A stretch of DNA of 56,332 nucleotides, taken from an uncultured Candidatus Saccharibacteria bacterium. GTDB taxonomy: Bacteria > Patescibacteriota > Minisyncoccia > Phycocordibacterales > WO2-35-19. The stretch covers positions 1-56,332 of the forward strand of contig CAYTTP010000003.1 in NCBI GenBank assembly GCA_964440955.1. The letters are read 5' to 3'. The notes under the pieces are model-generated. The model had not been told where the DNA came from. It made no database searches and saw nothing but the letters and a program-made list of their open reading frames with translations. Position numbers and translations under genes: made by a program. How positions within the stretch are numbered: the stretch's first letter is position 1; each line of letters begins with the position of its first letter. Positions 1 through 56,332 of this stretch are shown here, in pieces.

Positions 1-32
1 TAAACTTCTTCTAATTATAGTTCACATGGTGT

Positions 33-161
33 CTAGAGAAAGGGGTCCACTTCAATTTGTCCCACAACACCTTTGTCGGTAAAACCGTCCAGAAGGAACC
101 GGTCGAGCAATGCAACTCGTTGTATTTCGCTTACTTCAACTTTTATCTCTGTTTCGTACAT
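33..161 (-). CDS. small hypothetical protein (42 aa)
   Basis: Minus-strand ORF MYETEIKVEVSEIQRVALLDRFLLDGFTDKGVVGQIEVDPFL with GGAGG 5 nt upstream of its ATG; below the ORF-track size cutoff. Confidence 0.3.
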   Translation of the reverse strand: MYETEIKVEVSEIQRVALLDRFLLDGFTDKGVVGQIEVDPFL

Positions 162-282
162 AGTGCCTCCATTGTTAAATTACATTTATTTTACAAAAAA
201 ACAAGGGCCGACGATAGCTCCCTTACTTTTTCTATCCTTCTCGGGCGCTGTTATTGCAACACGAATAACAGCTAACTGTCAA

Positions 283-357
283 TGGTGACCCTACGGGGAG
301 TCGAACCCCGCTTTTCGCCTTGAAAAGGCGACGTCCTAACCGATAGACGATAGGGCC
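283..357 (-). tRNA. tRNA-Glu (anticodon TTC), CCA encoded
   Basis: Reverse complement folds as a cloverleaf: acceptor ggcccta/tagggtc, anticodon stem tcgcc/ggcga, loop ttttcaa, T-arm cgggg-ttcgact-ccccg, 3' CCA. Confidence 0.85.
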
Positions 358-415
358 TTTAAATAGAAGCTAGAATCTGGAAGCCAGAATCTAGACAGGA
401 AAATAGTAACATTTT

Positions 416-443
416 TTGCTAAAAACACAAAATTCACTATAAT
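416..443 (+). promoter_or_regulatory. sigma70-like promoter (TTGCTA - 16 nt - TATAAT) upstream of the tRNA-Ser locus
   Basis: TTGCTA and TATAAT hexamers with a 16-nt spacer read directly. Confidence 0.45.
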
Positions 444-453
444 GCCATAATAA

Positions 454-586
454 GCGATATATACGGAAGTGTGGCTGAGTGGATGAAAAGCAAACTGCTT
501 TGCTTTTCATCCGGAGCAAAGCGTAGGTGGCAAATATGAAGCCACTGTTCGCAAAGCGACTTCCGTTTGAGCATCGCGATATATAC
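454..586 (+). repeat. duplicated 5' leader plus 5' part of tRNA-Ser, flanking an ~90-bp hairpin-containing insert
   Basis: 29-bp direct repeat gcgatatatacggaagtgtggctgagtgg at 454-482 and 576-604. The insert contains the hairpin atgaaaagcaaaCTGCtttgcttttcat and words shared with the tRNA-associated repeat family (ccggagcaaagcgtagg). Confidence 0.55.
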
Positions 587-673
587 GGAAGTGTGGCTGA
601 GTGGTTGAAGGCACCGGTTTCGAAAACCGGCATGCTCGAAAGGGCATCAGAGGTTCAAATCCTCTCACTTCCG
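587..673 (+). tRNA. tRNA-Ser (anticodon CGA)
   Basis: Acceptor ggaagtg/cacttcc, anticodon arm ccggt-ttcgaaa-accgg, long variable arm, T-arm agagg-ttcaaat-cctct, discriminator G; no encoded CCA. Confidence 0.85.
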
Positions 674-850
674 CAAAACAAGGAACAAAATGAGTAGCAT
701 TTTGCGACTATGTTTTTGCGAGAAAAGGAGAGATTTGAAGACCTTTTGAGCTAAAATTAATTTTAAGAAAATTTTAGCCAAAAGGTGTACTGAAACTGTA
801 AGTTTCAAATCCTCTCACTTCCGCAAAACAAGGAACAAAATGAGTAGCAT
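652..850 (+). repeat. 49-bp direct repeat (652-700 and 802-850) covering the tRNA-Ser 3' end through the ATG of the downstream gene, flanking a 101-bp insert
   Basis: ggttcaaatcctctcacttccgcaaaacaaggaacaaaatgagtagcat repeated with one mismatch. The insert carries the perfect hairpin gctaaaatt...aattttagc. Confidence 0.7.
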
Positions 851-1262
851 GTACCCCAAAACCTCCAAAAAACAAAAAATAAAAAAGATGGATACTCCGG
901 TTGGTCCGAAGGACAGTGCCGAAGTCATTTTCTTTGAAGATGCAAAAATTTTTCGTCTCTGGCTCTCGAAAAATGTCGAAAGAGAGGAGGGGATATGGGT
1001 CAGGTTTTTTAAAAAATCTTCTGGCAAGAAAACACTTACATACAAAGAAGCACTTGATGAAGCACTTTGTTTTGGTTGGATAGATAGTTTGTTGCGACGC
1101 TTTGATGACGAATCGTATATTCAAAAATTCACCCCTCGTCGAAAAAAGAGTATGTGGTCACAAGTAAACAAGGGTAAAGTTGCCGAGCTTATAAAAAAGA
1201 AGCGGATGACCAAGCATGGACTTTTTGAAATAGAGCGAGCAAAAAAAGATGGTCGGTGGTGA
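840..1262 (+). CDS. YdeI/OmpD-associated (bacteriocin-protection-like) family protein
   Basis: Motifs WL..N...EGIWVRF.KKSSGKK.LTY.EALDEALCFGWIDS...FDDESY.QKFTPRRKKS.WS typical of the YdeI/OmdA family; AAGGAA ribosome-binding site. Confidence 0.5.
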   Translation: MSSMYPKTSKKQKIKKMDTPVGPKDSAEVIFFEDAKIFRLWLSKNVEREEGIWVRFFKKSSGKKTLTYKEALDEALCFGWIDSLLRRFDDESYIQKFTPRRKKSMWSQVNKGKVAELIKKKRMTKHGLFEIERAKKDGRW

Positions 1263-1327
1263 CAAAAAAATTTCTTAAATTGGTAATTTAAGAATGATTT
1301 AGCTTGTGATAATATCAAAAAATAAAG

Positions 1328-1398
1328 GGGCCCATAGTTAAGTGGTATAACGCATCCATGGCATGGATGAGGCCGGAGTCCGATTCTCCGTGGGTCCA
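1328..1398 (+). tRNA. tRNA-Ala (anticodon GGC)
   Basis: Acceptor gggccca/tgggtcc with the G3:U70 alanine identity pair, anticodon arm catcc-atggcat-ggatg, T-arm cggag-tccgatt-ctccg. Confidence 0.8.
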
Positions 1399-1545
1399 CA
1401 AGCGTGAAGAAAATCTAAACTGCTTTAGATTTTTAGCTTGTGGAAGGCGCAGTGATGTTTTTGTTTGAGCGAAGCGAAAGGCAAAAACCACGAGCCGGGG
1501 TCGCGAGATTTTTCTGTCAAGAAAAATACTTGTGACCACAAGCGT
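1399..1545 (+). repeat. tRNA-associated repeat unit (family member, Ala locus)
   Basis: Begins agcgtgaagaaaatctaaaCTGCtttagatttttagcttgt (identical 42-mer also at 18239-18280). Contains gagcgaagcgaaag, ccggggtcgcgag, hairpin atttttct-gtca-agaaaaat, and ends acttgtgacc followed by a short copy of the tRNA 3' tail (ccacaagcgt). Confidence 0.6.
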
Positions 1546-1598
1546 AAGAGTGCAAGCGCTTCATTTTGAATTTGGACAAAATATGTTAGAATAGCGGA

Positions 1599-2222
1599 AT
1601 GATAATTTCATACCACGGCGCACAAGCTTGTAAAGTCCAGTTTGGTGATACGACTATCGCTTTTGACCCTATTTCTAAGGAGTCAAAAATAAAGGCGGTA
1701 AGTTTTGGGGCTGACATCACTCTTATTTCCGTGAATCACCCTGATATGAATGGGGTAGAGCAAACAAGCCGTGGCGAAAAGAAAAGTTTTGTCGTTGGTG
1801 GTCCAGGAGAGTATGAAGTGCAGGGAGTTTTTATCAAGGGTTTGCCAAGTACCTCGACTTATGGAGGTGAAGAGATGATAAACACCATCTACACAGTGAG
1901 TTTGGAAAATATGAATATTTGTTTTTTGGGAGCGCTTGGGGATGCTGCTCTAAAAAGGGAAACTCTAGAACAACTCGAACAAATAGATATCCTATTTGTT
2001 CCAATAGGAGGAGAGGGTGTTTTAAATCCGGCCGAAGCTTATAAGCTTGCAGTATCGCTCGAGCCTTCAATCATTATCCCTATAAACTATGACGCGAAGA
2101 CTCTTGCACAATTTTTGAAAGAAGCTGGACAATCGACTGAGACTCTCGACAAACTCACTATTAAGAAAAAGGATTTGGAAGGAAAGGAAGGTGAAGTGGT
2201 AGTGCTTGACTCGTCCCGTTAG
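1599..2222 (+). CDS. MBL-fold metal-dependent hydrolase
   Basis: 207-aa ORF matching the metallo-beta-lactamase superfamily (UPF0173-like): ISYHGAQACKVQF, ...LISVNHPDMNGVE, ...ILFVPIGGEG. Confidence 0.55.
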   Translation: MIISYHGAQACKVQFGDTTIAFDPISKESKIKAVSFGADITLISVNHPDMNGVEQTSRGEKKSFVVGGPGEYEVQGVFIKGLPSTSTYGGEEMINTIYTVSLENMNICFLGALGDAALKRETLEQLEQIDILFVPIGGEGVLNPAEAYKLAVSLEPSIIIPINYDAKTLAQFLKEAGQSTETLDKLTIKKKDLEGKEGEVVVLDSSR

Positions 2223-2244
2223 AGTTTTTGTTATAATAATTTGC

Positions 2245-2610
2245 ATGATCTTACAAAAGTACAACGCGATAATGACTCGCGAAAAAGAGTATCGCAATAA
2301 GTGGGCACTCGCGCTCACCGCTCTCACTTTTGTTTTGGTGCTTGCCGCCTTTGGTTTTTATAAGGGCTTCCTACCACTTGGTGGAGGTGCCGCCGCGCTC
2401 ACTTCAAGCCAAAAAGCAGCCGAAGAAGAAGCAGAGCGGGAGATGATAGCCAAAAATACTCAAAAAATGCCCTCACCTCTCCAAAATAGTGTTCAAACTA
2501 TCTCGACTGCCGCCTCCGAAATGAAAACTGTTTATGACTCTTTTGTCGGTAGCCTCTCCTCGGTGCTCGTGCCGTTTATTTCGAGTATCGATGTTTATAA
2601 TAAGGAATAG
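2245..2610 (+). CDS. hypothetical membrane protein
   Basis: ORF with one transmembrane helix (WALALTALTFVLVLAAFGFY); start codon uncertain (ATG at 2245 or 2272; ORF track begins at TTG 2206). Confidence 0.35.
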   Translation: MILQKYNAIMTREKEYRNKWALALTALTFVLVLAAFGFYKGFLPLGGGAAALTSSQKAAEEEAEREMIAKNTQKMPSPLQNSVQTISTAASEMKTVYDSFVGSLSSVLVPFISSIDVYNKE

Positions 2611-2663
2611 GTTGAAGCCAGGCTCTATTTTTGCTATACTTATAGACACAAATAACCTCATAT

Positions 2664-5129
2664 ATGGCTAAAAAACCGAGCAAAACCGAAGTGGAGGAAG
2701 TGGCACATGTAAGTGTTGTCCCACGTTCGATCGTGACCGAAATGAAAGAGTCGTTTATCGACTACGCGATGTCGGTCATCACTGACCGTGCCTTACCCGA
2801 CGTGCGCGACGGGCTAAAGCCAGTACATCGTCGCATCCTCTATGCAATGAACACTATGGGTCTCACCGCAAACGCCAAAACTCGAAAGTCGGCGACTGTG
2901 GTGGGAGAAGTGCTTGGTAACTATCACCCACACGGCGATCAGGCCGCTTATGACGCGATGGTCAAAATGGCCCAAGATTTTGGCCATCGTTACCCGCTTA
3001 TCGTCGGTCAAGGAAACTTTGGCTCGGTCGACGGCGATAGTCCTGCGGCAATGCGTTATACCGAAGCTAAAATGAGCAAGGTCGCAGGCGAGCTTTTGCG
3101 CGACATCCAAAAGGAAACTGTCGATTGGGTACCAAACTACGACTCAACCAAAAAAGAGCCAAAAGTATTGCCGGCCGCTGTGCCAAATATTTTACTAAAC
3201 GGTACTTTGGGTATTGCCGTTGGTATGGCGACCAATATTCCTCCACACAACTTGCGAGAGGTTATCGACGCAACTTCATACCTTATTGACAACAAAGACG
3301 CGACCACTGAAGACTTACTCCAATTTGTCCAGGGGCCGGACTTCCCACTTGGTGGCATCATTTTCAATAGCAAAGACATTCATCATGCTTATGCGACTGG
3401 TCGCGGCGGCATCGTCGCTCGCGGTGTGGCAGAGATAGTCGAAGACAAAAATATTTCTCAAATTGTTATTACTTCCATTCCGTTTCGCGTCAACAAATCA
3501 GCTCTTATTGAAAAGATCGCTGAGCTCGTGCGTGACAAAAAAATCGACGGCATCAAAGGTTTGCGTGACGAGTCGACCAAGGACATCAGAGTGGTGATTG
3601 ATCTCAAAAATGGCAGCCATCCTCAAAAGGTCTTAAACTTTTTATACAAGCACACTCAACTCGAAGAAACTTTTCACGTCAACTTGGTCGCTTTGGTTGA
3701 CGGCGTACCCCAAACACTCTCGCTTAAAGGTATTCTTGAAGAGTTTGTGAAGCATCGCCAAGTGGTGATCCGTCGCAGGACCGAATTTGACTTGCGTGAA
3801 GCCGAAGCACGCGAGCATATACTGCTTGGTCTCAAAAAGGCACTCGATCATATCGATGAAATAGTGAAGCTCATCAAAAAAAGCAAGGATGTCGATACAG
3901 CGAGAGCAAACCTCATGAAGGAGTTTAAGTTTTCCGAAATTCAGGCAAACGCTATTCTTGAGATGCGTCTCCAAAAGCTTGCTAGCCTTGAGCGTCAAAA
4001 AATAGAGGACGAATTGAAGGCTATCCAAACACTTATCAAAGAGCTTCGCGATATTTTGGCCAATCCAAAAAAGATTTTGACCATCATCAAAAAAGAGCTT
4101 TCCGAAATAAGTGAAAAGTATGGCGATGATCGTCGCACCAAGGTAGTCAAAGGTGGAGTCAAAATATTGACCGTCGAAGATTTGGTGGCTGATGAAGAAA
4201 ACACACTTATCCTCACTGCTGGTGGCTATGTGAAGCGTACTCACCCCGACGAATACAAAAAACAAAAACGCGGTGGGGTCGGCGTAGTTGACCTTGATAC
4301 CAAAGAGGAAGATTTTGTCACCCATTTTCTCACCGCTTCAACTCATTCGGACATACTATTTTTCACTGACCGTGGTAAGGCATACCAACTCAAGATGCAC
4401 GAACTTCCAGAAGGCAAGCGAGCCACTCGTGGCAAATCGATAATGAACTTCCTATCACTCTCTGAAGGTGAGCGAGTGACTTCTATTCTCCAAGTTTCAA
4501 AAGACTCAAAAGCAAATAAAGATTTGTCGCTCATCATGGTGACAGCTGATGGCACTGGCAAAAAAGTCTCGGCGGCAAGCTTCGCGGATGTGCGGGCAAG
4601 TGGTATCATTGCAATCAAACTCGAAACTGGCGATAGATTGGTGTCTGTTTCCCAGGTTTCAAAGAGTGACTCCTGTGTTATCGTCACGGCGCAAGGCCAA
4701 TCGATCCGCTTCAAAGAGTCTGATGTTCGAGAAATGGGTCGTACAGCGATAGGGGTACGGGTCATCAAACTCGACAAGGGCGACCGCGTTGTCGGAGCCC
4801 ACTCACTTTCCAAAGAAAATGAAAAGTCGGCGACCCTCCTTACTATGGGAGCAAATGGTTATGGTAAGCAAACTCCGATTTCTGAATACAAGATCCAGGG
4901 CAGAGGTGGCTCCGGTATCAAAACAAGCAATGTCACGAGCAAAACTGGTGAGATCATTGCTTCCACTATCATCAAGGGTGACGAGGAGGAAGCAGTCGCA
5001 ATGTCCAAAAAGAGCCAAGTCATTCGACTCGCTTTAAACGAAATACCGACTCTCGGTCGTTCGACTCAGGGGGTGCGTATCATGCGTATGCGTGAGGGGG
5101 ACAGTATTGCGTCGTTTATTTGTCTTTAG
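2664..5129 (+). CDS. gyrA: DNA gyrase subunit A
   Basis: 821 aa with canonical GyrA N-terminus [30 protein letters not shown] and the active-site region [10 protein letters not shown]. Confidence 0.95.
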
Positions 5130-5223
5130 GTATCACCCCCCTCCCCTCTTATAATTAAGAGGGGAGCCAAACCATCCCCAGCTTCTGATGCGATTTGTCT
5201 CTATATTTTCTATAATATAAAAC

Positions 5224-6507
5224 ATGACCAAATTTCAGGTTTTTCTTTTTGGGACTTTCCTGGTTTTTATAGTTGTTGGGGTTTTCATATTTTCAAACTA
5301 TAGAGGTGACTCTGAAGGTTCGGTGCCGGTCGTCGTTTGGGGTACTCTACCTACCAACACTTTTCAGTCGGCTGTCCAGGTGTCGGGTTTATATCAAAAC
5401 GAAAGTTACTCGGTGACCTATGTCGAAAAAAGTGAGGACTCTATCGATGCTGATTTTATTGAAGCGCTTGCTTCTGGCAGTGGTCCCGACCTATTTTTGC
5501 TTCCATCAAACAAAATAATCCTCCATCGCAACAAAATTTATGCCTTGCCTTACGACTTAATCACCGAACGTGATTTTAAGGATTATTTTATCGAAGGTAG
5601 TGAAATATACATGACGCCCGAAGGTGTGGTCGGCTTGCCGCTTTTGGTCGACCCGCTTGTCATGTATTGGAATAGGGATATTTTCACCGATGTCGGCCTA
5701 GTCGCCACACCAAAATATTGGGACGAATTTTTTGATCTTGCGGCTAAGATTTCAGTCAAGGATGGAGCTCTCAATGTTTCAAGGAGCGCAGTCGCTTTTG
5801 GCGAGTATGCAAACATTGCAAACGCCAAAGACATAGTGTTAAACCTTGCCCTTCAAGCTGGGACACCTATCACTATTTGGGAAAATGGCAAGGTAAGGAG
5901 TGTCTTTGCGGAGTCTTTGGGCAAGCCGACGGTCCCAGGGGACGCGGCGGTCAATTTTTATACCGAATTTAGCAACCCATCAAAAGCTTCGTACTCGTGG
6001 AATCGCGCCCTCCCCAACTCGACCAATTTTTTTCTAGCTGGTGACTTGGCTCTATATTTTGGCTTTGCAAGTGAAATCGGAACTTTGCAGCTCAAAAATC
6101 CAAACCTCAATTTTGATGTCGCAAGTACTCCTCTTTCGCGTGAAGGCGGGGTCAATGTTTCGCTCGGCAACTATCTTGGAGTGTCTGTGGTTAAAGCTTC
6201 AAAAAATCCAGCAGCTGCTTACGCTGTTGCCTCCATATTGGCTGGTACCGATAGTGTGAAAGCTCTCTCTCAAGCTCTTGATTTGCCACCGGCAAGGCGC
6301 GATTTGCTAAGTGAGAGGCAAGTAAGCGCACATCGTAGTGTGTTTTATACAAGTGCCATCCGCTCACGCAGCTGGCTTGACCCTTCACCCAAGGTTTCAA
6401 ATACTATTTTTAAAGACATGATAGAATCAATCACGAGCGGTCGAGCTCGGGCGGGGGAGGCAGTGACCCGCGTAGAGCGTGAATTAAATGCCTTGTTCAA
6501 CAAATAA
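5224..6507 (+). CDS. extracellular solute-binding protein (ABC-type, family 1-like)
   Basis: N-terminal transmembrane/signal segment followed by a periplasmic-binding-protein-like sequence (VVVWGTLP..., GSGPDLFLLPSNKI...). Confidence 0.45.
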   Translation: MTKFQVFLFGTFLVFIVVGVFIFSNYRGDSEGSVPVVVWGTLPTNTFQSAVQVSGLYQNESYSVTYVEKSEDSIDADFIEALASGSGPDLFLLPSNKIILHRNKIYALPYDLITERDFKDYFIEGSEIYMTPEGVVGLPLLVDPLVMYWNRDIFTDVGLVATPKYWDEFFDLAAKISVKDGALNVSRSAVAFGEYANIANAKDIVLNLALQAGTPITIWENGKVRSVFAESLGKPTVPGDAAVNFYTEFSNPSKASYSWNRALPNSTNFFLAGDLALYFGFASEIGTLQLKNPNLNFDVASTPLSREGGVNVSLGNYLGVSVVKASKNPAAAYAVASILAGTDSVKALSQALDLPPARRDLLSERQVSAHRSVFYTSAIRSRSWLDPSPKVSNTIFKDMIESITSGRARAGEAVTRVERELNALFNK

Positions 6508-6514
6508 AAAATAA

Positions 6515-6952
6515 ATGAATCGTCAAAATTTTAAAAAAGTTTTCACTATTGTTTTGGTACTTGCTCTTGTGGCGAGCGTCATCCTACCTCTCTTCACTTC
6601 GGCTCAAACCACTGATGATTCTAATCCACTCGTCCCTTGCGGTGGTCCTGGCCAAAAAGCTTGTGGCTATTACGACTTGTTGCGACTTGTGAACAATCTC
6701 ATTGATTGGGTGATCAAAATATCCATCCCTATTTCGGCCGGCATTTTTGCTTGGGCAGGTATTCAATATATGATGACGGGTGTTATGGACAAAAAAGCTC
6801 AAGCCAAAAAAATGCTAATGAATACCTTTTGGGGTTTTGTTTTTATTCTCTCTGCTTGGATTATAGTGTCGCTTGTGATAAATACCTTGCTCAATCCGGA
6901 GTATCGGGCTGATGTTGATGATACAATAAATCTAACCAAACCAACCAACTAA
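6515..6952 (+). CDS. TrbC/VirB2-like pilin family protein (paralog 1 of 8)
   Basis: Signal peptide, Cys pair, two hydrophobic helices AGIFAWAGIQYM...FWGFVFILSAWIIVSLV separated by a charged loop; same architecture as the downstream paralogs. Confidence 0.45.
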   Translation: MNRQNFKKVFTIVLVLALVASVILPLFTSAQTTDDSNPLVPCGGPGQKACGYYDLLRLVNNLIDWVIKISIPISAGIFAWAGIQYMMTGVMDKKAQAKKMLMNTFWGFVFILSAWIIVSLVINTLLNPEYRADVDDTINLTKPTN

Positions 6953-6954
6953 CC

Positions 6955-7371
6955 ATGAAAACATTTTTTAAAAAATATTTTTTTGTTTCGCTGATTACTT
7001 GTATTCTATCTTTGTCCTTTTTACCAAGCAGTTTATACTCTCAAGATGGTGGCAATCCTGGTGCTGGGGGTGGTAATCCGGGAGGTGGTTCCTCTTACCC
7101 AATCAAAATAGCAAACCCATTTAAACAAAGCAGTATCACCGACCTTATCACTATAATCATCAAAGAAATATTGATGCCAATAGGGGCAGTGATTGCGGTA
7201 CTTATGATCATGTATGCTGGTTTTATGTATGTTACTGCTCAAGGCAATTCAACTAAAATCACCGAAGCCACTAAAGCTCTCAAATATGCCGTCATCGGCT
7301 CAGCCATCCTTATCGGCGCTTGGACTATTTCCGAAGCTATTAGGGCGACTGTCGGTCAATTAAGGGTATAA
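6955..7371 (+). CDS. TrbC/VirB2-like pilin family protein (paralog 2, Gly-rich N-terminal region)
   Basis: Signal peptide, GGNPGAGGGNPGGG low-complexity stretch, two-helix hairpin IGAVIAVLMIMYAGFMYV...AVIGSAILIGAWTI. Confidence 0.45.
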   Translation: MKTFFKKYFFVSLITCILSLSFLPSSLYSQDGGNPGAGGGNPGGGSSYPIKIANPFKQSSITDLITIIIKEILMPIGAVIAVLMIMYAGFMYVTAQGNSTKITEATKALKYAVIGSAILIGAWTISEAIRATVGQLRV

Positions 7372-7387
7372 TTAAAACTCTAACAGG

Positions 7388-7669
7388 ATGAAAAACTTAA
7401 CCGAATTTATAACTTTTTTTACCGATATGGGGCTTAGGCTTGTACCACTATTTGCTGTCCTCGCCTTCATGTATTTTGTGTGGGGAGTAGCACGCTTCAT
7501 CAAAGCGGCGGGCAATGAAAAAGAGGTGGGGGACAGCAAAAAGATACTTATTTGGGGTGTTGTCGGCCTACTCGTGCTTACAAGTATTTGGGGTATTATT
7601 TCCTTTCTCAAAGGTGAGCTAAGATTTGGCGACAATGTTGGTATTCCTCAAATAAAATTTGAAAATTAG
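7388..7669 (+). CDS. TrbC/VirB2-like pilin family protein (paralog 3)
   Basis: FMYFVWGVARFIKAAGNEKE...ILIWGVVGLLVLTSIWGIISFLKG. Confidence 0.5.
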   Translation: MKNLTEFITFFTDMGLRLVPLFAVLAFMYFVWGVARFIKAAGNEKEVGDSKKILIWGVVGLLVLTSIWGIISFLKGELRFGDNVGIPQIKFEN

Positions 7670-7679
7670 ATGAAATAAA

Positions 7680-7949
7680 ATGAATGATTTTATTGATAAA
7701 GGTTATTCGATTATCACCAATACTCTCATCCCGCTTGGGTACTTTGTTTGCCTCTTTTACTTTGCTTGGGGTATTGCAAAGTACATCAAATCGATCGGTG
7801 ACGGCAAGGAGCAGGGCAGGCAAATAATGATTTGGGGAGTAGTTGGCCTTTTTGTAGTTACGAGTATTTGGGGTATTATTGAATTTATAAAGCTCGAAGT
7901 TGGCTTGCCTTTCGATAATTCAGAGCTCGATGCAAAAGTTTATAGGTAA
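7680..7949 (+). CDS. TrbC/VirB2-like pilin family protein (paralog 4)
   Basis: YFAWGIAKYIKSIGDGKEQGRQIMIWGVVGLFVVTSIWGIIEFIK. Confidence 0.5.
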   Translation: MNDFIDKGYSIITNTLIPLGYFVCLFYFAWGIAKYIKSIGDGKEQGRQIMIWGVVGLFVVTSIWGIIEFIKLEVGLPFDNSELDAKVYR

Positions 7950-7961
7950 AAATATAAAAAC

Positions 7962-8318
7962 ATGAAAAATAATTTTAAAAAAATAATTCCGGTTTCCCTC
8001 TTCCTTTTACCAATTTTAACAAGCGCTCAACTTGATGGGACAGACAAATTTTTTGGGAAAGCAAAGTCAATCGTAAGTGATACTTTGGTACCAGGAGCAT
8101 TTTTTGTAGCCCTCGTGTATTTCTTCTACGGTATCGCCAAATACATCAAGTCTGAAGGTGCCGGCAAAGCCGAAGGCAAAATGATCATGGTGTGGGGAGT
8201 GGTCGCTTTGTTTGTTGCTTCGTCAGTTTGGGGTTTGGTCACTCTTTTACAAAAGGAAATAGGGATAAACAGTAACCCTGGCAGTATGAAAATACCAACT
8301 TTAGAAACATATAGATAA
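7962..8318 (+). CDS. TrbC/VirB2-like pilin family protein (paralog 5)
   Basis: Signal peptide; YFFYGIAKYIKSEGAGKAEGKMIMVWGVVALFVASSVWGLVTLLQ. Confidence 0.5.
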   Translation: MKNNFKKIIPVSLFLLPILTSAQLDGTDKFFGKAKSIVSDTLVPGAFFVALVYFFYGIAKYIKSEGAGKAEGKMIMVWGVVALFVASSVWGLVTLLQKEIGINSNPGSMKIPTLETYR

Positions 8319-8323
8319 TATTT

Positions 8324-8620
8324 ATGCTTACAAACACCGAAACTTTTTTGAATCAAGCTATTACTCTTTTGACCAATAGAGTCATACCTATTGTCTTTAT
8401 CCTCGCTACGCTCTACTTCTTTTGGGGCATTGTCAAATACATCAAGTCGGAAGGTGCTGGCAAAGCTGAAGGAAAAGCCATTATGGTGTGGGGAGTAGTA
8501 GCCCTTTTTGTGATGACTAGCGTATGGGGCATCGTTCGCTTGTTGAGAGTTGATTTGCTTAGTGGGCAGGACACCAACAGTATCCAAATCCCAACCGCCA
8601 CTTACGGTACTACTCGCTAA
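8324..8620 (+). CDS. TrbC/VirB2-like pilin family protein (paralog 6)
   Basis: YFFWGIVKYIKSEGAGKAEGKAIMVWGVVALFVMTSVWGIVRLLR; near-identical core to paralog 5. Confidence 0.5.
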   Translation: MLTNTETFLNQAITLLTNRVIPIVFILATLYFFWGIVKYIKSEGAGKAEGKAIMVWGVVALFVMTSVWGIVRLLRVDLLSGQDTNSIQIPTATYGTTR

Positions 8621-8751
8621 CCACTTCCCACCTACTCCCTACTCCCTCTGTGGATTACTTTTTGCTTGCAAAGGCAAAAAATGGTAAAGTAATGGTAAAT
8701 TAAAAATGTTTATTCATTTTAATTATTATTAAAAAGTATTTGCTAAATTAA

Positions 8752-9096
8752 ATGAAAAAAGTATCTATAGCAGTAGCGATGGCTCTTTTGCCACTTTCAA
8801 CCTTTGCCCAACAGCTCGGCAATATCAGCAACTTAGTTGATAGCGCAAGCGGTATAATCAATAAGGTTATACCTATATTGTTTACACTTGCTTTGCTCGG
8901 CTTCTTTTGGGGCTTGGTCAGATTTCTTTTTGGTGGTGCTGAAGACAAGGATCAGGCAAAAAACATTATGATTTGGGGCGTAGTAGCGCTTGCGGTCATG
9001 GCTTCAGTTTGGGGATTGGTCAACTTCCTTGGTTCGGCATTTAACATCAACAAGGATGCCGCTCCTTCTGTAAACCCTCTTATTCCAAAACCTTAG
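8752..9096 (+). CDS. TrbC/VirB2-like pilin family protein (paralog 7)
   Basis: Signal peptide; FFWGLVRFLFGGAEDKDQAKNIMIWGVVALAVMASVWGLVNFLG. Confidence 0.5.
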   Translation: MKKVSIAVAMALLPLSTFAQQLGNISNLVDSASGIINKVIPILFTLALLGFFWGLVRFLFGGAEDKDQAKNIMIWGVVALAVMASVWGLVNFLGSAFNINKDAAPSVNPLIPKP

Positions 9097-9118
9097 TTGG
9101 TCTTTGGTCTACAAAACA

Positions 9119-9150
9119 AAAGAGCCGTATTGTACGGCTCTTTTGTTTTC
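9119..9150 (+). terminator. rho-independent terminator
   Basis: aaagagccgta-ttg-tacggctcttt hairpin followed by a T-run. Confidence 0.6.
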
Positions 9151-9251
9151 CCTTGAATTTTATTACCTAACATTTAGAATTAGAAATATCACCCCTAGCC
9201 CCTCTTACTTTAAGAGGGGAACAACAACTTAATTTTTAATTTTCAATCCTT

Positions 9252-9515
9252 ATGCCTGTCATCAAAAGCTTGCTCAATCAAATAGCCACACTCTTTTTGA
9301 ACCCGCTCATCATTCTTGGTTTTGTTGTTGCTACACTCTATCTTTTTTGGGGTATTGGGCAAATGATACTAAACGCCGACTCAAGCAAGCTCGACGAACA
9401 TCGGAAGGGAGTTATTTGGGGCGTTGTTGGCTTACTTATCATGTTCTCCGTTTACGGCATTCTCCGTCTTGTTATCCAAACTTTTGAGATCGAGTGTAAT
9501 TTGTATTTTTGTTAG
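9252..9515 (+). CDS. TrbC/VirB2-like pilin family protein (paralog 8)
   Basis: LYLFWGIGQMILNADSSKLDEHRKGVIWGVVGLLIMFSVYGILRLV. Confidence 0.45.
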   Translation: MPVIKSLLNQIATLFLNPLIILGFVVATLYLFWGIGQMILNADSSKLDEHRKGVIWGVVGLLIMFSVYGILRLVIQTFEIECNLYFC

Positions 9516-9548
9516 TTCCATTTAGAAAAATAAAAAAATAAGCATGAA

Positions 9549-9574
9549 AAAAGGGGCGCTAGCGCGCCCCTTTC
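9549..9574. terminator. bidirectional GC-rich hairpin terminator between convergent genes
   Basis: aaaggggcgc-tagc-gcgcccctttt perfect hairpin with A-run and T-run on either side. Confidence 0.5.
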
Positions 9575-10353
9575 GGTGGGAAGAACATGATGCCCACCTC
9601 CATTTTGCCTGGGTCCCGCTTGCGAACCCAGAGTTTCTCGGCATTCAGATGCACCCGCACCTTTGCTGCTGGGTCGAAACTCCTCTTTTCTCCCCGCTCG
9701 TTCAGGTATTCGATTGCCTCTTTTGTCGAGATGTTGTAAGTCCAGTTTACAGGGATTGTGACCCCTCCATTAAAGGTCTCACTATCTACCTCCAATTTGT
9801 AGGAGAACTCCCTGCCGATCTTCGGCGCCCAGCACTGAGCACTTCCGTGCCAAGCGATGAGCCCGACTTCATGGTACATTTTGACCATCTTCTGAAACTT
9901 CTCCTGAGTCTCAAAAAGGTCGGTCTCACACATCGCGACGGCTCGGAGTTCTTTTGGAGCCTTTGAGAGCATTCGCTCAAAGTTTTTCCTCTCCTTGAAT
10001 TCTTTGGCGGTTAGATCTCCACGGTCTACCACCGTATATGCTGTGGTGAGGAAAGCCACAGCTAAGATTGCTCCTAACCATTTTGCTGCTTTTTGAGCAG
10101 TCGGGTGGGGCTTCTTATCTGGGCCTTCCAAGGTATTCAAGAGGGCAACAATGAAGATGCCTAAATTGAAGACAACCAGAGAAAGTCCAGAAAAAAACAA
10201 GATTCTCCACATCCATGGTATGGCCTGGGAGATCAGCACATTGGCTAAAACAAGAGAGCCAATAATGATGATGGTATTATTCTTAAGTCTCTGCTGCTCT
10301 TCGGGTGTACCCGCAAGCATCAGAAGAAGCTTCTTGATTTTATTTGTGTTCAT
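9559..10353 (-). CDS. hypothetical membrane protein
   Basis: Start moved to MNTNKIKK (AGAGAGG ribosome-binding site); three predicted transmembrane helices then a soluble C-terminal domain; no family recognised. Confidence 0.45.
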   Translation of the reverse strand: MNTNKIKKLLLMLAGTPEEQQRLKNNTIIIIGSLVLANVLISQAIPWMWRILFFSGLSLVVFNLGIFIVALLNTLEGPDKKPHPTAQKAAKWLGAILAVAFLTTAYTVVDRGDLTAKEFKERKNFERMLSKAPKELRAVAMCETDLFETQEKFQKMVKMYHEVGLIAWHGSAQCWAPKIGREFSYKLEVDSETFNGGVTIPVNWTYNISTKEAIEYLNERGEKRSFDPAAKVRVHLNAEKLWVRKRDPGKMEVGIMFFPPKGAR

Positions 10354-10437
10354 TTGTACCTCTCTTACCATTATATCATATTTAGATAAAAAGTAAAGGG
10401 CTACCGGAATCCGGTAGCCCTTGGTTGAAAGGGTTGC

Positions 10438-11895
10438 TTATGGGTGAGGTTTCGGTGTTGCTGTGGGGTTCGTGGGTGGGGGTGGGGCTGAAGTAGGAGT
10501 GGTTACTATGGTCTGTACTGCTTTGGTTAGTGATCCAATAATGGATAAATCCATCGGCAGGATCACACCTCCTTTCCCTTGACTGGCTTCAACTGCCGCT
10601 TCAGTTTTCACAATGAGTTCACCCATAGGTGAATCACCGAGTGCGGCAATCTTAGCTTTGATACCAGCGGCTTCAGCAAGCATGTCAGCTTGTTTAGCTG
10701 ATGCATTACCTGCTCCTTCGTTGATCTTCTTTTTCTTGTCACCTTCAGAGATGTTAATCGTCGACTGCCGGGTACCCTCTGAAGCAGTGACGATAGCGGC
10801 TTTTTTGTAGCCAGCCTCCACTGCGTGCGCCATCTCCTTATTGACGTCTTTGGGGAAACCAGGGTCTTTGATGGAGACACTGATTAGATTTACTCCTAGG
10901 TTCGGGTTGGGGTTAGTAAGGCCTTGTTGGCTATTCGGCTCCCCGATCAACTGTTCGATTCGGTATCTGATAATAGCGCAAACAATGTCTTTGTGTGCGT
11001 TCATCATACCTGCCGTCATGACACCGGTGAGCTCTTGGATTGTTCCCTTTGCCACATTAGCGATATTTCTACTCAGTGTTTCAATATCACCAAGAGTAGA
11101 AATGAACTTGCCAGCGTCCTCGATCCTGTATGACAGGATTAGGCGTGGTTCGCATGTGATGGCTTGGTGTAGTGGGTCGTTCTTTGATTTCCCGTACTTC
11201 TGCACTTCTGGTAATCCTATCCTTAGGGCATCTGGGATATTACCTATGGTCCCTTTTGCCAAGAGGAGAGCGTCTATCGACGGGAAAGTCACTCTGAATG
11301 GCGCTCTGTCCAGAAAAGTGTTGTTGATTTTATCATCCACAATTGCTTTTCCGAGTGTATCTGTAAGATGGGACCCAACCTCCGTTTGGATGACATTTTC
11401 AGTCACTGTCTCTATCCTGTTTAATAAGGCAAAGACATAGTATAGGCCAGGCCCGACCTTCCCCTTATTGCGTTCAAGTTGGAGTCTTACCCCAATTTCG
11501 CCAATGACGACTCTTTTGAAGCTTATCAGTACATGCAGTGTAACTGCGATGCATGCGAGAGGCAGCCAGTTTGACTCTTCATCGCTTAGCACCATCCCCA
11601 CCATGATTACGGTAGGGTATGTTACTAGCGCTAACAAGGCATCAATCTGTGATAACAATGACTGGGGCCCGTTTACGGGAGGTATGTACTTAAACAACCT
11701 CCTGCCGTAGTATATTGTGGCCACTAGCATCGCAATTCCCACGGCATAGATGATATTCCACGGGAAACCATAGGTGACTACGCTTTGTAGCCATCCCCAG
11801 ATTTCTTTCAGTCTTGCTACTGTGTTTATTACTGCCACGAGTAGCCCGAGGATACCACCGGCCCACCATGCAATCTTCTTCTTTCTGGGCGACAT
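10438..11895 (-). CDS. SPFH/band-7 (flotillin-like) domain protein
   Basis: N-terminal transmembrane helices then an SPFH-like core (RIETVTENVIQTEVGSHLTDTLGKAIVDDK...LGDIETLSRNIANVAKGTIQELTGVMTAGMMNAHKDIV), Ala/Lys coiled coil and a Pro-rich tail. Confidence 0.55.
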   Translation of the reverse strand: MSPRKKKIAWWAGGILGLLVAVINTVARLKEIWGWLQSVVTYGFPWNIIYAVGIAMLVATIYYGRRLFKYIPPVNGPQSLLSQIDALLALVTYPTVIMVGMVLSDEESNWLPLACIAVTLHVLISFKRVVIGEIGVRLQLERNKGKVGPGLYYVFALLNRIETVTENVIQTEVGSHLTDTLGKAIVDDKINNTFLDRAPFRVTFPSIDALLLAKGTIGNIPDALRIGLPEVQKYGKSKNDPLHQAITCEPRLILSYRIEDAGKFISTLGDIETLSRNIANVAKGTIQELTGVMTAGMMNAHKDIVCAIIRYRIEQLIGEPNSQQGLTNPNPNLGVNLISVSIKDPGFPKDVNKEMAHAVEAGYKKAAIVTASEGTRQSTINISEGDKKKKINEGAGNASAKQADMLAEAAGIKAKIAALGDSPMGELIVKTEAAVEASQGKGGVILPMDLSIIGSLTKAVQTIVTTPTSAPPPPTNPTATPKPHP

Positions 11896-12039
11896 AAATC
11901 TCCTTCTTAAGGTTGAACTATTTCTAGTCGCTATTATATCACTATTTCATAAAAAAGCAAGATTTGAGGTTGTGGGAATAGGTGTTGTGTGGTAAGGTTG
12001 TTTTAGGTCTTCATTTGAGATAACAGCTGTTACTTGTCG

Positions 12040-12300
12040 GCTTTGGCTTAGCGGGTTTTGCCCGTCTTCGCTAAAGCTTTGGCGGGTGATAGAGGAAAGT
12101 CCGAACATGGGTCTCGACCGAAAGGTACGGGAAAGAGTAGCGGGTAACGCCCGTCGTGCGCAAGCATAGGGTTGCGAACAGAAACGATCCGGTTAAGTCC
12201 GGCTGAAACGGCAAAATACCTATTTCCATGCAAGGCCGTACTGGGAGATGAAAGTTTCTCAGGGTGCCGCTAAAAATCCCCATAAGGATTTTTATCCTGA
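12040..12300 (+). ncRNA. rnpB: RNase P RNA-like structured RNA (reduced bacterial type)
   Basis: P3-like hairpin cccgtc-ttcgctaaagcttt-ggcggg followed by GAGGAAAGUCCG (P4 5'-strand-like conserved region). Downstream GGGAAAGAGUAGCGGGUAACGCCCG (similar to the conserved-region II/III GGUAAGAGCGCACC), a GCAA tetraloop hairpin, and ACAGAAACGAUCCGGUUAAG resembling conserved region V (ACAGAACCCGGCUUA). Boundaries approximate. Confidence 0.4.
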
Positions 12301-12827
12301 GCTAATTTAGGTACATATATCTAAATTGGTCGAAGGATTCTAATCATTAAGGATTGATGATTCGTTTGGCAACAAACGCAACAGATGAATTGTTATCACC
12401 AATTTTGTCTACCGGAGGTAGTAACAAAATTGAGTGTCCCGCGAAACGTAGTGGAGTGGGGCATATCCAACTTCGCCTTTCGATAAACTCAAGGCTACGC
12501 TGGATGCTCAATTTTGCAGCTACTTGCAGTAGGCAAAATTGGCACAGAATTCGGCTTATGATAATGAAGATCGAAAAATGCAAAAACCGCCCCTCAAAGG
12601 CGGTTTTTGCTTCCTCAATTTTTTCTCATCTTTTATTTTTAATCCAATTACACAAGTTTTTACGATCGTGAAAACTTGTGTAGAGAGTATTTTTTTATTT
12701 TTATTGGAAATTTCCAGAATATCCCACGAGCTTGCTGTGGGGATGAATGGAAGTAAACAACCACCAGACTTAGGTCCGGTGGTTGTTTACATATCTAAAA
12801 ATATGTATATTGAATGTGGAGGTGGTT

Positions 12828-13439
12828 ATGAAAAAAGTGATCGCGGTGTTTGTTTGGACATTCTCACTTTTTGCCCAGCAGGATAACGCTCTTGTTTGCG
12901 AAAACTATCCGATCACCGATGGTCGGACAATTGAACAGAGAGCGAAGAGTCTGATGCTGTTTAATTACAGCTCGGAATACTTTGTCAGGATCTTGAAAGA
13001 TCCAAAGAAAAAATCGTGTAGGATGAACGCAGTGGTCTTTCTTGGCTTTATTGGTGGCGACAAAGAAGCCAAATTTCTGCACGACCTTATTCATGAGAGA
13101 GGGAAGGTGGATGAGGATGAAGTGTATGTTCGGGGGCTCGCGGTGTTGGCTCTTGGCAATATGGCTCGACGTTGTGTTGTGCGAGCTACGCCATACCTAT
13201 TTAGCATCTGGAGATCGGCGATGGCGTCGGAGATCGGTCTACCAGCGCCCTATCCAGGTGTTGATCCAAACATCTATTTTGCCAATAAAGCTATATTTTC
13301 CCTAGGCAATATAGGTCTTGTTGAGATAGAAAATATACTCAACAGGTTTGAGGGGTATAATGGCGGTGTATATAGGGAAGTTACAAGGAAGGCGGTTCAG
13401 GTAAGTAAGGAAAAAAGAATGAAGGGTTGTGTTCCTTGA
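12828..13439 (+). CDS. secreted HEAT-like repeat protein (paralog A)
   Basis: ATG after GGAGGTGG; signal peptide MKKVIAVFVWTFSLFA; HEAT-like segments NAVVFLGFIGGDKEA / VRGLAVLALGNMA. Confidence 0.45.
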   Translation: MKKVIAVFVWTFSLFAQQDNALVCENYPITDGRTIEQRAKSLMLFNYSSEYFVRILKDPKKKSCRMNAVVFLGFIGGDKEAKFLHDLIHERGKVDEDEVYVRGLAVLALGNMARRCVVRATPYLFSIWRSAMASEIGLPAPYPGVDPNIYFANKAIFSLGNIGLVEIENILNRFEGYNGGVYREVTRKAVQVSKEKRMKGCVP

Positions 13440-13460
13440 CTCCAAGTGGCAAGAATTTTG

Positions 13461-13487
13461 GCCGGCGCGCTCGCGCGCCGGCTTTTC
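13461..13487 (+). terminator. rho-independent terminator
   Basis: gccggcgcgc-tc-gcgcgccggc hairpin plus TTTT. Confidence 0.6.
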
Positions 13488-13527
13488 ATATGTCTAAAAA
13501 ATATGTATATTAAACGTGGAGGTGGCT

Positions 13528-14163
13528 ATGAAAACTATCATTGCCGTGCTGTTTGCTTTTGTCGGCCTCTTCGGAGCCGACACGGAAAGTTTTATTTGTC
13601 GAGAGCCATTCGACTTGCATGGCTTCGGTCGTTTGGACCGGACCGAGAAGGTGAGGGATGAAATCCGCTCGCTCACTGGGTCCGACAACCCTGTTTGCGC
13701 TCGGAACGCTCTCCGCGCACTCGGACTCATGGGAGACCTTGAGTTTCTCACTTCAAGGTTCAGTCACGGAGAAGGTGAGCTCAGTCACGAAACATACAGC
13801 GATAAACTCGCGACCATGTCGGAGATCACAATGATTGCGATGAACTTTAAGGATGAGAGGGTGGGTAAGGATGCCCTCTTGTTTATGAAGGGTATTGCGG
13901 TTGACAATAGTTTGCCTTGGTGGCACGGCGCCTCAGAGGTCTTGGGAAGAAGTAAATACGACTCCACCAAGATCTTCACTGTGACAATGTTGTCGCGATT
14001 AGGGACGGAGGATGTGGAGAAATTCCTCCTATACGCCAAGGAGTCGGGGGTGATCTTTGGCAAGGGGAGGCTGGTTGATGTTTTGGACGCCGCTATTGAG
14101 GACAACTCAAAAAGAGCTTTCGAATATTTCTTCCACGGCCTATTCAGTCACCGTATGCCGTAG
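13528..14163 (+). CDS. secreted HEAT-like repeat protein (paralog B)
   Basis: Same upstream 40-bp block (tctaaaaatatgtatatt..gtggaggtgg) and ribosome-binding site as paralog A; signal peptide MKTIIAVLFAFVGLFG; NALRALGLMGDLE repeat. Confidence 0.45.
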   Translation: MKTIIAVLFAFVGLFGADTESFICREPFDLHGFGRLDRTEKVRDEIRSLTGSDNPVCARNALRALGLMGDLEFLTSRFSHGEGELSHETYSDKLATMSEITMIAMNFKDERVGKDALLFMKGIAVDNSLPWWHGASEVLGRSKYDSTKIFTVTMLSRLGTEDVEKFLLYAKESGVIFGKGRLVDVLDAAIEDNSKRAFEYFFHGLFSHRMP

Positions 14164-14196
14164 GGCGGGTGACACGACCTATCTACTCCCCACCAA

Positions 14197-14230
14197 AAGC
14201 CGGCGCACCCCGCCGGCTTTCATTTTTTAT
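14197..14230 (+). terminator. rho-independent terminator
   Basis: aaagccggcg-caccc-cgccggcttt hairpin followed by a T-run. Confidence 0.55.
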
Positions 14231-14347
14231 ATTCACACATTAATTTTTTGCTAGCTTAAAATCTTAGGTTAAAATACTTTTTCAACCAAAAACTATCTTG
14301 CTTATCACCCCATCTCCCCCAATATCAGCCATAGCTGATATTGGGGT

Positions 14348-14698
14348 TTAACCTCTAATTTTTATAATTAATTTTCTGATTAAATATCCCAAGACAAAGC
14401 CAGCGATAGCTAATATTATTGGTATATAAATATGATTAAAATCTCCTGCTACAAAATAAAGTATGGCTGGTAGTAATAACCAAAACTTTATTTTTGATGA
14501 TTCAAAAAATATTGGTACGAAAAAAATATATGCCAGCGGTACTCCTACTAGTGAGATCAATATATCCTTACTTACCCCTCTGGTGTTGTCATATTGTGGA
14601 GAAAATTTATCATACCAGTTACCAAATATATCTGACAAAAAATAACTGATAATTAAAACAGCTACAAACAACAATGTATTTTTTAAAAAATTTTTCAT
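14348..14698 (-). CDS. hypothetical membrane protein (4 transmembrane helices)
   Basis: 116-aa hydrophobic ORF abutting (2-nt overlap) the upstream large secreted protein gene. Confidence 0.4.
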   Translation of the reverse strand: MKNFLKNTLLFVAVLIISYFLSDIFGNWYDKFSPQYDNTRGVSKDILISLVGVPLAYIFFVPIFFESSKIKFWLLLPAILYFVAGDFNHIYIPIILAIAGFVLGYLIRKLIIKIRG

Positions 14699-14699
14699 A

Positions 14700-17249
14700 T
14701 TAATTATTCTTTAGTATAAATTCTAAATCTTTTTGTAATAAATCAAATGCTTCTTTAGTTATTTTGTTTTTCCTTACCAGTAATTTTAGCTCGGTCTCTA
14801 AAAGTCTCAACAATATTTTGTCAACAACTTTTTCAAATTTTCCATTGCGCTTTTTTTCGGACTTAACTATTAGCTTTGCTTGAGCGATCAAAGCTTCCTT
14901 GGTGCCTCTGTCTTTGATCCACTTCATACGATAGGCGCCTTCTATATCCTGAATCAACAGCTCGAGGGTGACTTGTCTTTCTGTTTCTATGACGTCTGGC
15001 TTACTTTCGTCGATCTTTATCTCTAAATCTGTTATTTGGTTTGGGGATGTTACTCCTTCTATTGTACTTGTAGCCACTTTTGTTTCGGTGATAAAACTTG
15101 TGAGTACTGTGTATTTGCCACCACTGTCAGTACCTTGAGTTTGTACCTTGTATTCTCCGTCCTGTGGATTGAGGATCACGATATACTCTTGGTCGGTCTG
15201 GTGGCCGGAATAAAATGCACCTGGTATTTGATCGTATTCGGTGTTAGTTGAAAAATCTTTGCCCACTTTTTTGCCATCAGGCGCAGTGACGACAAAGTCT
15301 ACAGGGGAGAGTAATTGAATTATCAAAGCCTTGCTATCTAGACCATAATTATTATCGAACGTGACAACTGGTTCTTTGCCCGTAAGTGTCTTGAATATTA
15401 TTCTTTGTGCTAATACCGGTATTCTGTCATGTGAAGCAGTTATTGTTTCGTTTGTAATAGATGGGTGTAAGGTCGACCCAATCAATGTGACTGTATTGTC
15501 TCCTGACCCTCTTTCTAATCCTTTATCGCCTGTTATTACATAAAAACCATCCGGTTCACCATGCTCCCACAGGCCAAGTTTATTACTAGGAACGATCCTT
15601 ATCTTTTCTATTGTCTTGTCTTCTCCAGAATCTCCGACAATATTTGTTATCTTTACTCCTGAGTTCAATAATTTATTTATCCCTGTCTGACTGTTCAAAT
15701 CTTCAAGAAAGTTATTTCTTGGGTAATTGGTAGGGTAGGTCCGCATTGCCACAGTACTTTTATCTTTCAGATAATCAAAGGTCGGTAGTAGCTCTTGGAC
15801 CGAAGTTATAGGTCTGTTTTGGATGTAGCTAAATATATTTTTGTAGCCATTTTTTAATGCCTCAGCTTGAAAGAAAGATTCAGCAAACATATCAAAAAAT
15901 GTATCTGGAAATCTTCCCCCCTCCCACTGCAAGTACGCTTTAGGCGAGCCTTGGTGAGGGGTGCCGAGGAAGATGAGTTGGTCAATATCGTTTTGATAAT
16001 GGTTTGATTGAATGTATTGCCTTGCGACTAGTCCTCCCATCGAGTGAGCTACTACATCGACTTTGTAGCAGGAAGTATCGTTTAGGTTTGCTAAGGTACA
16101 GGCTTCTTTCGCTTCGTTTATTTTTGTCCTCAAAGAGAGAGCGGTGAGTACGTTGGAGTCACGCCATTCGTAAGGGAAGGGGAATAAAGTTTTTTCTTTT
16201 TCGTAACCGTTTGCTGTAAGGGTGTCGATGAGGTCATCATAAGCGTGAAGGATAGGGTCGATCACTAGTTTGCCATTTTTGTAAGCGCTCCCCATGATAC
16301 CAGGTACGATGATGACCGGATTTATTTTTTGTTCCGTGCCGGGTAGAGAAGTGAGGAACGGGCTGAACAATACATTGCCACGCACTTTTTCTCGCGGGTC
16401 ATTTATTTCTCCATTTACTACTATTGGTCCAGCTGCATCGTTCCACCAATTATTGATCGCATTTAGCGTGTTTGTTGATTCATTGAAAACTGCGTATTCT
16501 TTGTTGTTCTCAAAAACTGAATCAGTCACATCTATATTGCCATCCACCATTCTTATGCCAGCTAAATTGTCTTTAAATACTGATTTTCTGATTGTGCTTG
16601 TGCCGTTATTTTGATAAATACCATAAATATTGTCTTCAAAAATTGAATCAGTAATATCAAGACTACCTTCGACATTTTGGATCGCGTATCCGTGGTTATA
16701 ATGTCCGACCGACCAATCAAAGAGAGTAGCGTAATTTCTTTTGAATTCAGAGTTTTTTATTGAAACATTTCCATTTAATATCCTGATTGCTGAATATTTG
16801 CCCCACCCATATCCGGCCGCGCCTGCATCTTTCAAAATAAGATTTTCTATTTCACCGACCCCGCCTTCTTTAAAATGTAGACCTTGCCAACTGCCTGGAG
16901 TTGAAGAGCTGGTTTCGCTATCTTCGTTTGTGTCGCCACCTATATCATCGAAAAAAGAAGTAAAAATTACCGGATTTTCTTTTGTGCCCTTTATTATTAT
17001 TTCACCCAAAATTGTTGGGCCATCGGTGCGAATATTTGTGTTTTTGGCTTTGACGACGACTCCTGCTTCGATCGTGAGTGTTGTATCGGGAAGTACCAAG
17101 AAATCACTATCAATAACATATACACCTCCAGTTGTTGTCCAAGTAGTGTCGCTTGAAATCGGGGCGGTAACAAATGTATCGGCACTTGCGATTTTTGAGC
17201 TAAATAAAAAGAGGGAGAGTAAGACGATTTTGCCGACAACGTTATTCAT
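14700..17249 (-). CDS. secreted multidomain protein: right-handed beta-helix repeats plus alpha/beta-hydrolase (lipase-like GHSMGG) domain
   Basis: Signal peptide; parallel beta-helix repeat signatures (NSEFKRNYATLFD, DSIFEDNIYGIYQNNGTS, SVFKDNLAGIRM, SVFENNKEYAV); lipase/esterase nucleophile elbow VVAHSMGGLVARQYI. Confidence 0.55.
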   Translation of the reverse strand: MNNVVGKIVLLSLFLFSSKIASADTFVTAPISSDTTWTTTGGVYVIDSDFLVLPDTTLTIEAGVVVKAKNTNIRTDGPTILGEIIIKGTKENPVIFTSFFDDIGGDTNEDSETSSSTPGSWQGLHFKEGGVGEIENLILKDAGAAGYGWGKYSAIRILNGNVSIKNSEFKRNYATLFDWSVGHYNHGYAIQNVEGSLDITDSIFEDNIYGIYQNNGTSTIRKSVFKDNLAGIRMVDGNIDVTDSVFENNKEYAVFNESTNTLNAINNWWNDAAGPIVVNGEINDPREKVRGNVLFSPFLTSLPGTEQKINPVIIVPGIMGSAYKNGKLVIDPILHAYDDLIDTLTANGYEKEKTLFPFPYEWRDSNVLTALSLRTKINEAKEACTLANLNDTSCYKVDVVAHSMGGLVARQYIQSNHYQNDIDQLIFLGTPHQGSPKAYLQWEGGRFPDTFFDMFAESFFQAEALKNGYKNIFSYIQNRPITSVQELLPTFDYLKDKSTVAMRTYPTNYPRNNFLEDLNSQTGINKLLNSGVKITNIVGDSGEDKTIEKIRIVPSNKLGLWEHGEPDGFYVITGDKGLERGSGDNTVTLIGSTLHPSITNETITASHDRIPVLAQRIIFKTLTGKEPVVTFDNNYGLDSKALIIQLLSPVDFVVTAPDGKKVGKDFSTNTEYDQIPGAFYSGHQTDQEYIVILNPQDGEYKVQTQGTDSGGKYTVLTSFITETKVATSTIEGVTSPNQITDLEIKIDESKPDVIETERQVTLELLIQDIEGAYRMKWIKDRGTKEALIAQAKLIVKSEKKRNGKFEKVVDKILLRLLETELKLLVRKNKITKEAFDLLQKDLEFILKNN

Positions 17250-17362
17250 ATAAATTGACCAGTAAAGCCTTTGAAATGGCTCTGCTTATAATTTGCCACC
17301 ATCATAACAAAAAAAATTTTGATAATTTTTAAAAATGGGGATAGTGGGGTATCATTGTAGCT

Positions 17363-17761
17363 ATGGAACAGGGTGTCGAACAAAAAAAGCGCATCAAATG
17401 GTGGATGGCTGGGTGTTTAGTCGCGGTAGCGGTTACAATCGACCTGATCCAACTTTTATTGACTTTGGTTGTTGTTGGGGCTGTGATAAGTCCAATCATA
17501 ACTATAGGAGCAACAATGCTCTTTTGGACATGGTATAAAATGCTCGGCATTTCTTTTGTGACCAATCCCAAGCAAATTGCGACTCTTACTACACAATTTT
17601 TTGGTGAATTGATACCTGTAGTTGATGTACTCCCACTTTGGACTATTGGTACTATCGTCACCATTGTTATCACTAATTCGGAAGACAAGGGAGGTTTGTT
17701 GGGCAAAGTGACATCTATTGCCGACTCCGCTACTCACTTCACGAGTGTGAAGAAGGTTTAA
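17363..17761 (+). CDS. hypothetical membrane protein
   Basis: 132-aa ORF with 3-4 predicted transmembrane helices. Confidence 0.35.
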   Translation: MEQGVEQKKRIKWWMAGCLVAVAVTIDLIQLLLTLVVVGAVISPIITIGATMLFWTWYKMLGISFVTNPKQIATLTTQFFGELIPVVDVLPLWTIGTIVTIVITNSEDKGGLLGKVTSIADSATHFTSVKKV

Positions 17762-17768
17762 AATTTTG

Positions 17769-17849
17769 TGCTGGGGGGGAGACTTGAACTCCCACGGATT
17801 ACTCCACTGGTTCCTAAGACCAGCGCGGCTACCATTACGCCACCCCAGC
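17769..17849 (-). tRNA. tRNA-Leu (anticodon TAG)
   Basis: Reverse complement: acceptor gctgggg/ccccagc, anticodon arm ctggt-cttagga-accag, long variable arm, T-arm gggag-ttcaagt-ctccc, discriminator A. Confidence 0.8.
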
Positions 17850-18003
17850 AGTGATTTGTGTTCATATAATACATCAAATTGATTATTTTTAAAGTGTTTT
17901 ATGTATAAATAAAAATCAAGATACAAACTTTCACGGCCGTGAAAAGTTGTATCAAAAGCATATTTCTTTGATATGAGAAGTATGTTATAAATATTCTGAT
18001 CGC

Positions 18004-18076
18004 CCGCCCGTAGCTCAGTTGGTAGAGCAGCTCCCTCTTAAGGAGATGGTCGTAGGTTCGACTCCTACCGGGCGGA
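18004..18076 (+). tRNA. tRNA-Lys (anticodon CTT)
   Basis: Acceptor ccgcccg/cgggcgg, D-arm gctc-agttggta-gagc, anticodon loop ctcttaa, T-arm gtagg-ttcgact-cctac, discriminator A. Confidence 0.8.
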
Positions 18077-18365
18077 CAATATTGTTTCGCAATATTGTTC
18101 GACCGAGCACGCAAACTGCTTTGCGTGCGTGTAGGAAGTCGAAAGCCGGAGCCATGTTGAGCGAAGCGAAACAGGCGAGGCGGGGTCGCAAGATTTTGCT
18201 AAGCAAAATACTTGTGACCGACTCCTACCGGGCGGACAAGCGTGAAGAAAATCTAAACTGCTTTAGATTTTTAGCTTGTCCGAGACGGAGCCATGTTTTT
18301 GTAGCAACAAAAACAGGCGAGTCAGGATCGTGGAAATTTTTGAGCGACGGCGATAAAATTATCCA
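18077..18365 (+). repeat. two tandem tRNA-associated repeat units (Lys locus) separated by a 19-bp copy of the tRNA-Lys 3' end
   Basis: Unit X 18077-18219 ends ...ggcggggtcgcaag-attttgc-taa-gcaaaat-acttgtgacc. Then gactcctaccgggcggaca at 18220-18238 is identical to tRNA positions 18058-18076. Unit Y starts with the 42-mer shared with 1403-1444. Both units contain caaaCTGCtttg-type hairpins. Confidence 0.65.
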
Positions 18366-18449
18366 TGATGACAATATTGCGAAGTGGTGATGATTTACGA
18401 AACTTAATATAAAACGAAGGGCACTCGATGTTCGGGTGCCCTTAGGAAT

Positions 18450-19046
18450 TCATCTGGTCTTGTTCAGCACGTCTTTTATGTCGAAGACGGGGAGCCTATG
18501 CTTTATTCGAAGCCATCTTCTCTGCGTGATCCAACTACCGTCGATCATCACGAATGACTCGTATTTCAATGAGAAGTTGGCTAGCACAAACCCGTCCGAG
18601 TCTTCGATGCCGAGCGCCTCAATAACTGCTCGGGCAATCACGATCGCTTGATCGCAAAACTCTTCGCTGTCAGTGAGATTGAAGGTCAGCGTGAATTTCC
18701 CATCGATCCACGACTTATCCTTTGGTGGGTCGACACGGACTCCGTATTGACGGGCAGCATTGGGGCCATCCGTCAATTTTTTAAAAGCAGATTTGAGACG
18801 TTCGACGATCGCTTCTGTCGCTGTGTCGACGTTGTGGCTCTGCTTTATGTGAAGGACCATCACTCCACGTCTTTGATCTTCTTGGTCAGAGTATGCAGAG
18901 AATGCCGACATCCCGTGCACATCATGTCGTCGATGCTGTGAAAGGCACTTCGACACTTTTCTATCGAAGTCCCCATTCTCGGTAATAGATGTGCGAAGAC
19001 CTATACTGCAATCCCACGTAATAGTAGTCTTATTCCATGTATTCAC
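18450..19046 (-). CDS. hypothetical protein
   Basis: 198-aa ORF with AAGGAGA ribosome-binding site; roughly 50% GC versus the AT-rich surroundings; embedded in the tRNA cluster. Confidence 0.4.
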   Translation of the reverse strand: MNTWNKTTITWDCSIGLRTSITENGDFDRKVSKCLSQHRRHDVHGMSAFSAYSDQEDQRRGVMVLHIKQSHNVDTATEAIVERLKSAFKKLTDGPNAARQYGVRVDPPKDKSWIDGKFTLTFNLTDSEEFCDQAIVIARAVIEALGIEDSDGFVLANFSLKYESFVMIDGSWITQRRWLRIKHRLPVFDIKDVLNKTR

Positions 19047-19185
19047 GTCCTCTCCTTGTTGTTCATTAAACCTAAGTTTCTAGGGGCTGTATTATCCCCC
19101 AGACATTCAGAGTAATCTGTTTTTAATACTAATGATAAATTTTTAGAAAGCAAATACTTTGAAGCTCCTTTACTAAGGAGTAAAG

Positions 19186-19273
19186 TGGTGCTCGGGGTGA
19201 GACTCGAACTCACACGTCCTGTAACGGACAAGGGATTTTAAGTCCCTCGTGTCTACCATTCCACCACCCGAGC
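19186..19273 (-). tRNA. tRNA-Leu (anticodon TAA), CCA encoded
   Basis: Reverse complement: acceptor gctcggg/cccgagc, anticodon arm aggga-cttaaaa-tccct, long variable arm, T-arm gtgag-ttcgagt-ctcac, ACCA 3' end. Confidence 0.8.
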
Positions 19274-19359
19274 TTTATAAAAAATTTCTATCCGCCTTCG
19301 CTAAAGCTACGGCGGGACGCTGAAATTTTATAGTCACTTCCTTTCTTAAAATTTCGCGG

Positions 19360-19432
19360 AGGCCTGGGAGGGATTCGCACCCTCGTATAGCGGTTTTGCA
19401 GACCGCCGTGTTAGCTTCTTCACCACCAGGCC
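19360..19432 (-). tRNA. tRNA-Cys (anticodon GCA)
   Basis: Reverse complement: acceptor ggcctgg/ccaggcc, anticodon arm gcggt-ctgcaaa-accgc, T-arm gaggg-tgcgaat-ccctc, discriminator U73 (cysteine identity). Confidence 0.7.
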
Positions 19433-19509
19433 ATTTATCACTTGCTTGTCCCGCCGAAGCCATTTTGTGTTGGTGGCGAAGGGGGAGCGACTAGGTCACT
19501 TTCGTGATT

Positions 19510-19845
19510 TTAGCCTTTTTGGAGCAATTCATCAATTCTTTGCCTGTTGTGTTCGCCGTGATCAACTTCAAAATTGATATGTGGTACGAAACCAAGTGAG
19601 CTGTTCTCCATTACAAACTTTCTAAAATCACGATTTTTGCGCTTAGCAAAAAGCAAAACATTGGGCTCTTCACTTTCTGGTAGAGCGGTGAAGTATACGA
19701 GCGCGTGTTTACCTTTGTCGTATACTTCTGTCCGGGTCACGGTCATGAGAGAGTTTCTGTTTGACTCTACAGCAAAATATCGGGCGGCTAGCTCGGTAAG
19801 TAGAGAAGCAAGTTTTTCATCCTTGTGTTGCTTTTCGTTTTTCAT
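19510..19845 (-). CDS. rbfA: ribosome-binding factor A
   Basis: SLMTVTRTEVYDKGKHALVYFTAL matches the RbfA core; located directly downstream of infB. Confidence 0.8.
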   Translation of the reverse strand: MKNEKQHKDEKLASLLTELAARYFAVESNRNSLMTVTRTEVYDKGKHALVYFTALPESEEPNVLLFAKRKNRDFRKFVMENSSLGFVPHINFEVDHGEHNRQRIDELLQKG

Positions 19846-21324
19846 TTAGGCTTTGACCATTCTTACTGCTTCGATTCGGTCACCGGGGACGAGCTCTATT
19901 TTTGATTCGATCATGAGCCCACACTCGTCACCCTCTTTGGCTCGTCCGGATTTTATTTTTTGGACTTGAAGTTCGCGGATCATGCCATGGCCTATCACGG
20001 CATCGCGGCGAAGTATTTTGAGCTCCTCGCCTTGACCGATTTCACCCGACTCGACCCTCGCTCCAACCACTTGCTTGTCCTTATTTTTGCTAAAAACCTT
20101 GAGGATCTTGCCTGAACCAGTGATACTCTCAATCATCTCAATTGGAGTCGCTTCCTTCATTTTTTCATGGACGTATTCTACAAGCTCGTAGATTATCTTG
20201 AATATTTTGACCTCAACTTTGTCGCGCAAAGCCAGAGTTTCGGCGTTTTTGTCGACAATGACACTAAAGCCAATGACCGGACTCTTTTTTATATTGGCAG
20301 TTTTGATGTCGCTTTCGCTTATAGCTCCTACTCCGCGGCTCACTATTTTGGCAAATATTTTTTCATTACCAAGCTTTTTAAATTCATGTTCGATCGCGTC
20401 TAGCGAACCAAAGGTGTCAGCCTTTATGACAATAGGGAAAGCGATGCCGTTTTCGTTTGTATCGATTGTTTTTGATTCATTTATTTTGTCGTTTATTTGG
20501 GAATATTCGAGGGCTTCATCTTTGGTTTTGAAAGCTTGAAACTGGCCGCCCACCTTTGGTGTCCCACTCCAACCGACGATTTTGACAGGGCTTGAAAATG
20601 TAGCTGATTCGATCGCTACACCTGCGCTATTTTCGATATTTCTCACTGACACATAAGCTCCGGGGGCACCCAAAAATAATCCAGATCGGATACTACCGTC
20701 TTTAATGACCAAGGTTGCGCGCACTCCCTGCTTTGGGTTCAAGTCGCATTCAACAACAAAACCACTACCTAAAGTGTCACTTTCACCTACAAGTTCTTCA
20801 AGGTCGGCCTGCAGAGTGATGAGTTCCAAAAGTTCGCTTACACCTTCACCGGTCTTGCTTGATATTGGGGCGCAAGGCACTGTCCCGCCCCAACCTTCAA
20901 CAAAGACCTCTCTTTCTGCAAGATCTTGCTTTACTTTGTCGATATTGGCTCCGGGTTTGTCTATTTTACTTATTGCCACAATGAAAGGGAGAGAATTTTT
21001 TTTGATATAGTTTAATGCTTCGACGGTCTGTGGTTTGACACCGTCTTCAGCGGAAACAATGAGGATGGCGATGTCGGCTACTCTAGAACCGCGTTCGCGA
21101 ATAGCATAAAAAGCTTCATGGCCCGGTGTATCCAAAAAAGTGATCGTCTTTTTTTCTCCTGCTATTTCAGTAGTGGCTTCATAAGCGGAGACGTGTTGGG
21201 TTATCCCACCACTTTCTTTGTCGGTAGTATTTTCTTTTCGTATATAGTCGAGCAGAGTTGATTTGCCATGGTCAATATGGCCCATCACCACGACGACTGG
21301 CGGTCGGGCTGTTTTTTTATTCAT
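19846..21324 (-). CDS. infB: translation initiation factor IF-2 (short form lacking the N-terminal extension)
   Basis: GTPase motifs VVMGHIDHGKSTLLD, LDTPGHEAF, plus C-terminal beta-barrel domains. Confidence 0.9.
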   Translation of the reverse strand: MNKKTARPPVVVVMGHIDHGKSTLLDYIRKENTTDKESGGITQHVSAYEATTEIAGEKKTITFLDTPGHEAFYAIRERGSRVADIAILIVSAEDGVKPQTVEALNYIKKNSLPFIVAISKIDKPGANIDKVKQDLAEREVFVEGWGGTVPCAPISSKTGEGVSELLELITLQADLEELVGESDTLGSGFVVECDLNPKQGVRATLVIKDGSIRSGLFLGAPGAYVSVRNIENSAGVAIESATFSSPVKIVGWSGTPKVGGQFQAFKTKDEALEYSQINDKINESKTIDTNENGIAFPIVIKADTFGSLDAIEHEFKKLGNEKIFAKIVSRGVGAISESDIKTANIKKSPVIGFSVIVDKNAETLALRDKVEVKIFKIIYELVEYVHEKMKEATPIEMIESITGSGKILKVFSKNKDKQVVGARVESGEIGQGEELKILRRDAVIGHGMIRELQVQKIKSGRAKEGDECGLMIESKIELVPGDRIEAVRMVKA

Positions 21325-21862
21325 TTATTTTTTGTCTGTCTTGAGCTTCTTGTCCTTCAAATCCTTCATGACTACTTTGAGGTTTTCGAACGGATCGGAG
21401 AGCTTTTTCTATTGTTTGCTCCTCTTCTTCACCGAGCTCGTACTCGCTTTTCCATGAAGTGAGTGGTTTAGCGAATACGTTTGTTCTCTCGCGTGTGTGC
21501 ATGCTTGTTATCACGACACCATCGCCTTTTTCGTCCGCAAATACCGATACAAAACTCTGGTTGCCACCCACCCCCTCACCCTGGAATGGATTGTAGCGAA
21601 GCGTTTTTGCGCTCATTAGTTTTTGCTGTATTCTCCGGTCGAGATCTTTCATGTAATCTATTGCTTCGTCCCTAAACTTGAGCAGGTCATGAACAGTTGC
21701 ACCATGTCTTTGAAGCAGTGACTCTACGTCTGGCATTTTTGCCGAAGCGAAAATTTTGCTGACTCTTCGATGCATCCAAATCGCTAAAGCTAGGGCGACT
21801 AGGGAAGTCGTTAGGCAAAGAGCAATGGCGATATGTATGCCGTATACATATATGAAAGACAT
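21317..21862 (-). CDS. DUF4446-family protein
   Basis: N-terminal transmembrane helix; TLRYNPFQGEGVGGNQSFVSVFADEKGDGVVITSMHTRERTNVFAKP matches the DUF4446 core. Confidence 0.5.
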   Translation of the reverse strand: MSFIYVYGIHIAIALCLTTSLVALALAIWMHRRVSKIFASAKMPDVESLLQRHGATVHDLLKFRDEAIDYMKDLDRRIQQKLMSAKTLRYNPFQGEGVGGNQSFVSVFADEKGDGVVITSMHTRERTNVFAKPLTSWKSEYELGEEEEQTIEKALRSVRKPQSSHEGFEGQEAQDRQKINE

Positions 21863-21928
21863 GCGCGAAATTGTACACTATTTTTATATAAAAAGGAATA
21901 TTTTGGCTGTTATGATAGTATTTGTCTC

Positions 21929-23134
21929 ATGAATTGGTTTAAAAAGAATAAAAGGATATTTCTTGACCATGCTTCGACGACCCCAGTTGAACCAGCGGTT
22001 TTGAAACAAATGAGTACTATCCAAAAAGATTTTTGGGCAAACCCATCCTCTATACATGACGATGGTTTGAAGGCAAAAGAGCTTCTTCGTGAGGCAAGGT
22101 CTAGTATTGCACTTTCATTGGGGGTGCAGGCGTCAGAAGTGTACTTTACTTCGGGTGGGACCGAGGCTTTGAACATAGCTATTTTGGGTACGGCTTTGGC
22201 TTATAGGAGAGTTTATGATAAAGAGCCACACATCATCACTTCAACTATCGAGCATCCGGCTGTCCTCGAACCGATAAAGCATTTGGCACGAAATGGTCTT
22301 GCTAAGATTTCCTACATTCAACCAAATGAGGAGGGGATAGTTTCCCCCGAATCTATCAAAAAAGAACTTTGCGACGAAACGGCACTTGTCGTTATTCAAC
22401 ACGCGAACAATGAGATAGGGGTCATTCAGCCAGTCCAAACTATTGGGCGAATGATCGAACAATTTAGAGGAGAAAAAAAGGGACACCATTCAAAATTTTC
22501 CCACCAGCCTCATCCATATTTTTTGGTCGATGCAAGTCAGAGTATTTTGTATGAAAATGTTTCGCCAAACCGTTTGCATGCCGACATCATAGTTTTTGAT
22601 GGTATAAAAATGTATGGTCCGCGTGGAGTGGGAGCTATGGTCGCAAGACGTTTTTCCCTTATTGACCCCATCATCTTTGGTGGTGGTCAAGAGGAAGGGC
22701 TTCGCCCTGGTACCGAAAATGTGGCTTCGGCTTGCGGGCTTGCCGAAGCTCTGAAAATCGCTGATAAAATAAGAAAGTCCGAATCAGAAAGGTTGGCAAA
22801 AATCCGAGACTATTTTTTTGGTCGTATAGAAAAAGAATTTCCAAAAATTTCTATAAACGGCTCAAAGGAGTTTCGTTTGCCAAACAATATAAATATTTGC
22901 ATCAAGGATGAGAAGGTTGACTCTGAGTTTTTGGTTATCAAGCTCGACACTTTGGGTTTTTCTGCTTCTTCTGCTTCCGCCTGCCACACTCTTTCTTTGG
23001 AAAATTCTTCGTATGTTGTTTCGGCGCTCGGTGACCTTGATTGTGCTTCTCGCTCGCTCCGCTTCACTCTTGGTCGCGATACCAAAAGGCAGGACATAGA
23101 CAGGTTGATCGATGCTCTCAAAAAGATCTTATAA
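21929..23134 (+). CDS. cysteine desulfurase (class V aminotransferase, IscS/NifS-like)
   Basis: Start taken at MNWFKK; FLDHASTTPVEP...FTSGGTEALNIAI and the PLP-lysine region. Confidence 0.75.
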   Translation: MNWFKKNKRIFLDHASTTPVEPAVLKQMSTIQKDFWANPSSIHDDGLKAKELLREARSSIALSLGVQASEVYFTSGGTEALNIAILGTALAYRRVYDKEPHIITSTIEHPAVLEPIKHLARNGLAKISYIQPNEEGIVSPESIKKELCDETALVVIQHANNEIGVIQPVQTIGRMIEQFRGEKKGHHSKFSHQPHPYFLVDASQSILYENVSPNRLHADIIVFDGIKMYGPRGVGAMVARRFSLIDPIIFGGGQEEGLRPGTENVASACGLAEALKIADKIRKSESERLAKIRDYFFGRIEKEFPKISINGSKEFRLPNNINICIKDEKVDSEFLVIKLDTLGFSASSASACHTLSLENSSYVVSALGDLDCASRSLRFTLGRDTKRQDIDRLIDALKKIL

Positions 23135-23242
23135 TTTTTATCCCCAAATTGTTTTTAAATTTTATTTTTGGTATCATTATTTTAAATGTTTTCGTTTTTT
23201 AAAGTTTTCAATATTTAATTTTCAATCTTCAATTTTAAAAAC

Positions 23243-24067
23243 ATGGAAGATCTAACCAAACATCAACTTATTCTCCTCACCATCTTGATAACCTTCGTGA
23301 CTTCGATCGCGACGGGTATTATTACCTTTACTCTTTTGTCCGAAGCTCCAGTCGAGGTGACTCAAACCATCAACCGAGTGGTAGAAAAGACGATTGAACA
23401 GGTGGTGCCAGTTGAAACAGGTAAGACCGAAACAAAAGTCACCACTGTTGTCGTGAGTGAGGAGGATAGGGTACTTGAGTCAATATCCAAAAATGAAAAA
23501 TCTATCGTCCGTCTCAAAACGCGCGGCAATGACGGTACTGAAGTTTTTTCGGGTCTTGGTATTGTGGTGAATACAAGTGGTGTAGTCGTATCTGACTTAA
23601 GAAGTTATAATCCAGGTTTCGCTTATACTATTATATTGAGCAACGGCAAAACTTACTCATCTCAAAAAGTTTTTGCCGATACTGAAAACGGTCTTGTCTT
23701 TATTACACCTAGTATTCAAAAAAATGACCCTGGTCCGCACTCGTTTTCACCGGCCTCGTTTGGCGACTCTTCGAAGCTCAATATTGGTCAAACCGTTATC
23801 GCTGTCTCTGGTCGCGAGTCAAATGCGGTATCAATCGGGCGTATCCGCCAGCTTATAAAGTCGGCCGATGGCAAAAAAATTCTCGATATATTCTCTGATA
23901 TTGCGCTCGGTCGTAGTACCCCAGGTAGCCCTATCCTCAATCTTTCGGGTGAAATAGTCGGTATGGAAAAGGTGGTCAGTGAAGGCGATGATACTTACTC
24001 TTACACCCCAATTCAGGACATCACAGCTACCTTCAAAAATGCCCTTGCCGAGCTCGCCAAAAACTAA
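23243..24067 (+). CDS. membrane-anchored trypsin-like serine protease (S1C-like, no PDZ domain)
   Basis: N-terminal transmembrane helix; chymotrypsin-fold signatures (GSGFVV-like GLGIVVNTSG, GRSTPGSPILN in place of GNSGGPL). Confidence 0.45.
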   Translation: MEDLTKHQLILLTILITFVTSIATGIITFTLLSEAPVEVTQTINRVVEKTIEQVVPVETGKTETKVTTVVVSEEDRVLESISKNEKSIVRLKTRGNDGTEVFSGLGIVVNTSGVVVSDLRSYNPGFAYTIILSNGKTYSSQKVFADTENGLVFITPSIQKNDPGPHSFSPASFGDSSKLNIGQTVIAVSGRESNAVSIGRIRQLIKSADGKKILDIFSDIALGRSTPGSPILNLSGEIVGMEKVVSEGDDTYSYTPIQDITATFKNALAELAKN

Positions 24068-24117
24068 GACCAAACTCAAGTGGCTTGACCTCTGATTTTA
24101 TGCTATAATGGCTATAA

Positions 24118-26832
24118 ATGACGCCATTTAACCATTTTACTACCAAAGCCAAAGAAGCCATAAAACGTGCTCACGAGCTCGTTATTGAACGAGGCCAAAA
24201 CCACGTCGGACCACTCCAGCTTTTGACTGCTCTCATCTTGCAGGAGGAAAGTATGGTTGCCTCTATTTTGGATCGCCTGGAGGTTGATACCATCCTTCTC
24301 ACCGATTCTCTTTTTGATGCGATGGAGGGCGCGATTGTTGGCAATACTTCTACTCCTTCATATCAAATTTATTTGACGCCAGAGCTTGCGCATATTATCG
24401 AGCATTCTTCTAAGGTGGCTTCTTCGATGAACGATGAATTTGTCTCGACCGAGCACCTCTTTATTGCTTGTCTAGAAGTGCCAAGTCAGGCGCGCGACAT
24501 TCTTTCCAAATTCAAAATCGAAAAAGACAAAGTGATGTTTTTGATCCAAGAAATAAAAGAAGGGAGAGTCAACGAACCAAAACAGCCGCAAAAAAACAAA
24601 ACTCTGGTCAAATATACTCGCTCGCTCACCAAGCTTGCCAAAGAAAACAAGCTTGACCCGGTGATTGGTCGCGATGAGGAAATTTCCCGAATCATTCAAA
24701 TACTTTCACGTAGGACAAAAAACAATCCAATCCTCATCGGTGAGGCTGGGGTAGGCAAAACTGCTATCGCTGAAGGTCTTGCTATGCGCATGGCAAACGG
24801 TAATGTGCCTGAATCATTGAAGGACAAAGAAATAGTTTCCCTAGATTTGGGGTTGCTTGTCGCGGGTACCAAGTTTCGTGGTGAGTTTGAAGAACGTCTA
24901 AAAAATATAATCAAAGACATTGAAAAGTCAGAGGGCAAGATTATTTTGTTTATCGATGAAATCCACACTATCGTTGGTGCCGGTAGTGCTGAAGGTTCGC
25001 TCGATGCCTCCAATATGCTGAAGCCTCCACTTGCAAGAGGTGAGCTAAGGGCGATTGGCGCGACCACTATCAAGGAATATCAAAAACATATCGAAAAGGA
25101 CCCGGCCCTTACTCGTCGCTTTCAACCGGTGTATGTTTCCGAACCTTCAGTTGATGATGCGATCACTATTTTGCGTGGACTCAAAGAAAAGTACGAGCTC
25201 TATCACGGTGTCCATATAACTGATGATGCTATCAAGTCGGCTGTCAATCTTTCTTCTCGATATATTGCTGACAGGTTTTTGCCGGACAAAGCAGTTGACC
25301 TCATCGACGAAGCTGCTTCTCACCTCAAAATATCGTTGGAAAATATGCCACCTATTTTGCAAGAAACTAATTCTAAAATAGTAAAGCTTGAAATTGAGCG
25401 CGAAGCTTTGAAAAAAGAAGCAGAAAACAAAAATAGCAAAGCCAAAGCCCGCCTCCAAGAAATTGAAAAAGAGGTAGCTGATCTTAAGGAAAAGACCGGA
25501 GAGATAGATTTGAAATGGAAAAACGAAAAGGAGACTGTTGGTGAAATAAAGCGAATCAAAAAAGAGCTTGAATCTGCTCGCCTTGAAGCTGAGGCTGCTG
25601 AAGCACGGGTGGATTTGGGTCGAGCCGCTGAAGTACGCTACGGTAAGATACCAAGCTTAGAAAAGGACCTCGATACCAACGTCAAAAAACTCAAAAAACT
25701 CCAAAGCTCTCGTCGTATTTTGAAAGAGGAAATAACTGAAAATGATATTGCCAATATTGTAGCCAAATGGACGGGCATCCCAGTTTCTAGAATGCTTGAA
25801 GAAGAGGCTGAAAAACTTTCTCGAATGGAAGAAAATTTGAAAAAGAGAATCGTCGGTCAAGATGAAGCCGTCCAAAAAATTTCTGACACGATCAAACGCT
25901 CTCGTGCTGGTATTTCTGATCCAAATCGTCCGATCGGCTCCTTCATCTTTTTGGGTCCAACCGGAGTGGGAAAGACAGAGCTTACCAAAGCACTTGCCGA
26001 ATTTATGTTCAACGACGAGAAGGCGCTCATCCGTGTTGATATGTCCGAATTTATGGAAAAACACTCGGTTTCCAAGCTTATTGGCGCACCTCCTGGCTAT
26101 GTTGGTTTTGACGAAGGGGGTGGTATCACAGAGATGGTGCGTCACCGGCCGTATTCGATAGTTTTGTTCGACGAAATCGAGAAGGCTCACCCTGAAGTGT
26201 TTAACGTGCTCCTTCAAGTGCTCGACAATGGCCGACTTACCGACTCAAAGGGTCGCACTGTCAACTTCAAAAACACGATCATTATTATGACTTCAAATAT
26301 TGGTGCTCAATATATCGATAAGATGGAAAGGATGGGCTTTGGTGAAAATAGGAGTGATGAAAAAAATTATAATGATGTTAAAGACAGGGTGCTTGAAGCA
26401 ACCAAAGACTATTTCCGTCCGGAGTTTTTGAACCGCATTGACGACATTATTGTCTTTGATGTTTTGCCGATTGAAGCGATTCGCGATATCGTCCGCATTC
26501 AAGTTGATTTGGTCAAGGAGCGATTGGCTCAAAAAGAAATTTCTCTCGAGCTTTCTTCTGAAGCTTATGAATATCTTGCGAAAGAAGGTTACAATCCACA
26601 GTATGGTGCTCGCCCACTCAAGCGTGTAATCCAAAATAAGATTTTAAACAAAGTTGCTTCTCTCATTATAAGCAAGGGGATCATGAAAGGTGGCACAGTT
26701 TCTATTTCTGTCAAAAAATCAACCAATGCTTCAGGACCTGATGAACTTGTCTTTGATATCAAAAAAGGCCGTCGGGGTTCAATCATCGAAGCCTCTCTTC
26801 TCGACGACACCCCAAAAGAAACCGTGGTGTAA
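24118..26832 (+). CDS. clpB: ATP-dependent chaperone ClpB
   Basis: Two AAA+ modules ([15 protein letters not shown]; [16 protein letters not shown]), long middle coiled-coil, 904 aa. Confidence 0.9.
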
Positions 26833-26904
26833 AAATGGAAAGGCGTTCACTAAAAGTGAACGTCGATATAAAGTACTTATAATTCCCTAGAACACCACTT
26901 ATGA

Positions 26905-27090
26905 GCACGTGAGAGAAAGATGAACGAACATTGGTGGTGTCCTAAGCCCGAAAGTGGCGAGGGTAAGGCCGCTTGAGATCCAAGTCGGACTACCAGCATA
27001 CCCCCAAGATCTTCTGGTTTACTCTAAAGAGAGTATTCCGCTCCATCGTGTGACGATGAAGGCTGTTTTTCGACGTCTCTCACAGGTCCA
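26905..27090 (+). ncRNA. candidate retron non-coding RNA (msr-msd-like) upstream of the RT
   Basis: 8-bp inverted repeats gtgagaga (26909-26916) and tctctcac (27076-27083) bracket roughly 160 nt of GC-rich structured sequence containing the hairpins acaccac/gtggtgt and catcg-tgtga-cgatg. Matches the a1/a2 retron architecture; not verified. Confidence 0.3.
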
Positions 27091-27135
27091 AGCCGGACTG
27101 TTTTGATTGTAGCATGTTTTTATATATAAGTTTAG

Positions 27136-28056
27136 TTGTATAAATCAAATAAAATAGGTTATCCTCTGTTCGGAGGCCTTGTGGATAAACCTGCATTTGA
27201 AAGGTATTTTCTGAGAGATGTAAATCATCAGAGTGGTAGGGTGAAAAATCGAGAAATTTTTGCTCCAAACGATTCAATGCGTGAGGTGCAAGAGGGTATA
27301 GTGGCCAAACTTCGGTCTTTGGAGATTGAGATGCCGAGCGCGACTGGTGGTGTCAGGAATGGTTCGCCAGTCAATAACGTCCTCAAACATTGGTCACCTT
27401 ACAATAAGAGTGCGAGATACTTTTTTCTGCTTGATCTAGCATCTGCTTACAAGAATGTCCTTGTGAGCGATATGTTAGTTGAACTGAAGAGGGTGTGGCC
27501 ACATGATTGCGACGAGAAGTTTGTTCAGAGTGTTATGAATCACTGCTTGATACCGGGTGAGGGTTTGGCAACTGGAGGTAACGCCTCGCCAGATATTTTC
27601 AACCTATGTATGGAGATTTCGATTGATCGGCAAATACGCTCGTATGCCGAATACAACGATCTCACCTACACTCGTTATCTCGATGATCTGACTTTCTCAT
27701 CTCCTTTTCCGATAGGTAAGAGGAAGAGGAATACGATCATCAAGATTCTCACTGAAGCTGGTTGTGTCGTTAACCATCAAAAGTCTCAGGTGCTTGATAT
27801 CGAAAAGCATCATGTGGAAATAAATGGTATCGGCTTGCGTCGTAGCGGACACTTCTTCATGCCTAGTCGGGTCTTGGATGAGTTAAAAAACTTGCTCTAT
27901 CGGGCAACTAGAGGGGAGTCCATTTCCGATTCTCTCATTCAAGGCAAGATGGGCGGGTTCATCTATCTTAGGAGAAAAGGCTTGCTTGCTCTGACCGAGA
28001 GAGAACGTAATATCCTTCGACGGTACGAGCAATATCTGCCGTTGCGCCGGGGTTAA
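27136..28056 (+). CDS. reverse transcriptase, retron-type (RT domains 1-7 with YTRYLDD)
   Basis: RT motifs REIFAPNDSMREVQEGI, SATGGVRNGSPVNNVLKH (NAxxH-like), FLLDLASAYKNV, GLATGGNASPDIFN (QGxxxSP-like), YTRYLDDLTF (retron-like YTRYADD), VEINGIGL (VTG-like). The likelier start is GTG at 27181 after GGAGG; the ORF track begins at TTG 27136. Confidence 0.75.
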   Translation: MYKSNKIGYPLFGGLVDKPAFERYFLRDVNHQSGRVKNREIFAPNDSMREVQEGIVAKLRSLEIEMPSATGGVRNGSPVNNVLKHWSPYNKSARYFFLLDLASAYKNVLVSDMLVELKRVWPHDCDEKFVQSVMNHCLIPGEGLATGGNASPDIFNLCMEISIDRQIRSYAEYNDLTYTRYLDDLTFSSPFPIGKRKRNTIIKILTEAGCVVNHQKSQVLDIEKHHVEINGIGLRRSGHFFMPSRVLDELKNLLYRATRGESISDSLIQGKMGGFIYLRRKGLLALTERERNILRRYEQYLPLRRG

Positions 28057-28130
28057 ATCCTCGGCGCTCTGTTTTTAATAGTGTGTAAAAATTTTGAAAT
28101 ATCTGGTATTGTGTGCGGAGGAGGTGAACT

Positions 28131-28535
28131 ATGTCCAGTATCTCGAATAGAGAAATGACATTTGTTGTAGCTGTTCTGTACTCTTTGCCCGAAAAGTGGC
28201 GAGGGGTTGGCCGTTCTTTCTCGTTTGAGGATGTGCAAGATAGGCTACATCTTGCTTGGCATAGACTCTATCAAGAAGGATTGCTTGGGGAGTTTGGTGA
28301 ATCGTTTTCTTTTGACGCTCTTTGTGGCTCAGACAGTCTTGGGCAAGCACTTCGCACAGCTGCGGTAGATGGGCTCATAAGGATCGGTGGCTCTGATATG
28401 GCTTATCATGTTGATGTCCTGAAGCCTGACCAAATTGATCGTATGTTAGAGTCGTGCGTAATAGACCGAAGTGCCGTGACTACTGCTGTCAAACGTCTCG
28501 AAGCTATTCTCGAAGAGAAACCCTCCCCGGCTTAG
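28131..28535 (+). CDS. hypothetical small acidic protein downstream of the RT (candidate retron accessory/effector)
   Basis: 134-aa ORF with strong GGAGGAGGTG ribosome-binding site, 75 nt after the RT stop; no recognisable family. Confidence 0.45.
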   Translation: MSSISNREMTFVVAVLYSLPEKWRGVGRSFSFEDVQDRLHLAWHRLYQEGLLGEFGESFSFDALCGSDSLGQALRTAAVDGLIRIGGSDMAYHVDVLKPDQIDRMLESCVIDRSAVTTAVKRLEAILEEKPSPA

Positions 28536-28597
28536 AGTCGGGGAGTTTGGTTTGTAATAAACTAAAAATCTGTTAAAATCTCAAAAGTAATAATATT

Positions 28598-28681
28598 GCG
28601 TCGGTGGTAGAGTGGTCAATTACAACAGACTGTAAATCTGTCGCCCATTGGGCTACGCAGGTTCGAATCCTGCCCGGCGCA
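28598..28681 (+). tRNA. tRNA-Tyr (anticodon GTA)
   Basis: Acceptor gcgtcgg/ccggcgc, anticodon arm acaga-ctgtaaa-tctgt, long variable arm cgcccattgggctac, T-arm gcagg-ttcgaat-cctgc; no encoded CCA. Confidence 0.8.
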
Positions 28682-28872
28682 CAAAATAAAACCCAGCTTC
28701 TGCTGGTGTTTTATTTTGTGCGCCGGAAGTGCAGCTTTGTGTAGCAAAGCGTAGCACGGATTCGAAAGGCGGAAGAAATTTTTTAGCAAAAAAATTTCTG
28801 AGCCGGGGTCGCGAGCGATTTTGCTTGACTGAAGCAAAATCGACTTGTGACCGAATCCTGCCCGGCGCACCA
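28682..28872 (+). repeat. tRNA-associated repeat unit (Tyr locus) ending in a copy of the tRNA-Tyr 3' end with CCA
   Basis: Long hairpin gcgcacaaaataaaacccagc/gctggtgttttattttgtgcgc, then ...gagccggggtcgcgagcg-gattttgc..gcaaaatc-gacttgtgacc followed by cgaatcctgcccggcgcaCCA (28852-28872). The gene itself reads ...ggcgcaCAA. Confidence 0.65.
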
Positions 28873-29285
28873 CTTCGCTCTGTTATCACAGAGCTTCGCG
28901 GTGCAAGCACAAAAAGATCCCCAGAGATGGTGGTATTTTTGTTATAATTAAGCGAAGTGGTCCCGCGGAGCTAAACCCAGCAAAGCTTTAGCGAAGTTGG
29001 GTAGCGGAGTGGGGCACAAATAAAATTATATGAAAAAGACGCCTTGAGAGGCGTCTGGATGAGGGTGGGGAGTCAGGCTGCCGCAGGACGCGGATTATCC
29101 TATTCTCATAGGACAGACCGCTATTTGCCTATCTCTACCCACCCTCAAGCGGTGAGGATGAAGAGAGCTTCACGCAGGGCGCTTGCGCTGGCACCTGTGT
29201 GGGGTGGGTTGCTCAATCTCCATCCTCACGCATTTACTATTATAGCAAATGTTTGATTGCCTGTCAATAAATTTCAGTGGAAAGA

Positions 29286-30584
29286 TTATTTACCAATCAG
29301 GGCTTCACTCCATTTGTAAATATTGCCCGCACCCATAAGGACGATGCAGAGAGGTTTATCTGATTTTATCGTTTCTATTTCTCGTTTTAGTTCCCCAGCA
29401 TTTTCTACTGTATTAGCTTCAGTATGTTTATTGACTGCTTCAGCAAGGGTTTGGTTCGTCACTACACCTGTGGCATTTTCCTTATTTATATATATAGGCG
29501 CAATGAAAACTTTGTCGGCAATTTTTAGCGATTCGACAAAATCGTCAAAAAACATTTTGGTTCGGAGTTCTTGATGTGGTTCGAAAACACAGACAAGGGT
29601 GTGTTCTGGGTATTCCCCCTTTAGAGCTGAAAGGGAAGCGGTGATTTCGGTTGGGTGGTGAGCATAATCCGTATAAAAAATATTTCCATCTTTTTCGTCT
29701 ACCTTTTCGAGTCTTCTCCATGTGCCTCTAAAATCTTTTAGAGCATTTTCTGATTTTTCTTTTGGGATGTTTAAACTTTCAGTTGCCGTAATAGATGCTT
29801 TGGCGTCTAAGATATTGTGCTTCCCTGGTACTAAGAGTTTTATATTCAAATCATTTTTTGTGTAATCCAAAACTTTAGCTTGAACATTTTTCAAAACTGG
29901 TTCGATGTTTGGGTGGTTGGGGTCGGTCACGATAAACCCATCTCGACCAACTTTTTGGGCTATTTCTTCAAAAGCATTTTGAATGTCGGCAAGGTCTTTG
30001 TAATAGTCGAGGTGATCAGCTTCAATATTGGTGATCACTAAAATAGAAGGGGAGAGATTTAAAAATGATCTTTTATATTCACATGCCTCGACGACCAGAT
30101 ATTTTGATTTGCCAGCGACGAAGTTTGTGTATTCTTGGGCCTTTGAATCAATCATTTTCGAACCAACAACGATAGTCGGGTCGAAGCCTGCTTCTTGGAG
30201 AATGTGGCCGATCATGGCAGTGGTCGTCGTTTTGCCGTGAGTGCCAGCTATCGCGATTGTATACATTTGCTTTGAAAGTTCTCCTAAAGCTTGAGGATAG
30301 GTGATACAAGTAAGACCTCGTTTGCGAGCCTCGATAAGCTCTGGATTTTCCTCTGTTATCGCTACGGTATAGATGACAATCTCGACATTATTACCAATAT
30401 TTTCGGGCCTTTGACCGATCATAATTTCAACTCCTATTTTTTGGAGTGCCTCGGTTATTTCTGAAGCAGAATTATCCGAGCCGGCTACCTTTTTGCCTTG
30501 CAAGACAAGCATTTTGGCGATGGCTGAAATCCCAATCCCGCCAATGCCTATAAAGTGATAGTTGTTTTTTGAAAAGATATCCAC
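29286..30584 (-). CDS. murC: UDP-N-acetylmuramate--L-alanine ligase
   Basis: FIGIGGIGISAIA, AIAGTHGKTTTTAMI, Mur ligase central and C-terminal domains. Confidence 0.9.
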   Translation of the reverse strand: MDIFSKNNYHFIGIGGIGISAIAKMLVLQGKKVAGSDNSASEITEALQKIGVEIMIGQRPENIGNNVEIVIYTVAITEENPELIEARKRGLTCITYPQALGELSKQMYTIAIAGTHGKTTTTAMIGHILQEAGFDPTIVVGSKMIDSKAQEYTNFVAGKSKYLVVEACEYKRSFLNLSPSILVITNIEADHLDYYKDLADIQNAFEEIAQKVGRDGFIVTDPNHPNIEPVLKNVQAKVLDYTKNDLNIKLLVPGKHNILDAKASITATESLNIPKEKSENALKDFRGTWRRLEKVDEKDGNIFYTDYAHHPTEITASLSALKGEYPEHTLVCVFEPHQELRTKMFFDDFVESLKIADKVFIAPIYINKENATGVVTNQTLAEAVNKHTEANTVENAGELKREIETIKSDKPLCIVLMGAGNIYKWSEALIGK

Positions 30585-30629
30585 TGCACAATTATTACAT
30601 ATGTGATATAAAAATTGTAGGAGGTCACA

Positions 30630-30856
30630 TGTTTGAACCTGATACCTGTGTCCGGCTTAAGGAGCGTGGTTCGGACGAGTTTTCTACAAGACTTTTGGAT
30701 GGTTGGAGAAAGGCGTATGCTCATCTTGAACCGTTTTTCGTCCATCAACATCCCGATTCGGAACATGTTTCAATCAGGGGTGCAGATGGGCAGATTATCC
30801 ACTTTGGTAGTGTGGAATGTCCATTACTCCATATCTCGTTTATCGAGGTAGTCTGA
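30630..30856 (+). CDS. hypothetical small protein
   Basis: 75-aa ORF after a GTAGGAGGT ribosome-binding site; hairpin terminator follows. Confidence 0.35.
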
Positions 30857-30902
30857 TGGTCTCTTTCAAAAGACTGGCGGTCATCTAGGTGGCCGCCAAT
30901 TT

Positions 30903-31952
30903 TTATTCCACCAGATTTACTTCGCGCTCGAGGGTAATGCCGAATTTTTTATATACGCTATCGCTGATATATTTTTGAGCTTTGAGTAAGTCTTTAAATG
31001 AAGCCTTGTTTGGATTGGTGAGGACTAGGGCGTTATTTTTGTAAATAACAATATTTGAAATCGTTTTACCTTTGAGGCCTAAACTATCAATCAAAAAACC
31101 TGCCGGCACCTTGGTACCCTCTTCTGATTCAAAAAGTGGCAGGGTGGGGAATTTTTGTTTTAATTTTTTGGCTGACAATTTTGAGATAAACGGGTTTTTA
31201 AAAAACGAGCCACAGTTTGGGATTATTTTTGGGTCGGGTAGTTTGTGAGCACGTATTTTTATAATAGCTTTTCGTATTTGTTTTAAATTTGGAGACGTGA
31301 TGCCTTGCTCCGCAAAATAGTTTTGAACATCTTTATAATTTGGTATTTTTACATTATTGATATGATCCCCCTTCGCTTTGTTTCGGCGTGGCAAGTTGTG
31401 AGTAGGGTGTAATTTGAAAGTGACATAAGTGATAACCCATCTTTTTGGGTATTTTTTAAAAATACTATTTCGATAACTAAATTGGCAGTCCTTGTTTTTA
31501 AGGGTGACCCATTTTTTTGTTTTTGTATCATAAGCTTCGACCAAAACAATTGTATCTTTTACTTCGCTTCCATAGGCACCAATATTTTGAATAGGGGAAG
31601 CACCAACCGTACCAGGGATAGCGGAGAGTGCTTCAATACCAGAAAGATTTTTGGAAACGGTGAATTTCACGAACTTATCCCAATTTTCTCCAGCTCCTAC
31701 TCTGATCATTGTTGATTTTGAGTTTGTCTGCCTAACCTCCACTCCTCGTATTTTTATAAGGCCGATTATATAAGGAAGTGAGGTATCGGAAAATATACTA
31801 TTGCTTCCCCCTCCTAAAATGATAGTTTTGTTTTTGTCCGATCTTTCTACAAATCTTTCTATATCACTCTTTGTTCTTAAAATAGATAGAGACAGAGCTT
31901 TGCCCCCGATCCGCATAGTACTCAAATGACGCGTTTCCACAGTTTTTTTCAT
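30903..31952 (-). CDS. murB: UDP-N-acetylenolpyruvoylglucosamine reductase
   Basis: FAD-binding region RIGGKALSLSIL...ILGGGSNSIFSD and the MurB C-terminal domain. Confidence 0.8.
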   Translation of the reverse strand: MKKTVETRHLSTMRIGGKALSLSILRTKSDIERFVERSDKNKTIILGGGSNSIFSDTSLPYIIGLIKIRGVEVRQTNSKSTMIRVGAGENWDKFVKFTVSKNLSGIEALSAIPGTVGASPIQNIGAYGSEVKDTIVLVEAYDTKTKKWVTLKNKDCQFSYRNSIFKKYPKRWVITYVTFKLHPTHNLPRRNKAKGDHINNVKIPNYKDVQNYFAEQGITSPNLKQIRKAIIKIRAHKLPDPKIIPNCGSFFKNPFISKLSAKKLKQKFPTLPLFESEEGTKVPAGFLIDSLGLKGKTISNIVIYKNNALVLTNPNKASFKDLLKAQKYISDSVYKKFGITLEREVNLVE

Positions 31953-31986
31953 ATAAAAATTATATCACATATGATATATTACCAAT

Positions 31987-33495
31987 ATGAGCAATCAACA
32001 ACGCATAGGGGCACTTATCAAAAGTCTTAGGGAAAGGAGAGGTCTCACTCAGCAGGAATTTGCAAAACACCTTAAGACTTCACAGAGTGCGGTAGCGCGA
32101 ATGGAAAGTGGTAATCAAAATTTTACTTCTAAAGAAATAGAGAAAATAAGTGAGGCATTAGATCGCAAGATAATAGCTCTCGATGAAAGTATCGATTTTA
32201 AGATTGAGGGTGGGTATCGTCTTAAAGGTTCTGTTGATACAAACCCATCTAAAAATGGTGCGTTGGGTTTGCTTTGTGCTTCTCTTTTAAACAAATCAAA
32301 GACTACACTTCATGGTATTCCAAAGATTGAGGAAGTTTTTCGTTTGATCGAGGTTTTTAAGAGTATTGGCATTTCTGTCTCTTGGGTTGGTCCTCAATCA
32401 TTAGAAATAATTCCTCCAAAAAAATTTAGTATAAAAAATATAAATAATAAATCTGCTGGCAAAATACGCTCAGTCCTCATGATGATTGGTGCCTTGATTC
32501 ATCACGAAAAGGAGTTTCGCATACCACATGCTGGTGGTTGCAAAATGGGCGAGCGAACAATAGAAGCTCATCGGCACGGACTCAACTCACTCGGTGTTTC
32601 TATTATGACAGGTGAAGATTCTTATAAAATTTCTAGTGGTAAATTGTCCGCTACTCCTATTGTCATGTATGAATCAAGTGATACCGCGACAGAAAACATT
32701 TTGATAGCTGCCTCACTTATACCTGGCAAAACAGTCATTGAATTTGCTCCGCCAAATTACCAAGTACAGGAAGTTTGTTTTTTCTTGGAGACTTGCGGAG
32801 TAAAGATTGAAGGTATCGGTACAACCACGCTTACTGTACATGGTGTGTCTCAAATAGATAGACCGATCGAGTATCACAATAGCGAAGACCCGATTGAATC
32901 GATGATGTTTATCTCGGCTGGTATCACTACTAATTCGACGCTTACTATAAAGAGATGCCCCTATGATTTTTTGAAATTGGAAATGCTCAAACTAAAGAAG
33001 ATGGGGTTGAAGTACAAAATGAGTAAGCAATATTTTTCGCACAACGGTCGAACAAAACTTGTTGATATAACGGTCTACCCATCAAAGCTAGTGGCTCCAA
33101 GTGATAAGATACATGCTCAACCATACCCAGGTATAAACTCTGACAACCTTCCGTTTTTTGTACCGATTGCTACTCAAGCAGAAGGGCGCACTCTCATCCA
33201 TGATTGGATGTGGGAAAATAGAGCTATCTATTTTACTGAAATCAATAAACTTGGAGGTTCAGTAGCGCTCGCTGATCCACATAGGGTATTTGTAAACGGA
33301 CCAACCAAACTTTCAGGTACTCAAGTAGTTTGTCCACCGGCACTACGTCCAGCAATGATTATTTTGATTGCAATGCTTTCAGCTAAGGGGACATCGATCC
33401 TTCGAAATGTATACTCGATTTATCGTGGTTATGAGGAAATAGCAGAGCGTCTCAACGCTCTCGGTGCTAAAATACAAGTAATAAAAGGAATGTAA
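31987..33495 (+). CDS. murA: UDP-N-acetylglucosamine 1-carboxyvinyltransferase fused to an N-terminal XRE-type helix-turn-helix domain
   Basis: Residues 1-60 ALIKSLRERRGLTQQEFAKHLKTSQSAVARMESG form an HTH_3 domain; the remainder is MurA (IEGGYRLKGSVDTNPSKNGALGLLCASLL ... C-terminal EPT fold). Confidence 0.8.
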   Translation: MSNQQRIGALIKSLRERRGLTQQEFAKHLKTSQSAVARMESGNQNFTSKEIEKISEALDRKIIALDESIDFKIEGGYRLKGSVDTNPSKNGALGLLCASLLNKSKTTLHGIPKIEEVFRLIEVFKSIGISVSWVGPQSLEIIPPKKFSIKNINNKSAGKIRSVLMMIGALIHHEKEFRIPHAGGCKMGERTIEAHRHGLNSLGVSIMTGEDSYKISSGKLSATPIVMYESSDTATENILIAASLIPGKTVIEFAPPNYQVQEVCFFLETCGVKIEGIGTTTLTVHGVSQIDRPIEYHNSEDPIESMMFISAGITTNSTLTIKRCPYDFLKLEMLKLKKMGLKYKMSKQYFSHNGRTKLVDITVYPSKLVAPSDKIHAQPYPGINSDNLPFFVPIATQAEGRTLIHDWMWENRAIYFTEINKLGGSVALADPHRVFVNGPTKLSGTQVVCPPALRPAMIILIAMLSAKGTSILRNVYSIYRGYEEIAERLNALGAKIQVIKGM

Positions 33496-34871
33496 TGGAT
33501 ATTAAAGGTAAAAAAGTGTTATTGATGGGATTGGGGATTTTAGGTGGCGGAGTAGCGACTGCGCGATTTTTAGTAGAGCAGGGAGCTATACTCACTGTGA
33601 CTGATATGAAAGATGCAAATTATCTTGCGTCATCACTTGAAAAACTCTCTGATCTAAAAGAGAAAATAAAGTGGGTGCTTGGCGAACACAGGGAGGAAGA
33701 TTTTTTAGAGTGCGACATACTTGTCATCAACCCAGACGTACCAGCCTCAAACCCGTTTGTCGAAAAGGCGAGACAGGCCGGCAAACCAATCGAAAATGAA
33801 TTGACTTTGTTTTTCAAATTTTCTCCATGCAAAAGCATTATCGCGATCACTGGTACTCGTGGCAAGACAACAACGACCAATTGGACCGGACACATTTTGA
33901 AAGAAGCGGGGATTGATGCACGGGTGATCGGTAATGATCCGGAGAGACCATTTCTTTCGGAAATCAAAAAATGCACCAAAGATACAGTCGCGGTTATTGA
34001 AACTCCTTCTTTTCAACTTGAAATATTTGGTGAGTCTGGTTGCGCTCCTCACATCGCAGTCATCACCAACCTCTATCAAGACCATTTGAGTCGCCACAAA
34101 ACAATGGAAGAATATGCGCTTGCTAAGGCCAATATTTTTAAAAATCAGAAACCTGGTGACTATTTATTGCTCGATGATTATTTTGATGAATGGACTCAGT
34201 TTTTTATCTCTAAAAGTTCGGCGACGGTCCATCATTATGCTGATTTTTCTATCATCGGTTTTGACGCTCGTGGTTTTGCCGAGAAGTATGGTCGTCATAA
34301 TTTGAAGAACCTGCGCGCTGCTATTTCCGCATGTCATTTTTTTGGATTGACTCTTGAACAAATACTTCCGGCTATTGAGACATTGCCATTCATTCACTGG
34401 AGGCAGGAGCTTGTGTACGAGAGCGATAAACTAAAAATTTATAACGACACTGCAGCCACTTCCCCTGAAGCTTCGATGGTAGCTATAGAGCGCTTTCATA
34501 CTGAAAAGCAAAAGTCGGCTATCCCCTCGCTTGGACGTTTTTTCCCTGATCTTAATAACATGATCCTTATTTGTGGCGGAACTGATCGCGAGCTTGAGTT
34601 TAAAGGTTGGGCGCAAACAGTCAAAAAATATCTAAAACCAGAACAAGTAGTTTTTCTTTCTGGTAGTGCGACCGAAAAAATGAAAAAAGAACTGGAGTGG
34701 GAAAGTTATAATGAACACGACACGCTCGAGCAATGTTTTAAAAGCGCTCTTGACTTAGCTTCTAGGGGCAGGTCGGTGATCGTGTTCTCCCCTGGAGCAA
34801 AAAGTTTTGAAAAATTCAAAAATGAGTTTGATCGAGGCGAAAAGTTTAATGAACTCGTAAAGATGTTATAA
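33495..34871 (+). CDS. murD: UDP-N-acetylmuramoylalanine--D-glutamate ligase
   Basis: GLGILGGGVATARFL, ITGTRGKTTTT, Mur ligase domains; start overlaps the murA stop (ATGA). Confidence 0.85.
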   Translation: MDIKGKKVLLMGLGILGGGVATARFLVEQGAILTVTDMKDANYLASSLEKLSDLKEKIKWVLGEHREEDFLECDILVINPDVPASNPFVEKARQAGKPIENELTLFFKFSPCKSIIAITGTRGKTTTTNWTGHILKEAGIDARVIGNDPERPFLSEIKKCTKDTVAVIETPSFQLEIFGESGCAPHIAVITNLYQDHLSRHKTMEEYALAKANIFKNQKPGDYLLLDDYFDEWTQFFISKSSATVHHYADFSIIGFDARGFAEKYGRHNLKNLRAAISACHFFGLTLEQILPAIETLPFIHWRQELVYESDKLKIYNDTAATSPEASMVAIERFHTEKQKSAIPSLGRFFPDLNNMILICGGTDRELEFKGWAQTVKKYLKPEQVVFLSGSATEKMKKELEWESYNEHDTLEQCFKSALDLASRGRSVIVFSPGAKSFEKFKNEFDRGEKFNELVKML

Positions 34872-34882
34872 TCCCAATTGTT

Positions 34883-35725
34883 ATGCAACAATACTGCTTT
34901 TTTAATGGCAAAATCGTACCAATAGAGGAGGCGAAAGTCTCTGTTTTGGACATTGGGCTTTTGCGAGGTTATGGTATTTATGATGGTATCCCAAGCTTCA
35001 ATGGTAAACCATTTCGTTTTGCTGATCATTGGAGCAGGTTTGTCGCTGGGGCACATACGCTCAATTTGAACATCCCGATCACTGAAGAGAAGGCAGAAAA
35101 AGTAGTGATTGAGTTGCTTGAAAAAAACGGAATGACTGAGAGAGCTAACGTGCGTTTTATTTTGACTGGTGGCGACACGATAAGTGGTATTGAATATGAT
35201 TTTGAAAAGCCTACATTCTACATAATCACTGAAAGATGGGAGAAGCTTCCAGAGGAAGTGTATAGCGAAGGTGCCAAACTTATCACCTACCGTCACGTAC
35301 GAGAGTTACCAGAATCAAAAACTATCAATTATATTCGCGCTGTCAATTTGCAAAATTTTAAAAAAGAGGAGAAGGCTCTCGAGATCCTGTATACCTACGA
35401 TGGCGAGGTGCTTGAGTGCGCGACTAGCAATGTTTTTCTTGTAAAGAACAAAAAAATCATCACTCCGGCCGAAAATGTTTTGAAGGGTATCACTCGCAGG
35501 GTTGTGCTCGAAATTGCTTCCGATACTTACGAAGTCGAGGAAAGGATAGTACATGAAAGTGAGCTCAAAGAGGCTGATGAGGTATTTATTACTTCCTCAT
35601 TTAAAGATATAGTCCCGATAGTCAAAATAGACGATATGGTGGTCGCAAATGGAGAGGTGGGAAGTGTCACTAAAGACATAATGTTTCGGTATAGACGAGT
35701 CATTCAAAACGTTCCCCTCGCTTAG
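34883..35725 (+). CDS. class IV aminotransferase (D-amino-acid / branched-chain aminotransferase family)
   Basis: 280 aa; fold-type IV PLP enzyme signatures (FNGKIVPIEEAKVSVLDIGLLRGYGIYD..., catalytic Lys region); sits in the mur cluster. Confidence 0.6.
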   Translation: MQQYCFFNGKIVPIEEAKVSVLDIGLLRGYGIYDGIPSFNGKPFRFADHWSRFVAGAHTLNLNIPITEEKAEKVVIELLEKNGMTERANVRFILTGGDTISGIEYDFEKPTFYIITERWEKLPEEVYSEGAKLITYRHVRELPESKTINYIRAVNLQNFKKEEKALEILYTYDGEVLECATSNVFLVKNKKIITPAENVLKGITRRVVLEIASDTYEVEERIVHESELKEADEVFITSSFKDIVPIVKIDDMVVANGEVGSVTKDIMFRYRRVIQNVPLA

Positions 35726-35896
35726 CACACATAATTTTCTGCTGAAAATTTGTTCTGCTCGGTGCACCTGCGCAAGGCACGCTCGGGGAAGTTTCTGAAT
35801 GGCTCGTCCCTCATTGCAAATAATTAGCTTTGTGTTATTATTGGCTCTGTCCTAAATGGTATCTTAATTTTCAATCTTTAATTCTAAATTCAAAAA

Positions 35897-36052
35897 ATGT
35901 CCCAAGACCAACTTATAAAATTGATGCATAAGGCGACTGGCGAGATCTACTGGACCCGCAAAAACAAGCGAAAAGTAGAGCGCAAGATCGAGCTCAAAAA
36001 ATACAGCAAAAAGCTCCGCAAACGAGTGGTTTTTAAAGAAATCAAGAAGTAG
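35897..36052 (+). CDS. rpmG: 50S ribosomal protein L33
   Basis: 51-aa ORF (below the ORF-track cutoff): MSQDQLIKLMHKATGEIYWTRKNKRKVERKIELKKYSKKLRKRVVFKEIKK; terminator hairpin follows. Confidence 0.7.
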   Translation: MSQDQLIKLMHKATGEIYWTRKNKRKVERKIELKKYSKKLRKRVVFKEIKK

Positions 36053-36057
36053 TCGCA

Positions 36058-36088
36058 ACAAAAACTGGCTCATCGAGCCAGTTTTTGT
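36058..36088 (+). terminator. rho-independent terminator
   Basis: aaaaactggctc-atc-gagccagttttt. Confidence 0.6.
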
Positions 36089-36104
36089 TAGTATCAAGTT
36101 ACTA

Positions 36105-36205
36105 TAGGGCCTATAGTTCACCATGTCATTCGCGAATGACGTGGTCAGTGGTAGAATAGCGGTCTCCACCCCGTCGCTCGCGAGCGACAGGGTCCAAAAC
36201 CAATA
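36105..36205 (+). pseudogene. degenerate tRNA-Trp-like 5' fragment interrupted by two small palindromic insertions
   Basis: gggccta-ta-gttca[ccatgtcattcgcgaatgacgtgg]tcagtggtag-aat-agcggtctcca[ccccgtcgctcgcgagcgacagggt]ccaaaacc parallels the downstream tRNA-Trp (gggtgat-ta-gtta-agtggcat-aat-agcggtctccaaaacc) but lacks a 3' half. Confidence 0.4.
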
Positions 36206-36209
36206 CCAG

Positions 36210-36470
36210 ATGTATTACGTCTATATTCTTAAAAATTTAGAGTCTGACTACTTATACATAGGCTACAGTTGTAATCTCAGAAGGAGAATAGAAGAACATA
36301 AAAGTGGTAAGGTTTATACCACCAAGCGATTAGGTAAAAATATCGAGCTTATTTACTACGAAGCTTATAAGAGCAAAGAGGATGCGCAGGATAGGGAAAA
36401 GAGTTTTAAAAAATCTGGTTCAGTGTATAATGGCCTTATTAAAAGAATAAAGAGAAGTAGGGGTGATTAG
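36210..36470 (+). CDS. GIY-YIG family nuclease (small, YhbQ/homing-endonuclease-like)
   Basis: MYYVYILKNLESDYLYIGYSCNLRRRIEEHKSG... has the GIY-(10)-YIG ... R ... E/H motif order. ATG read from the ORF-track frame; the stop overlaps the tRNA-Trp 5' end. Confidence 0.65.
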   Translation: MYYVYILKNLESDYLYIGYSCNLRRRIEEHKSGKVYTTKRLGKNIELIYYEAYKSKEDAQDREKSFKKSGSVYNGLIKRIKRSRGD

Positions 36471-36534
36471 TTAAGTGGCATAATAGCGGTCTCCAAAACC
36501 GCGGTCGTGGGTTCGATTCCCTCATCACCCGCCA
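36461..36534 (+). tRNA. tRNA-Trp (anticodon CCA), CCA encoded
   Basis: Acceptor gggtgat/atcaccc, D-arm gtta-agtggca-taat, anticodon arm gcggt-ctccaaa-accgc, T-arm gtggg-ttcgatt-ccctc (one U-U mismatch), discriminator G then CCA. Confidence 0.65.
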
Positions 36535-36587
36535 AGTCGGGTAGCGCCCGAGACGCGTTAATGAAATACTTTTTAGGTTTTGCATAG

Positions 36588-37256
36588 ATGAAGGATACAA
36601 AATATTCGTATCAGAATTTAGTAGGATATATAAGTAGAATAATATTTATATTTGGCGTACCACTTATATTTGTCTATTTTTTTATTTATAAACCACTCAC
36701 TTTAAATAAATGTTTTTCATTTGTTAGTGAGGATGCTCTAAATAACAAGACTGTTGAAATTCAGGTGATCCGTTCTTTGGACCAGGTTGCACAAGAAATT
36801 AAATCATTGGATCCTATTTTACCATTAAATAATGACTGGTTTAAATTTAATGTAACTTTTAGTAATAATTTTAAAGTTGCAATAGTAACATCTAAACCAG
36901 ATTCATACACAGAGGCAACGACAACTTTTTTCTTAGAAACAAAAAACGGAAGCTCTACTATTCCATATGACCAGAAAATAATCATCAATGAAGTAGGGTC
37001 AGAAAATTTAAATAGTCTTATTACAAATCTTGGTTTTATTACAAACAATAAACCTATTTATGTACCTGGCGGCAGTATGATTTCCTTACAAACTAATCCA
37101 AATTTAGGTCAGTTCTGCTCTTTAGTGGAATTAAGTAGAAAATACAAGTTATTAATATACATTGAATCTCTTATAATATTTATTGGTCTGCTTTTAATAA
37201 CCAAAGAAATAATTAGCTTTATAAAACAAGGATTTTCAAATTATTTTAAATTATGA
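36588..37256 (+). CDS. hypothetical membrane-anchored protein (very AT-rich, Asn/Ile/Lys-rich)
   Basis: 222-aa ORF with N- and C-terminal transmembrane helices; roughly 28% GC, well below neighbouring genes. Confidence 0.45.
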   Translation: MKDTKYSYQNLVGYISRIIFIFGVPLIFVYFFIYKPLTLNKCFSFVSEDALNNKTVEIQVIRSLDQVAQEIKSLDPILPLNNDWFKFNVTFSNNFKVAIVTSKPDSYTEATTTFFLETKNGSSTIPYDQKIIINEVGSENLNSLITNLGFITNNKPIYVPGGSMISLQTNPNLGQFCSLVELSRKYKLLIYIESLIIFIGLLLITKEIISFIKQGFSNYFKL

Positions 37257-37283
37257 TAACCTCTGGCCAGAAGGAGGTATGTT

Positions 37284-37763
37284 TTGAACGAACATTGGAC
37301 AGAGATTGAAATTCAAGCTTTGGCCGGAGTCTCAACGTTTGAGGAATTGGCTGAGGTTGCAGTTTGTATTGTTGGACGCATGAGTGCAACTGGAAAGGAG
37401 GTAGTCCAAATCTGTGGGCCAATGAGTACTGGCGGGCTCGGCAACCTAAAGGACAACATGGCCCGTTTTCGTTTGGCCATTGATCGAGCTGCTGAAAATG
37501 GCATCTTGGTCTTCGACCAAATTCCTTTCCAGAACGAGATTATCCGTCTCTGTTCTTTTAAGGAAGGGCAAGACAAATACGATTGGGAGATTCTTGAGGT
37601 TTTCTACAAAAGAATTTTCGAATCAGGTTATGTCCATCGTGCTCTTTTTCTACCAGGTTGGGAGGATTCAGTGGGAGCGAGTTGGGAGCGAGAACTTACA
37701 ACCAAACTTGGCCTCATTGTTGAAGACTACCCAGTCGAGTGGCTTCAGGATTTATGGGTCTGA
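37284..37763 (+). CDS. hypothetical protein
   Basis: 159-aa ORF with GGAGG ribosome-binding site, roughly 48% GC; no confident family assignment. Confidence 0.4.
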   Translation: MNEHWTEIEIQALAGVSTFEELAEVAVCIVGRMSATGKEVVQICGPMSTGGLGNLKDNMARFRLAIDRAAENGILVFDQIPFQNEIIRLCSFKEGQDKYDWEILEVFYKRIFESGYVHRALFLPGWEDSVGASWERELTTKLGLIVEDYPVEWLQDLWV

Positions 37764-37810
37764 ACAGAAGTTCAGACCCAATTTTGTTACCGCCCGAGAT
37801 GCTTCGATTA

Positions 37811-37885
37811 TGCTAGTATAAAAATAATAAGAAAAGCCTTGTGGTGCAATGAACAAAAGAGGTTCGAATCCGAGACGGCCCGCCA
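37811..37885 (+). repeat. repeat unit ending in a tRNA 3'-end-like fragment (ggttcgaatccgagacggcccgCCA)
   Basis: tgctagtataaaa...cttgtgg...ggttcgaatccgagacggcccgcca; a homologous unit lies at 38884-38957. Followed by the conserved leader cccgccaagtcg...ttaatgaaata...ttttgcatagac, also seen after tRNA-Trp at 36525-36587. Confidence 0.55.
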
Positions 37886-37974
37886 AGTCGTGCACAGCAC
37901 GAGATGCATTAATGAAATAGTTTTCTAATTTTGCATAGACTTACCTTAAATTTATGAGCTGATATAATTTTGGT

Positions 37975-38388
37975 ATGAAAATCATTGATCCCGGCCATAT
38001 CTACGAGCTAAGGCAATTAGGCGATGATAAGACTCAAACTCTGACTTTTATAAAACGTTCTAGTGGTACAATCCAATATGATAAAGAATGGTCAGGACTT
38101 CAAACTCAAGAAGTTTTAAGAGCTTTGATAGATAGGACTTTATATTTAGATAAGGTTTTAGAATGTAAAGAAACAAAAGAAGCAATTAAACATCTCCGAG
38201 CTACCTTATACTGGTATGAAGTGAGAGCTTTGAGGAGAAAAAGATCAAAAACAAATCGAACAACAAACAACCATGATGATTCTGAAACTCCTCCCTATGA
38301 AATGCAATATGCTCCAGATATTCCATTTACTGAAGTTGATATAGAGAAAAAAGAGATTGGAGAGGATGGTCATATAATTCAGTATTAA
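37975..38388 (+). CDS. hypothetical protein
   Basis: 137-aa ORF, no family recognised. Confidence 0.35.
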   Translation: MKIIDPGHIYELRQLGDDKTQTLTFIKRSSGTIQYDKEWSGLQTQEVLRALIDRTLYLDKVLECKETKEAIKHLRATLYWYEVRALRRKRSKTNRTTNNHDDSETPPYEMQYAPDIPFTEVDIEKKEIGEDGHIIQY

Positions 38389-38390
38389 AT

Positions 38391-38879
38391 ATGAGGAATT
38401 CTACTCTTGTTTTTTTGGTTAAAAGGAATACTAGCAAGAATATTGAAAATATTTGTCTTGCTATGAAAAAGAGAGGCTTTGGGGCTGGGCGATATAACGG
38501 CACAGGTGGAAAGGTAGAAGAAGAAACTATAGAAGAAGCAGCCATTCGGGAAACAAGAGAGGAGATTGGTGTTCAAGTGGAAAATTTAGTTAAAGTTGCA
38601 AAATTAGAATTTAGATTTCCACATAATCCAGCATGGGATCAGATAGTGCATGTATTTTTGTCAGAAATTTGGGATGGAGAACTGACGGAAAGTGAAGAGA
38701 TGAAACCAGAATGGTTTTCGGTTAGTAAGATTCCATACGATACTATGTGGCCAGATGATAAGTTCTGGTTGCCAAAAGTTATTGCTGGAGATCTGATTAA
38801 AGGTAGTTTCGTCTTTGGTGAGAATGATATTGTAGTTCAGCAAGAAGTCGATGTGGTATCTATGTTCAGGGAAGCTTAG
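38391..38879 (+). CDS. NUDIX hydrolase (MutT-like)
   Basis: Nudix box GGKVEEEETIEEAAIRETREEIGV. Confidence 0.7.
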   Translation: MRNSTLVFLVKRNTSKNIENICLAMKKRGFGAGRYNGTGGKVEEETIEEAAIRETREEIGVQVENLVKVAKLEFRFPHNPAWDQIVHVFLSEIWDGELTESEEMKPEWFSVSKIPYDTMWPDDKFWLPKVIAGDLIKGSFVFGENDIVVQQEVDVVSMFREA

Positions 38880-38883
38880 ATTG

Positions 38884-38957
38884 TGCTAGTATAAAATTGA
38901 TTAGAAAAATCTTGTGGGACGACAAACTTAAAATGTTTGAACCCGAGACGGCCCGCA
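38884..38957 (+). repeat. second copy of the tgctagtataaaa...cttgtgg...ccgagacggcccgca repeat unit
   Basis: attgtgctagtataaaattgattagaaaaatcttgtgggacgacaaacttaaaatgtttgaacccgagacggcccgca aligns with 37808-37884. Confidence 0.5.
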
Positions 38958-38966
38958 ATATTTGAA

Positions 38967-39506
38967 ATGAATAACAATCTCAAAACAGCGGTGTTTGCCA
39001 ATGGATGCTTTTGGTGTACAGAAGCAGTATTTAAAATGCTTAGAGGAGTTTTGTCGGTAGTACCCGGATATACAGGAGGTGACACACCAAACCCAACTTA
39101 TGACAACGTTTGTAGTGGTGCGACCGGACACGCTGAAGCTATAAAAATTGAGTATGACTCGACTATTATTTCGTATGAAGATTTGCTTACTGTCTTCTTT
39201 TACACTCATGATCCAACCACTCTAAACAGACAGGGCAATGATGTAGGTACCCAATACCGTTCGGCCATCTTTTACACAACAAGCGAAGAGAAAGAAAAAG
39301 CAGAAGCGGTAATAAAAGAATTAAATGATAAACATGCATACGATAAGCCGATAGTCACAGAGGTGACTTTGCTGGACCATTTTTATGAAGCAGAAAATTA
39401 TCACCATGATTATTATGAAAATCACAAAGATCAAACTTATTGCAACCTTGTCATAACACCCAAACTTGAAAAGATGCAAAAGCGCTTTGCTGAATTATTA
39501 AAATAA
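38967..39506 (+). CDS. msrA: peptide methionine sulfoxide reductase MsrA
   Basis: [10 protein letters not shown]...[27 protein letters not shown]...[19 protein letters not shown]; start taken at MNNNLK. Confidence 0.85.
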
Positions 39507-39517
39507 ATTTAAATATT

Positions 39518-39910
39518 ATGGACGAGCAGGAAATCAAAAACAAGCTTACACCTGAAGAATATGTTGTTTTGAGGGAGAAGGGTACTGAAGCGCCTTTTTC
39601 CGGCAAATTACTTCATGAAAAAAGGAGTGGTACTTACAATTGCAAAGTTTGTGGGACTGCCCTTTTTGCTTCGACTGCTAAGTTTGATTCGGGTACTGGT
39701 TGGCCTTCGTTTGACCAAGCTCTGCCTGACGCAGTGAAAGAAATCGAGGACAATAGCCATGGTATGCGTCGAGTGGAGATAGTTTGTGCGAAGTGTGGCT
39801 CTCACCTCGGGCATGTTTTCCCTGATGGACCAACAAAAACCGGCATGCGCTATTGTTTAAATTCGGTCTGTCTTGATTTGTCGCCTGACAAGGATCAACC
39901 TCTAAATTAA
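39518..39910 (+). CDS. msrB: peptide-methionine (R)-S-oxide reductase MsrB
   Basis: CxxC...CxxC zinc motif and the catalytic region [17 protein letters not shown]. Confidence 0.85.
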
Positions 39911-40899
39911 TCCAAAAATTTCCTCACTTCCTTTTTGATGAGGGAGGATTTGGGGGTAAGTCTCTCGACAGAGCTCGGGGTGAACTTTTCGACTTCGCTC
40001 AGGGTAAGCCACCTAATATTTTTGTCTTTCTTGAACCAAGTCATCTGGCGTTTGGCGTAATGCCAAATGGCGGTTTCAAGTTGGGCAAGCATTTCTTCTT
40101 TTGTTATTTTATTCTGCAAAAATAAGGCTAGGTATTTGTATTCAAGTCCGAGTTCTTGCATGCGTTTAAAACTCAAGCCTTTAGCGTGGAGTTTTTTGGC
40201 TTCTTGTACCATGCCCTGCTTCATACGTTTTAGTAGGCGAGTATGAATTCTTTTTCTTAACTCCTCTCCCTCTATTTTTATGCCTATCTTGCATACTTCG
40301 TACCCGCCCGCTTCGACTACGCTTACGTGTCGGGCAGGTTTCCTAGCTTCTAGATTCGAGCTTCTAGATTCTAGTTTTGGAACATGTCCCAAAGCCTCCA
40401 CTATTTCAATCGCCCTTATCAATCGTCGAGGGTTTTTGGAATCGATGGTTTTGGCTCTGTCGGGATCAAGTTTTTGGAGCATTTTAAACAAGCTCTCGGT
40501 CGATTTGGTTCCAAGTTTCTTTCTTAGTTTTTCATTTGGTGGTACTTCAGGAATTTGTTTGTCGCCCAAAAGAGCGTCAATATAAAATCCGGTTCCACCA
40601 CAAATAATTGGCACTTTACCTTTCTCTACAATTTGTCCGATCGTCGCTTTTGTAGATGTGACAAAGTCGGAAGCGGTAAATTGATTTTTTGGATTTGCGA
40701 CATCAAGGAGGTGGTGTGGGATGCCTCGCATTTCTTTTTTTGTTATCTTGCCGGTCCCTATATTGAGTCCTTTGTAAACTTGGCGAGAATCAGCGGAAAT
40801 CACTTCGCCGTTTATGGCTCGCGCCAACTCTACCGCCAAGTTGCTTTTGCCACTCGCCGTCGGCCCGCAGATAATTATAATTTTTTGCCTCGCTCTCAT
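39907..40899 (-). CDS. miaA: tRNA dimethylallyltransferase
   Basis: P-loop [33 protein letters not shown]. Confidence 0.85.
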
Positions 40900-40949
40900 T
40901 TCTAGAGTATATTGATTTTTACTTGATTTTCAATATAATTTTAGAGTAT

Positions 40950-41030
40950 GCCGGAGTGGCGGAATGGTAGACGCGCACGACTCAAAATCGTGTCTCGCAA
41001 GGGGTGGAGGTTCAAGTCCTCTCTCCGGCA
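40950..41030 (+). tRNA. tRNA-Leu (anticodon CAA)
   Basis: Acceptor gccggag/ctccggc, anticodon arm cacga-ctcaaaa-tcgtg, long variable arm, T-arm ggagg-ttcaagt-cctct, discriminator A; no encoded CCA. Confidence 0.8.
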
Positions 41031-41190
41031 CAGATTGAGCAAAGCGAAAGTGGTGTCGGAGAGGCGTAGCTTTTTGTAAAAAAGCGTTACGCGGACTTGA
41101 AACCCGATTGAGATTTTTTAGGAGTATCGCGAACTAAAAAACCAATTGGGGTACTGAGTCTGTAAGACTCAAGTCCTCTCTCCGGCACCA
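41031..41190 (+). repeat. tRNA-associated repeat unit (Leu-CAA locus, diverged) ending in a copy of the tRNA 3' end with CCA
   Basis: gagcaaagcgaaag...ctgtaagac followed by tcaagtcctctctccggcaCCA (41169-41190), copying tRNA positions 41012-41030; the gene continues ...ggcaCAG. Confidence 0.55.
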
Positions 41191-41224
41191 GAATTTTGCT
41201 CTTCTGTGTTAGAATATTTTTGTA

Positions 41225-42253
41225 ATGAACAATAATTCAAATTTTTATCAAAATTCAATATTTTGGGTGGAGGTAGACAAAATCAAACCAAACCCATTTC
41301 AGCCACGGCGCGAATTTGACCCAGAGGCTCTTAAGGCACTCGCTGATTCTATAAAACAATATGGAGTTTTGCAGGCACTTGTGGTCACACGACGCGAATT
41401 TGAAAAACCGGAAGGCGGGCTTGGAGTTGAATATGAACTTATCGCCGGTGAACGCAGGCTTCGAGCCTCAAAAATAGCTGGTCTCTCTCAAGTACCGGTT
41501 TTGATACGTATCGGGGAAACAGATACAAAGCACGCCGAAGATTTGATGAAGCTCGAACTTGCAATCATCGAAAACGTTCAACGAGAGGATCTAAATCCGG
41601 TCGAAAGAGCCAAAGCTTTCAAAAAACTTGCCGACGATTTTGGTTTCAAACATCAACAAATTGCCCAGAAGATAGGTAAGAGTCGAGTGTATGTGACAAA
41701 CACAATGCGCATACTTGATTTGCCGGAAGAGATGCTCATCGCTCTTTCGGAAGGAAAAATCAATGAAGGCCATACTCGCCCACTACTCATGCTCATCGAA
41801 AGACCAGAAGAACAAAAAGTGCTCTTTCAAGATATCATGCTCCGCAAAATGACTGTGCGGGAAGCAGAGGTAGCGGCGCGACGTATTGCTCTTGAGAGGG
41901 TGCGCAAAATAAACGCTTCGATTGACCCAGAAATAATGGCTTTGGAAGAAAAATTTACTGAGTCGCTCGGTACTCGAGTACGTATTGAAAAGAAAGAAAA
42001 TGGCGGCAAACTTATGATCGAGTTTTTCTCGAATGATGATTTGGAAGATATTTTGAAGATGATAAATAAAAAAGAGAATCATGAATTAGGTATTATGAAT
42101 CATGGCGAGGAAAAGGAGGAAGAAGGCCAAAAAATAGAAGACGATAGGACGGGGGAGCAAATAAAAGTAGCAGAAGAAACACCAATCCCAACTCTGGACG
42201 AGGCAGCGAAGCAAGAGGAGGAGCTCTATTCGATCAAAAACTTTTCTCTTTAA
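41225..42253 (+). CDS. parB: chromosome partitioning protein ParB/Spo0J
   Basis: ParB box GERRLRASKIAG, HTH region, acidic C-terminal tail. Confidence 0.8.
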   Translation: MNNNSNFYQNSIFWVEVDKIKPNPFQPRREFDPEALKALADSIKQYGVLQALVVTRREFEKPEGGLGVEYELIAGERRLRASKIAGLSQVPVLIRIGETDTKHAEDLMKLELAIIENVQREDLNPVERAKAFKKLADDFGFKHQQIAQKIGKSRVYVTNTMRILDLPEEMLIALSEGKINEGHTRPLLMLIERPEEQKVLFQDIMLRKMTVREAEVAARRIALERVRKINASIDPEIMALEEKFTESLGTRVRIEKKENGGKLMIEFFSNDDLEDILKMINKKENHELGIMNHGEEKEEEGQKIEDDRTGEQIKVAEETPIPTLDEAAKQEEELYSIKNFSL

Positions 42254-43627
42254 TTAAAGATTTCCCCTTATATACTTTTTAGCAAAACTTGTTTTTGCAT
42301 ATTCAAGCCATTTGCGGTTTGGCTTAGAATTTTTGTTGGTTACAACTTCGACGATCTCGCCTCCCTTGAGGATGGTGTCGATTGATTTCATTTGGCCATT
42401 TACTTTTGCTCCTGACATTTTATTACCGATCGCTGAGTGTATCGAATAAGCAAAGTCGATAACCGATGCTCCTTGTGGCAAATCAACAACATCTCCCTTT
42501 GGAGTGAAGACAAATATTCGCTCGCTTAAGAAATCGGTCTTGATATCTTTTTCTGAAAATTCAGCCATAGCTTCAAGCCATGGAGCCAGTTGTTTTTGGG
42601 TTGCTCCTTTGTAGACTCCATGAGAAGCTACTCCGTACTCGGCAGAAGTATGCATTTCTTCTGTTCGGATTTGAATCTCGACCATATCACCGTTGCCAGT
42701 AAATACGGTAGTATGCAGGCTTTGGTAACCGTTTTGTTTTGGGAAAGCAATATAATCTTTTATCTTGCCTGGGACTGGTTTCCATGAAGCATGAACGATA
42801 CCAAGGGCTCGATAACAGTCCTCGGTCTTTTTGGTGATGATACGCATGGCGAGGACGTCAGTTATCTTGTCGATATCTTTTTTGCTTTTCAAATATTTTT
42901 TGTATAAGCTCCACGACCCCTTAACCCGATAGTCAGAATGAAATTCGACAAAATTGGCTGAAGCCAGTTCTTTACTTACTGACTTTCTAAATTTTTCTAG
43001 ATTCTTGACACGTGAGTCGTAATCTTTTTTTATAAGCTCTGTTATTTCCTTATAACCAAGAGGTTCTACATATTTGAAAGCGAGGTCTTCGAGTTCTCTC
43101 GACAATTTCCTGATACCAAGTCGATAGGCTATCGGAGCGTATATCTCAATGGTCTCTCTCGCTATGCGAAACTGTTTTTCTTTAGGTACAAATTCAAGAG
43201 TTTGCATATTGTGAAGTCTGTCGCAGAGCTTCACTATAAGAACACGGATATCCTTTGATGTTGCAAGAAGTAGTTTGCGTAGAGATTCGTTGTGTCTGTC
43301 GGATCCATGGTATCGAAGCTCGCCAAGTCGAGAAACACCTTCGACAATAAATCGTACATCTTTGCCAAATTCTGCTTCAATGGTCTCGGTTGTCATCTTG
43401 GTGTCTTCTATTACATCATGCAATAGTCCGGCACTTATAGTCGTAGCGTCCATACCAAGTTCGGCTATCTTTAAAGCTGTCAAAAATAGGTGATTGAAAT
43501 ACGGTTCACCGCTGTGTCTTTTTTGATCCCTGTGCGCTCTTTCGGCAAAATCATAAGCTCGCGACACCATATCGCTCTCTTCTTTCGATACTACAAATTC
43601 TAAGAGCTTTTTTAGGTTCGGCTCCAT
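42254..43627 (-). CDS. bifunctional (p)ppGpp synthetase/hydrolase Rel/SpoT (short form without TGS/ACT domains)
   Basis: HD domain (HLFLTALKIAELGMDATTISAGLLHDVIEDT) followed by a RelA/SpoT synthetase domain. Confidence 0.8.
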   Translation of the reverse strand: MEPNLKKLLEFVVSKEESDMVSRAYDFAERAHRDQKRHSGEPYFNHLFLTALKIAELGMDATTISAGLLHDVIEDTKMTTETIEAEFGKDVRFIVEGVSRLGELRYHGSDRHNESLRKLLLATSKDIRVLIVKLCDRLHNMQTLEFVPKEKQFRIARETIEIYAPIAYRLGIRKLSRELEDLAFKYVEPLGYKEITELIKKDYDSRVKNLEKFRKSVSKELASANFVEFHSDYRVKGSWSLYKKYLKSKKDIDKITDVLAMRIITKKTEDCYRALGIVHASWKPVPGKIKDYIAFPKQNGYQSLHTTVFTGNGDMVEIQIRTEEMHTSAEYGVASHGVYKGATQKQLAPWLEAMAEFSEKDIKTDFLSERIFVFTPKGDVVDLPQGASVIDFAYSIHSAIGNKMSGAKVNGQMKSIDTILKGGEIVEVVTNKNSKPNRKWLEYAKTSFAKKYIRGNL

Positions 43628-43674
43628 TTTTTGATTATGCAGGAGATATTTGATTTTGTAAAACTATTTAAAAT

Positions 43675-45933
43675 CTATTCAGTTTTCTTTTTGAAACGAC
43701 CGCGACCAAATTTTTTTGGTTCTTTGAATATTTCCAATGCTCTCTCTAAGGATACTGTATAAACATCGTCGGTCTTGAGTGAGCGAAAATCTTTTTGATG
43801 GACGACATATGGTCCAAAACGACCGATGTTTGCGCTTATCATTTCGCCAGTCTCGGTGTGGACTCCAAGCTCGCGAGGCAAGCTCAAATATTTGAGGGCT
43901 TCCTCGAGAGTCACTTCGTTTGGATTTTTGTCTTTCGGGATACTCGCCCTTCGTGGCTTCTCTTTTTTTGTCTTTATTTTTTTACTCTTTTTTTCTGATG
44001 ATTTTTCTTCTATATTTTCAATTTTCAATTTTTCTTTTTCAATTTGGATTCCTCCGAGTTGGACATACGGTCCAAACCTGCCATCCATCACGTAGACTGG
44101 CAGATTGGACACAGGGTCAATACCAATTGCTTCAGCTTCCTTTACTTCAGAGCCATCGATATTTCTCATTCCTTTGCATGTAGGAAAATCCTCGCAAGAG
44201 AGAAACTTACCACCCTTGCCAAGCTTTACTACCATGCCTTTGCCACAGACTGGACATTTTAGTTTTGGATCAGCTTCACCAAGGGTGGTCAGCTTTGCTG
44301 TTTTGTCTTTTTCTTTTACTTCCTTTATAAATGGTTTATAAAATTCTTCGAGAGTAGTTTTGTAGTCGCGCTTGCCGTCGGCGATATCGTCGAGTTCGTT
44401 TTCCATCTCTGCGGTGAAGGTGTCGCTAATATAATTTTCAAAGTTATTCTCAAGAAAAGTTGAAACCACATCACCGGTGTCGGTCGGTTTTAGAGTCCTA
44501 CCGTCTTTTTCGACATAGCCACGCTCAATGATGGTGTTGATTATAGAAGCATAAGTTGAAGGTCGGCCGATACCACGTTTTTCGAGCTCTTTGATAAGCC
44601 CTGCTTCACTGTAACGGTTTGGTGGCTCGGTTTGTTTTTCCTCACTTTTTATATCAAGGAGGTTTAATGGTTCATTTGTCGTGACCTTTGGCAAAATGAC
44701 ATCTTCACCTTTGGCGCGTGGGTCGGCAAGAAGCCAACCTTCTTTGACGACTCGGGAACCATTTGAATGGAAATCGGGGATCTTACTTTGCGAAACGGTG
44801 CTCACTATTTTGGTGCGCATCACGAGTGCATCCACCATCTGGCTTGAAACAGCTCTTTGCCAGATGAGTTTGTAAAGTTTTTTTTGATCTTCGGTACTAC
44901 CTACTTCTTCGCGTTCGAAATGGGTAGGGCGGATCGCTTCGTGGGCCTCTTGGGCATTTTTGGATTTGGTTTTGTAGCCACGGGTTTGTACCATCTCCGC
45001 ACCATATTTTTTGGAGACGATTGTTTGTATTTGACCGATTGCTACTTGAGCCATGTTGAGGCTGTCGGTGCGCATATAGGTAATGTGTCCGGCTTCATAG
45101 AGTTTTTGAGCGGCCATCATGGTGCGCTTTGGTGAAAAGCCGAGTCGAGTCGAGGCTGACTGTTGCAAGGTGGAGGTGCTAAATGGCGGACGAGGGCTAC
45201 GTTTTGCTTCGGTTTCGGTCACTTCTTTCACACTCCACGAACCAGTCTTTACTGCTTCATAAATCTTATCCGCTTCCTCTTTGGTTTTTGGTTCAATTTC
45301 GCAAAAAGCTTGAAATGGGGCTTTGGAATTATTTTCTAAGGTCGCACCAATAACAAAAAAAGTTTCCGGTTTGAAGGCTCGGATTTCGCGTTCGCGCTCC
45401 ATGAGTATTCGGAGGGCGGGTGATTGGACGCGTCCGGCTGAAAGACCATAACGTACCTTTTTCCAGATGAGGCCTGATAGGTCGTAACCAACGAGGCGAT
45501 CGAGGACTCGCCGTGCTTCTTGGGCTTTGCGCAAGTCTTGGTCAATTGCTCGAGGATGCTTCAGAGCTTCTTCAATCGCTTCTTTGGTTATCTCTTGATA
45601 TGTAACTCTTTTAATTTTCGAATCTTCAATCTTCAATTTTTTAATCTCTTCCGCGAGGTGCCAAGCTATCGCTTCGCCTTCACGGTCGGGGTCGGTCGCG
45701 AGGAGTATTTCGTCTGCCTTTTTGGCCAGCCTCCCTATTTCTTCGATCACTCTCTCTTTACCTTTGGAGATTTCGTAGTGGGGGACAAAGCCTGCTTCGA
45801 TATCGATTGCCTTTTTGTTTGACTTTGGTAAGTCACGCACATGACCAACGCTTGCGACTACATTAAAATCACTACCGACATACTTGCCGATAGTTTTGGC
45901 TTTGGCGGGCGACTCGACGATGAGTAATTTCAT
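43675..45933 (-). CDS. topA: DNA topoisomerase I
   Basis: TOPRIM MKLLIVESPAKAKTI, active-site Tyr region, C-terminal zinc-ribbon (CPVCGK) and a Lys-rich tail. Confidence 0.9.
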   Translation of the reverse strand: MKLLIVESPAKAKTIGKYVGSDFNVVASVGHVRDLPKSNKKAIDIEAGFVPHYEISKGKERVIEEIGRLAKKADEILLATDPDREGEAIAWHLAEEIKKLKIEDSKIKRVTYQEITKEAIEEALKHPRAIDQDLRKAQEARRVLDRLVGYDLSGLIWKKVRYGLSAGRVQSPALRILMEREREIRAFKPETFFVIGATLENNSKAPFQAFCEIEPKTKEEADKIYEAVKTGSWSVKEVTETEAKRSPRPPFSTSTLQQSASTRLGFSPKRTMMAAQKLYEAGHITYMRTDSLNMAQVAIGQIQTIVSKKYGAEMVQTRGYKTKSKNAQEAHEAIRPTHFEREEVGSTEDQKKLYKLIWQRAVSSQMVDALVMRTKIVSTVSQSKIPDFHSNGSRVVKEGWLLADPRAKGEDVILPKVTTNEPLNLLDIKSEEKQTEPPNRYSEAGLIKELEKRGIGRPSTYASIINTIIERGYVEKDGRTLKPTDTGDVVSTFLENNFENYISDTFTAEMENELDDIADGKRDYKTTLEEFYKPFIKEVKEKDKTAKLTTLGEADPKLKCPVCGKGMVVKLGKGGKFLSCEDFPTCKGMRNIDGSEVKEAEAIGIDPVSNLPVYVMDGRFGPYVQLGGIQIEKEKLKIENIEEKSSEKKSKKIKTKKEKPRRASIPKDKNPNEVTLEEALKYLSLPRELGVHTETGEMISANIGRFGPYVVHQKDFRSLKTDDVYTVSLERALEIFKEPKKFGRGRFKKKTE

Positions 45934-46398
45934 AATACGAAGTAACGAATTGATTGCGAATATATACGAATGTATCTAAGAATAAATGGAAAAGGCGGAA
46001 AATGCAAAATCGCACCTCAAACAGACCTCACCCTCGCTCCGCTCTCCTTACAGGAGCTGTACACCTTTCGCATTAGGAAATGCTCAAGGTCTTGCGAAGC
46101 TCCACGCATTCACTTCTCACCCTCTCCTAGACTTAGGAGAGGGAAAGCAAGAACAACAAACAAAAAAGGGCAAGCCCAGTCGCGTCTGACGCGGCTGGGC
46201 TTGGATTGAAAAAGTTTCAGTCCTCGTTTAGTGTCGTAGCTTATGACGAAGCTGGATAACAAACAAGAGTAAGATTGTGAGGAAGGCTAGGCCTATCCTA
46301 CCCATGCCGCTTTCGATAGACGGCAGAAGTAGGATGGAACCAAGCAGGGCCGTAACTGAAAGAGTTTTTAGCATGGAGGAACTCTGACAAATAGCATA

Positions 46399-47286
46399 CT
46401 ACACTTTCCGCACTTCTCCAAGGGATTCCTTAATGAGGCTTTTGAGCTCGAGGAGGGAGAGCAGGGTTTGAGCTTCGCCGACGTGGATTGAGTGGTCGGT
46501 CGAGAGCTTTCGGATGATTTCGTCTCGCGGGAGTGGTTCGTTGAGAAGTCGAAGTATTAATATTTCTTTTTCACTGCAATCAAAATATTTATCCTCGTCA
46601 CGCCGTAGCGGGGCGGAGGCGGATTCATCGAGTATACCAAGCGCCTCCAAAATGTCGTCACTGTTTCGAATCGGGGTCGCTCCGAGGCGGATGAGCATCA
46701 AAGGTCCTTCACTGGTTGAATTCCAAACGCTCCCCGGTACAGCAAGTACCTCTCTGTTGTATTCGGTCGCAAACTTGGAAGTGATGAGGGTGCCCGACTT
46801 TTTTTCTGCTTCGATAACAAGGGTTGCGTGTGACATGCCGGCCATGATGCGATTGCGTTGAGGGAAGCTGTATTGGGTCGCTTTGAAGTCTGGTTCAAAT
46901 TCGGAAAGCAGAGTACCACCTTCTTTTACTATTTTTTCAGCAAGCAGTATGTGTGATTGGGGGTGAAGTACTTCTGGTGAAAGCCCGGAGCCGGGGACGG
47001 AAATGGTCGGTAATTTGTTTTTGAGGGCAGAGTTATGAGCAATTGAGTCGATACCAAGTGCCAAACCGGAGACTATTGTCACAGGATTTCCTTTCAAACC
47101 CTCGATCAAACTTTCAGTCACCTCCTTGCCATATTGGGTGTATTTGCGCGCACCGACCACACAAAGAAGTTTGCGACTCCAGTCAGGCACTTGGCCTGCA
47201 AAGTTTAGTTTTAGAGGAGGCTTTGGAATTTCGGAGAGCAGGGGAGGCCAATTGGTGGTGTCGAGATTTTTTATTTCGTAGGCCAT
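46399..47286 (-). CDS. dprA: DNA processing protein DprA (Smf)
   Basis: Rossmann-like core VVGARKYTQYGKEVTESLIEGL...IVSGLALGIDSIAH; classic dprA-topA synteny. Confidence 0.8.
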   Translation of the reverse strand: MAYEIKNLDTTNWPPLLSEIPKPPLKLNFAGQVPDWSRKLLCVVGARKYTQYGKEVTESLIEGLKGNPVTIVSGLALGIDSIAHNSALKNKLPTISVPGSGLSPEVLHPQSHILLAEKIVKEGGTLLSEFEPDFKATQYSFPQRNRIMAGMSHATLVIEAEKKSGTLITSKFATEYNREVLAVPGSVWNSTSEGPLMLIRLGATPIRNSDDILEALGILDESASAPLRRDEDKYFDCSEKEILILRLLNEPLPRDEIIRKLSTDHSIHVGEAQTLLSLLELKSLIKESLGEVRKV

Positions 47287-47404
47287 ATGGGTTTAGGTTT
47301 CCAAATATTATAACATCTGTTAATATTTGAATCATGAAGTACGAATCATGAATTATGCAAATTGTGCCCATAATTTATGACTCATAATTCAATATTCATC
47401 CACC

Positions 47405-48676
47405 ATGCTTGATATCAAATTTATCCGTGAAAATGCAGATCTTATAAATGAAGGTGCTAAAAAGAAACACATCGATTTTGATGTGAAGGCTCTTATTGAA
47501 GTTGATGATGCTCGTCGGGAACTCTCTAAATCAATAGAAGAAAAAAGAGCTCTTCAAAATATTGTTAGCACTCAAATACCAAATGCTTCAGAAGAAGAAA
47601 AGAAGGCTCTCATCGAAGATATGCAACCAATAAAGGAGTCTCTCCAAAAATTGGAAGAAGAATATAAAAACGTGATGACTGCTTGGCAGAAGCTTATGGT
47701 CTCGGTGCCAAATATCCCCGATGTCTCGGTGCCAGATGGTGAGGACGATAGTGGTAATGTAGAAATAAAAAAGTGGGGAGAGATAAAACAATTTAATTTT
47801 AAACCCAAAGACCATATTGAGTTGATGGAAAGTTTGGATTTGGCTGATTTTGAAATGGGTGCCAAAGTCTCTGGTTTTAGAGGGTATTTTTTGAAAAATA
47901 CTGGTGCGGAACTTGCTTTTGCTGTTTGGAGCCTTACTCTCGATTTGTTTAGAAAAAACCACCCAGAATACGGTTTGATGTTTGTACCATCGCTCGTGCG
48001 TCGCGAGACTCTTATGGGTACAGGTTATTTGCCACAAGGGGAGGACGACATGTATAAAACCCAAGACGATGACTACCTTGCTGGGACGGCTGAAGTGGCG
48101 ACTATGAGCTACTTTGCCGATACTGTATTGGAAAAGAACTCTTTGCCGATGAAGAAACTTGCTTTTTCACCGGCTTTTCGTAGAGAAGCGGGGAGTCACA
48201 ATAAAGATGTAAAAGGACTTTATAGAGTCCATGAGTTTATGAAGCTTGAGCAGGTGATCTTGTGCGAAGCTTCTCATGAAGAATCAGTAAAATATCATGA
48301 GGAACTTCTTTTAAATGCAGAAGAAATATTACAAGCCTTAAAATTGCCATATCATGTGGTGGTGAATTGTGGTGGCGACTTGGGGCTTGGCCAAGTCAAA
48401 AAATATGATGTTGAAACTTGGATGCCTTCAAAAGAAAAATATGGTGAGACCCACTCATGCTCTTACTTTCATGATTTTCAAACACGTCGACTCAATATTC
48501 GCTATCGTGACACCGATGGCAAGTTGAAATATGCTCACTCTTTAAACAATACAGCTGCAGCTACTCCCCGCCTCCTTATTCAAATAGTTGAAAACTATCA
48601 AAACGAAGACGGTTCGATAACTATTCCAGAAGTTTTGCGACAGTACATGGGAGGAAAAGAAAAAATCACGCTATAA
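47405..48676 (+). CDS. serS: seryl-tRNA synthetase
   Basis: N-terminal coiled coil plus class II aaRS motifs (FRRE..GSHNKDVKGLYRVHEF, ...GGDLGLGQ). Confidence 0.9.
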   Translation: MLDIKFIRENADLINEGAKKKHIDFDVKALIEVDDARRELSKSIEEKRALQNIVSTQIPNASEEEKKALIEDMQPIKESLQKLEEEYKNVMTAWQKLMVSVPNIPDVSVPDGEDDSGNVEIKKWGEIKQFNFKPKDHIELMESLDLADFEMGAKVSGFRGYFLKNTGAELAFAVWSLTLDLFRKNHPEYGLMFVPSLVRRETLMGTGYLPQGEDDMYKTQDDDYLAGTAEVATMSYFADTVLEKNSLPMKKLAFSPAFRREAGSHNKDVKGLYRVHEFMKLEQVILCEASHEESVKYHEELLLNAEEILQALKLPYHVVVNCGGDLGLGQVKKYDVETWMPSKEKYGETHSCSYFHDFQTRRLNIRYRDTDGKLKYAHSLNNTAAATPRLLIQIVENYQNEDGSITIPEVLRQYMGGKEKITL

Positions 48677-48684
48677 TAGTTTGC

Positions 48685-49476
48685 ATGCAGGAAAAGCGCT
48701 TTCAAGAAAGGGCGTCAAGCCGGATAGCTTCGCGCAATAAATTTCGCCACCAGATGCTTGTCGGCTTCAGGATTTTTTTGTTGCTCTGTTTTATTTCGTT
48801 TTTGATATTTTTTTTGAGAACTGAAAAACTGCAAATCCAAAATGTTGAGGTTTTTGGAGTAGTGGAAAGCGAAGCTCGGGAGGTGCGTTTGGCGGCGCTC
48901 GCGTTTTTGGCCAAACCAAAACTAGCCATTGTGCCGGGTACTCATACTCTTTTTATAAATGAAGACGCACTTGCAAAATATCTCAAGCAAAAATCCCAAT
49001 CGATCGAGCAACTAGAAGTCAGTACCGAAATTTGGAATCGAAAAGTTCAAATTTCTTTACTTGAATACTCGGCTGATTTTTTGTGGTGCCGAGGTGAAGC
49101 CGAGTGTTTCAATATGACAAAAGATGGTTTGGTTTTTGAGAGGTCGTCTGAAAGTGGGGGCAAGCTGATTTTTAAAGGTTTGTTGGAAGGAGAACCTGTT
49201 TCCCAAAAATTTGCTACTCCGGAGCGTATGCGAGAGTTTGCTGAAATAGCTACGCTTCTTGCTTCGAAAAATATGAGCGTTTCCTTAATTGAAATTGTTT
49301 CTTTACATAAGGGAGTCATGAAAACTTTAGGGTGTGACATTGTCTTTGATCCAGAAGGAAAGATCGTTGAACAAGTCAAAAATGCTATTACTGTGATTGA
49401 AGACCTTGCCTTGCACGGCGAGGCAGATGTGGAGTATGTGGATGCAAGATTTGGTAACAAAGTTTTTTACAAGTGA
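48685..49476 (+). CDS. cell division protein FtsQ/DivIB-like (POTRA domain)
   Basis: Single transmembrane helix, POTRA-like IQNVEVFGVVE..., C-terminal VDARFGNKVFYK; downstream of the mur cluster. Confidence 0.5.
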   Translation: MQEKRFQERASSRIASRNKFRHQMLVGFRIFLLLCFISFLIFFLRTEKLQIQNVEVFGVVESEAREVRLAALAFLAKPKLAIVPGTHTLFINEDALAKYLKQKSQSIEQLEVSTEIWNRKVQISLLEYSADFLWCRGEAECFNMTKDGLVFERSSESGGKLIFKGLLEGEPVSQKFATPERMREFAEIATLLASKNMSVSLIEIVSLHKGVMKTLGCDIVFDPEGKIVEQVKNAITVIEDLALHGEADVEYVDARFGNKVFYK

Positions 49477-49488
49477 TATAATTTTTAA

Positions 49489-49890
49489 ATGAGCTCAACT
49501 TATCATACCGAGTCTTATTTGGTTGCTTATCTGCACTTTCATTATGGTCGAGGTCTACGTGAACTTTTGGGAGTGGCTCAAAATTTACTCTGGTTCATTC
49601 TTCACTTCTTTTCGATAAAACTTTTGTTCCGGACACTTTTTGCGCCGTGGCATCGTTTGGGTGAAGCTTATGGCTCCATTATCAACTTTGAAGCTTTCTT
49701 TTCTGTTTTTATTGTGAATATATTGATGAGGTTGGTTGGTTTTGTGACTAGAAGTGTGGTTATTGTGATGGGCTTGATCGCTTATGTTGTCACCTTTGTT
49801 GGTTCGGTAGCGATGTTTTTGGTTTGGGTTTTTGCTCCGATTTTGTTTGTTGGGATGCTTGTTTTGTCGATAACTTTTTTTGCCATATAA
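49489..49890 (+). CDS. hypothetical membrane protein
   Basis: 133-aa ORF with 3 transmembrane helices. Confidence 0.35.
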   Translation: MSSTYHTESYLVAYLHFHYGRGLRELLGVAQNLLWFILHFFSIKLLFRTLFAPWHRLGEAYGSIINFEAFFSVFIVNILMRLVGFVTRSVVIVMGLIAYVVTFVGSVAMFLVWVFAPILFVGMLVLSITFFAI

Positions 49891-49893
49891 AAC

Positions 49894-52311
49894 ATGACTT
49901 TCAAACACTTGCAGGAAATTTCGGTCCCTCATTTCTACGCTCTTGCGATTGATCGTTTTTTGCCAGAGAGGGTGAGGTTATTTTTGCGATATCTAGCTCT
50001 TGTGACCGCAGCTGTTTCTTTTGCTTCTTCGTTTGGCTCTCTCCCTCTATATTTTGGTTATGGTGATGCGATTTTCTTTTTGAGTATTTCTATTTATCTT
50101 TTGCTTTCCTGTCTTGAGTTTTTTTATCGTTCCAGCAAAAACGAAGGTATAGGTCGGATGCGGATAATAGAAAATATCGCGGGCGGCCCAGAGATAGATT
50201 ATAGTCTTTCTTCTATTATTTTTGCCACTGACGAGATAGATGCGACTCGCGCTATTTTTGAAACAAAAGTTGGCAAGGAGGTGCTTTTGCGAAGCGGACT
50301 CTCTCTTGAAATGATCCAAAAATTTATCCATTCGGATCGACATCCCATCATTTCCTCTTCACTTTCGTATGGTGATGGTGAAGTAGTTGGTTTTGTATCG
50401 TATCTTGAAACTATCTACGAAGCCGACGAAAGCTTCCGTTCTTTTTTGTCGAGGTATGCAGTCACTCGAGAAGATTTTTTGGGAGCGGCCGCTTGGGTTG
50501 GTCATAAAGAAGCCAAAAAGAGAAGGGAAAATCGTTTTTGGAGCAGGGAAAATTTGGGAGCTATCCCCTCGATTGGTACGAGTTGGGCTTATGGTATGCC
50601 CTATGATTTAAACGAATATGGCCGACCTTTCAATGACGCCCTGCTTGTGCCGATAGATCTTGAAAATGGTTATCGTCAAAAAGAAGTAGAAACTTTGGAA
50701 GGTGTGCTGACGCGAGTGAGCGAAGCAAATGCGATAATAATAGATGACGACGAGAGTGTGGTTCGGGATATTTTGGCGCGCTTTGTCAAAAACATAAAGC
50801 TCGGCACCATCATGCCAGCTCTCGAACACAAACAACTTATTGAGCTTGATTGGCAGTCGCTTGTTTCTAATTTTAAAGACAAATCAGCTTTCGAAAACCA
50901 ATTTATGAAAATAATGCAGGAGTCGGCTCTTGCTGGCAATGTTTTGCTTTATATTCCCGACTTGTCTGGATTTATTTCTAGATTAAAAAATGCGGGCATC
51001 AATCTGTCTTCACTTATTTCGCCATACCTTGCTTCTTCAAGACTTCATATTATCACTCACGCAACGACAGCCGACTTTCATTTTTTTATTGAAACGAGTA
51101 GCGCTTTGCTTGGCAGGTTTGAGCGTATCATTCCTGAGCCGGCAGGCGCTCCGGCTACTACTTCTGTTTTGCTTGAGCAATCAACTATTTTGGAAGAGAG
51201 ATACCAGATTATTTTTTCGTATCCTTCACTTGTTTCGCTTGTTGAAGCGGCGGAGCGGTTTGTTACCTATGGAGAGATGCCGGGCAAGGCTTTGGATTTG
51301 ATTTATGAGATTGCGCCTTGGGCAGCTGAAAAAGGAGACGATATAGTTTCTAAACAAGATGTTGCTGTTTTTGTTTCAGGCAAGACAGGTATCAAAACAG
51401 GCGAAATACAAGCTGATGAGATGGAGCGGATCGAGCATCTCTCGGAGGCTTTGCACAAGCGAGTAGTCGGTCAAAACGAAGCGGTAGAGGCGGTGGTTGG
51501 TGCTATTCGTCGTTCGCGTTCGGGGATAGGCAATCCAAAGCGTCCAATTGCCTCCTTTTTGTTTTTGGGTCCGACCGGAGTGGGCAAAACCGAAGTATCA
51601 AAGGCGCTTGCTGAGAGTTTTTTTGGTGATGAACATAAGATGATTCGTTTTGATATGTCAGAGTACGATGCACCCGACGCTCTACCTCGCCTTATTGGCA
51701 ATTTTGCGGAAAACAAAAAAGGCATACTCGCGAGCAAGGTTCGCGACAATCCATACAGTGTTCTCTTGCTCGATGAGTTTGAAAAAGCTTCGCCAGATGT
51801 ACTCGATTTGTTTTTGCAGGTACTCGACGAGGGAGTTTTTAGTGATGCGGAAGGTAAACCGGTTGGTTGTCGAAACTTGATTATTATTGCAACCTCAAAT
51901 GCTGGAGCGGAATATATTTGGGAAAAAGCAAAAACTGGAAGTTTGGTAGCAGCGAAGGACGAGATTGTGGACAATATAGTTAAAGACCATGTGTTTAAAC
52001 CAGAACTTCTAAACCGTTTTGATGGTGTTATTTTATTTCATCCGCTTGAAAAGACTGATCTCGAACATGTGACTCGTATTGGCTTGGAAAAATTGGTCTC
52101 TCGTCTCAAAGAAAAAAATATTGAATTTGTCGTTTCTGATTTTTTGGTTAAACATGTAGCGGCAAAAGGTGAGGATCCAAAGTTTGGTGGGCGGGCGATC
52201 AATCGCGCTATTCAAAGCGAGGTGGAGGATGTGGTTGCGCGAAAAATAGTGAGTGGGGAGGTGAAGCCGGGTTCTAAATTGGAGCTTACTCAAGCTGATT
52301 TCAATAGTTGA
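49894..52311 (+). CDS. Clp/Hsp100-family AAA+ ATPase with N-terminal transmembrane anchor, degenerate first ATPase domain (D1) and intact second domain (D2)
   Basis: Two N-terminal transmembrane helices. No Walker A in the D1-equivalent region. C-terminal half matches ClpA/ClpB D2 ([75 protein letters not shown]). Confidence 0.65.
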   Translation: MTFKHLQEISVPHFYALAIDRFLPERVRLFLRYLALVTAAVSFASSFGSLPLYFGYGDAIFFLSISIYLLLSCLEFFYRSSKNEGIGRMRIIENIAGGPEIDYSLSSIIFATDEIDATRAIFETKVGKEVLLRSGLSLEMIQKFIHSDRHPIISSSLSYGDGEVVGFVSYLETIYEADESFRSFLSRYAVTREDFLGAAAWVGHKEAKKRRENRFWSRENLGAIPSIGTSWAYGMPYDLNEYGRPFNDALLVPIDLENGYRQKEVETLEGVLTRVSEANAIIIDDDESVVRDILARFVKNIKLGTIMPALEHKQLIELDWQSLVSNFKDKSAFENQFMKIMQESALAGNVLLYIPDLSGFISRLKNAGINLSSLISPYLASSRLHIITHATTADFHFFIETSSALLGRFERIIPEPAGAPATTSVLLEQSTILEERYQIIFSYPSLVSLVEAAERFVTYGEMPGKALDLIYEIAPWAAEKGDDIVSKQDVAVFVSGKTGIKTGEIQADEMERIEHLSEALHKRVVGQNEAVEAVVGAIRRSRSGIGNPKRPIASFLFLGPTGVGKTEVSKALAESFFGDEHKMIRFDMSEYDAPDALPRLIGNFAENKKGILASKVRDNPYSVLLLDEFEKASPDVLDLFLQVLDEGVFSDAEGKPVGCRNLIIIATSNAGAEYIWEKAKTGSLVAAKDEIVDNIVKDHVFKPELLNRFDGVILFHPLEKTDLEHVTRIGLEKLVSRLKEKNIEFVVSDFLVKHVAAKGEDPKFGGRAINRAIQSEVEDVVARKIVSGEVKPGSKLELTQADFNS

Positions 52312-52331
52312 TTTTGTGTTAGGATGGAGGC

Positions 52332-53357
52332 ATGAATTTTTGGAATAAAATGGAAAAGCCGATCCTATGCCTTGCACCAATGGCCGATGTTACCGATGCT
52401 AGTTTTCGTCGTGTTATTTCCAAATGTTCAAAGATTGAAGGCAGTGTGCCTTTTGTCACCTGGACAGAGTTTGTCTCAGCGGATGGTTTGGTGCTTGCAC
52501 CCGAAAAAGGCAAGCAAAAGCTTTTAAAAGATTTGGAGTATGATGAAAGCGAGCGCCCAATAGTTGCCCAACTTTTTTCGGGTCGTCCAGAGATGATGGA
52601 AAAGGCTGCCTACTTGGTCGCCTCTTTGGGTTTCGATGGACTTGATATCAATATGGGCTGTCCGGACAAAAGTGTTGAAAAGCAAGGTGCTGGTGCTGCT
52701 CTTATCAAAAATCCCAATTTGGCTCGCGAAATTATTAAAGCAGCGAAGCGTGGAGTGGAAAGGTTTGCTGAAGAAAAAGGTCTTGAGGAGGCAATACCAG
52801 TATCGGTCAAAACTCGCCTCGGCTACAATCAAGACGAGCTAGAGACTTGGTTGCCGGAACTTTTGGCAGAGCAACCAGCGGCTATCACCATTCATGCGCG
52901 AACTAGAAAAGAAATGTCAAAGGTGCCTGCGCGATGGGAGAGGGTGAAGAGGGCGGTCGAGATAAGAGGAGGAGCCGAAAAGACACTTATCTTTGGCAAT
53001 GGTGATGTTGAAAATATCGATGAGGCGCTAAAGTTAGCAAAAGAAACAGGTTGTGATGGTGTGATGTTGGGGAGAGCAATCTTTGGCAATCCTTATATTT
53101 TTTCGAAGCACGAACCAACTTTTGAAGAGCAGCTTGTAGCACTTCTTGAACACACCAAGACTTTTGATACAGTATTGGGTGGGATAAAAAATTTTGCACT
53201 AATGAAAAAACATTTCAAATCATACCTTTCTTTGGGTACGAGACCTCATACACCAGAAATAGACAAAAGAGTCATAGCTTTAAAAGACGCTCTTCTTGAG
53301 GCTAAGGATGCCGGGGGAGTTATCACCATCATTTCAAATTTTTTGTCGTATAATTAG
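52332..53357 (+). CDS. tRNA-dihydrouridine synthase
   Basis: Dus family TIM barrel (LAPMADVTDASFRRV, ...DINMGCP..., catalytic Cys region). Confidence 0.75.
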   Translation: MNFWNKMEKPILCLAPMADVTDASFRRVISKCSKIEGSVPFVTWTEFVSADGLVLAPEKGKQKLLKDLEYDESERPIVAQLFSGRPEMMEKAAYLVASLGFDGLDINMGCPDKSVEKQGAGAALIKNPNLAREIIKAAKRGVERFAEEKGLEEAIPVSVKTRLGYNQDELETWLPELLAEQPAAITIHARTRKEMSKVPARWERVKRAVEIRGGAEKTLIFGNGDVENIDEALKLAKETGCDGVMLGRAIFGNPYIFSKHEPTFEEQLVALLEHTKTFDTVLGGIKNFALMKKHFKSYLSLGTRPHTPEIDKRVIALKDALLEAKDAGGVITIISNFLSYN

Positions 53358-53360
53358 TAA

Positions 53361-53582
53361 ATGGAATTCTTAAACAAATTATTCAATATTTCGATAACTG
53401 GCGAATCAGTCGCTGACCTTATCTTTTTCTTTGTTTCTGCTTTTTCTCTGATCCTTACATTCATTTTGTTTTTTCATTGGCGGCGCTACGGTATTGGGAG
53501 GATCGGTATTTCGATCGCAGAAATAATTTATTTGGTCGGTTCGGCTGGTTTGATTATGTTTGTCTTTTTACAATTACCTTAA
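53361..53582 (+). CDS. small hypothetical membrane protein
   Basis: 73-aa ORF with 2 transmembrane helices. Confidence 0.3.
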   Translation: MEFLNKLFNISITGESVADLIFFFVSAFSLILTFILFFHWRRYGIGRIGISIAEIIYLVGSAGLIMFVFLQLP

Positions 53583-53586
53583 ATAA

Positions 53587-54118
53587 ATGGTCAACTTTGA
53601 ACCTGGAGAGGAAGTGATGCTTGTCGTACGTAGGCACTATTTTGTTCTTCTGCCTTTTGTCTTGGCGCTTATCTTGCTTGCAGTATTACCGCTTTTTTTT
53701 GAAAACTTTTTTCACTAGCCAATTTTTGGCACTTGATCCAAGTTTGATCGGAGGCTTTTTGAGTTTTATTGATGAATGGGGAGGGTTTGCTTACTCCGTT
53801 TGGTTTTTTATTTTATGGATGATTTTTTTCATTGAGTGGACCGACTACTATTTGGATTTTTGGGTTATCACAAATCGGCGCATTGTTGATGCCGAACAGA
53901 TAGGGTTTTTCAGGAGGCAGGTGGTGAGTTTGGGTTACGAACAAATTCAAGACATCACAGTCGAGACTAAAGGCTTCATTCGCACTATCTTCAATTTTGG
54001 GACGCTTCATATTCAAACTGCCGGTGAACGTAATGATATAGTGATCAGTGACGCTCATTTTCCCGAGGATGCTAGATCTTTGATTTTGAAACTCCAAGAG
54101 CAATCCAAAGCCAGATAG
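53587..54118 (+). pseudogene. bacterial PH-domain (bPH_2/YdbT-like) membrane protein, frameshifted at a T8 homopolymer
   Basis: ATG 53587 frame gives MVNFEPGEEVMLVVRRHYFVLLPFVLALILLAVLPLFF then a stop at about 53722. The +1 frame (ORF track 53621..54118) continues with YYLDFWVITNRRIVDAEQIGFFRRQVVSLGYEQIQDITVE (bPH_2 core). Removing one T from the T8 run at 53689-53696 fuses them. Confidence 0.55.
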
Positions 54119-54656
54119 CTCCGACGAGATAGCCCGCTAATACATCGGAGAGATAATGGACTCCAAGGTAGAGCCTGCTTAGACCGATCAAAAATATCAA
54201 GGTAGTTAGAAAAATTATCATTTTGTTTTTGAGATGATGTTTTTCGTGCTTGCCTGTCGTAGCTTGAAGAGAGGGAGGAGCGAAGTCGGGTTTCCAAATA
54301 AGAGAAATCAAAAAGCCATAGAGGGCGATTGCGATCGCGCTATGCCAACTTGGAAAGGAATGTGTACTTTCAAAATAAAATGCTCCAAGTGGTCGAGTGC
54401 GCTCAAAAAATTCTTTTAAAAAATAAACTGAAAAAGAACTACCGACAATTGAAACAATCAATCCCCATATCTTGTAAGTGTGTTTGTGTATAAACAAGGA
54501 AAGGGAAGTGAGGATGGTCACGATCGCGACTACTGTGTACCCAGCCGAGTAAGTAACAATAAGCATGAGGGCAGAGAGCCATTCGCTTTGATGATTTATA
54601 AAAAAATGCAACACTACTTGGTCAATAAAATACATTACATTTATTATATACCACAA
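54072..54656 (-). CDS. PAP2-family phosphatase (undecaprenyl-diphosphatase-like)
   Basis: PAP2 motifs KEFFERTRP, SFPSWHSAIAIAL, SRLYLGVHYLSDVLAG. Confidence 0.7.
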   Translation of the reverse strand: MWYIINVMYFIDQVVLHFFINHQSEWLSALMLIVTYSAGYTVVAIVTILTSLSLFIHKHTYKIWGLIVSIVGSSFSVYFLKEFFERTRPLGAFYFESTHSFPSWHSAIAIALYGFLISLIWKPDFAPPSLQATTGKHEKHHLKNKMIIFLTTLIFLIGLSRLYLGVHYLSDVLAGYLVGAIWLWIALGVSKSKI

Positions 54657-54729
54657 TGGTTGCCTAAGGGGTGATGTTTCTGGTACAATGCTCTCGTTCT
54701 TTGAAATTCCAAAAATTAGATTTTTTTGC

Positions 54730-55061
54730 TCCGGGATAGCTCAGCGGTAGAGCGAGCGACTGTGTCGTGACGCAGCTTCCAAAAGAAATTTTGGTTGAAA
54801 AACGAGGTGAATTCGGGGGAACCCCAAGTGGGCAATCCCGAGCCAATCCTAAATTAAAGAAAGATATTGTTGTGTAAAAACTTTAATTAAGGCAGGTGTA
54901 GAGACTATTCCGAAAGGAAGTACTTACTCCGTATTTCGGAGTCGGGAAGCGCCTCGCTCCTAATAGCCAATTTGGTTAAAGGAGATGATATAGTCCATAC
55001 TTCTAGTAATAGAAGAGAATATGTAATCGCTTGGTCGTAGGTTCGATCCCTACTCCCGGAG
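54730..55061 (+). tRNA. tRNA-Asn (anticodon GTT) interrupted by a group I intron in the anticodon loop
   Basis: 5' exon 54730-54763: tccggga-ta-gctc-agcggta-gagc-g-agcga-ctgt. 3' exon 55024-55061: taa-tcgct-tggtc-gtagg-ttcgatc-cctac-tcccgga-g. U1:A72 and G73 fit Asn; the 5' splice site follows a U and the intron ends in G. Confidence 0.7.
54764..55023 (+). other. group I self-splicing intron (~260 nt) within tRNA-Asn
   Basis: Conserved core elements R-like GTAGAGACTA (about 54897), S-like GATATAGTCC (about 54988), P-like AATTCGGGGGAA; the internal guide GCAG can pair with the exon end CTGT (U-G at the splice site); no ORF inside. Confidence 0.6.
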
Positions 55062-55077
55062 CAAAGGAATTTAATAT

Positions 55078-55452
55078 ATGACCCTTGAGTATATAGATCA
55101 TATAGTTTTAATAGTTAAAAATATTGAAGAAACTGAGAAGTTTTATTCTTCTTTTCTTGGTAAACCCGAATATCAGGATGAAAACCAAGTTGCCTATAAA
55201 ATTGGAGAAACTAAAATTTTCTTCGGTTTACCTTATGGAGAATATGAGAAATCAGATAAGGATAAAACAAGTTTGAATCACTTAGCTTTCGGAGTAAAGA
55301 CAGGAGAAGAATTGAGAAATATTGAGAAAGTTCTAAATGACGCAGGTATACAAAATAGCGGAATAAAAATAGATAAGTATGGTAACAAAGAATTTATATG
55401 GTTTGATGATCCGAGCAGTATTCGTTTAGAGATTTATTGCAGGCCAGAATAA
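55078..55452 (+). CDS. VOC-family (glyoxalase/bleomycin-resistance/dioxygenase fold) protein
   Basis: IDHIVLIVKNIEETEKFYSSFLG ... LNHLAFGV... Confidence 0.55.
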   Translation: MTLEYIDHIVLIVKNIEETEKFYSSFLGKPEYQDENQVAYKIGETKIFFGLPYGEYEKSDKDKTSLNHLAFGVKTGEELRNIEKVLNDAGIQNSGIKIDKYGNKEFIWFDDPSSIRLEIYCRPE

Positions 55453-55454
55453 TT

Positions 55455-55988
55455 ATGAATAAAACTAACCTCGAACTAAAACATTACTGTAAGGACTTCA
55501 CTAAGATTAGAACTGTTTTGAAAGGAATAGGAGCTAAAAAGGTTATGGTCAAAAACCAAAAGGATTATTTCTTTAATTTGCCTGCTATAAATAAAGCTAA
55601 ATCTCCAAGGTTAAAATTGAGGATTGAAAATAAAAAACAATATCTTATTTATTATGAAAGACCAAAGTTTGTTAAGGGTAAAGATACAGCTTCTGATATT
55701 AAACTTTATGATGTAAAAGATAAGAAACTTTTACCATTCCTTATTAAATCCCTGGGAACCCAAGCAATCGTCGAAAAAAAGCGAGAAGTTTGGAGAAAGA
55801 CCAACACTGTATTTCATTTGGATACTGTGAAGAGTGTCGGTGGTGTATTTGAGGTAGAACTACAAAAGAAAGGCGGTCTAATTACTGAGGATGACAGAAA
55901 AATCTTCAAATCTTATCAGGATAAATTACTCCCTTTTCTGGGTTCGGTTATAAAAGGTTCTAACGTGGATTTAGTAAATAAGTTATAA
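55455..55988 (+). CDS. CYTH-domain protein (class IV adenylate cyclase / CyaB-like)
   Basis: ELKHYC.DF..IR..L..IGA, QKDYFF, LKLRIE, KKREVW, FHLDTVKSVGGVFEVE match the CYTH fold pattern; start taken at MNKTNLELK. Confidence 0.55.
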   Translation: MNKTNLELKHYCKDFTKIRTVLKGIGAKKVMVKNQKDYFFNLPAINKAKSPRLKLRIENKKQYLIYYERPKFVKGKDTASDIKLYDVKDKKLLPFLIKSLGTQAIVEKKREVWRKTNTVFHLDTVKSVGGVFEVELQKKGGLITEDDRKIFKSYQDKLLPFLGSVIKGSNVDLVNKL

Positions 55989-56332
55989 CATCCTGAAGTT
56001 TTTCTCTGAGACAAATAGTCTCTATTCTTTCTTCAACTACTTCTTCAAATTTCCCGACTTCATCGATATGAGGATCGGCTCCTTGTTCTGGTTTAAATCT
56101 ACCTACACCTTTTTTACATTTTTAGTTGCAACAGGATTCATGTCTTAAATTAAGCATAATTTACCACATTTTAGGCCTTCAGTAAACGATTTTTCTTATG
56201 CTAAAATATCTTAATCAAGCCATTTTTATAGATATTGACTAATTACTAATAATATGCTAATATATGAATAGTTTAGAAATGTAAATTCTGGGGTGAAGTG
56301 CAACTGCAGTTGCTAATACCTCAGAGTATACC

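Follow-up and report, generated by a model that had tools for sequence, protein, structure and literature searches.

A direct repeat running from the T-loop of a tRNA gene to its 3' end is what integration at tRNA genes classically leaves behind, and the attL/attR arrangement left by tyrosine integrases keeps the tRNA intact in the proximal copy while the old 3' end is displaced downstream. Small, ORF-less, hairpin-rich, intergenic, multicopy and assembly-breaking sequences are known as MITEs, REP/BIME sequences and IS200/IS605-derived PATEs; the hallmarks of MITEs are constant terminal inverted repeats and a short target duplication of fixed length, whereas IS200/IS605 (PATE) and REP sequences insert on the 3' side of a fixed tetra- or pentanucleotide and leave the target unduplicated. 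Integration of the Neurospora Mauriceville and Varkud retroplasmids, eukaryotic organelle plasmids with their own reverse transcriptase, proceeds via a hybrid tRNA-cDNA and leaves an insert between duplicated tRNA sequence. Among RNAs, the ends of spacer RNA pair beside a stable RNA in the RNase III stems of rRNA operons and in plant mitochondrial t-elements, and small ribozymes (hammerhead, twister, pistol, hatchet, and the HDV-like one of R2, which is transcribed along with rRNA) are domains of 60-100 nt with a three-way junction, invariant junction nucleotides and cores that are interchangeable at one position, located within stable-RNA transcripts. The tRNA-flanking modules described here share features with each of these systems, and differ from all of them.

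Both ends of a tRNA-Ser(CGA) gene were found to be duplicated in the analyzed window (the whole stretch of DNA, 56,332 nt). A preliminary description had reported a 5' duplication of 29 bp (454-482) and a 3' duplication of 49 bp (802-850) around a complete tRNA-Ser at 587-673. The first is an exact part of a 34-nt repeat (454-487 = 576-609) with 1 mismatch (A483 vs T605), the second belongs to a 50-nt repeat (651-700 = 801-850) with 1 mismatch (G653 vs T803) that is exact over 804-850, and the gene, which lacks an encoded CCA (..CCG C AAAAC), was recovered at the same positions with Rfam. Both repeats are genuine and far above chance, as the longest exact direct repeat of the window (spacing within 300 nt) measures 47 nt, whereas 40 shuffles averaged 11.9 nt and never exceeded 13 nt. 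When the full repeats are considered, the inserts are 88 nt (5') and 100 nt (3') long instead of the 93 and 101 bp given earlier. The family-type hairpin noted in the 5' insert was confirmed as a perfect 14-bp stem. The sole mismatch of each repeat betters pairing in the copy outside the tRNA: A483 (T in the real tRNA-Ser) forms a Watson-Crick pair with T510, and T803 (G in the real tRNA-Ser) pairs with A795 in helix P3.

Each of these partial duplications forms the outer end of a different module. The two modules are separate members of a non-coding, structured family found beside many tRNA genes throughout a lineage of ultra-small Paceibacterota (CPR) bacteria. In each module, one end of the tRNA is present as a copy (T) and again as the inverted complement of that copy (T'), which is usually broken by a hairpin with a AAACUGCUUU loop; a conserved junction core completes the module. 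T pairs with T' on the tRNA-sense strand, closing a self-contained domain and leaving the complete tRNA beside it. The 5' modules copy tRNA nt 1-10 or 1-19, ending at G10 or G18G19, and carry a family hairpin (hairpin A) followed by the motif CCGARCAAAGYGAGG. In the 3' modules, which occur at Leu, Lys, Tyr, Cys, Trp, Glu, Ala, Met and Asp tRNAs, T most often starts at C56 of the T-loop and extends through the discriminator and the following C, and the core is a three-way junction of class A (junctions GAAA/GGG) or class B (junctions GUNUACUG). The family was previously undescribed, and a literature search on CPR/Parcubacteria tRNA motifs, GIY-YIG at tRNAs, tRNA-like ncRNAs and partial tRNA genes returned no such modules, but only a general paper on fragments of tRNA genes left by integrated elements. 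The preliminary description had noticed neither the inverted complement inside the inserts, nor their conserved RNA-type structure, nor that the family is lineage-wide. The features of the tRNA-Ser locus and the other modules of the window are listed in Table 1.

Table 1. Features of the tRNA-Ser(CGA) locus and other tRNA-flanking modules in the window.
Feature	Position	Strand	Match or remark
Promoter-like site TTGCTA-16 nt-TATAAT	416..443	+	10/12 matches
T1 of 5' module: 11-nt leader copy (454-464) and tRNA-Ser nt 1-23 (465-487)	454..487	+	
Hairpin A, GGATGAAAAGCAAA-CTGC-TTTGCTTTTCATCC	481..512	+	family hairpin, AAACUGCUUU centre
Conserved single-stranded motif CCGGAGCAAAGCGTAGG	511..527	+	family consensus CCGARCAAAGYGAGG
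T' of 5' module, two pieces	541..565	+	closes module on T1
Second copy of 11-nt leader	576..586	+	abuts functional tRNA-Ser
Functional tRNA-Ser(CGA)	587-674	+	ARAGORN; Rfam gives 587-673
First copy of 50-nt repeat: T-arm to tRNA 3' end (651-674) and 26 nt of downstream flank	651..700	+	
hp1 hairpin CAAAATG-AGTAG-CATTTTG	684..702	+	
3' module body, class B	701..800	+	model R2 match 728-815, 66.5 bits, E 5e-14
T'b GGAGAGATTTGAA of tRNA-Ser 3' module	727-739	+	
P1 of tRNA-Ser 3' module	729-736/807-814	+	T2 with T'b
P2 of tRNA-Ser 3' module	741-746/781-786	+	apical extension
Junction GUACUG of tRNA-Ser 3' module	787-792	+	
P3 of tRNA-Ser 3' module	793-797/801-805	+	GUA loop
T2, second copy of 50-nt repeat	801..850	+	
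Class A module after tRNA-Ala(GGC)	1400..1545	+	R1 match 1436-1544, 69.3 bits
Two class A modules in tandem after tRNA-Lys(CTT)	18078..18377	+	R1 matches: X1 18135-18226, 86.4 bits; X2 18274-18377, 71.8 bits
Class A module after tRNA-Tyr(GTA)	28683..28870	+	R1 match 28758-28859, 82.4 bits
Class B module after tRNA-Leu(CAA)	41032..41190	+	R2 match 41090-41179, 77.6 bits; T2 then CA

The reading preferred in the preliminary description, in which an incoming segment with a new, complete tRNA-Ser broke up an older one, appears highly improbable. The outer pieces (454-487 for the 5' part and 801-824 for the 3' part) do lie in the right order for one gene, but leader and flank of the locus itself accompany both of them, nothing is present of the middle of the supposed old gene, and the module type of each piece occurs alone at other tRNAs. 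The flanking pieces are not halves of one event, and the other possibility raised earlier, two independent insertions with long target duplications, comes close to the data, with two different module families involved. The only promoter-like site between positions 350 and 900 lies just upstream of the 5' module; transcription from this predicted promoter would be expected to start at about 450-454, where the 5' repeat has its left edge, and no terminator-like site was found within the same interval. As described earlier, an ATG (840) does lie in the repeat and its first copy (690) opens only a tiny ORF, of 18 codons. However, ATG 840, for which a ribosome-binding site had also been proposed, is probably not the true start of the downstream ydeI-like gene, because the NCBI product (124 aa) begins at M17 (ATG 888) and alignments with homologues begin only at about that point. 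An exact-protein look-up with the 140-aa form gave no other contig; the closest relative of the protein is just 65% identical, and a synteny search was uninformative.

In the 5' module of tRNA-Ser, T1 stops in the D-loop, after G18G19, and overlaps hairpin A, whose stem (481-494/499-512) is 100% paired. Of the two pieces of T', GCCAC (541-545) complements GTGGC 471-475, and GCGACTTCCG (556-565) complements tRNA-Ser nt 1-6; the minimum-free-energy fold predicted for 465-612 is cloverleaf-like. All four exact AAACTGCTTT sites of the window fall inside tRNA-flanking modules, compared with 0.35 expected. The 17 true metagenome matches to the 5' family were all located upstream of Ser(CGA), Leu(CAA) or Leu(UAA) tRNAs, with Tyr examples besides. 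Hairpin A covaries among 8 Leu-type modules, and in the 5' modules of relatives T' follows T1 via compensatory changes. A related locus considered as an interrupted tRNA (L077) proved to be a degenerate 5' module.

On the 3' side of tRNA-Ser, hp1 forms the middle of an imperfect palindrome, in which the tRNA-Ser end and flank face their inverted complement (to ~739). Modules are not confined to this gene: five of the six + strand tRNAs of the window show the same architecture, the others being Ala, Lys (with two modules), Tyr and Leu-CAA. After tRNA-Lys, a 19-nt copy of the tRNA 3' end (18221-18239) separates X1 from X2. The order in the tRNA-Tyr module is a terminator-like hp1, T' (GTGCGCCGG ... 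GGATTCGAA), the core, T2 (GAATCCTGCCCGGCGCAC) and then CA.

The census was extended to about 90 related Paceibacterota loci (1.3 Mb, 314-341 tRNAs, ~60 with modules; designated here by L numbers). A copy of the tRNA's own 3' tail of at least 10 nt was detected downstream of 80 of 314 tRNAs, compared with 14 in the upstream control, and in a separate count 341 tRNAs yielded 63 modules, 24 of which have a copy that begins at C56. Model R1 (class A) found 68 copies in the 1.3 Mb, 60 of them within 330 nt downstream of a same-strand tRNA; model R2 (class B) found 50, of which 42 adjoin tRNAs, including the tRNA-Ser insert. The inserts (70-300 nt, about 60 cases) lack any ORF of 50 aa or more, and the sole ORF-bearing long insert (L074) encodes a GIY-YIG nuclease. 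The duplicated pieces vary from 4 to 50 nt, with only 4-6 nt at Lys X2 and Glu. Between tRNA and 3' module, hp1 is often a canonical intrinsic terminator (e.g., 28683-28717). In tRNA clusters, modules sit 4-19 nt from the next tRNA and therefore must be transcribed there.

These data bear on whether the modules could be decayed integrative elements, in which integration at the T-loop by a tyrosine integrase would have left only the att arms, with about 100-170 nt between them. The direct repeat from T-loop to 3' end, seen at tRNA-Ser and in about 60 further cases, is the footprint expected of such elements; moreover, a terminator follows T1, CCA is commoner after T2 (13/58) than after T1 (4/63), and partial tRNA genes (tRNA gene fragments) derived from integrated elements have been documented (PMC9897764). 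However, no integrase or any other ORF lies between the repeats in about 60 cases, the L074 gene being a nuclease, and in contrast to tyrosine-integrase elements the modules have only 90-170 nt between the repeats and carry an inverted complement and a covarying RNA-type core, whose compensatory changes and retained G.U pair are not needed by att arms. Neither the mirror-image family at the 5' end and D-loop nor repeats as short as 4-6 nt fit this origin, which we consider quite improbable.

Class A cores showed 94.5% of cells paired, compared with 35-44% in slid controls, and a covariation score of 0.669 compared with about 0.1. Compensatory changes were present in 21 of 24 pairs, and none of 500 shuffles attained the observed values; one G.U pair was kept in 20 of 22 sequences, and G.U outnumbered A.C by about 35:4. 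In class B (alignment A5), 16 of 19 pairs showed compensatory changes. Covarying helices together with the large excess of G.U over A.C indicate that the constraint acts on sense-strand RNA (or on sense-strand single-stranded DNA). G.U tolerance is also compatible with hairpins formed in sense-strand single-stranded DNA. The same data make it very unlikely that the modules are non-functional rearrangements, that is, tolerated partial tRNA duplications produced by slippage or template switching at hairpins. Template switching at quasipalindromes does yield direct and inverted copies at hairpins, and the imperfect palindrome at 651-739 fits this mechanism, but independent slippage cannot yield the invariant junction nucleotides and covarying helices that are common to modules at different tRNAs and in genomes with IF-2 only 44-61% identical.

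Comparison of the relatives indicates old, divergent copies that have passed down mostly by vertical descent. Between close relatives, orthologous modules share 92-98% identity; the window, L007 and L090 all keep Lys X2 at its tRNA, and at least 6 organisms have the 5' module ahead of Leu(UAA). At tRNA-Ser(CGA), CCA is encoded where the site is empty (L007, L090, and the 3' sides of L095 and L112) but not at filled 3' sites (the window and L108). In L004, tRNA-Leu(UAA) carries two modules, compared with none in the window, and the sequence past its last T2 (..ACCACTT and a hairpin) matches that past the intact tRNA-Leu(UAA) of the window.

A purely selfish origin, with the modules as non-autonomous mobile DNA (MITE-, PATE- or SINE-like) directed at the ends of tRNA genes and without a role in tRNA expression, seems unlikely. 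The tRNA piece would then be a long, variable target-site duplication, and hairpins and T' would serve transposition, e.g., as single-stranded-DNA hairpins or by guiding a transposase or reverse transcriptase supplied in trans. Such an origin would be consistent with the variable presence of modules between relatives, their stacking or nesting (Lys X1 and X2, the two modules at Leu(UAA) of L004, and L047), the different cores at the same tRNA in different species, the antisense class A copies that abut the 5' end of tRNA-Lys (L013, L021) and the reach of the duplication into unique flank (26 nt at tRNA-Ser). It would also agree with contig breaks within the shared hairpin, with the Y1 transposase of a relative and with the retron-type reverse transcriptase of the window. 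Nevertheless, no near-identical copies were found within genomes, where the core identity of modules at different tRNAs averages 64% and reaches at most 83%, barely above that of between-genome pairs (0.58-0.60), and orthologous modules are kept at the same tRNA across genera. T and T' change with each tRNA, so that neither constant terminal inverted repeats nor a constant transposase site is visible, and duplications of 4 to 50 nt match no known transposase. The modules also differ from MITEs, REP sequences and PATEs in their attachment to tRNA ends and in their long duplicated target of variable length.

No autonomous, transposase-bearing relative of the modules was seen in the window or in the 1.3 Mb of related loci. 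The Y1 gene (L007) is flanked by palindromes unrelated to the modules, and the reverse transcriptase (27136-28056, beside tRNA-Tyr), the only one in the window, has no homologue in 90 module-bearing loci, which speaks against both a link to retron-type reverse transcription and a retron non-coding RNA, which would lie beside its own reverse transcriptase gene; unlike the Mauriceville and Varkud plasmids, the modules have no linked reverse transcriptase. Two pattern scans of IMG/VR for a viral vector gave one chance match inside an ORF and were otherwise negative, so that no copies were found in these viral contigs. Neo-CRISPR formation by off-target spacer integration was also discarded, since it would give inserts of about 30-40 nt and duplications of about 28-36 nt, whereas module inserts are longer (88-170 nt) and conserved and the duplications span 4-50 nt. 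Introns in the T-loop or D-loop were rejected as well, given that the spliced tRNA would equal the unspliced one and that some copies comprise just 4-6 nt.

The tRNA-Ser arrangement is unlikely to be misassembled, given that independent assemblies of many metagenomes yield the same architecture. Contigs from short-read assemblers do break off at the shared hairpin, which would fit a collapsed or chimeric repeat, but the architecture recurs across many projects and different assemblers: an identical tRNA-Ser 5' module is present in four JGI contigs (L094, L095, L103 and L104), the tRNA-Ser of L108 is bracketed on both sides, and the right junction of the tRNA-Ala module recurs in three independent Logan assemblies. 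An assembly artefact of this kind is therefore extremely improbable.

Searches with Rfam 15 over the whole window returned, at the gathering score, only tRNAs and one group I intron elsewhere; permissive searches gave no credible match at E<=5 in 380-1600 nor at E<=1 in 26800-29300, and the modules match none of the known ribozymes, riboswitches, tmRNA, Y RNA or group I/II introns of that release. Mapping of the junction sequences by eye onto hammerhead-like and HDV-like folds gave no fit. A tRNA-like structure was also rejected: there is no unpaired discriminator plus CCA, as T' pairs through the discriminator and C74 (GTGCGCCGG with CCGGCGCAC), and no T-arm, as the T-loop copy pairs with T'b as helix P1. 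Unlike t-elements, the modules thus lack a T-arm and a free NCCA end and are not tRNA mimics; they differ from processing stems in that the helix is built from a copy of the tRNA's own end and in their highly conserved junction cores.

We infer a processing or catalytic role from the anatomy of the modules only. The reading we prefer, to which we give an even chance, is that tRNA precursors carry them as co-transcribed leader, trailer or spacer domains, which arose by insertion with duplication and act in processing. They would have originated by insertion or duplication at the D-loop or at the T-loop/3' end of a tRNA gene that once encoded CCA, the distal copy T2 being the old tRNA 3' end. 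Later inheritance would have been mainly vertical, while at times modules would have been gained, lost or stacked and cores replaced. The T.T' clamp may stop the antisense piece from invading the real tRNA, and clamp and conserved junction may jointly form an element for processing, which would part the tRNA from neighbouring RNA either by signalling cleavage to RNase III, P or Z or by acting as a self-cleaving core. At tRNA-Ser, this RNA would comprise the promoter-proximal leader and the downstream ydeI-like message.

Some observations sit less easily with co-transcription and processing. The hp1 terminators would limit transcription of modules at solitary tRNAs, and processing needs no tRNA-specific clamp. 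About 20 invariant nucleotides in a core of 60 nt also exceed the need of a simple processing stem. The antisense copies at tRNA-Lys, as well as a few class-B-like cores located away from any tRNA (46036-46100 in the window, and L024), fit poorly with a pure tRNA-trailer role.

That class A, class B and the 5' module represent new functional RNA classes, perhaps small self-cleaving ribozymes, is a bolder proposal and rather unlikely. Size and junction anatomy resemble those of small ribozymes, although no Rfam ribozyme model matches at E<=5 and catalysis in the modules is only putative. The cut would fall at the P3|P1 junction, before C56 of the tRNA-end copy, and might bring about the maturation of tRNA precursors where the RNase set of the organism is reduced or, alternatively, release defined tRNA-end fragments (3' from C56, 5' 1-19) as spare parts or small RNAs. 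G18G19 and C56 are partners in the tRNA elbow; on the ribozyme reading, break points at these nucleotides and interchangeable cores would reflect functional design and not insertion scars.

If functional roles such as these apply, a large share of the tRNA genes of Paceibacterota/CPR would carry conserved structured RNA domains that copy and clamp the ends of their own tRNA, with at least three junction cores new to RNA family databases and open to tests of self-cleavage or RNase recognition. The modules might then offer a view of tRNA precursor maturation in genome-reduced bacteria, and would explain partial tRNA 'pseudogenes' and contig breaks beside tRNAs in CPR assemblies. About 45 different tRNAs, each with a matching complement, would also amount to a system for studying guide-like matching between a sequence and its neighbour.

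Sequence comparison shows that the small folded modules beside tRNA genes form a covarying and conserved family of structures on the sense strand, in which the ends of the adjacent tRNA are copied and clamped, and that this family is widespread in Paceibacterota. No counterpart was found in Rfam in covariance-model searches of the window and its subregions, and no description was found in the literature searched.

At tRNA-Ser(CGA), the two partial duplications reported in the preliminary description were recovered by a repeat finder. Exact direct repeats within 300 nt reach 47 nt, whereas in 40 shuffles the longest averaged 11.9 nt and never exceeded 13. The mismatch in each repeat improves pairing of the non-tRNA copy (A483-T510 in hairpin A, T803-A795 in P3), and both inserts were closed on the tRNA copies in minimum-free-energy folds. 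The left edge of the 5' copy lies approximately at the expected transcription start of the sole promoter-like site found there. On the 3' side, a palindrome centred on 692-696 consists of the flank and its own imperfect inverted complement; it encloses the first ATG copy (690), which, as previously noted, opens a tiny ORF (18 codons). The same description placed the start codon of the downstream ydeI-like gene in the 3' repeat, but translation probably does not begin at ATG 840; the NCBI product (124 aa) begins at ATG 888, and homologue alignments begin only about there. This gene is C-terminally truncated (124-140 aa vs. ~190), lacks the PF13376 domain, and its nearest relative is just 65% identical. 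No terminator-like site was found between it and tRNA-Ser.

Coordinates of features in the window and in related loci (L-numbers)
Feature	Position	Strand	Details
tRNA-Ser(CGA)	587-674	+	ARAGORN, Rfam
Direct repeat, 5' side of tRNA-Ser	454-487 = 576-609	+	34 nt, 1 mismatch
Direct repeat, 3' side of tRNA-Ser	651-700 = 801-850	+	50 nt, 1 mismatch
Hairpin A, tRNA-Ser 5' insert	481-494/499-512	+	14 bp, perfect
ydeI-like gene	840-1262	+	
Array of eight small T4SS-pilin-like genes	6515-9515	+	Conserved in relatives; downstream of gyrA and a solute-binding protein gene
Retron-type reverse transcriptase	27136-28056 (within 26860-28535)	+	Pfam RVT_1; PADLOC RT_II-A/VI/I-B; NCBIfam retron St85 match under cut-off
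CCACTTCGCTCTGTTATCACAGAGCTTCGCGGTGCAAGCAC region	28868-29285	+	After tRNA-Tyr end copy
Weak class-B-like core	46036-46100	-	26 bits, E 0.002, ...AAAGGTGTACAGCTCCTGTAAGGAG...; between terminator and topA
Similar core, L024	7170-7226		
Intron-split tRNA gene	54728-55060	+	Acceptor GCTCCGG.../...CCGGAGCA
Group I intron in its anticodon loop	54754-55016		RF00028 (Rfam), 78 bits
Antisense class A, L013	12215-12318	-	At tRNA-Lys
Antisense class A, L021	11231-11465	+	At tRNA-Lys
GIY-YIG nuclease insert, L074	7759-8072		87-aa ORF; 19-nt tRNA-Gly(GCC) 3'-end copy
Y1 (IS200-like) transposase gene, L007	12490-13244		Directly after gyrA; GCCGAGATGGGCATCTTCTCGGC palindromes either side
Degenerate 5' module, L077	~8085-8210	-	Upstream of tRNA-Ser(CGA)
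Tandem 88-nt units (two), L030			175 nt upstream of tRNA-Cys (3362)

Similar arrangements were found by reading the sequence at other tRNAs of the window. An insert of 140 nt follows tRNA-Ala, two tandem inserts separated by a 19-nt 3'-end copy follow tRNA-Lys, a 170-nt insert and an 18-nt copy from T-loop to 3' end follow tRNA-Tyr, and a 139-nt insert and a 20-nt copy follow tRNA-Leu(CAA). Every insert contains an inverted complement of a piece of its tRNA, whose sequence varies with the tRNA (GTGCGCCGG...GGATTCGAA for Tyr; GTGG for Ala vs. GTCC for Lys). The centre of the tRNA-Ser 5' hairpin, AAACTGCTTT, occurs at 4 sites in the window (0.35 expected), all adjoining tRNAs. No inserts were found at the four minus-strand tRNAs or at tRNA-Trp, and CCA is encoded in three of these five genes (Glu, Leu-UAA, Trp). 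The sequence CCACTTCGCTCTGTTATCACAGAGCTTCGCGGTGCAAGCAC itself recurs past the last tRNA-Leu(UAA) copy in the related locus L004 and looks like another small conserved module; the ~375 nt after it hold no ORF and no Rfam match.

Among 314 tRNAs from 80 Paceibacterota loci around IF-2 plus GyrA loci, 80 had their own 3' tail copied downstream (exact, at least 10 nt), compared with 14 in the upstream control, mostly due to neighbouring paralogous tRNAs. A stricter count gave 63 modules at 341 tRNAs, with the copy starting at tRNA position 56 in 24 of the 63 and usually ending 1 to 3 nt past the discriminator. CCA is present after the functional copy in 4/63 cases, after the distal copy in 13/58 and after module-less tRNAs in 51/278. 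On these counts, the distal copy looks like the ancestral gene end.

The 3' modules have one of two types of core. Class A, aligned from 22 sequences, folds into a three-way junction in which P1 pairs the T-loop complement with the T-loop copy. Junction GAAA then leads into the helix GNC/GNC (3 bp), which an internal loop (GGA/GA) connects to a variable hairpin; after junction GGG comes a long helix starting GUCG/YGUGAC. Compensatory changes were found in 21 of 24 pairs; 94.5% of cells are paired, vs. 35-44% with partners slid by 1-3 columns, and the covariation score is 0.669 vs. ~0.1, values reached in none of 500 shuffles. Of the 22 sequences, 20 keep one particular G.U pair, and G.U is far more frequent than A.C (~35 to 4), indicating that constraint acts on the tRNA-sense strand. 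The covariance model found 68 copies in 1.3 Mb; for 60 of them, a tRNA on the same strand lies no more than 330 nt upstream (Leu 21, Lys 17, Tyr 10, Cys 6, Trp 2, Glu 2, Ala 1, Asp 1). Class B, including the tRNA-Ser 3' insert (66.5 bits, 728-815) and the Leu(CAA) insert, is likewise a three-way junction (P1 with T-loop copy, GAAA, P2, GUNUACUG, and P3, a 5-bp hairpin with GUA loop), with compensatory changes in 16 of 19 pairs; 42 of its 50 model copies adjoin tRNAs. The weak core between the terminator and topA has no adjoining tRNA.

In the 5' module, a copy of tRNA nt 1-10 (for Leu) or 1-18 (for Ser) is combined with a AAACUGCUUU hairpin, the motif CCGARCAAAGYGAGG and a closing complement of tRNA nt 1-9. 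A pattern built from the tRNA-Ser 5' insert and three relatives retrieved 20 metagenome stretches; the 17 true members all lie upstream of tRNA-Ser(CGA), tRNA-Leu(CAA) or tRNA-Leu(UAA), and Tyr-type modules were found in genome loci. Leu-type modules (n=8) show compensatory changes in both helices and tolerate G.U pairs. In some cases, including the window and the locus L113, leader or promoter-proximal sequence is duplicated too. The tRNA-head copy in L077 (GGAGATGTGGCTGAGTGG) no longer fits the adjoining tRNA (GGAGGGTTGG...), and each L030 unit combines a -10-like box with the first 16 tRNA nucleotides and a degenerate rest.

Comparison with relatives bears on whether the modules are mobile elements. 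The GyrA of the window is 82-89% identical to Candidatus Zambryskibacteria/Paceibacterota proteins, and Pfam matches in the window are chromosomal housekeeping genes. The identical tRNA-Ser 5' module was found in four independent JGI contigs, and the right junction of the tRNA-Ala insert in three independent Logan assemblies of the same organism, whose contigs end inside the shared hairpin. Modules are present in some relatives and absent in others: syntenic or orthologous tRNA-Ser(CGA) genes in L007 and L090/L091 encode CCA and lack flanking copies, tRNA-Ser in L095 and L112 carries a 5' insert alone, and L108 has both, its 3' insert being class A, not class B. Neither tRNA-Ser gene with a 3' insert (window, L108) encodes CCA. 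Two inserts occur at tRNA-Leu(UAA) in L004 (GyrA 89% identical) and none in the window, where the flank 3' of the intact gene resembles the L004 sequence past the last copy (..ACCACTT plus hairpin).

Mobility is further favoured by stacked and nested modules, by core types that vary between species at a given tRNA, by antisense class A copies abutting the tRNA-Lys 5' end in L013 and L021, and by the GIY-YIG nuclease gene that separates tRNA-Gly from its copied end in L074. However, an active element fits poorly with same-genome cores at different sites, whose mean identity (0.64, max. 0.83) scarcely exceeds that between genomes (0.58-0.60), whereas orthologous modules are 92-98% identical in close relatives and the same tRNA keeps its orthologous module across genera. 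Moreover, the reverse transcriptase beside tRNA-Tyr has no homologue in ~90 related loci, the ends of the L007 transposase are unrelated to modules, and no copies were found in the viral contigs searched. The first hairpin of the L013/L021 copies pairs with the complement of the tRNA-Lys 5' acceptor strand; the L074 insert contains neither inverted complement nor class A/B core.

With regard to function, modules in tRNA clusters must be part of polycistronic precursors, since the next tRNA is just 4-19 nt away. At solitary tRNAs, a canonical terminator often forms the hairpin between tRNA and 3' module, which cuts against simple co-transcription. The modules may have originated by insertion with duplication into genes that encoded CCA, and would form transcribed domains (leader, trailer or spacer); their clamp plus junction could serve processing, possibly through self-cleavage. 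The copies break at G18G19 and C56. Given the many invariant junction nucleotides and the interchangeable cores in one context, a putative catalytic or specific-binding role is worth testing.

The reverse transcriptase gene is preceded by 280 nt of non-coding sequence and followed, just before tRNA-Tyr, by a 134-aa ORF of no known family. Finally, the tRNA gene split by a group I intron was not called by ARAGORN.

Follow-up and report, generated by a model that had tools for sequence, protein, structure and literature searches.

An ordered array of eight TrbC/VirB2-like genes behind a binding-protein homolog in a Paceibacteria locus

Given eight consecutive genes for small membrane proteins of one kind, the question raised by this locus is whether the copies are interchangeable variants or differentiated parts of one structure. 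ORF calling in the window, by which we mean the whole 56,332-nucleotide stretch of DNA analyzed, recovers eight tandem ORFs on the plus strand exactly where a sequence-only reading had placed them, at 6515-9515 (Table 1), and its description of consecutive small ORFs (87-145 aa) with one shared architecture is borne out. Copies 1-6 are tightly packed, with intergenic gaps of 2-16 nt, and spacers of 131 and 155 nt precede copies 7 and 8, respectively. The same array was found in three independent assemblies and in 80 other species-level genomes, a recurrence that argues against a chance pattern.

Table 1. Features of the array and its flanks in the window
Feature	Position	Strand	Details
SBP-like gene	5224..6507	+	427 aa; Pfam SBP_bac_8 + SBP_bac_1
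copy 1 (w1)	6515..6952	+	145 aa; PF18895 39.4 bits
copy 2 (w2)	6955..7371	+	138 aa; PF18895 41.0 bits; PF04956 30.3 bits
copy 3 (w3)	7388..7669	+	93 aa; PF18895 31.0 bits
copy 4 (w4)	7680..7949	+	89 aa; PF18895 25.9 bits
copy 5 (w5)	7962..8318	+	118 aa; PF18895 22.7 bits
copy 6 (w6)	8324..8620	+	98 aa; PF18895 32.5 bits
AT-rich spacer before w7, 131 nt	8621..8751	+	promoter-like site 8700-8729
copy 7 (w7)	8752..9096	+	114 aa; PF18895 36.7 bits
intrinsic-terminator-like hairpin 3' of w7	9113..9149	+	-23.3 kcal/mol, z -5.6
promoter-like site and second hairpin ahead of w8	9153..9219	+	consensus scan 9/12; -14.1 kcal/mol
copy 8 (w8)	9252..9515	+	87 aa; PF18895 24.2 bits
GC-rich hairpin between w8 and convergent gene 9559-10371(-)	9550..9573	.	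fold of 9516-9590

Architecture and family of the copies

Inspection of the translated products reveals two hydrophobic helices with a short K/E/G loop between them in all eight copies, and the motifs YFFWG..KYIKS, EGAGKAEGK and IMVWGVVALFV..S.WG described earlier are present. Each copy had also been credited with a signal or transmembrane segment. The hairpin helices do occur throughout, and the signal-like element is restricted to copies 1, 2, 5 and 7, where hydropathy alone marks a third, N-terminal hydrophobic segment ending A-Q/S-Q as signal-peptide-like. Copies 3, 4, 6 and 8 have no such third segment and no room for an upstream extension.

Beyond the shared hairpin, the copies carry features of their own. 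In copy 1, the signal-peptide-like N-terminus is followed by an extracytoplasmic segment, whose Cys pair is conserved in almost all 22 positional orthologs, and then by the hairpin. An ortholog alignment of copy 2 resolves a signal-peptide-like N-terminus, a Gly/Pro-rich linker, a conserved I-x-I-x-NPFK and the hairpin; the Gly-rich insert noted earlier for this paralog is indeed there, as GGNPGAGGGNPGGGSS. Copies 3 and 4 consist of the hairpin only, without a signal peptide. Copy 3 ends in a conserved C-terminal GIPQI tail, and at its array position 21 of 22 orthologs are without the third hydrophobic segment; copy 4 belongs to a positional ortholog group. Copies 5 and 7 each combine a signal-peptide-like N-terminus with the hairpin, copy 5 being an ortholog of array position 5. 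The AF2 model of copy 6 contains a helix at 3-41, a turn and a helix at 46-79 (mean pLDDT 79.7). Copy 8 is a hairpin with a C-terminal C-x-x-x-F-C, a Cys pair found in about half of its orthologs. Pro-containing C-terminal tails (GIPQI, IPT, LIP) are conserved and offer only a hint of possible processing.

In a Pfam profile search, all eight copies match PF18895 (T4SS_pilin) with E values of 2e-10 to 1e-4. Copies 1, 2, 3, 6 and 7 pass the gathering cut-off of 26.6 bits; copies 4, 5 and 8 fall just below it, yet they share 36-58% identity with passing copies. For TrbC/VirB2 (PF04956, gathering cut-off 27.9 bits), copy 2 alone scores above the cut-off, over profile positions 18-95 of 98, copy 1 reaches a sub-threshold 18.3 bits, and the Pfam search gave no match for copies 3-8. 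Aligned by hhalign, the copy 2 group and the core type are related with 94.5% probability (E 8e-8), and copy 2 appears by these scores to be the most TrbC-like member of the array. Six copies align with the NF045849 model over its full length, below its 40-bit cut-off (19-31 bits, E 1e-7 to 9e-4), and close relatives carry the NCBI name 'pilin'. No significant direct match of the copies to VirB2 was found, and VirB3 and PrgI (PF12666) profiles are absent from their Pfam matches at E up to 1. Judged by the PF18895 matches of all copies, the score of copy 2 and the naming of relatives, the TrbC/VirB2-like family claim holds, and the eight copies are best placed in the conjugative-pilin (VirB2/TrbC) superfamily.

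A two-helix hairpin is generic, fold searches with it are non-discriminating, and three copies lie just under the Pfam cut-off, all of which would be expected of unrelated small membrane proteins (holin-like or bacteriocin-immunity) or of PilA-type pilins that mimic VirB2 topology. The copies are, on the other hand, mutually homologous and tied to TrbC via copy 2, which counts against an unrelated origin and leaves it extremely improbable; the profile search returned no holin, immunity or phage family. As separate candidates, a holin or immunity identity was rejected (no Pfam match at E up to 1, no PHROGs match at E up to 0.01, housekeeping neighbors), as was a type IV (PilA-type) pilin (no class III leader, G/FTLIE, in the eight sequences and no T4P Pfam match).

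Positional orthology, fusions and transcription signals

Compared among related genomes, copy number is 2-8 in all 80 related Paceibacteria loci and 4-8 in 79 of them, with conserved gene order. A canonical set of 22 seven-gene arrays was chosen for sharing the gene order of the window. GyrA from this gyrA-linked locus is 76-85% identical to GyrA of canonical-order related loci, several of which are named Zambryskibacteria, placed by GTDB in class Paceibacteria; the array's neighbors in the window are housekeeping genes. Within the canonical set, the best foreign match lies at the same array position for every protein (154/154), and orthologs are 44-62% identical, compared with about 32% for paralogs inside one genome. 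Sequence motifs and signal-peptide presence are likewise position-specific. A w1- or w2-type gene opens all 66 untruncated arrays, and a w8-type gene, which appears to be the conserved last gene, closes 54 of them. Where distant arrays carry multiplied copies, these are most often of the w7 type. The syntenic locus of other lineages encodes the middle copies as fusions, single polypeptides of 3 or 7 modules that amount to 6- to 14-helix polytopic proteins. Proteins with 2-7 hairpin modules occur among the profile matches. The array is apparently an old, ordered and non-redundant gene set.

Copies 5 and 6 had been called near-identical in the core, which overstates the case: the core is identical at 36/44 positions (82%) and the proteins at 53% overall. 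Core nucleotide identity is 92/132, and of the 36 identical residues, only 17 share a codon. Such divergence at synonymous sites argues against gene conversion or a recent amplification. In most related arrays a single gene stands in place of w5 and w6; w6 is an old duplicate of position 5 in which the signal peptide is absent and the protein core has been conserved.

These comparisons bear directly on whether the copies are interchangeable pilin variants, that is to say alternative major subunits of one pilus serving antigenic or host-range variation. This view is suggested for Patescibacteria by the sequence-only reading and by PMC12102498. Pairwise identity inside the window array is low (17-58%), resembling the average of 25% and maximum of 54% given in PMC12102498. 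Core-type copy number differs between lineages (arrays of 4 to 8 genes), and the N- and C-terminal tails, outward-facing in the topology proposed below, are the most variable parts of the proteins. Variation nevertheless runs between positions and not between genomes, as seen from the ortholog groups with their own motifs and signal-peptide state; copies 5 and 6 have not been recently amplified or converted; and modules are joined into one chain elsewhere. The six PF18895 genes SEML1_0014-0019 of Southlakia epibionticum ML1, moreover, were each essential by Tn-seq (Wang et al. 2023, PMC10633639), although polar effects of the transposon are possible. Antigenic variation by the array thus finds no support in positions that form cross-species ortholog groups and are fused elsewhere, and we regard interchangeable variants as unlikely. 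Positional orthology, position-specific motifs and fusions instead favor differentiated, co-operating subunits.

Transcription signals set copy 7 apart. In 22/22 canonical arrays, the spacer before the w7 position measures 71-202 nt, with a median of about 100, where gaps upstream of it have medians of 6-21 nt. In the window, this spacer includes a weak promoter-like site (9/12, consensus scan) and no significant hairpin across 8621-8751 (z -0.95), and it is possible that it holds an internal promoter. The hairpin behind w7 pairs perfectly over a 17-bp stem, closes with a loop of 3 nt and runs into a U-rich tail; 0/200 shuffles are as stable. Hairpins of -16 to -31 kcal/mol follow w7 in 17 of the 22 canonical loci; in four of the five without one, the spacer there is just 3-32 nt long. 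With its own spacer and strong predicted terminator, copy 7 looks like a separate unit. Ahead of copy 8 lie a promoter-like site at 9153-9180 (TTGAAT-16-TAGAAT) and a putative second hairpin at 9199-9219 (z -3.6). A stable hairpin is present 3' of the last array gene in 22/22 canonical loci. In the window its stem is AAAGGGGCGC/GCGCCCCUUU (fold of 9516-9590, -21.2 kcal/mol, z -2.7), probably a bidirectional terminator closing the locus.

The binding-protein gene and the relation to type IV secretion

The gene upstream of copy 1 is solute-binding-protein (SBP)-like: it matches SBP_bac_8 and SBP_bac_1 above cut-off (E 5e-18 and 1e-17, 66.2 and 65.6 bits), and the nearest solved relatives of its product are sugar/oligosaccharide ABC binding proteins (4qrz, E 3e-8). 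The product has an N-terminal hydrophobic anchor, as read from its sequence. With its stop 7 nt before copy 1, the gene probably heads the operon. A homolog lies directly upstream of the array in 74/74 informative loci, the other 6/80 being cut by a contig end, and is also present in the fusion loci L084, L086 and L088. This coupling is absent from the sequence-only reading. Since the 56-kb window contains no ABC permease or ATPase gene for it, membership in an ABC importer is unsupported. Downstream, a conserved, convergent SPFH/Band_7 membrane-scaffold gene occurs in about 49/80 loci.

No VirB4, VirB11 or VirD4-like gene was detected among scanned window ORFs of at least 120 aa, and no VirB6 or PrgI gene in the 56 kb. 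The earlier statement that no secretion ATPase lies in the window and that the machinery is encoded elsewhere holds as far as the window goes. T4SS genes are likewise missing from the recurrent neighbor clusters up to about 10 kb from the array in the 80 related loci and from the called genes of the three fusion loci; the gene linkage on which a T4SS role is usually argued is therefore lacking. VirB4 is listed for 5/9 named draft assemblies holding the locus; the other 4/9, drafts of 444-643 kb, are listed without it, which may reflect incompleteness. In Paceibacteria, virB4 is usually near dnaA (PMC12102498).

The constant pairing with a sugar-type binding protein would also fit a T4SS-independent membrane complex, in which proteins derived from a VirB2-like ancestor, and not exported into any filament, form a hairpin bundle, ring or channel that receives a ligand or signals its presence. 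The missing ABC permease and ATPase genes, the lack of T4SS genes near the array in all loci examined, the partial VirB4 listing, the polytopic fusions and the SPFH/Band_7 gene all point this way. The helices themselves speak against it: they are hydrophobic, aromatic and Gly-rich, with none of the conserved polar or charged intramembrane residues that transporters need, and we know of no transporter built from two-helix hairpins. Saccharibacteria homologs, in addition, lie inside a T4SS cluster and share its essentiality, and a VirB2-like gene occurs near virB4 in 1135 assemblies according to PMC12102498. Taken together, we consider a T4SS-independent complex improbable.

We lean, with moderate confidence, toward differentiated subunits that co-assemble into one envelope structure, linked to a T4SS and encoded in a core-genome operon. 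The locus would be a vertically inherited operon of a Paceibacteria (Zambryskibacteria-like) bacterium, comprising eight differentiated VirB2/TrbC superfamily members and, ahead of them, a sugar-type binding protein anchored in the membrane. In the predicted topology, every copy forms a helical hairpin in the cytoplasmic membrane, its short basic loop facing inward and both termini outward; a Sec-type signal peptide would serve four of the copies, and the other four would translocate a short N-terminal tail. The distinct paralogs may then assemble together, most likely into the pilus or conduit of a monoderm-type T4SS encoded elsewhere on the chromosome, with a presumed dependence on VirB4. 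Copies w1 and w2 would be specialized first members, w8 a specialized last member and w3-w7 core-type members, among which w7, with its own spacer and terminator, is probably the abundant structural (candidate major) subunit. The binding protein could work with this assembly, for example as a host-surface glycan receptor, tip or partner protein.

Besides the lack of T4SS genes nearby, two observations weigh against a co-assembled pilus: four copies are without a signal peptide, and the fused 6- to 14-helix forms are ill-suited to single-subunit extraction into a classical pilus unless they are cleaved or built in as concatemers. No patescibacterium has so far been observed with a T4SS pilus, and a 2025 review speaks only of a 'potential'. 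The importance for an epibiotic lifestyle proposed earlier has experimental precedent, which comes only from Saccharibacteria.

Comparison with known systems

Diderm T4SSs have one pilin gene per system, located in the T4SS operon next to virB3/virB4, and T-pilin and TrbC are cyclised and act in a diderm envelope. In the diderm VirB2/TrbC/TraA pilins (PF04956; T-pilus 8cue, 8exh), a signal peptide precedes two helices joined by a short basic loop; helices and loop recur in all window copies, and a signal-peptide-like segment in four of them. In contrast, the window comes from a monoderm-type cell and holds eight paralogs, of which half have no such segment. Tandem diverged virB2 paralogs in Bartonella and Anaplasma phagocytophilum are read as antigenic variation in animal pathogens (cited in PMC12102498). 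These clusters resemble the window array in having several tandem diverged copies per genome, and differ in that the window copies are stable cross-species ortholog groups, which points to a division of labor.

As a functional analogy only, the pilin sets of type IV pili and type II secretion are also ordered operons of small differentiated proteins. PilA, FimU-PilVWXE and PilY1 represent one abundant subunit plus accessory ones, which may bear a binding protein. That family is unrelated, and the window copies are without a class III leader or PilD-type site. The Mbov_0395 family pilin-like protein of mycoplasma ICEs (NF045849) is likewise a small two-helix protein and belongs to monoderm conjugation. 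The window copies all fall below its cut-off and are hence non-members, and the model may mark a monoderm branch of the same superfamily.

The Southlakia array is similar in its tandem same-strand PF18895 proteins of about 100-185 aa, divergent in sequence and alike in structure, some of which also touch TrbC and DUF6112 models. Its six genes sit beside VirB4, PrgI and a VirB6-like gene with no SBP gene in front, whereas the window has eight genes, an SBP gene directly upstream and no T4SS gene within 56 kb. A survey centered on virB4 neighborhoods reports 441 VirB2 arrays of 2-11 genes in 383 Patescibacteria assemblies, with the highest abundance in Microgenomatia and Saccharimonadia, and reads them as host-range versatility (Quinonero-Coronel et al. 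2025, PMC12102498). The arrays described there likewise consist of tandem PF18895/PF04956 genes in the same range of copy number and in-array identity, and the window array, with eight tandem genes of 17-58% identity, fits the definition of a patescibacterial VirB2 array. A gyrA-linked, SBP-coupled Paceibacteria locus, positional orthology and fusions are not described in the part of the survey used here. VirB2-like arrays have thus already been described for Patescibacteria, and the present comparison adds conserved order, SBP coupling, the fusions of other lineages and the w7 unit.

Eight two-helix proteins of the PF18895 family

Inspection of the window confirms eight mutually alignable small ORFs (w1-w8, copies 1-8), all on the + strand and at exactly the coordinates (6515-9515) given by the sequence-only reading. 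Each copy has two hydrophobic helices and a short K/E/G-rich loop, and the motifs quoted for this architecture were found. Gaps among copies 1-6 are 2-16 nt, with spacers of 131 nt before copy 7 and 155 nt before copy 8. Copies 1, 2, 5 and 7 carry at the N-terminus a further hydrophobic segment, which ends in A-Q or S-Q and by hydropathy resembles a signal peptide. Copies 3, 4, 6 and 8 do not have this segment, and their upstream extension is blocked by preceding stop codons. The AlphaFold2 model of copy 6 (mean pLDDT 79.7) depicts a helix-turn-helix hairpin with helices 3-41 and 46-79. The array was also found in three independent Logan assemblies.

Copies 5 and 6 had been described as near-identical in the core. 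The cores do share 36 of 44 residues, yet the description overstates the likeness: overall identity is 53%, 92 of 132 core nucleotides match, and just 17 of the 36 conserved core residues use the same codon. The low nucleotide identity and codon sharing point to an old duplication.

Assignment to the VirB2/TrbC pilin family is supported by profile searches. All eight proteins match PF18895 (T4SS_pilin) in Pfam with E values of 2e-10 to 1e-4, five above the cut-off of 26.6 bits and copies 4, 5 and 8 below it at 25.9, 22.7 and 24.2 bits. For TrbC/VirB2 (PF04956), copy 2 lies above the cut-off (30.3 vs 27.9 bits) and copy 1, with 18.3 bits, falls short of it; comparison by hhalign indicates that the copy 2 ortholog profile is homologous to that of the core-type (w3-w7 kind) copies (94.5% probability, E 8e-8). 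NCBIfam NF045849, a mycoplasma ICE "pilin-like conjugal transfer protein", gives consistent sub-threshold matches for six copies, and NCBI gives close relatives the name "pilin". Judged from these profiles, PF18895 membership of the array can be taken as secure, and membership in TrbC/VirB2 proper would rest on copy 2.

Structural databases added little to this assignment. By hhalign, the w2 ortholog profile aligns with A. tumefaciens VirB2 (a sequence 100% identical to PDB 8cue) with helices in register at an E of 0.07, which is not significant, and a search of PDB sequences with the paralog profile returned no pilin and chance hairpins alone (signal peptidase complex subunit 2, E 0.01). An unrelated family (holin, immunity or phage) found no match in Pfam or PHROGs, and the holin or phage reading was ruled out by zero PHROGs matches.

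Coordinates of the array, its flanking signals, fused relatives and other features (window coordinates unless a related locus, L084, L086 or L088, is named)
Feature	Position	Strand	Description
Binding-protein gene	5224-6507	+	427 aa
w1	6515-6952	+	145 aa
w2	6955-7371	+	138 aa
w3	7388-7669	+	93 aa
w4	7680-7949	+	89 aa
w5	7962-8318	+	118 aa
w6	8324-8620	+	98 aa
w7	8752-9096	+	114 aa
w8	9252-9515	+	87 aa
Hairpin after w7	9113-9149	+	Perfect 17-bp stem, U-rich tail, -23.3 kcal/mol, z -5.6
Further hairpins	9199-9219 and 9550-9573
Promoter-like matches, weak	8700-8729 and 9153-9180
Fusions of three or more modules	L084:2906-3979, L086:10001-11821, L088:8001-9062		P0064, P0126 and P0219 among the 3- to 7-module proteins
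Convergent gene 3' of array	9559-10371	-	270-aa membrane protein without family
SPFH/Band_7 gene	10438-11895	-	485 aa; convergent, 3' of array
ClpB-like gene	24118-26832	+
Reverse transcriptase	27136-28056	+	306 aa, RVT_1
ORF after reverse transcriptase	28131-28535	+	134 aa, no family match
MurA-like enzyme	31987-33495	+	502 aa, EPSP_synthase family, N-terminal Xre-type HTH_3
ClpB-like gene	49894-52311	+	805 aa; Pfam matches to the D2 AAA module and C-terminal D2-small domain alone
Split tRNA gene	54728-55062	+	Group I intron at ~54754-55016 in the anticodon loop (Rfam RF00028, 78 bits)

An ordered array beside a binding-protein gene

A pattern scan with one genome per GTDB species confirmed 173 relatives. 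Analysis covered the 80 best loci, which come from Zambryskibacteria, Vogelbacteria, Kaiserbacteria and other "Parcubacteria", and those named in a published table fall within class Paceibacteria by GTDB (PMC12102498). GyrA of the window is 76-85% identical to that of related loci with the same gene order. The array is present in 80 of these best 80 loci, some cut by contig ends, with 2 genes in 1 locus, 4 in 16, 5 in 8, 6 in 22, 7 in 30 and 8 in 3. When each gene is assigned to its best window paralog, the order w1 w2 w3 w4 w5/6 w7 w8 recurs in 22 loci, and the same order with position 5 doubled in 2. Among 66 untruncated arrays, the first gene is of w1 or w2 type in all 66 and the last is of w8 type in 54.

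In the 22 canonical seven-gene arrays, chosen for the order just given, the best match in another genome occupies the same position for 154 of 154 proteins; orthologs are 44-62% identical (per-position medians) vs ~32% for paralogs within one genome. Whether a signal peptide is present depends on the position in these arrays. The w1 position is marked by a Cys pair ahead of helix 1, w2 by a G/P-rich linker and I-x-I-x-NPFK, w3 by a GIPQI tail, and w8, in about half of its orthologs, by a C-terminal C-x-x-x-FFC. The layout for transcription is likewise recurrent: median gaps after genes 1-4 are 6-21 nt, a spacer of 71-202 nt precedes the w7 position in 22/22 canonical arrays, and a stable hairpin (-16 to -31 kcal/mol) follows w7 in 17/22, four of the remaining five loci having spacers of 3-32 nt.

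A homolog of the solute-binding-protein-like gene found upstream of w1 lies immediately upstream of the array in 74 loci, at a median distance of ~2 nt and often overlapping; in the other 6 the array is no more than 320 nt from a contig end. The window's product carries an N-terminal membrane anchor with SBP_bac_1 and SBP_bac_8 domains; among solved structures, proteins that bind sugars and oligosaccharides are closest to it. The window lacks genes for an ABC permease or ATPase. The binding-protein cluster holds 112 members in 75 loci (L004-L083), and many related genomes have two tandem paralogs before the array where the window has one.

The surroundings are chromosomal and housekeeping in character (gyrA, infB, clpB, mur genes, topA, parB, relA/spoT, serS and ten tRNAs), and synteny is conserved as S1, lactamase_B_3, gyrA, binding-protein gene, array, convergent unknown gene, SPFH/Band_7 and infB. 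In some other lineages (L084, L086 and L088) a small methyltransferase gene sits between gyrA and the binding-protein gene. The SPFH gene holds this downstream position in ~49 of the 80 loci, and also in L086 and L088; its link to the hairpin proteins pooled in the membrane could be functional, or a matter of mere synteny. A TrbI match of the SPFH protein was dismissed as chance (19.5 bits vs a cut-off of 35).

Other features of the window stand apart from the array. The tRNA gene split by a group I intron was missed by ARAGORN, and its exon junction (CTGT|TAA) would give a putative GTT (Asn) anticodon. The reverse transcriptase and the 134-aa ORF lie just upstream of tRNA-Tyr; a diversity-generating retroelement was not evident there, with no template/variable repeat of at least 40 nt within 22-31 kb. 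The fusion of HTH_3 to a MurA-like enzyme is unusual and sits within the mur gene cluster. One of the two ClpB-like proteins, that of 805 aa, has no Pfam match in its N-terminal half of ~550 residues.

Fused forms and what the array may build

Searched with a profile, 1.84 billion cluster representatives yielded 30,213 relatives at E no greater than 1e-3, and many of the top matches hold 2-7 hairpin modules in one polypeptide. The fused proteins have one signal peptide, at the N-terminus; start-like or signal segments are absent from the interior. Such proteins were seen repeatedly across several samples and sources. Further single polypeptides with 3 to 7 tandem modules are P0063, P0133, P0098 and P0142. 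Three fused proteins were checked for context, and all are encoded at this same locus of binding-protein gene plus array, in other lineages of Paceibacteria; the 80 related loci contain no multi-module ORF. With modules typed by position-specific HMMs, L088 reads gyrA, methyltransferase, binding-protein gene, w1-type, w2-type, 3-module fusion, core-type and w8-type. L084 shows the same arrangement, its fusion being followed by two core-type singles; L086 does so with a fusion of seven modules, after which come five singles.

These observations bear on the suggestion of the sequence-only reading that the array could supply antigenic variation, which positional orthology, position-specific motifs and fusions of neighbouring modules disfavour. 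Because of the same three lines, the fusions being of the "Rosetta stone" kind, we argue that the paralogs are differentiated parts cooperating in fixed proportions, not interchangeable antigenic variants. A pool of variants is still a live reading, and one we consider distinctly improbable.

For the differentiated parts, the most economical mechanism is co-assembly into a structure of a type IV secretion system (T4SS). The proteins would insert as N-out/C-out hairpins, with orientation fixed by the signal-peptide-bearing copies, and would co-assemble into a pilus or conduit of a patescibacterial monoderm-type T4SS. The w7 protein, with its own spacer and terminator, may be the abundant subunit; w1, w2 and w8 may be specialised members, and the binding protein an associated receptor or partner. 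Binding proteins reportedly feed into T4SS biology in ChvE-VirA of Agrobacterium and PrgZ of pCF10, which may serve as precedents only; homology in role to the array's binding protein is not claimed.

The gene neighbourhood gives the T4SS link no support. In line with the sequence-only reading, which noted no secretion ATPase, the scanned ORFs of 120 aa or more in the 56 kb include no VirB4, VirB11 or VirD4-like gene. Recurrent neighbour clusters of the 80 loci comprise housekeeping genes and SPFH alone, with no VirB4-like gene; from these clusters and the called genes of L084, L086 and L088, no VirB4 lies within ~10 kb of the array in any related locus. Of the 9 named drafts with the locus, the published table lists VirB4 for just 5, and the other four are small assemblies (PMC12102498). 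Fused proteins of 6 to 14 helices, moreover, fit a complex embedded in the membrane no less well than they fit a filament. Together, the weak neighbourhood, the VirB4 listing and the fusions keep a T4SS-independent, binding-protein-associated membrane assembly alive as a rival, quite unlikely as we judge it.

A bolder reading, tentative and on balance unlikely, is that a distinct, phylum-specific envelope organelle is built from the binding protein together with the ordered set of hairpins (w1, w2, n core modules, sometimes as one 6- to 14-helix chain, and w8). This could be a heteromeric VirB2-type filament with a sugar-binding host-surface receptor at its tip or base, or a binding-protein-fed conduit for the uptake of glycans or metabolites derived from the host. 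The organelle's origin would lie in the recruitment of a conjugative pilin, and a classical T4SS might no longer be needed.

Relation to known pilin arrays

Patescibacteria have very small genomes and live as epibionts on other cells. In the sole species tested genetically, growth on the host requires the T4SS and its series of pilins. The Paceibacteria set appears as a conserved, ordered kit of differentiated parts, not a variant pool, hard-wired to a sugar-type binding protein and with middle parts fused repeatedly in evolution. Testable predictions follow for stoichiometry, the major subunit and a possible host-glycan receptor, and the array's need for VirB4 is itself brought into question. 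With its constant partner, positional orthology and fused forms, the locus is a good entry point for testing what patescibacterial pilin sets build.

Since PF18895 arrays in Patescibacteria are already published, the kind of array is itself known. Quinonero-Coronel et al. 2025, whose survey has Paceibacteria among its best-represented classes, counted 441 VirB2 arrays across 383 assemblies. The arrays comprise 2-11 genes and average 25% identity, with a maximum of 54%; host-range versatility was suggested by analogy to Bartonella/Anaplasma (PMC12102498). A possible pilus of the monoderm T4SS is an open question according to a 2025 review. What is added here, and was not found in the main texts and the parts of supplements searched, comprises the constant binding-protein partner, positional orthology and fused "poly-pilin" forms; no paper describing a connection of VirB2 with solute-binding proteins in Patescibacteria came up in a search of the literature. 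In Southlakia epibionticum, six PF18895 genes (SEML1_0014-0019) adjoin VirB4 (0008), PrgI (0010) and VirB6-like genes, and each was scored essential (Wang et al., PMC10633639). With polar effects possible, the individual essentiality of all six copies would agree with a set of differentiated parts.

Follow-up and report, generated by a model that had tools for sequence, protein, structure and literature searches.

Short guide-bearing RNA elements that carry a spare tRNA 3' end: a candidate family of intron-like mobile elements in Patescibacteria and other bacteria

The window analysed here is the whole 56,332-nt stretch of contig CAYTTP010000003.1 (GCA_964440955.1), from an uncultured Candidatus Saccharibacteria bacterium. 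It encodes 11 tRNA genes, including an intron-split tRNA-Asn, and five of the 11 are accompanied by short non-coding elements (seven elements in total, each 100–190 nt and none containing an ORF; Table 1). A unit consists, in order, of X (the 3' part of the tRNA, copied from the junction onward to its end), a hairpin (P0) that is terminator-like in many copies, a guide (antiX), and a conserved core whose 3' end reads ...GACC; a second copy of X (X') follows. The chromosomal site of the unit is either nt 56/57 of the tRNA, in the T loop, or nt 72/73, with X' beginning at nt 57 or nt 73. X' is the native tRNA 3' end, with its own CCA and flank, displaced downstream of the unit. Because the element-borne X completes the tRNA, the gene remains intact without any splicing; an intact tRNA was called at every locus, so the gene is not interrupted.

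Table 1. Positions of tRNA genes, elements and element parts in the window.
Feature	Position	Strand	Basis	Details
tRNA-Lys(CUU)	18004-18077	+	ARAGORN, Rfam	nt 57-76 plus AA (18060-18079) are X copy 1; exact repeat
Lys unit X, guide region	18077-18143	+	sequence, RNAfold	
Lys unit X, P0 hairpin	18077-18097	+		CAATATTG-TTTCG-CAATATTG
Lys unit X, antiX1	18090-18105	+		complementary to acceptor 3' strand and flank
Lys unit X, conserved hairpin	18107-18128	+		AAACUGCUUU
Lys unit X, antiX2	18131-18143	+		complementary to T-arm UUCGACUCCUAC, including UUC 5' of the junction
Lys unit X, type A core	18145-18219	+	covariance model R1, 66 bits, E = 2.8e-20; covariation, 78 copies	P2 (GCC/GGC) with GGA/GA internal loop, variable hairpin P2a, GG linker, P3 GGUCGCAAG/CUUGUGACC with bulged A, variable hairpin P3a
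Lys unit X, X'	18220-18239	+		exact tRNA-Lys nt 57-76 plus AA; can pair with antiX (helix P1)
Lys unit Y, degenerate 3'-end-type element	18238-18379	+	R1, 16 bits, E = 0.002	P0 18238-18279 (= Ala 1400-1441); guide GCUUGUCCG 18274-18282; core 18284-18370
Lys unit Y, X'	18371-18379	+		ACAATATTG; repeats 18076-18084
tRNA-Ala(GGC) and 3'-end-type type A element	1328-1545	+	R1, 53 bits	tRNA 1328-1399; P0 and guide 1400-1443, guide AGCUUGUGG pairs with CCACAAGC; core 1446-1537; X' 1538-1545
Ala 10-bp repeat	1396-1405 = 1536-1545	+		CCACAAGCGT
tRNA-Tyr and type A element	28598-28872	+	exact 19-bp repeat; RNAfold; R1; empty site in relatives	tRNA 28598-28682; P0 28683-28717; terminator-like stem 28693-28706; antiX1 GUGCGCCGG 28718-28726; hairpin 28729-28757; antiX2 GGAUUCGAA 28758-28766; type A core 28768-28852; X' 28853-28870, then CA giving native CCA
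tRNA-Leu(CAA) and type B element	40950-41190	+	exact 20-bp repeat	tRNA 40950-41031; element 41032-41168; guide halves 41052-41063 and 41093-41101; CCCGAUUG/CAAUUGGG helix 41103-41150; GUACUG 41151-41156; UGUAA-loop hairpin 41157-41169; X' 41169-41188, then CA (native CCA)
tRNA-Ser(CGA) locus, two elements	454-850	+	exact repeats, 29 bp (5' side) and 47 bp (3' side)	5' side: left partial copy (leader plus nt 1-19) 454-482, variant element 483-575; leader copy and intact tRNA 576-674; 3' side: X (47 bp) 654-700, type B unique part 701-803, X' 804-850
Free-standing core relative, no adjoining tRNA	35719-35784	-	R1, 16 bits, E = 0.0016; sequence	

Exact direct repeats of tRNA parts at the window elements measure 10–47 bp, far above chance, and the pattern GGTCGCRAG..CTTGTGACC occurs three times in the window against an expectation of 0.00. 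A first-pass annotation had described tRNA-Lys followed by two related units, the first ending in GGCGGGGTCGCAAG-hairpin-ACTTGTGACC, and both points were borne out (the ending lies at 18180–18219). The copy of the tRNA-Lys 3' end that it placed after this unit is exact, at 21 bp rather than 19 (18059–18079 = 18219–18239), and the 42-nt identity it saw between unit Y and the sequence after tRNA-Ala is exact as well, with its limits placed as in Table 1. The repeats it proposed at Tyr, Leu(CAA), Ala and Ser proved equally exact. Its generalization that GGGGTCGCGAG...ACTTGTGACC is in every case followed by tRNA sequence from the T loop onward fails at Ala and at Lys unit Y, where the repeats start at the discriminator (nt 73), and the hairpin it took as common is absent from Leu(CAA), which has a type B core instead (CCCGAUUG..CAAUUGGG-GUACUG-hairpin with a UGUAA loop). 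The variant it assigned to tRNA-Ser at 454–586 is indeed an element, but a 5'-side one in the D loop, with a repeat made of the leader plus tRNA nt 1–19. It had overlooked the second, 3'-side Ser element and, in every element, the internal segment complementary to the duplicated tRNA sequence. In the free-standing relative, the P2 GCA/GA motif and the P3a hairpin AAAUUUUCAGCAGAAAAUU are retained, the base of P3 is missing and the closing stem is long; similar copies occur in loci from other genomes (L052, 1764–1833; L007, 1111–1188).

The type A core is a three-way-junction RNA of at least 62 nt with a covarying interior. Among 78 copies, pairing holds in 98.2% of cells and 19 of the 23 pairs are changed on both sides in a compensatory manner, figures in which the P3 base is in part dictated by the pattern used to gather the copies (an ascertainment bias partly relieved by an unbiased tRNA-Tyr sample). 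The covariation score is 0.541, compared with 0.138 after shuffling (reached in 0 of 500 shuffles) and at most 0.066 for slid partners. The unpaired A, GA and GG and the bulged A are nearly invariant. A second core, type B, is found in the window at tRNA-Leu(CAA) and on the 3' side of tRNA-Ser. Rfam 15 yields no match to the elements, either at gathering score over the whole window, where it finds only the tRNAs and one group I intron (RF00028, 54754–55016), or at E ≤ 10 over the Tyr locus (28560–28900); the hammerhead, hairpin, HDV-like, twister, twister-sister, hatchet and pistol ribozymes and the IS605-type RNA families are unmatched in both searches. The literature that we searched on tRNA, the T loop, Patescibacteria, ribozymes and mobile elements does not describe the family. 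Even under the mildest reading, the core family is a new, strongly covarying RNA family that is fit for Rfam.

Complementarity to X was present inside the element at all loci examined, and the guide varies with its target. It pairs with the intact target across the junction, reaching 6–23 nt to the 3' side and exactly 3 nt to the 5' side, where GAA meets UUC or where GCG, GCA, GCC or GGA meets nt 70–72; the longest match, in L170, is perfect over 23 nt and includes the CCA complement. In all six 3'-end-type copies, the 3 nt past the junction covary with tRNA nt 70–72. Both X and X' are possible partners of the guide, much as the internal guide of a group I intron forms its P1 and P10 pairings, although this is an analogy of design only. 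In many copies it is split around the conserved AAACUGCUUU hairpin; this, together with its G.U pairs, led us to reject simple fold-back copying as its origin. Mismatches in the X:antiX stems comprise 17 G.U against 3 A.C, which indicates a strand-specific structure; such a bias, as G.T, is also compatible with a structure in single-stranded DNA.

In one rival reading, the element is a non-autonomous DNA transposon (MITE-like, or derived from a single-strand IS200/IS605 element) that is served by a transposase elsewhere in the genome; the hairpins would be recognized as DNA structures, and the repeat would be a target-site duplication. The strand-specific hairpins with G.T pairs, the short ORF-less copies (many per genome), the direct repeats at the flanks and the breaking of assembly contigs at copies would all suit such an element. 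We nevertheless consider it improbable, given that the ends (for example, AAAATAAAAC... and ...CTTGTGACC) show no terminal inverted repeats on inspection; that the length of the repeat is not fixed, with an X' of 4–47 nt, up to about 90 nt duplicated at a topA gene, and frequent continuation into a second partial unit; that Rfam's IS605-type families are unmatched; and that a three-way junction with covarying stems and invariant joiners resembles a functional RNA. Furthermore, none of the 40 window ORFs scanned with Pfam contains an integrase or transposase domain, including TnpA, TnpB, OrfB and Y1 transposase, and an integrase or transposase partner was rejected on this ground.

Neither these ORFs nor a search for linked reverse transcriptases (RTs) produced a protein partner for the elements, and for the partner genes suggested in the first-pass annotation (an integrase, or the RT at 27136) no link to them was found. 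The only RT in the window (27136–28056) is retron-type, has no homologue by tblastn in 119 genome-derived loci, and is missing from the syntenic locus L227; it was rejected as a partner for these reasons. The suggestion that the elements are tRNA-derived SINEs is likewise unsupported, as the core does not resemble a tRNA and elements outside the window have no counterpart of this RT nearby. In the window, L025, L029, L114 and L227, small GIY-YIG ORFs occur close to tRNAs or elements; being found at only a few loci, they remain a lead. A longer autonomous parent was also rejected: in two cases 700–750 nt separate the tRNA from the core, but these intervals contain only a recombinase-like fragment in L085 and an unknown ORF in L029.

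Comparison with relatives bears directly on insertion. L227 is syntenic with the window at the Tyr locus (ClpB 70% and tRNA-Tyr 87% identical), and its tRNA-Tyr is uninterrupted (...GGTTCGAATCCTGCCCGGCGCACCA), with the flank that follows X' in the window following directly (82% identity over 116 nt). The native CCA of the L227 gene corresponds to the window sequence after X', and a search for a core at this locus found none. The tRNA-Tyr of L186 is also an empty orthologous site; tRNA-Leu(CAA) is empty in L110, carries a type A element in four other genomes and carries type B in the window. Cores at the window tRNA-Ala, L102 tRNA-Ala, L050 tRNA-Ala(CGC) and L028 tRNA-Val are 87–95% identical, while the tRNAs at these four loci are only 51–82% identical and their flanks are unrelated. 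As judged from these sequence comparisons, insertion relative to an empty orthologous site is real, and the core spreads independently of tRNA and host. The empty Tyr and Leu(CAA) sites and the near-identical cores at differing tRNAs support the first-pass view of an inserted, tRNA-associated family of miniature elements that is multicopy within a genome. A search for empty sites within the population, using exact-protein look-ups, reached contigs that end at elements. L122 is an assembly chimera across two cores, and in L001 the X copies differ at the discriminator base, which is G in one and A in the other.

Overall, about 86 core matches were found, distributed over some 55 loci that belong to Patescibacteria, Elusimicrobia and others. 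Where a tRNA or tmRNA gene lies within 400 nt, the element is on its strand in 60 of 60 cases. The same conserved core is found at 17 or more tRNA anticodon types in several phyla; other sites include a tmRNA gene and the end of topA, whose 3' terminal part is present twice. Tandem or greater-than-unit-length copies are found in L010, L013, L091 and L126.

Integrases classically target tRNA and tmRNA genes at the T loop and 3' end, with the 3' part becoming duplicated upon integration. The element sites coincide with these targets, and direct repeats of the tRNA 3' part (10–47 bp, exact) stand at both element ends, as they would if the elements were attL/attR remnants of integrase islands or prophages deleted to about 150 bp; in L085, moreover, a recombinase-like ORF fragment adjoins tRNA-Glu. 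The idea of such scars, raised in the first-pass annotation, now has very little to commend it and is already effectively refuted by the conserved interior. A single RNA core recurs across anticodon types and phyla, it is accompanied by an internal guide complementary to the target, the scanned window ORFs include no integrase, and of 25 pattern matches among 2.9 million viral contigs only one is a real copy, a result on which a phage origin was also rejected.

Another rival reading dispenses with dedicated insertion. The elements would be cis-acting tRNA trailer or leader RNAs that serve the host in processing, termination, folding or stability, or as a released small RNA; they would have spread by ectopic recombination and gene conversion, with antiX holding X' or X in a defined fold. 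The strong conservation of the core and its unpaired nucleotides, the likely co-transcription with the tRNA, the tolerance of elements at about half of the tRNAs in a very small genome, and the occupation of the same tRNA in several genera (Leu(CAA) and Ala) are in keeping with this. However, most tRNA-Tyr genes with an identical 3' end are free of the element, which is also contrary to the elements being ordinary conserved trailers; copies are also found within the 3' end of topA and in 5' leaders, and some stand free, form tandem arrays or are decaying; the core is far less diverged than the accompanying tRNAs; and the duplicated target segment has no obvious use in processing. A host-serving role is a possibility that we rate as unlikely.

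Minimum-energy folds (RNAfold) of the whole Tyr, Lys and Leu transcripts close the tRNA with X', leaving X:antiX and the core as an insertion in the T loop. Such folds raise the prospect of a true tRNA intron, spliced by itself or by an enzyme, in which the mature tRNA is nt 1–56 joined to X' and copy 1 lies inside the intron. At Tyr and Leu(CAA) the encoded CCA is found on X' alone, the guide spans both sides of the junction in the manner of a group I P1/P10 guide, and in L087, from record DDER01000031.1, a tRNA-Trp is seemingly interrupted with no intact copy nearby, although its junction is masked by 20 N. Nevertheless, X' is truncated, mutated or indel-bearing in about half of the copies whereas copy 1 is intact in all, 3'-end-type copies lie outside the mature tRNA, and no bacterial enzyme is known for T-loop introns. 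True splicing is very doubtful. Because X' is cut to only 5–10 nt in about half of the copies, splicing onto X' is not generally required, and the intron analogy may be formal only.

We infer, with moderate confidence, that these small, non-coding RNA elements are mobile and intron-like and form a new family, equipped with a guide and a replacement tRNA 3' end. The family, widespread yet undescribed in Rfam 15 and the literature searched, seems to be a novel type of mobile element resembling introns. Element and tRNA would be transcribed together, as suggested by the only promoter-like site of tRNA-Ser (416–443), which lies upstream of the left partial copy; P0, often resembling an intrinsic terminator, could halt transcription before the core. 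The site would be chosen by base pairing of the guide at the RNA or single-strand level, the core would be the catalytic or protein-binding part of the insertion reaction, and new copies would be fixed via a cDNA or recombination step. Since an element is flanked by both halves of its target, an installed copy may also pass between relatives by plain homologous recombination. More tentatively, and with a clearly smaller chance of being correct, the core could be a small ribozyme of a new class, or else the RNA component of a new ribonucleoprotein, that uses the adjacent programmable guide to cut and rejoin RNA at C|R. The element of about 150 nt would insert itself with its replacement 3' end into tRNA and other transcripts, possibly via a circular X-P0-antiX-core RNA, and copies would be fixed by reverse transcription or recombination. 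If true, such an element would be mobile and intron-like, guided by RNA and free of protein, and would at no stage require splicing.

Should the mobile-element reading be correct, it would add a widespread structured RNA family (Patescibacteria, Elusimicrobia and beyond) and a new design of selfish element, which is geneless, carries a site-matching guide and brings a built-in replacement that lets an essential tRNA or tmRNA gene go on functioning. It would account for the breaking of assemblies of these genomes at tRNA genes and for the partial tRNA 3' ends scattered through them. It would also supply a candidate for a new ribozyme or a new RNA-guided activity, one whose guide arm is programmable, and make testable the old idea that intron-like RNAs spread by RNA-level reactions under minimal protein machinery. 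On the mildest reading, the elements are a useful marker of tRNA-locus dynamics.

Several known systems share features with these elements. The small introns that transpose among the tRNA genes of Thermoproteales archaea are also short and related to one another, and within a single genome they occupy non-canonical positions, the T loop among them, in many tRNA genes; they are bulge-helix-bulge introns that interrupt the gene and are cut by the archaeal splicing endonuclease, whereas the present elements have bacterial hosts, leave the gene intact and possess a large conserved core and a guide. Retrozymes, viroid-like circular RNAs and Penelope-like elements, which carry small ribozymes, are likewise short, non-coding structured units with tandem and over-unit-length copies, and a circular X-P0-antiX-core intermediate is a putative further likeness; in contrast, the elements here match no known ribozyme motif in Rfam and are chromosomal, tRNA-linked and bacterial. 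In the IS110/IS1111 bridge RNAs, the omega RNAs of IS200/IS605 TnpB and the tRNA-homing type V-K CRISPR-associated transposons, an element-encoded non-coding RNA matches the insertion site, and targeting in the present family similarly looks programmable. Unlike them, it includes no gene for a recombinase or nuclease within or close to the element, its guide is self-paired in cis and consists of a single long antisense stretch, bipartite in some cases, and the target segment is duplicated; as a further difference from IS200/IS605 or omega RNAs, the 3' segment is paired to antiX rather than free. Integrative elements and prophages of tRNA and tmRNA genes also target the T loop and 3' end, use the tmRNA gene as well, and restore the gene with an element-borne 3' end while the native end is displaced. 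They measure kilobases, however, compared with 100–190 nt and no integrase here, where a conserved RNA structure bearing a target-complementary guide makes up the interior and one core serves many tRNAs.

A parallel in design also exists with group I introns, RNA elements that are abundant in the tRNA genes of Patescibacteria, at position 35/36 (PMC13011429). In both cases, the pairing of an internal guide takes in the final nucleotides ahead of the junction as well as the sequence that follows, and the element lies between two target halves, so that spread by recombination is possible. The internal guide of group I introns forms P1 and P10, and these introns spread by reverse splicing or homing. 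The present elements differ in lacking a group I core (RF00028 matches only the separate intron in the window), in having a core of at least 62 nt as opposed to about 200 nt or more, in ending in C rather than G, and in occupying the T loop or acceptor end rather than the anticodon loop. They also carry their own copy of the 3' exon, by which the gene stays intact unspliced.

By domain scans of its ORFs, the window is an unremarkable piece of Patescibacteria (CPR) chromosome, with genes for GyrA, IF-2, ClpB, MurC, MurB, MiaA, ParB, RelA/SpoT, TopA, SerRS, and Dus. ARAGORN and Rfam yielded ten tRNAs; an eleventh, tRNA-Asn(GUU), was missed by ARAGORN and is split by a group I intron, in agreement with the group I intron class of PMC13011429. 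The same split arrangement occurs in L025 (L-numbers denote loci from other genomes and metagenomes compared with the window). A cluster of small ORFs resembling type IV secretion pilins and a DprA gene would both fit an organism that takes up and exchanges DNA. Exact repeats of their own parts flank five of the window tRNAs, at a spacing of 100-190 nt of non-coding sequence. The first-pass annotation had described tRNA-targeting miniature repeats here, and that observation stands, because its hairpin pattern occurs three times in the window vs. zero expected, and the 42-nt identity between the tRNA-Ala element and unit Y (one of two tandem elements, X and Y, at tRNA-Lys) is exact. Its statement that the duplicated tRNA segment starts in the T-loop in every case does not hold at Ala and unit Y, where duplication starts at the discriminator; Leu-CAA, credited with the same architecture, has a different core; and the Ser element listed as a variant is present, but on the 5′ side, with a second Ser element having been overlooked.

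Features of the window and of compared loci
Feature	Locus	Position	Details
tRNA-Ser, 5′-side element	window	454-586	exact repeat 29 bp (5′ side)
tRNA-Ser, second element (unique part)	window	701-803	exact repeat 47 bp (3′ side)
tRNA-Ala element	window		exact repeat 10 bp; antiX AGCUUGUGG
tRNA-Lys units X and Y	window		exact repeat 21 bp; antiX of unit X CAAUAUUGUUCGACCG + GUAGGAAGUCGAA, of unit Y GCUUGUCCG
tRNA-Tyr, inserted interval	window	28664-28852	exact repeat 19 bp; antiX GUGCGCCGG + GGAUUCGAA
tRNA-Leu-CAA element	window		exact repeat 20 bp; antiX GGUGUCGGAGAG + GGACUUGAA
Split tRNA-Asn(GUU)	window	54729-55070	intron 54754-55016; Rfam 78 bits; anticodon position 35/36
Reverse transcriptase	window	27136-28056	306 aa, retron-type
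Reverse transcriptase + 134-aa ORF	window	27136-28535	ClpB to tRNA-Tyr interval
Pilin-like ORF cluster	window	6515-9096	
DprA gene	window	46399-47286	
Free-standing core relative	window	35719-35784 (-)	
Free-standing core relative	L052	1764-1833	
Free-standing core relative	L007	1111-1188	
GIY-YIG ORF	window	36123-36470	
GIY-YIG ORF	L025	5875-6126	
GIY-YIG ORF	L029	954-1325	
GIY-YIG ORF	L114	1842-2138	
GIY-YIG ORF	L227		directly after tRNA-Tyr
Element at tmRNA gene	L100	4247-4822	
Apparently interrupted tRNA-Trp	L087	2700-2860	
topA 3′-end insertion	L041	7685-7790	
topA 3′-end insertion	L061	5776-5882	
Assembly chimera (Logan contig)	L122	4700-5200	

Every unit has the order X - P0 - antiX - core - X′, in which X is the stretch of tRNA between the junction and the tRNA end, P0 forms a hairpin (the top of the Tyr P0 is flagged as terminator-like), antiX is a guide complementary to X with G·U pairs allowed, and X′ is a second copy of X. 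A conserved hairpin, recognizable by the motif AAACUGCUUU, often divides the guide in two. In the type A core, a single A precedes P2, a 3-bp helix that bears a variable hairpin and has a GGA/GA internal loop; a GG linker then leads to P3, GGUCGCGAG/CUUGUGACC, which contains two G·U pairs and a bulged A and likewise bears a variable hairpin. The type B core, CCCGAUUG..CAAUUGGG followed by GUACUG and a small UGUAA-loop hairpin, occurs at Leu-CAA, on the Ser 3′ side, and in L010, L025, L096, L098, and L118. Some copies lack P2 (L004, L058, L093), and in some others an extra GAAAGUGUACUCAC module is present. At three sites with no adjoining tRNA, a free-standing relative of the core was identified; its closing stem is long, and it retains the AAAUUUUCAGCAGAAAAUU hairpin and the P2 motif, with the P3 base missing.

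A scan of species-representative genomes returned at least 119 loci, about half of which are true copies, the rest being chance matches in GC-rich genomes; with a covariance model of the core, at least ~86 core copies were recognized in those loci, often several within one 8-kb locus. Across 78 aligned copies, 98.2% of cells are paired, 19 of 23 pairs show changes on both sides, and the covariation score is 0.541, vs. 0.138 for shuffles (0/500 reached 0.541) and ≤0.066 with partners slid; the P3 base was set by the search pattern that collected the copies. In tRNA-Tyr copies free of this pattern bias (L170, L189, L194), GUCG..UGAC is kept and the surroundings vary. The near-invariant unpaired positions are the A, GA, GG, and bulged A. 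Hosts include many Patescibacteria classes and Elusimicrobia of gut and groundwater, as well as one bin labelled Leptospira and one labelled Bdellovibrionales; among pattern matches on viral contigs, only 1 of 25 is real. No family in Rfam 15 matches the element, and no description of it was found in the literature searched. A reading of the repeats as integrase scars founders on the conserved interior and is scarcely credible.

A same-strand tRNA or tmRNA gene lies upstream, within 400 nt, of 53 of the 77 strong matches and downstream of seven; none has one on the opposite strand, and 17 have none nearby, several of these being at locus edges. At least 17 anticodon types are used, together with one tmRNA gene (L100), where the element lies 65 nt 3′ of the gene and has a guide that fits the tRNA-like 3′ end of this tmRNA. 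X′ starts at tRNA nt 57 (between ..UUC and RANNCC) or nt 73 (between ..N72 and A73), and the repeat extends for 4 to 47 nt from that start. The last nucleotide before the junction is common to target and element and is usually C; in unit Y it is G, tRNA-Lys having G72. The guide always reaches exactly 3 nt beyond the junction, onto sequence unique to the intact tRNA (GAA opposite UUC in T-loop copies; GCG, GCA, GCC, or GGA opposite nt 70-72 in 3′-end copies), after which come the single A and P2. The longest perfect guide, at L170, is 23 nt. Under symmetric scoring, the X:antiX stems contain 17 G·U vs. 3 A·C mismatches, and thus the structure is read on the tRNA-sense strand. T replaces a purine as the first X′ nucleotide in L029, L041, L061, and L105, a recurrent change exactly at the joint. 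In L087, a tRNA-Trp is apparently interrupted by an element after the D arm, with 20 masked N covering the 3′ junction and no intact tRNA-Trp copy nearby; this interruption, if real, would argue for splicing.

One metagenome scan, made for tRNA-Tyr 3′ ends that match X + CCA exactly and have no interruption, returned 89 loci. Synteny with the window is seen in L227 and L186 (ClpB 70% identical across 2.3 kb, IF-2 and MiaA close by, tRNA-Tyr 87% identical), and in both the tRNA-Tyr ...GCGCACCA passes without interruption into CTTCGCTTTGCATTGGCAAAGCTACGCGGTGCAAGCACAAAAGC, which matches the window flank 3′ of X′ at 82% identity over 116 nt; the core is absent there. The window interval is thus an insertion, and the ancestral 3′ end is the Tyr X′ together with its CCA. 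The 89 tRNA-Tyr loci were chosen regardless of the element, and only about 10 of them are occupied, by type A (L170, L189, L194) or other variants (L177, L178/L210, L180, L193, L223); the element is therefore accessory. tRNA-Leu(CAA) is empty in L110 and carries type A in L013, L041, L080, and L106, and type B in the window.

Sequence comparison further indicates that the element core travels INDEPENDENTLY. Even with the variable hairpins counted, core identity among window Ala, L102 Ala, L050 Ala(CGC), and L028 Val is 87-95%; the tRNAs at these four loci are 51-82% identical, the downstream flanks are unrelated, and the guides differ, each matching its own tRNA end. Further signs of repeated insertion and decay include tandem arrays (window Lys, L091, L064, L118, L126), copies longer than one unit (L010 Cys, L013 Trp), D-loop 5′-side copies (window Ser, L025, L122 tRNA-Ser(GCU)), a tRNA fragment with a T-loop insertion adjoining an intact gene (L075), and two insertions at the topA 3′ end, in which a functional gene end and a hairpin lie upstream of the element and a decayed gene-end duplicate (~65-70% identical) lies downstream. 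The L122 contig is a chimera in which a tRNA-Ser(GCU) 3′ element is joined to the Tyr core. It shows that the genome of the window holds additional copies beyond the window, on the 5′ as well as the 3′ side of tRNA-Ser(GCU), and that short-read assemblies break or are misjoined at the elements. A host-serving trailer RNA spreading by recombination would fit the conservation, but not the empty sites, the topA and leader copies, or cores younger than their tRNAs, and we consider it doubtful.

No integrase, transposase, TnpB, or homing endonuclease was identified inside the elements or among the 40 window ORFs scanned. The sole reverse transcriptase of the window was rejected as a partner, having no homologue near other copies and being missing from the syntenic L227. 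The unknown 134-aa ORF beside it is also missing from L227, so the two represent an indel of their own and may be a defence module. Directly beside tRNA genes and elements, small stand-alone ORFs for GIY-YIG nucleases recur; these could be a coincidence or a candidate nicking partner, and we claim no link because the loci are too few. The copy number would suit a DNA transposon with a distant transposase, an explanation made distinctly improbable by ends that are not inverted, a duplication of varying length, and the RNA-like covariation.

We give about even chances to the general picture of a mobile, guide-bearing, intron-like RNA element; its strong version, with the element RNA itself as the putative catalyst, is unlikely. 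The inserted unit supplies a new tRNA 3′ end in place of the native one, which is displaced, and thus the gene is never broken. The guide pairs across the junction with the intact target and can alternatively pair with the displaced copy. The site would be chosen by the guide through base pairing, a cut-and-join reaction would take place at the junction with the core as its putative catalytic or protein-binding component, and new copies may reach the chromosome through cDNA or by recombination. The precise joint of core and X′, the variable repeat end, and the over-unit-length copies would be explained by a circular X-P0-antiX-core intermediate. Because both halves of its target flank it, an installed unit could also pass between relatives through ordinary homologous recombination and would need no enzyme of its own. 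An obligatory intron is highly improbable, as about half of the copies have a truncated X′ and copy 1 is intact in all. When whole Tyr, Lys, and Leu transcripts are folded, X′ closes the tRNA body in the predicted minimum-energy structures, and X:antiX and the core form a T-loop insertion. This arrangement is that of an intron with an internal guide that sets the last 3 nt of the 5′ exon beside the 3′ exon.

Follow-up and report, generated by a model that had tools for sequence, protein, structure and literature searches.

A retron-type reverse transcriptase gene and its conserved structured RNA partner in a Candidatus Saccharibacteria bacterium

Results

Gene content of the locus

The locus was analyzed within a 56,332-nucleotide stretch of DNA, hereafter the window, from an uncultured Candidatus Saccharibacteria bacterium (GenBank assembly GCA_964440955.1, contig CAYTTP010000003.1). 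It comprises a reverse transcriptase (RT) gene, a structured RNA gene predicted to be transcribed divergently from it, and a small downstream gene, ORF134 (Table 1). An earlier reading of the same letters, made without database searches (the sequence-only reading), had placed the locus between clpB and tRNA-Tyr, and this placement is correct; in relative L075, these two genes are directly adjacent.

Table 1. Features of the RT locus, in window coordinates (L001 is a locus from a close relative)
Feature	Position	Strand	Remarks
Structured non-coding RNA gene	26838..27100	-	cognate RNA of the RT; leftward, divergent from RT; functional core about 27099 to 26885; ends predicted from promoter box and terminator
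Hairpin with T-rich tail on minus strand	26844..26862		likely RNA terminator; also lies just past the clpB stop codon
P-x hairpin	26886..26946	-	CUUAGGACACCAC / GUGGUGUUCUAGG; 13 bp, 2 minus-strand G-U pairs
Closing inverted repeat, 3' arm	26909-26916	-	UCUCUCAC; within P-x loop; "a1" of the sequence-only reading
Long variable hairpin	26959..27005	-	GGGGGUA...UACCCUC; contains E2, direct-repeat copy 1 (26977-26992)
CGG linker and conserved hairpin HP-C	27016..27040	-	GG-AA-UACUCU-cuuu-AGAGUA-AA-CC
Conserved hairpin HP-B	27041..27061	-	CUUCAUCG-ucaca-CGAUGGAG; one G-U pair, minus strand only
Closing inverted repeat, 5' arm	27076..27083	-	GUGAGAGA on RNA strand; "a2" of the sequence-only reading; compensatory change in L001
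E1 hairpin, direct-repeat copy 2	27085..27099	-	GGTCCAAGCCGGACT on plus strand; 5' end of RNA
Candidate extended -10 promoter box	27106..27114	-	TGCTACAAT in minus-strand reading; TGCTAGAGT in L001
Retron-type RT gene	27181..28056	+	291 aa; best matches are retron RTs by sequence profile and fold
Strong terminator-like hairpin	28044..28067	+	9-bp stem with 8 G-C pairs, followed by T run; at RT stop, ahead of ORF134
ORF134	28131..28535	+	small winged-helix-like gene; GGAGG ribosome-binding site; neighbor unrelated to RT
tRNA-Tyr	28598-28682		

Retron-clade identity of the RT

The ORF at 27136-28056 described in the sequence-only reading is present and carries the elements named there, NNVLKH, YTRYLDD, and EINGIGL. 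Its mechanical start is a TTG codon at 27136; the likely start was moved to the GTG at 27181 because a GGAGG lies ahead of it (the GTG follows by 4 nt) and because an independent gene call (P0001) and the N-termini of homologues agree with it. The protein matched Pfam RVT_1 at 1e-14. Retron RTs are distinguished by a region X (NAxxH, in which H is the most conserved residue) and a region Y (VTG, in which G is the most conserved) (PMC7736814). Both regions were found in the window RT, as NVLKH and as ING instead of VTG, respectively, together with a catalytic YLDD. The family consensus is NVLRH for region X and ITG for region Y, and residues N66, H70, Y163, D168, D169, and G216 are invariant among 26 homologues.

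Comparison with PADLOC models gave retron RTs as the best 20 matches (1.7e-23 and weaker), including RT_VI as the second-best model and RT_Ec107-like at 7e-20; the 21st match was a CRISPR-associated RT model. All 26 family members matched every retron RT model among those listed, with no type dominant. A family profile constructed from the window RT and 25 relatives was run against solved PDB structures and matched the retron RTs Ec83, Ec86, Ec78, and Ec67 over nearly their full length (7e-35 to 2e-27), versus 3e-12 for a group II intron RT, 1.5e-9 for DRT2 (palm only), and 1e-4 for AbiK. The AlphaFold model of the RT (pLDDT 92) had retron RTs as its top 17 Foldseek matches. With NCBIfam, the RT scored 77.6 bits for retron_St85_RT, under the cutoff of 235, and thus lies outside that subfamily; scores for Drt2 (19.5 bits, cutoff 390) and Drt3a (22.7 bits, cutoff 200) were lower still. 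These profile and fold searches place the RT as retron-type and not as a group II intron, diversity-generating retroelement (DGR), or Abi RT, as had been proposed from its motifs. A DGR was also ruled out by the lack of any significant adenine-restricted template/variable repeat.

A conserved structured RNA accompanies the RT

The non-coding stretch upstream of the RT gene had been described as GC-rich and retron-like in layout. It is a conserved RNA gene, although its GC excess is mild (0.51, versus flanks of about 0.40-0.45) and its folding energy was not significantly lower than that of shuffled sequences (MFE z = -1.4 on one strand and -1.5 on the other). Evidence for conservation came from covariance model R1, which was built from an alignment (A5) of 14 related loci. 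This alignment contains four helices, with 84.8% of cells paired, compared with about 44% for slid controls, and 22 pairs changed on both sides; none of 500 shuffles reached the observed values. In more than 35 other distinct loci, R1 detected the structured RNA alongside a related RT, and every labelled locus of this RT-RNA family is from CPR/Patescibacteria. The non-coding stretch is a real RNA gene and a conserved partner of the RT, the two being linked across many genomes.

In the window, R1 scored 21.7 bits (E about 4.5e-8) on the minus strand, at 27068..27006, where it aligned the HP-B/HP-C module only, and 8.3 bits on the plus strand. The minus strand of L001 was matched as well, at 24 bits. 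A sequence search with nhmmer retrieved only L001/L002, so the homology of the window RNA to the larger family is visible through structure alone. The window-type RNA is known in this one close relative, and the helices outside HP-B/HP-C rest on these two sequences. Comparison with known retron RNAs, which the sequence-only reading had suggested, yielded no family: Rfam 15, retron msr included, matched nothing but tRNA at E<=1 on both strands of 26000-29500, and in five related loci it matched nothing at E<=0.1 except a tmRNA. Across the family, the RNA gene is located either upstream or downstream of the RT gene (downstream in about 14 relatives) or antisense to it, sometimes as two or three tandem copies, and a terminator-like hairpin with a T run separates RNA and RT in many loci.

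The RNA is probably read from the strand opposite the RT

Several features point to leftward transcription of the RNA, divergent from the RT gene. In addition to the R1 scores, the proposed helices contain G-U pairs on the minus strand only (five in the window and three in L001); in two small helices, H2 of the window and H3 of L001, G-U pairs favor the plus strand. A putative extended -10 box precedes the RNA on the minus strand, and the block containing it is conserved between the window and L001 (alignment A3), consistent with promoter function. The RNA would end at the hairpin and T-rich tail beyond clpB, and L001 has an analogous minus-strand terminator (1126->1103). The minus-strand assignment rests on these four lines: family covariance model, G-U pairs, -10 box, and terminators. 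An RNAalifold fold of the window and L001 had made a plus-strand RNA plausible, and it was overturned by the covariance model and the G-U analysis. The a1-msr-msd-a2 arrangement on the RT strand, as first read, is not supported, on the same grounds.

Architecture of the RNA

The inverted repeat noted earlier, GTGAGAGA at 26909-26916 and TCTCTCAC at 27076-27083, is perfect over 8 bp and closes the RNA. By itself it is at chance level: its helix scored 20 by hand tally, and the best helix of the region scored 24 (z = 0.4 against shuffles). It is made credible by a compensatory change in L001 (GTGGGAG/CTCCCAC) and by the pattern across the family, where about 20 other loci have perfect or near-perfect closing repeats of 10-16 bp that are unrelated in sequence. 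In about half of these, the 3' arm runs directly into (C)CGCUGA. Because the 3' arm in the window lies within the P-x loop, a pseudoknot topology is predicted, and the family RNA is organized likewise, with a2 located between UCAGCGG and CCGCUGA.

HP-B and HP-C are conserved and covary across the family, HP-B with changes on both sides at seven of its nine pairs, and the two direct-repeat copies, E1 and E2, change together between the window and L001. The long hairpin occupies the position of the family's variable P-msd helix, in which a base helix surrounds a variable insert (stem plus insert, 48-117 nt). Judged by position, HP-B/HP-C may be equivalent to the msr and P-msd to the msd of retrons, and the long hairpin of the window would be its msd equivalent. 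Neither a conserved branching G nor, at the inner end of a1/a2, a pair of opposing G residues was identified; across 21 loci, the sequences flanking the repeats have no consistent G on either side, and the minus-strand flanks in the window are C/U.

The sole similarity between the RNA and a gene was a match of 24/27 nt to ORF134. It was not significant (p about 0.09, 13 of 150 window-wide shuffles being as good or better), its mismatches extend beyond adenines, and it is weak in L001/L076. An antisense or template relation of the RNA to ORF134 was consequently rejected.

ORF134 is a real gene unrelated to the RT-RNA module

ORF134 lies on the RT strand, 74 nt past the RT gene, and its coordinates and strong ribosome-binding site agree with the sequence-only reading, which also gave it no recognizable domains. 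At the sequence level this holds, since Pfam, PADLOC, NCBIfam, and PHROGs gave no match; a confident AlphaFold model is nonetheless winged-helix-like, and this model had no Foldseek match in PDB. No ORF134-like sequence was found by tblastn in 29 RT loci, and clustering of neighboring ORFs at all 74 related RT loci revealed neither a conserved partner nor an ORF134-like gene. The homologues of ORF134 in L076/L077 and on the P0033 contig have no adjoining RT. By context, two of three homologues lack an RT, and the third contig stops 27 nt upstream and is hence uninformative. Because of the terminator between the two genes, the absence of ORF134 from the 74 RT loci, and the occurrence of its homologues elsewhere, we exclude ORF134 from the system. 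It had been offered as a candidate effector, unless it proved unrelated to RT neighborhoods, which is what these comparisons found.

Genomic context and distribution

The position of the module varies between genomes. In the closest RT locus, the gene downstream of the RT is RuvX and not ORF134, and in L001 a LAGLIDADG gene adjoins the module. Flanking genes are mostly housekeeping (RuvX, IF-2/RbfA, TGT, SmpB, YebC, tRNA synthetase, UvrB, and clpB), and among 70 of them no Pfam or PADLOC family was recurrent. No consistent defence-island context was found around the family loci, and searches for an integrase, target-site duplication, or terminal repeats found none. Occurrence is sporadic, a motif search giving 24 CPR loci among 185,579 species genomes. 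The defence role suggested by the sequence-only reading finds no support in a conserved protein partner, the RT family having none.

Discussion

The locus is probably a stand-alone, two-part, retron-like RT-RNA module that belongs to an undescribed CPR family and has no protein effector. One part is the retron-clade RT gene on the plus strand; the other would be a structured RNA that is transcribed on its own, about 220-260 nt long and running from about 27100 to 26840 on the opposite strand. The function of the module, cDNA synthesis, and its priming are proposed by analogy with retrons. HP-B and HP-C would be bound by the RT in the role of an msr, the closing inverted repeat would place the priming site beside the template, and the variable long hairpin, in the role of an msd, would be copied by the RT into a small single-stranded DNA. 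This DNA could cooperate with a factor from another locus, or it could itself be the functional product.

The closest precedents are the stand-alone ("orphan") retrons, found in the Retron-Eco5/Ec107-like branch of RT clade 2 and in clade 11 (Mestre et al. 2020, PMC7736814). Like them, the window system has a retron-clade RT with an NAxxH-like region X and a VTG-like region Y, an adjoining structured RNA closed by an inverted repeat, and no effector gene. It differs in that its RT shows roughly the same distance to every known retron type, the labelled hosts of its family are CPR/Patescibacteria, and its RNA matches no Rfam retron RNA model. Furthermore, the family RNA appears to form a transcription unit of its own that includes a terminator, with variable placement and two or three tandem copies in some loci.

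Classical retrons carry the msr-msd upstream of the RT and co-transcribe it with the RT, and most retron types have a third component, either an effector or a fused domain. A contiguous msr-msd upstream on the strand and transcript of the RT was found in neither the window nor L001, and no neighbor is conserved in the 74 loci. Ec86 (type II-A) and Ec78/Eco7 (type I-A) retrons provide the best sequence and structural matches to the RT and share the layout of conserved stem-loops followed by a variable long hairpin, with a1/a2-type closing repeats. In contrast to these, the window system has no effector, its RNA is off the RT transcript, the 3' arm of its closing repeat lies in the loop of another hairpin in a predicted pseudoknot, and no branching G was found; an msDNA is hypothetical for this system.

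A broader version of the stand-alone reading, which we advance only tentatively, is that the family represents a CPR-wide class of effector-less retron-like elements whose RT would use, in trans, scaffold RNAs transcribed from genes of their own, with the DNA made by the RT as the functional output. RNA genes in any orientation and arrays of two or three copies, each with a different variable hairpin, would then constitute a small set of interchangeable DNA-producing cassettes and not a toxin-antitoxin switch.

The module may alternatively serve no defence function, either as a selfish or mobile RT-RNA cassette or as one domesticated for a cellular role in reduced genomes. We regard this as unlikely. 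The mostly housekeeping neighbors, from RuvX to clpB, the lack of a consistent defence-island context, the variable position (including a genome in which clpB and tRNA-Tyr adjoin), and the LAGLIDADG gene beside the module in L001 all fit such an element. However, the sporadic occurrence of the loci argues against an essential cellular role, and no integrase, target-site duplication, or terminal repeats were found. To our knowledge, self-mobilization of retron RTs is not known, which also counts against it.

Resemblance to the defence systems DRT2, DRT9, and DRT10, which combine a UG/Abi-class RT with an ncRNA (PMC12039810, PMC12483538, PMC12632851), raises the prospect that the RT uses a short template in the RNA to make DNA that is repetitive, homopolymeric, or gene-encoding and that this DNA or its product is the effector. 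The locus shares with all three a compact RT next to a structured ncRNA of pseudoknot type and with DRT2 and DRT9 the absence of a separate enzymatic effector. The lack of a conserved protein effector and the neighboring, apparently independently transcribed, pseudoknot-type RNA, as in DRT2 (PMC12039810), are consistent with such a mechanism. In DRT2, the template unit is divisible by 3 and has one stop-free frame that is conserved in all homologues (PMC12039810). The co-changing 13-14-nt motif copies are spaced by 108 nt in the window and by 111 nt in L001, distances that are both divisible by 3, and a stop-free frame runs through each unit on the strand complementary to the RNA. We nevertheless find this mechanism improbable, given that the RT is of the retron clade and not UG/Abi, far under the Drt2 and Drt3a cutoffs. 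The open frame is +1 in the window and +0 in L001 despite about 70% DNA identity, and HP-B and HP-C, scaffold hairpins that would not be expected to serve as template, fall within the repeat unit. Concatenated 108/111-nt units and 14 P-msd loops, examined in six frames as a DRT2-like endless ORF, yielded no conserved open frame; the loops, from 14 loci, have no preference for lengths divisible by 3, and stops interrupt every frame in many of them. The family thus has neither a conserved endless ORF nor a constraint on template length.

Least credible is a classical tripartite retron, with an msr-msd upstream of ret on the RT strand and ORF134 as a new effector, perhaps type VI-like (RT plus a small HTH protein): the second rank of RT_VI among PADLOC models, the small, winged-helix-like ORF134 closely downstream on the same strand with its strong ribosome-binding site, and a symmetric inverted repeat that could equally close a plus-strand RNA speak for it, but comparative genomics appears largely to have refuted it already, through the strong terminator between RT and ORF134, the failure of ORF134 to match PADLOC, its presence in 0/74 RT loci (RuvX being downstream of the RT in the closest) and linkage to an RT in no relative, its homologues in L076/L077 and on the P0033 contig without an adjoining RT, and the family RNA model, G-U pairs, and terminators that indicate a minus-strand RNA.

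Known retrons come mainly from Proteobacteria, Bacillota, and Bacteroidota and have been described chiefly as defence switches with three parts. We found no report of retrons in Patescibacteria/CPR in a full-text literature search, a 2021 review, or a 2026 metagenome survey. What is new here is a coherent CPR family with an RNA scaffold absent from Rfam, no effector, and an unusually free arrangement of RNA genes. For annotation, the strand of the RNA and the exclusion of ORF134 correct the reading that a defence-finder style approach would give. Should the RT copy the RNA into DNA, the family would bear on the role of effector-less retrons, a question raised by Mestre et al. (PMC7736814). It would likewise supply RT-RNA pairs of very small size (RT of about 290 aa) with a natural capacity for action in trans, which would be of interest for genome editing with retrons.

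A retron-type reverse transcriptase between clpB and tRNA-Tyr

The locus comprises clpB, a non-coding spacer, an RT-like ORF, ORF134, and tRNA-Tyr. The spacer, which had been described as GC-rich from the sequence, is richer than its flanks, but only mildly (0.51 versus ~0.40-0.45). An independent gene call placed the RT start at GTG 27181, directly 3' of GGAGG, and the N-termini of RT homologues fit this start; the RT was therefore taken as a protein of 291 aa. Rfam RF00028 identifies a group I catalytic intron farther along the window, at 54754-55016, its 78 bits exceeding the gathering score.

The window RT matched Pfam RVT_1 (1e-14), and its top 20 PADLOC matches were retron RT models only, in the order RT_II-A (1.7e-23), RT_VI (3e-21), then I-B, III-A, and Ec107-like. 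A database search returned 29 homologues, the closest non-identical one at 51% identity; all those named were from Patescibacteria, Parcubacteria, or Zambryskibacteria. All 26 RT sequences in an alignment (A1) carry the YxDD box, the N and H of NVLKH, and the G of (V/I)(T/N)G; Mestre et al. (PMC7736814) list these residues as the retron RT signatures of regions X and Y. The A1 profile matched the solved retron RTs Ec83, Ec86, Ec78, and Ec67 over near full length (7e-35 to 2e-27); for non-retron RTs, the values were 3e-12 (GsI-IIC), 1.5e-9 (DRT2), and 1e-4 (AbiK). The best 17 PDB matches of the AlphaFold model (pLDDT 92) were retron RTs. PADLOC, the A1 motifs, the profile comparison, and the structural matches thus support the retron-type RT proposed by the sequence-only reading. 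All 26 family members matched every retron RT model shown, with no type prominent, and the window RT does not fall within any known retron type. Some family RTs (loci L023, L024, L026, and L027) are ~400 aa long, and that of L024 (2920-4167, protein P0025) is an RT-primase-finger fusion with a C-terminal zf-CHC2 primase-type zinc finger (PF01807).

Features of the locus and of related RT loci (window coordinates unless a locus is named)
Feature	Position	Strand	Details
clpB	24118-26832	+	leftmost gene of locus
Non-coding spacer	between clpB and RT-like ORF		~300 nt
RT-like ORF	27136-28056	+	
Strong terminator-like hairpin	28044-28067		9 bp, 8 G-C, then T run; at RT stop codon
ORF134	28131-28535	+	134 aa
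tRNA-Tyr	28598-28682	+	
Inverted copy of tRNA-Tyr 3' end	~28719-28726		TGCGCCGG
Direct partial copy of tRNA-Tyr T-arm and acceptor 3' end	28849-28872		GACCGAATCCTGCCCGGCGCACCA
Motif copies E2 and E1	26977-26992 and 27085-27099		L001 counterparts 1223-1235 and 1334-1346
Conserved TGnTAnnnT box	27114->27106	-	TGCTACAAT; L001, TGCTAGAGT; just upstream of RNA
Terminators 3' of RNA	26862->26844; L001 1126->1103	-	
Base of long variable hairpin (A5)			GGUUCGGG/CCCGAACC
P-x helix (A5)			UCAGCGG/CCGCUGA
Tandem RNA loci	L009 1645-2815; L045 131-665; L007 2408-2938; L014 2432-2940; L011 1822-2748		
RNA downstream of RT	L010, L015, L019, L021, L044, L048, L049, L051, L053, L054, L057, L059, L061, L062	same as RT	

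A conserved structured RNA in the RT family

With A1 as the query, genome and metagenome collections yielded 71 loci, ~65 of them within the RT family. In most family loci having upstream sequence, 300-700 nt of non-coding DNA adjoins the RT. The motif ACCUCAGCGG...CCGCUGA is common to 14 loci, which make up the RNA alignment A5. Its fold consists of four helices: HP-B and HP-C, two hairpins side by side; the base of a third hairpin, which is long and variable (48-117 nt, stem and insert); and P-x. Paired cells made up 84.8% versus 40-47% with slid partners, 22 of 33 pairs were changed on both sides, and none of 500 shuffles reached the observed values. A closing inverted repeat, with its 3' arm within the P-x loop and its 5' arm far upstream, has perfect or near-perfect arms of 10-16 bp and unrelated sequence in ~20 loci; in about half of these the 3' arm directly abuts (C)CGCUGA. 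The topology of the family RNA is of pseudoknot type, and no Rfam family matched it. Loci L020/L060 and L064, which have no match to R1 (the A5 covariance model), carry CGCTAGTG-AGAGA ... CTCTCT-CGCTAGTG ~100-230 nt upstream of the RT; this combination of a direct repeat with a GAGAG/CTCTC inverted repeat joined to it may be a third RNA variant.

The window RNA lies on the minus strand

An a1-msr-msd-a2 arrangement had been read on the plus strand from the inverted repeat GTGAGAGA (26909-26916) and TCTCTCAC (27076-27083). The positions are exact and both arms are right, but the direction is wrong because R1, G-U pairs, P-x, the TGnTAnnnT box, and the terminators give the minus strand. When the window was scanned without filters, R1 matched best on the minus strand (27068..27006, 21.7 bits, E ~4.5e-8), spanning HP-B, a CGG linker, and HP-C, and reached 8.3 bits at most on the plus strand. 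The minus-strand sequence CUUCAUCG-ucaca-CGAUGGAG-CGG-AAUACUCU... is nearly identical to that of RT locus L040. The closest relatives, L001 and L002, gave 24 bits, likewise on the minus strand; in all other loci, R1 matches placed the RNA on the RT strand. G-U pairs of the proposed helices occur on the minus strand only (five in the window, three in L001), the same positions being A-C mismatches on the plus strand, and the 13-bp window P-x helix (26886-26898 with 26934-26946) pairs without a mismatch on the minus strand but contains two on the plus strand. The L001 RNA terminator precedes the promoter-like site of the next minus-strand gene. On the minus strand of the window, the E1 hairpin, 5' arm, HP-B, HP-C, long hairpin, and P-x around the 3' arm follow one another in the order of the family RNA. 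Two short helices, H2 (window) and H3 (L001), each have one G-U pair in favor of the plus strand; both helices are doubtful. Folding energy did not discriminate between the strands and supported neither.

The small hairpin motif present as E1 and E2 (CCAAGYCGGACT in the window, CCCAGACGGATTA in L001; 13-14 nt) has one copy at the RNA 5' end and the other in the apical part of the long hairpin, and the two change together between the window and L001. Their spacing of 108 nt in the window and 111 nt in L001 would suit a DRT2-like system, in which rolling-circle copying creates a stop-free gene; in DRT2, the repeat must be a multiple of three in length and keep a single conserved open frame (PMC12039810). 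However, the open frame differs between the window and L001 although the DNA is ~70% identical, the repeat unit includes scaffold hairpins, and no rule of three holds for the loops of the P-msd helix in the 14 loci.

The RNA is an independent gene

The family varies in where the RNA lies relative to the RT: on the RT strand, ~20 loci have it upstream and ~14 have it downstream; the window and L001 carry it upstream, on the opposite strand. In five loci, the single RT has tandem RNA copies upstream, two or three per locus. Pairwise comparison in L045, L007, and L014 showed a scaffold common to the copies (HP-B, HP-C, ACCUCAGCGG, and CCGCUGA) but different variable hairpins and partly different closing repeats. 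A terminator-like hairpin with a T run separates RNA and RT in many loci. Position, strand, copies, and terminators thus mark the RNA as a gene of its own, on which the RT, by prediction, must act in trans.

The RT family has no conserved protein partner

ORF134, the proposed new effector, is a real gene, with three homologues (41-50% identity, many invariant residues) and a confident AlphaFold model (pLDDT 83.5). The intervening terminator, ORF clustering, flanking genes, and homologue contexts show that it is unlinked to the RT. No ORF134 relative was found by tblastn in the first 29 RT loci, and clustering of all neighboring ORFs from 74 RT loci gave no family except the RT itself in >5 loci. 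The 70 flanking genes checked were mostly housekeeping genes and had no recurrent Pfam or PADLOC family in common; RuvX sits downstream of the RT in L001, the closest RT locus. ORF134 homologues in L076/L077 and on the P0033 contig have no adjacent RT. In L075, whose ClpB is 77% identical to that of the window, tRNA-Tyr directly follows clpB; the ORF134 homologue lies beyond it on the other strand, and the contig stops 27 nt upstream, so an RT is possible there. A conserved protein partner of the RT family is absent from these loci, and a retron with a new effector was not found here.

Other features of these neighborhoods were recorded. Window 26946-26972, in the RNA gene, matches 28186-28213 of the ORF134 coding region at 24/27 nt (GCCCGAAAGTGGCGAGGGTAAGGCCG versus GCCCGAAAAGTGGCGAGGGGTTGGCCG), on the invariant KWRG motif of ORF134, and over this stretch a transcript from the minus strand would be antisense to ORF134 mRNA. 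Window-wide, the match did not reach significance (13 of 150 shuffles were at least as good), and only AAATGGCGAG is common to L001 and L076 at this match. Downstream of tRNA-Tyr, window 28683-28872 contains a terminator hairpin followed by two partial tRNA copies; L075 (reverse complement, ~1630-1790) has the same arrangement made from its own tRNA-Tyr sequence. These elements look like a unit conserved within the lineage and changing in step with the tRNA. In L001, a LAGLIDADG-type homing endonuclease gene (24-1046, weak Pfam match) adjoins the RT-RNA module, with its own promoter-like site after the RNA terminator. A tmRNA gene lies ~500 nt downstream of the RT in L041 (3864-4217) and SmpB flanks the RT elsewhere, probably a coincidental housekeeping context.

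Relation to known retrons

The locus pairs a retron-clade RT with a conserved structured RNA as its obligate genomic partner. Among known systems, the nearest belong to retron clades 2 and 11: stand-alone (msr-msd)-RT cassettes, the function of which has been posed as an open question (PMC7736814). The family RNA resembles retron RNA in its closing a1/a2 repeats, conserved stem-loops, and variable long hairpin, with the pseudoknot-type topology as an addition. Unlike the clade 2 and 11 cassettes, the family has CPR hosts, an RT no closer to one known type than to another, a previously undescribed RNA scaffold, and an RNA gene that varies freely in position, strand, and copy number. A 2021 review and a 2026 metagenome survey include no CPR retrons. 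Two retron criteria, an upstream msr-msd co-transcribed with the RT and a third component, have no counterpart here. In the closing-repeat flanks of 21 loci, no consistent branching G was found. The sequence-only observations at the locus were confirmed in part, and their interpretation is supported in part.

As far as can be inferred, the module would work like a retron. By analogy with retron biology (PMC7736814), the RT would bind HP-B and HP-C, the closing duplex would position primer and template, and the variable hairpin would be copied into small DNA. The locus belongs to a CPR family, not described before, in which retron-like RT-RNA pairs have an unusual gene architecture and lack an effector.
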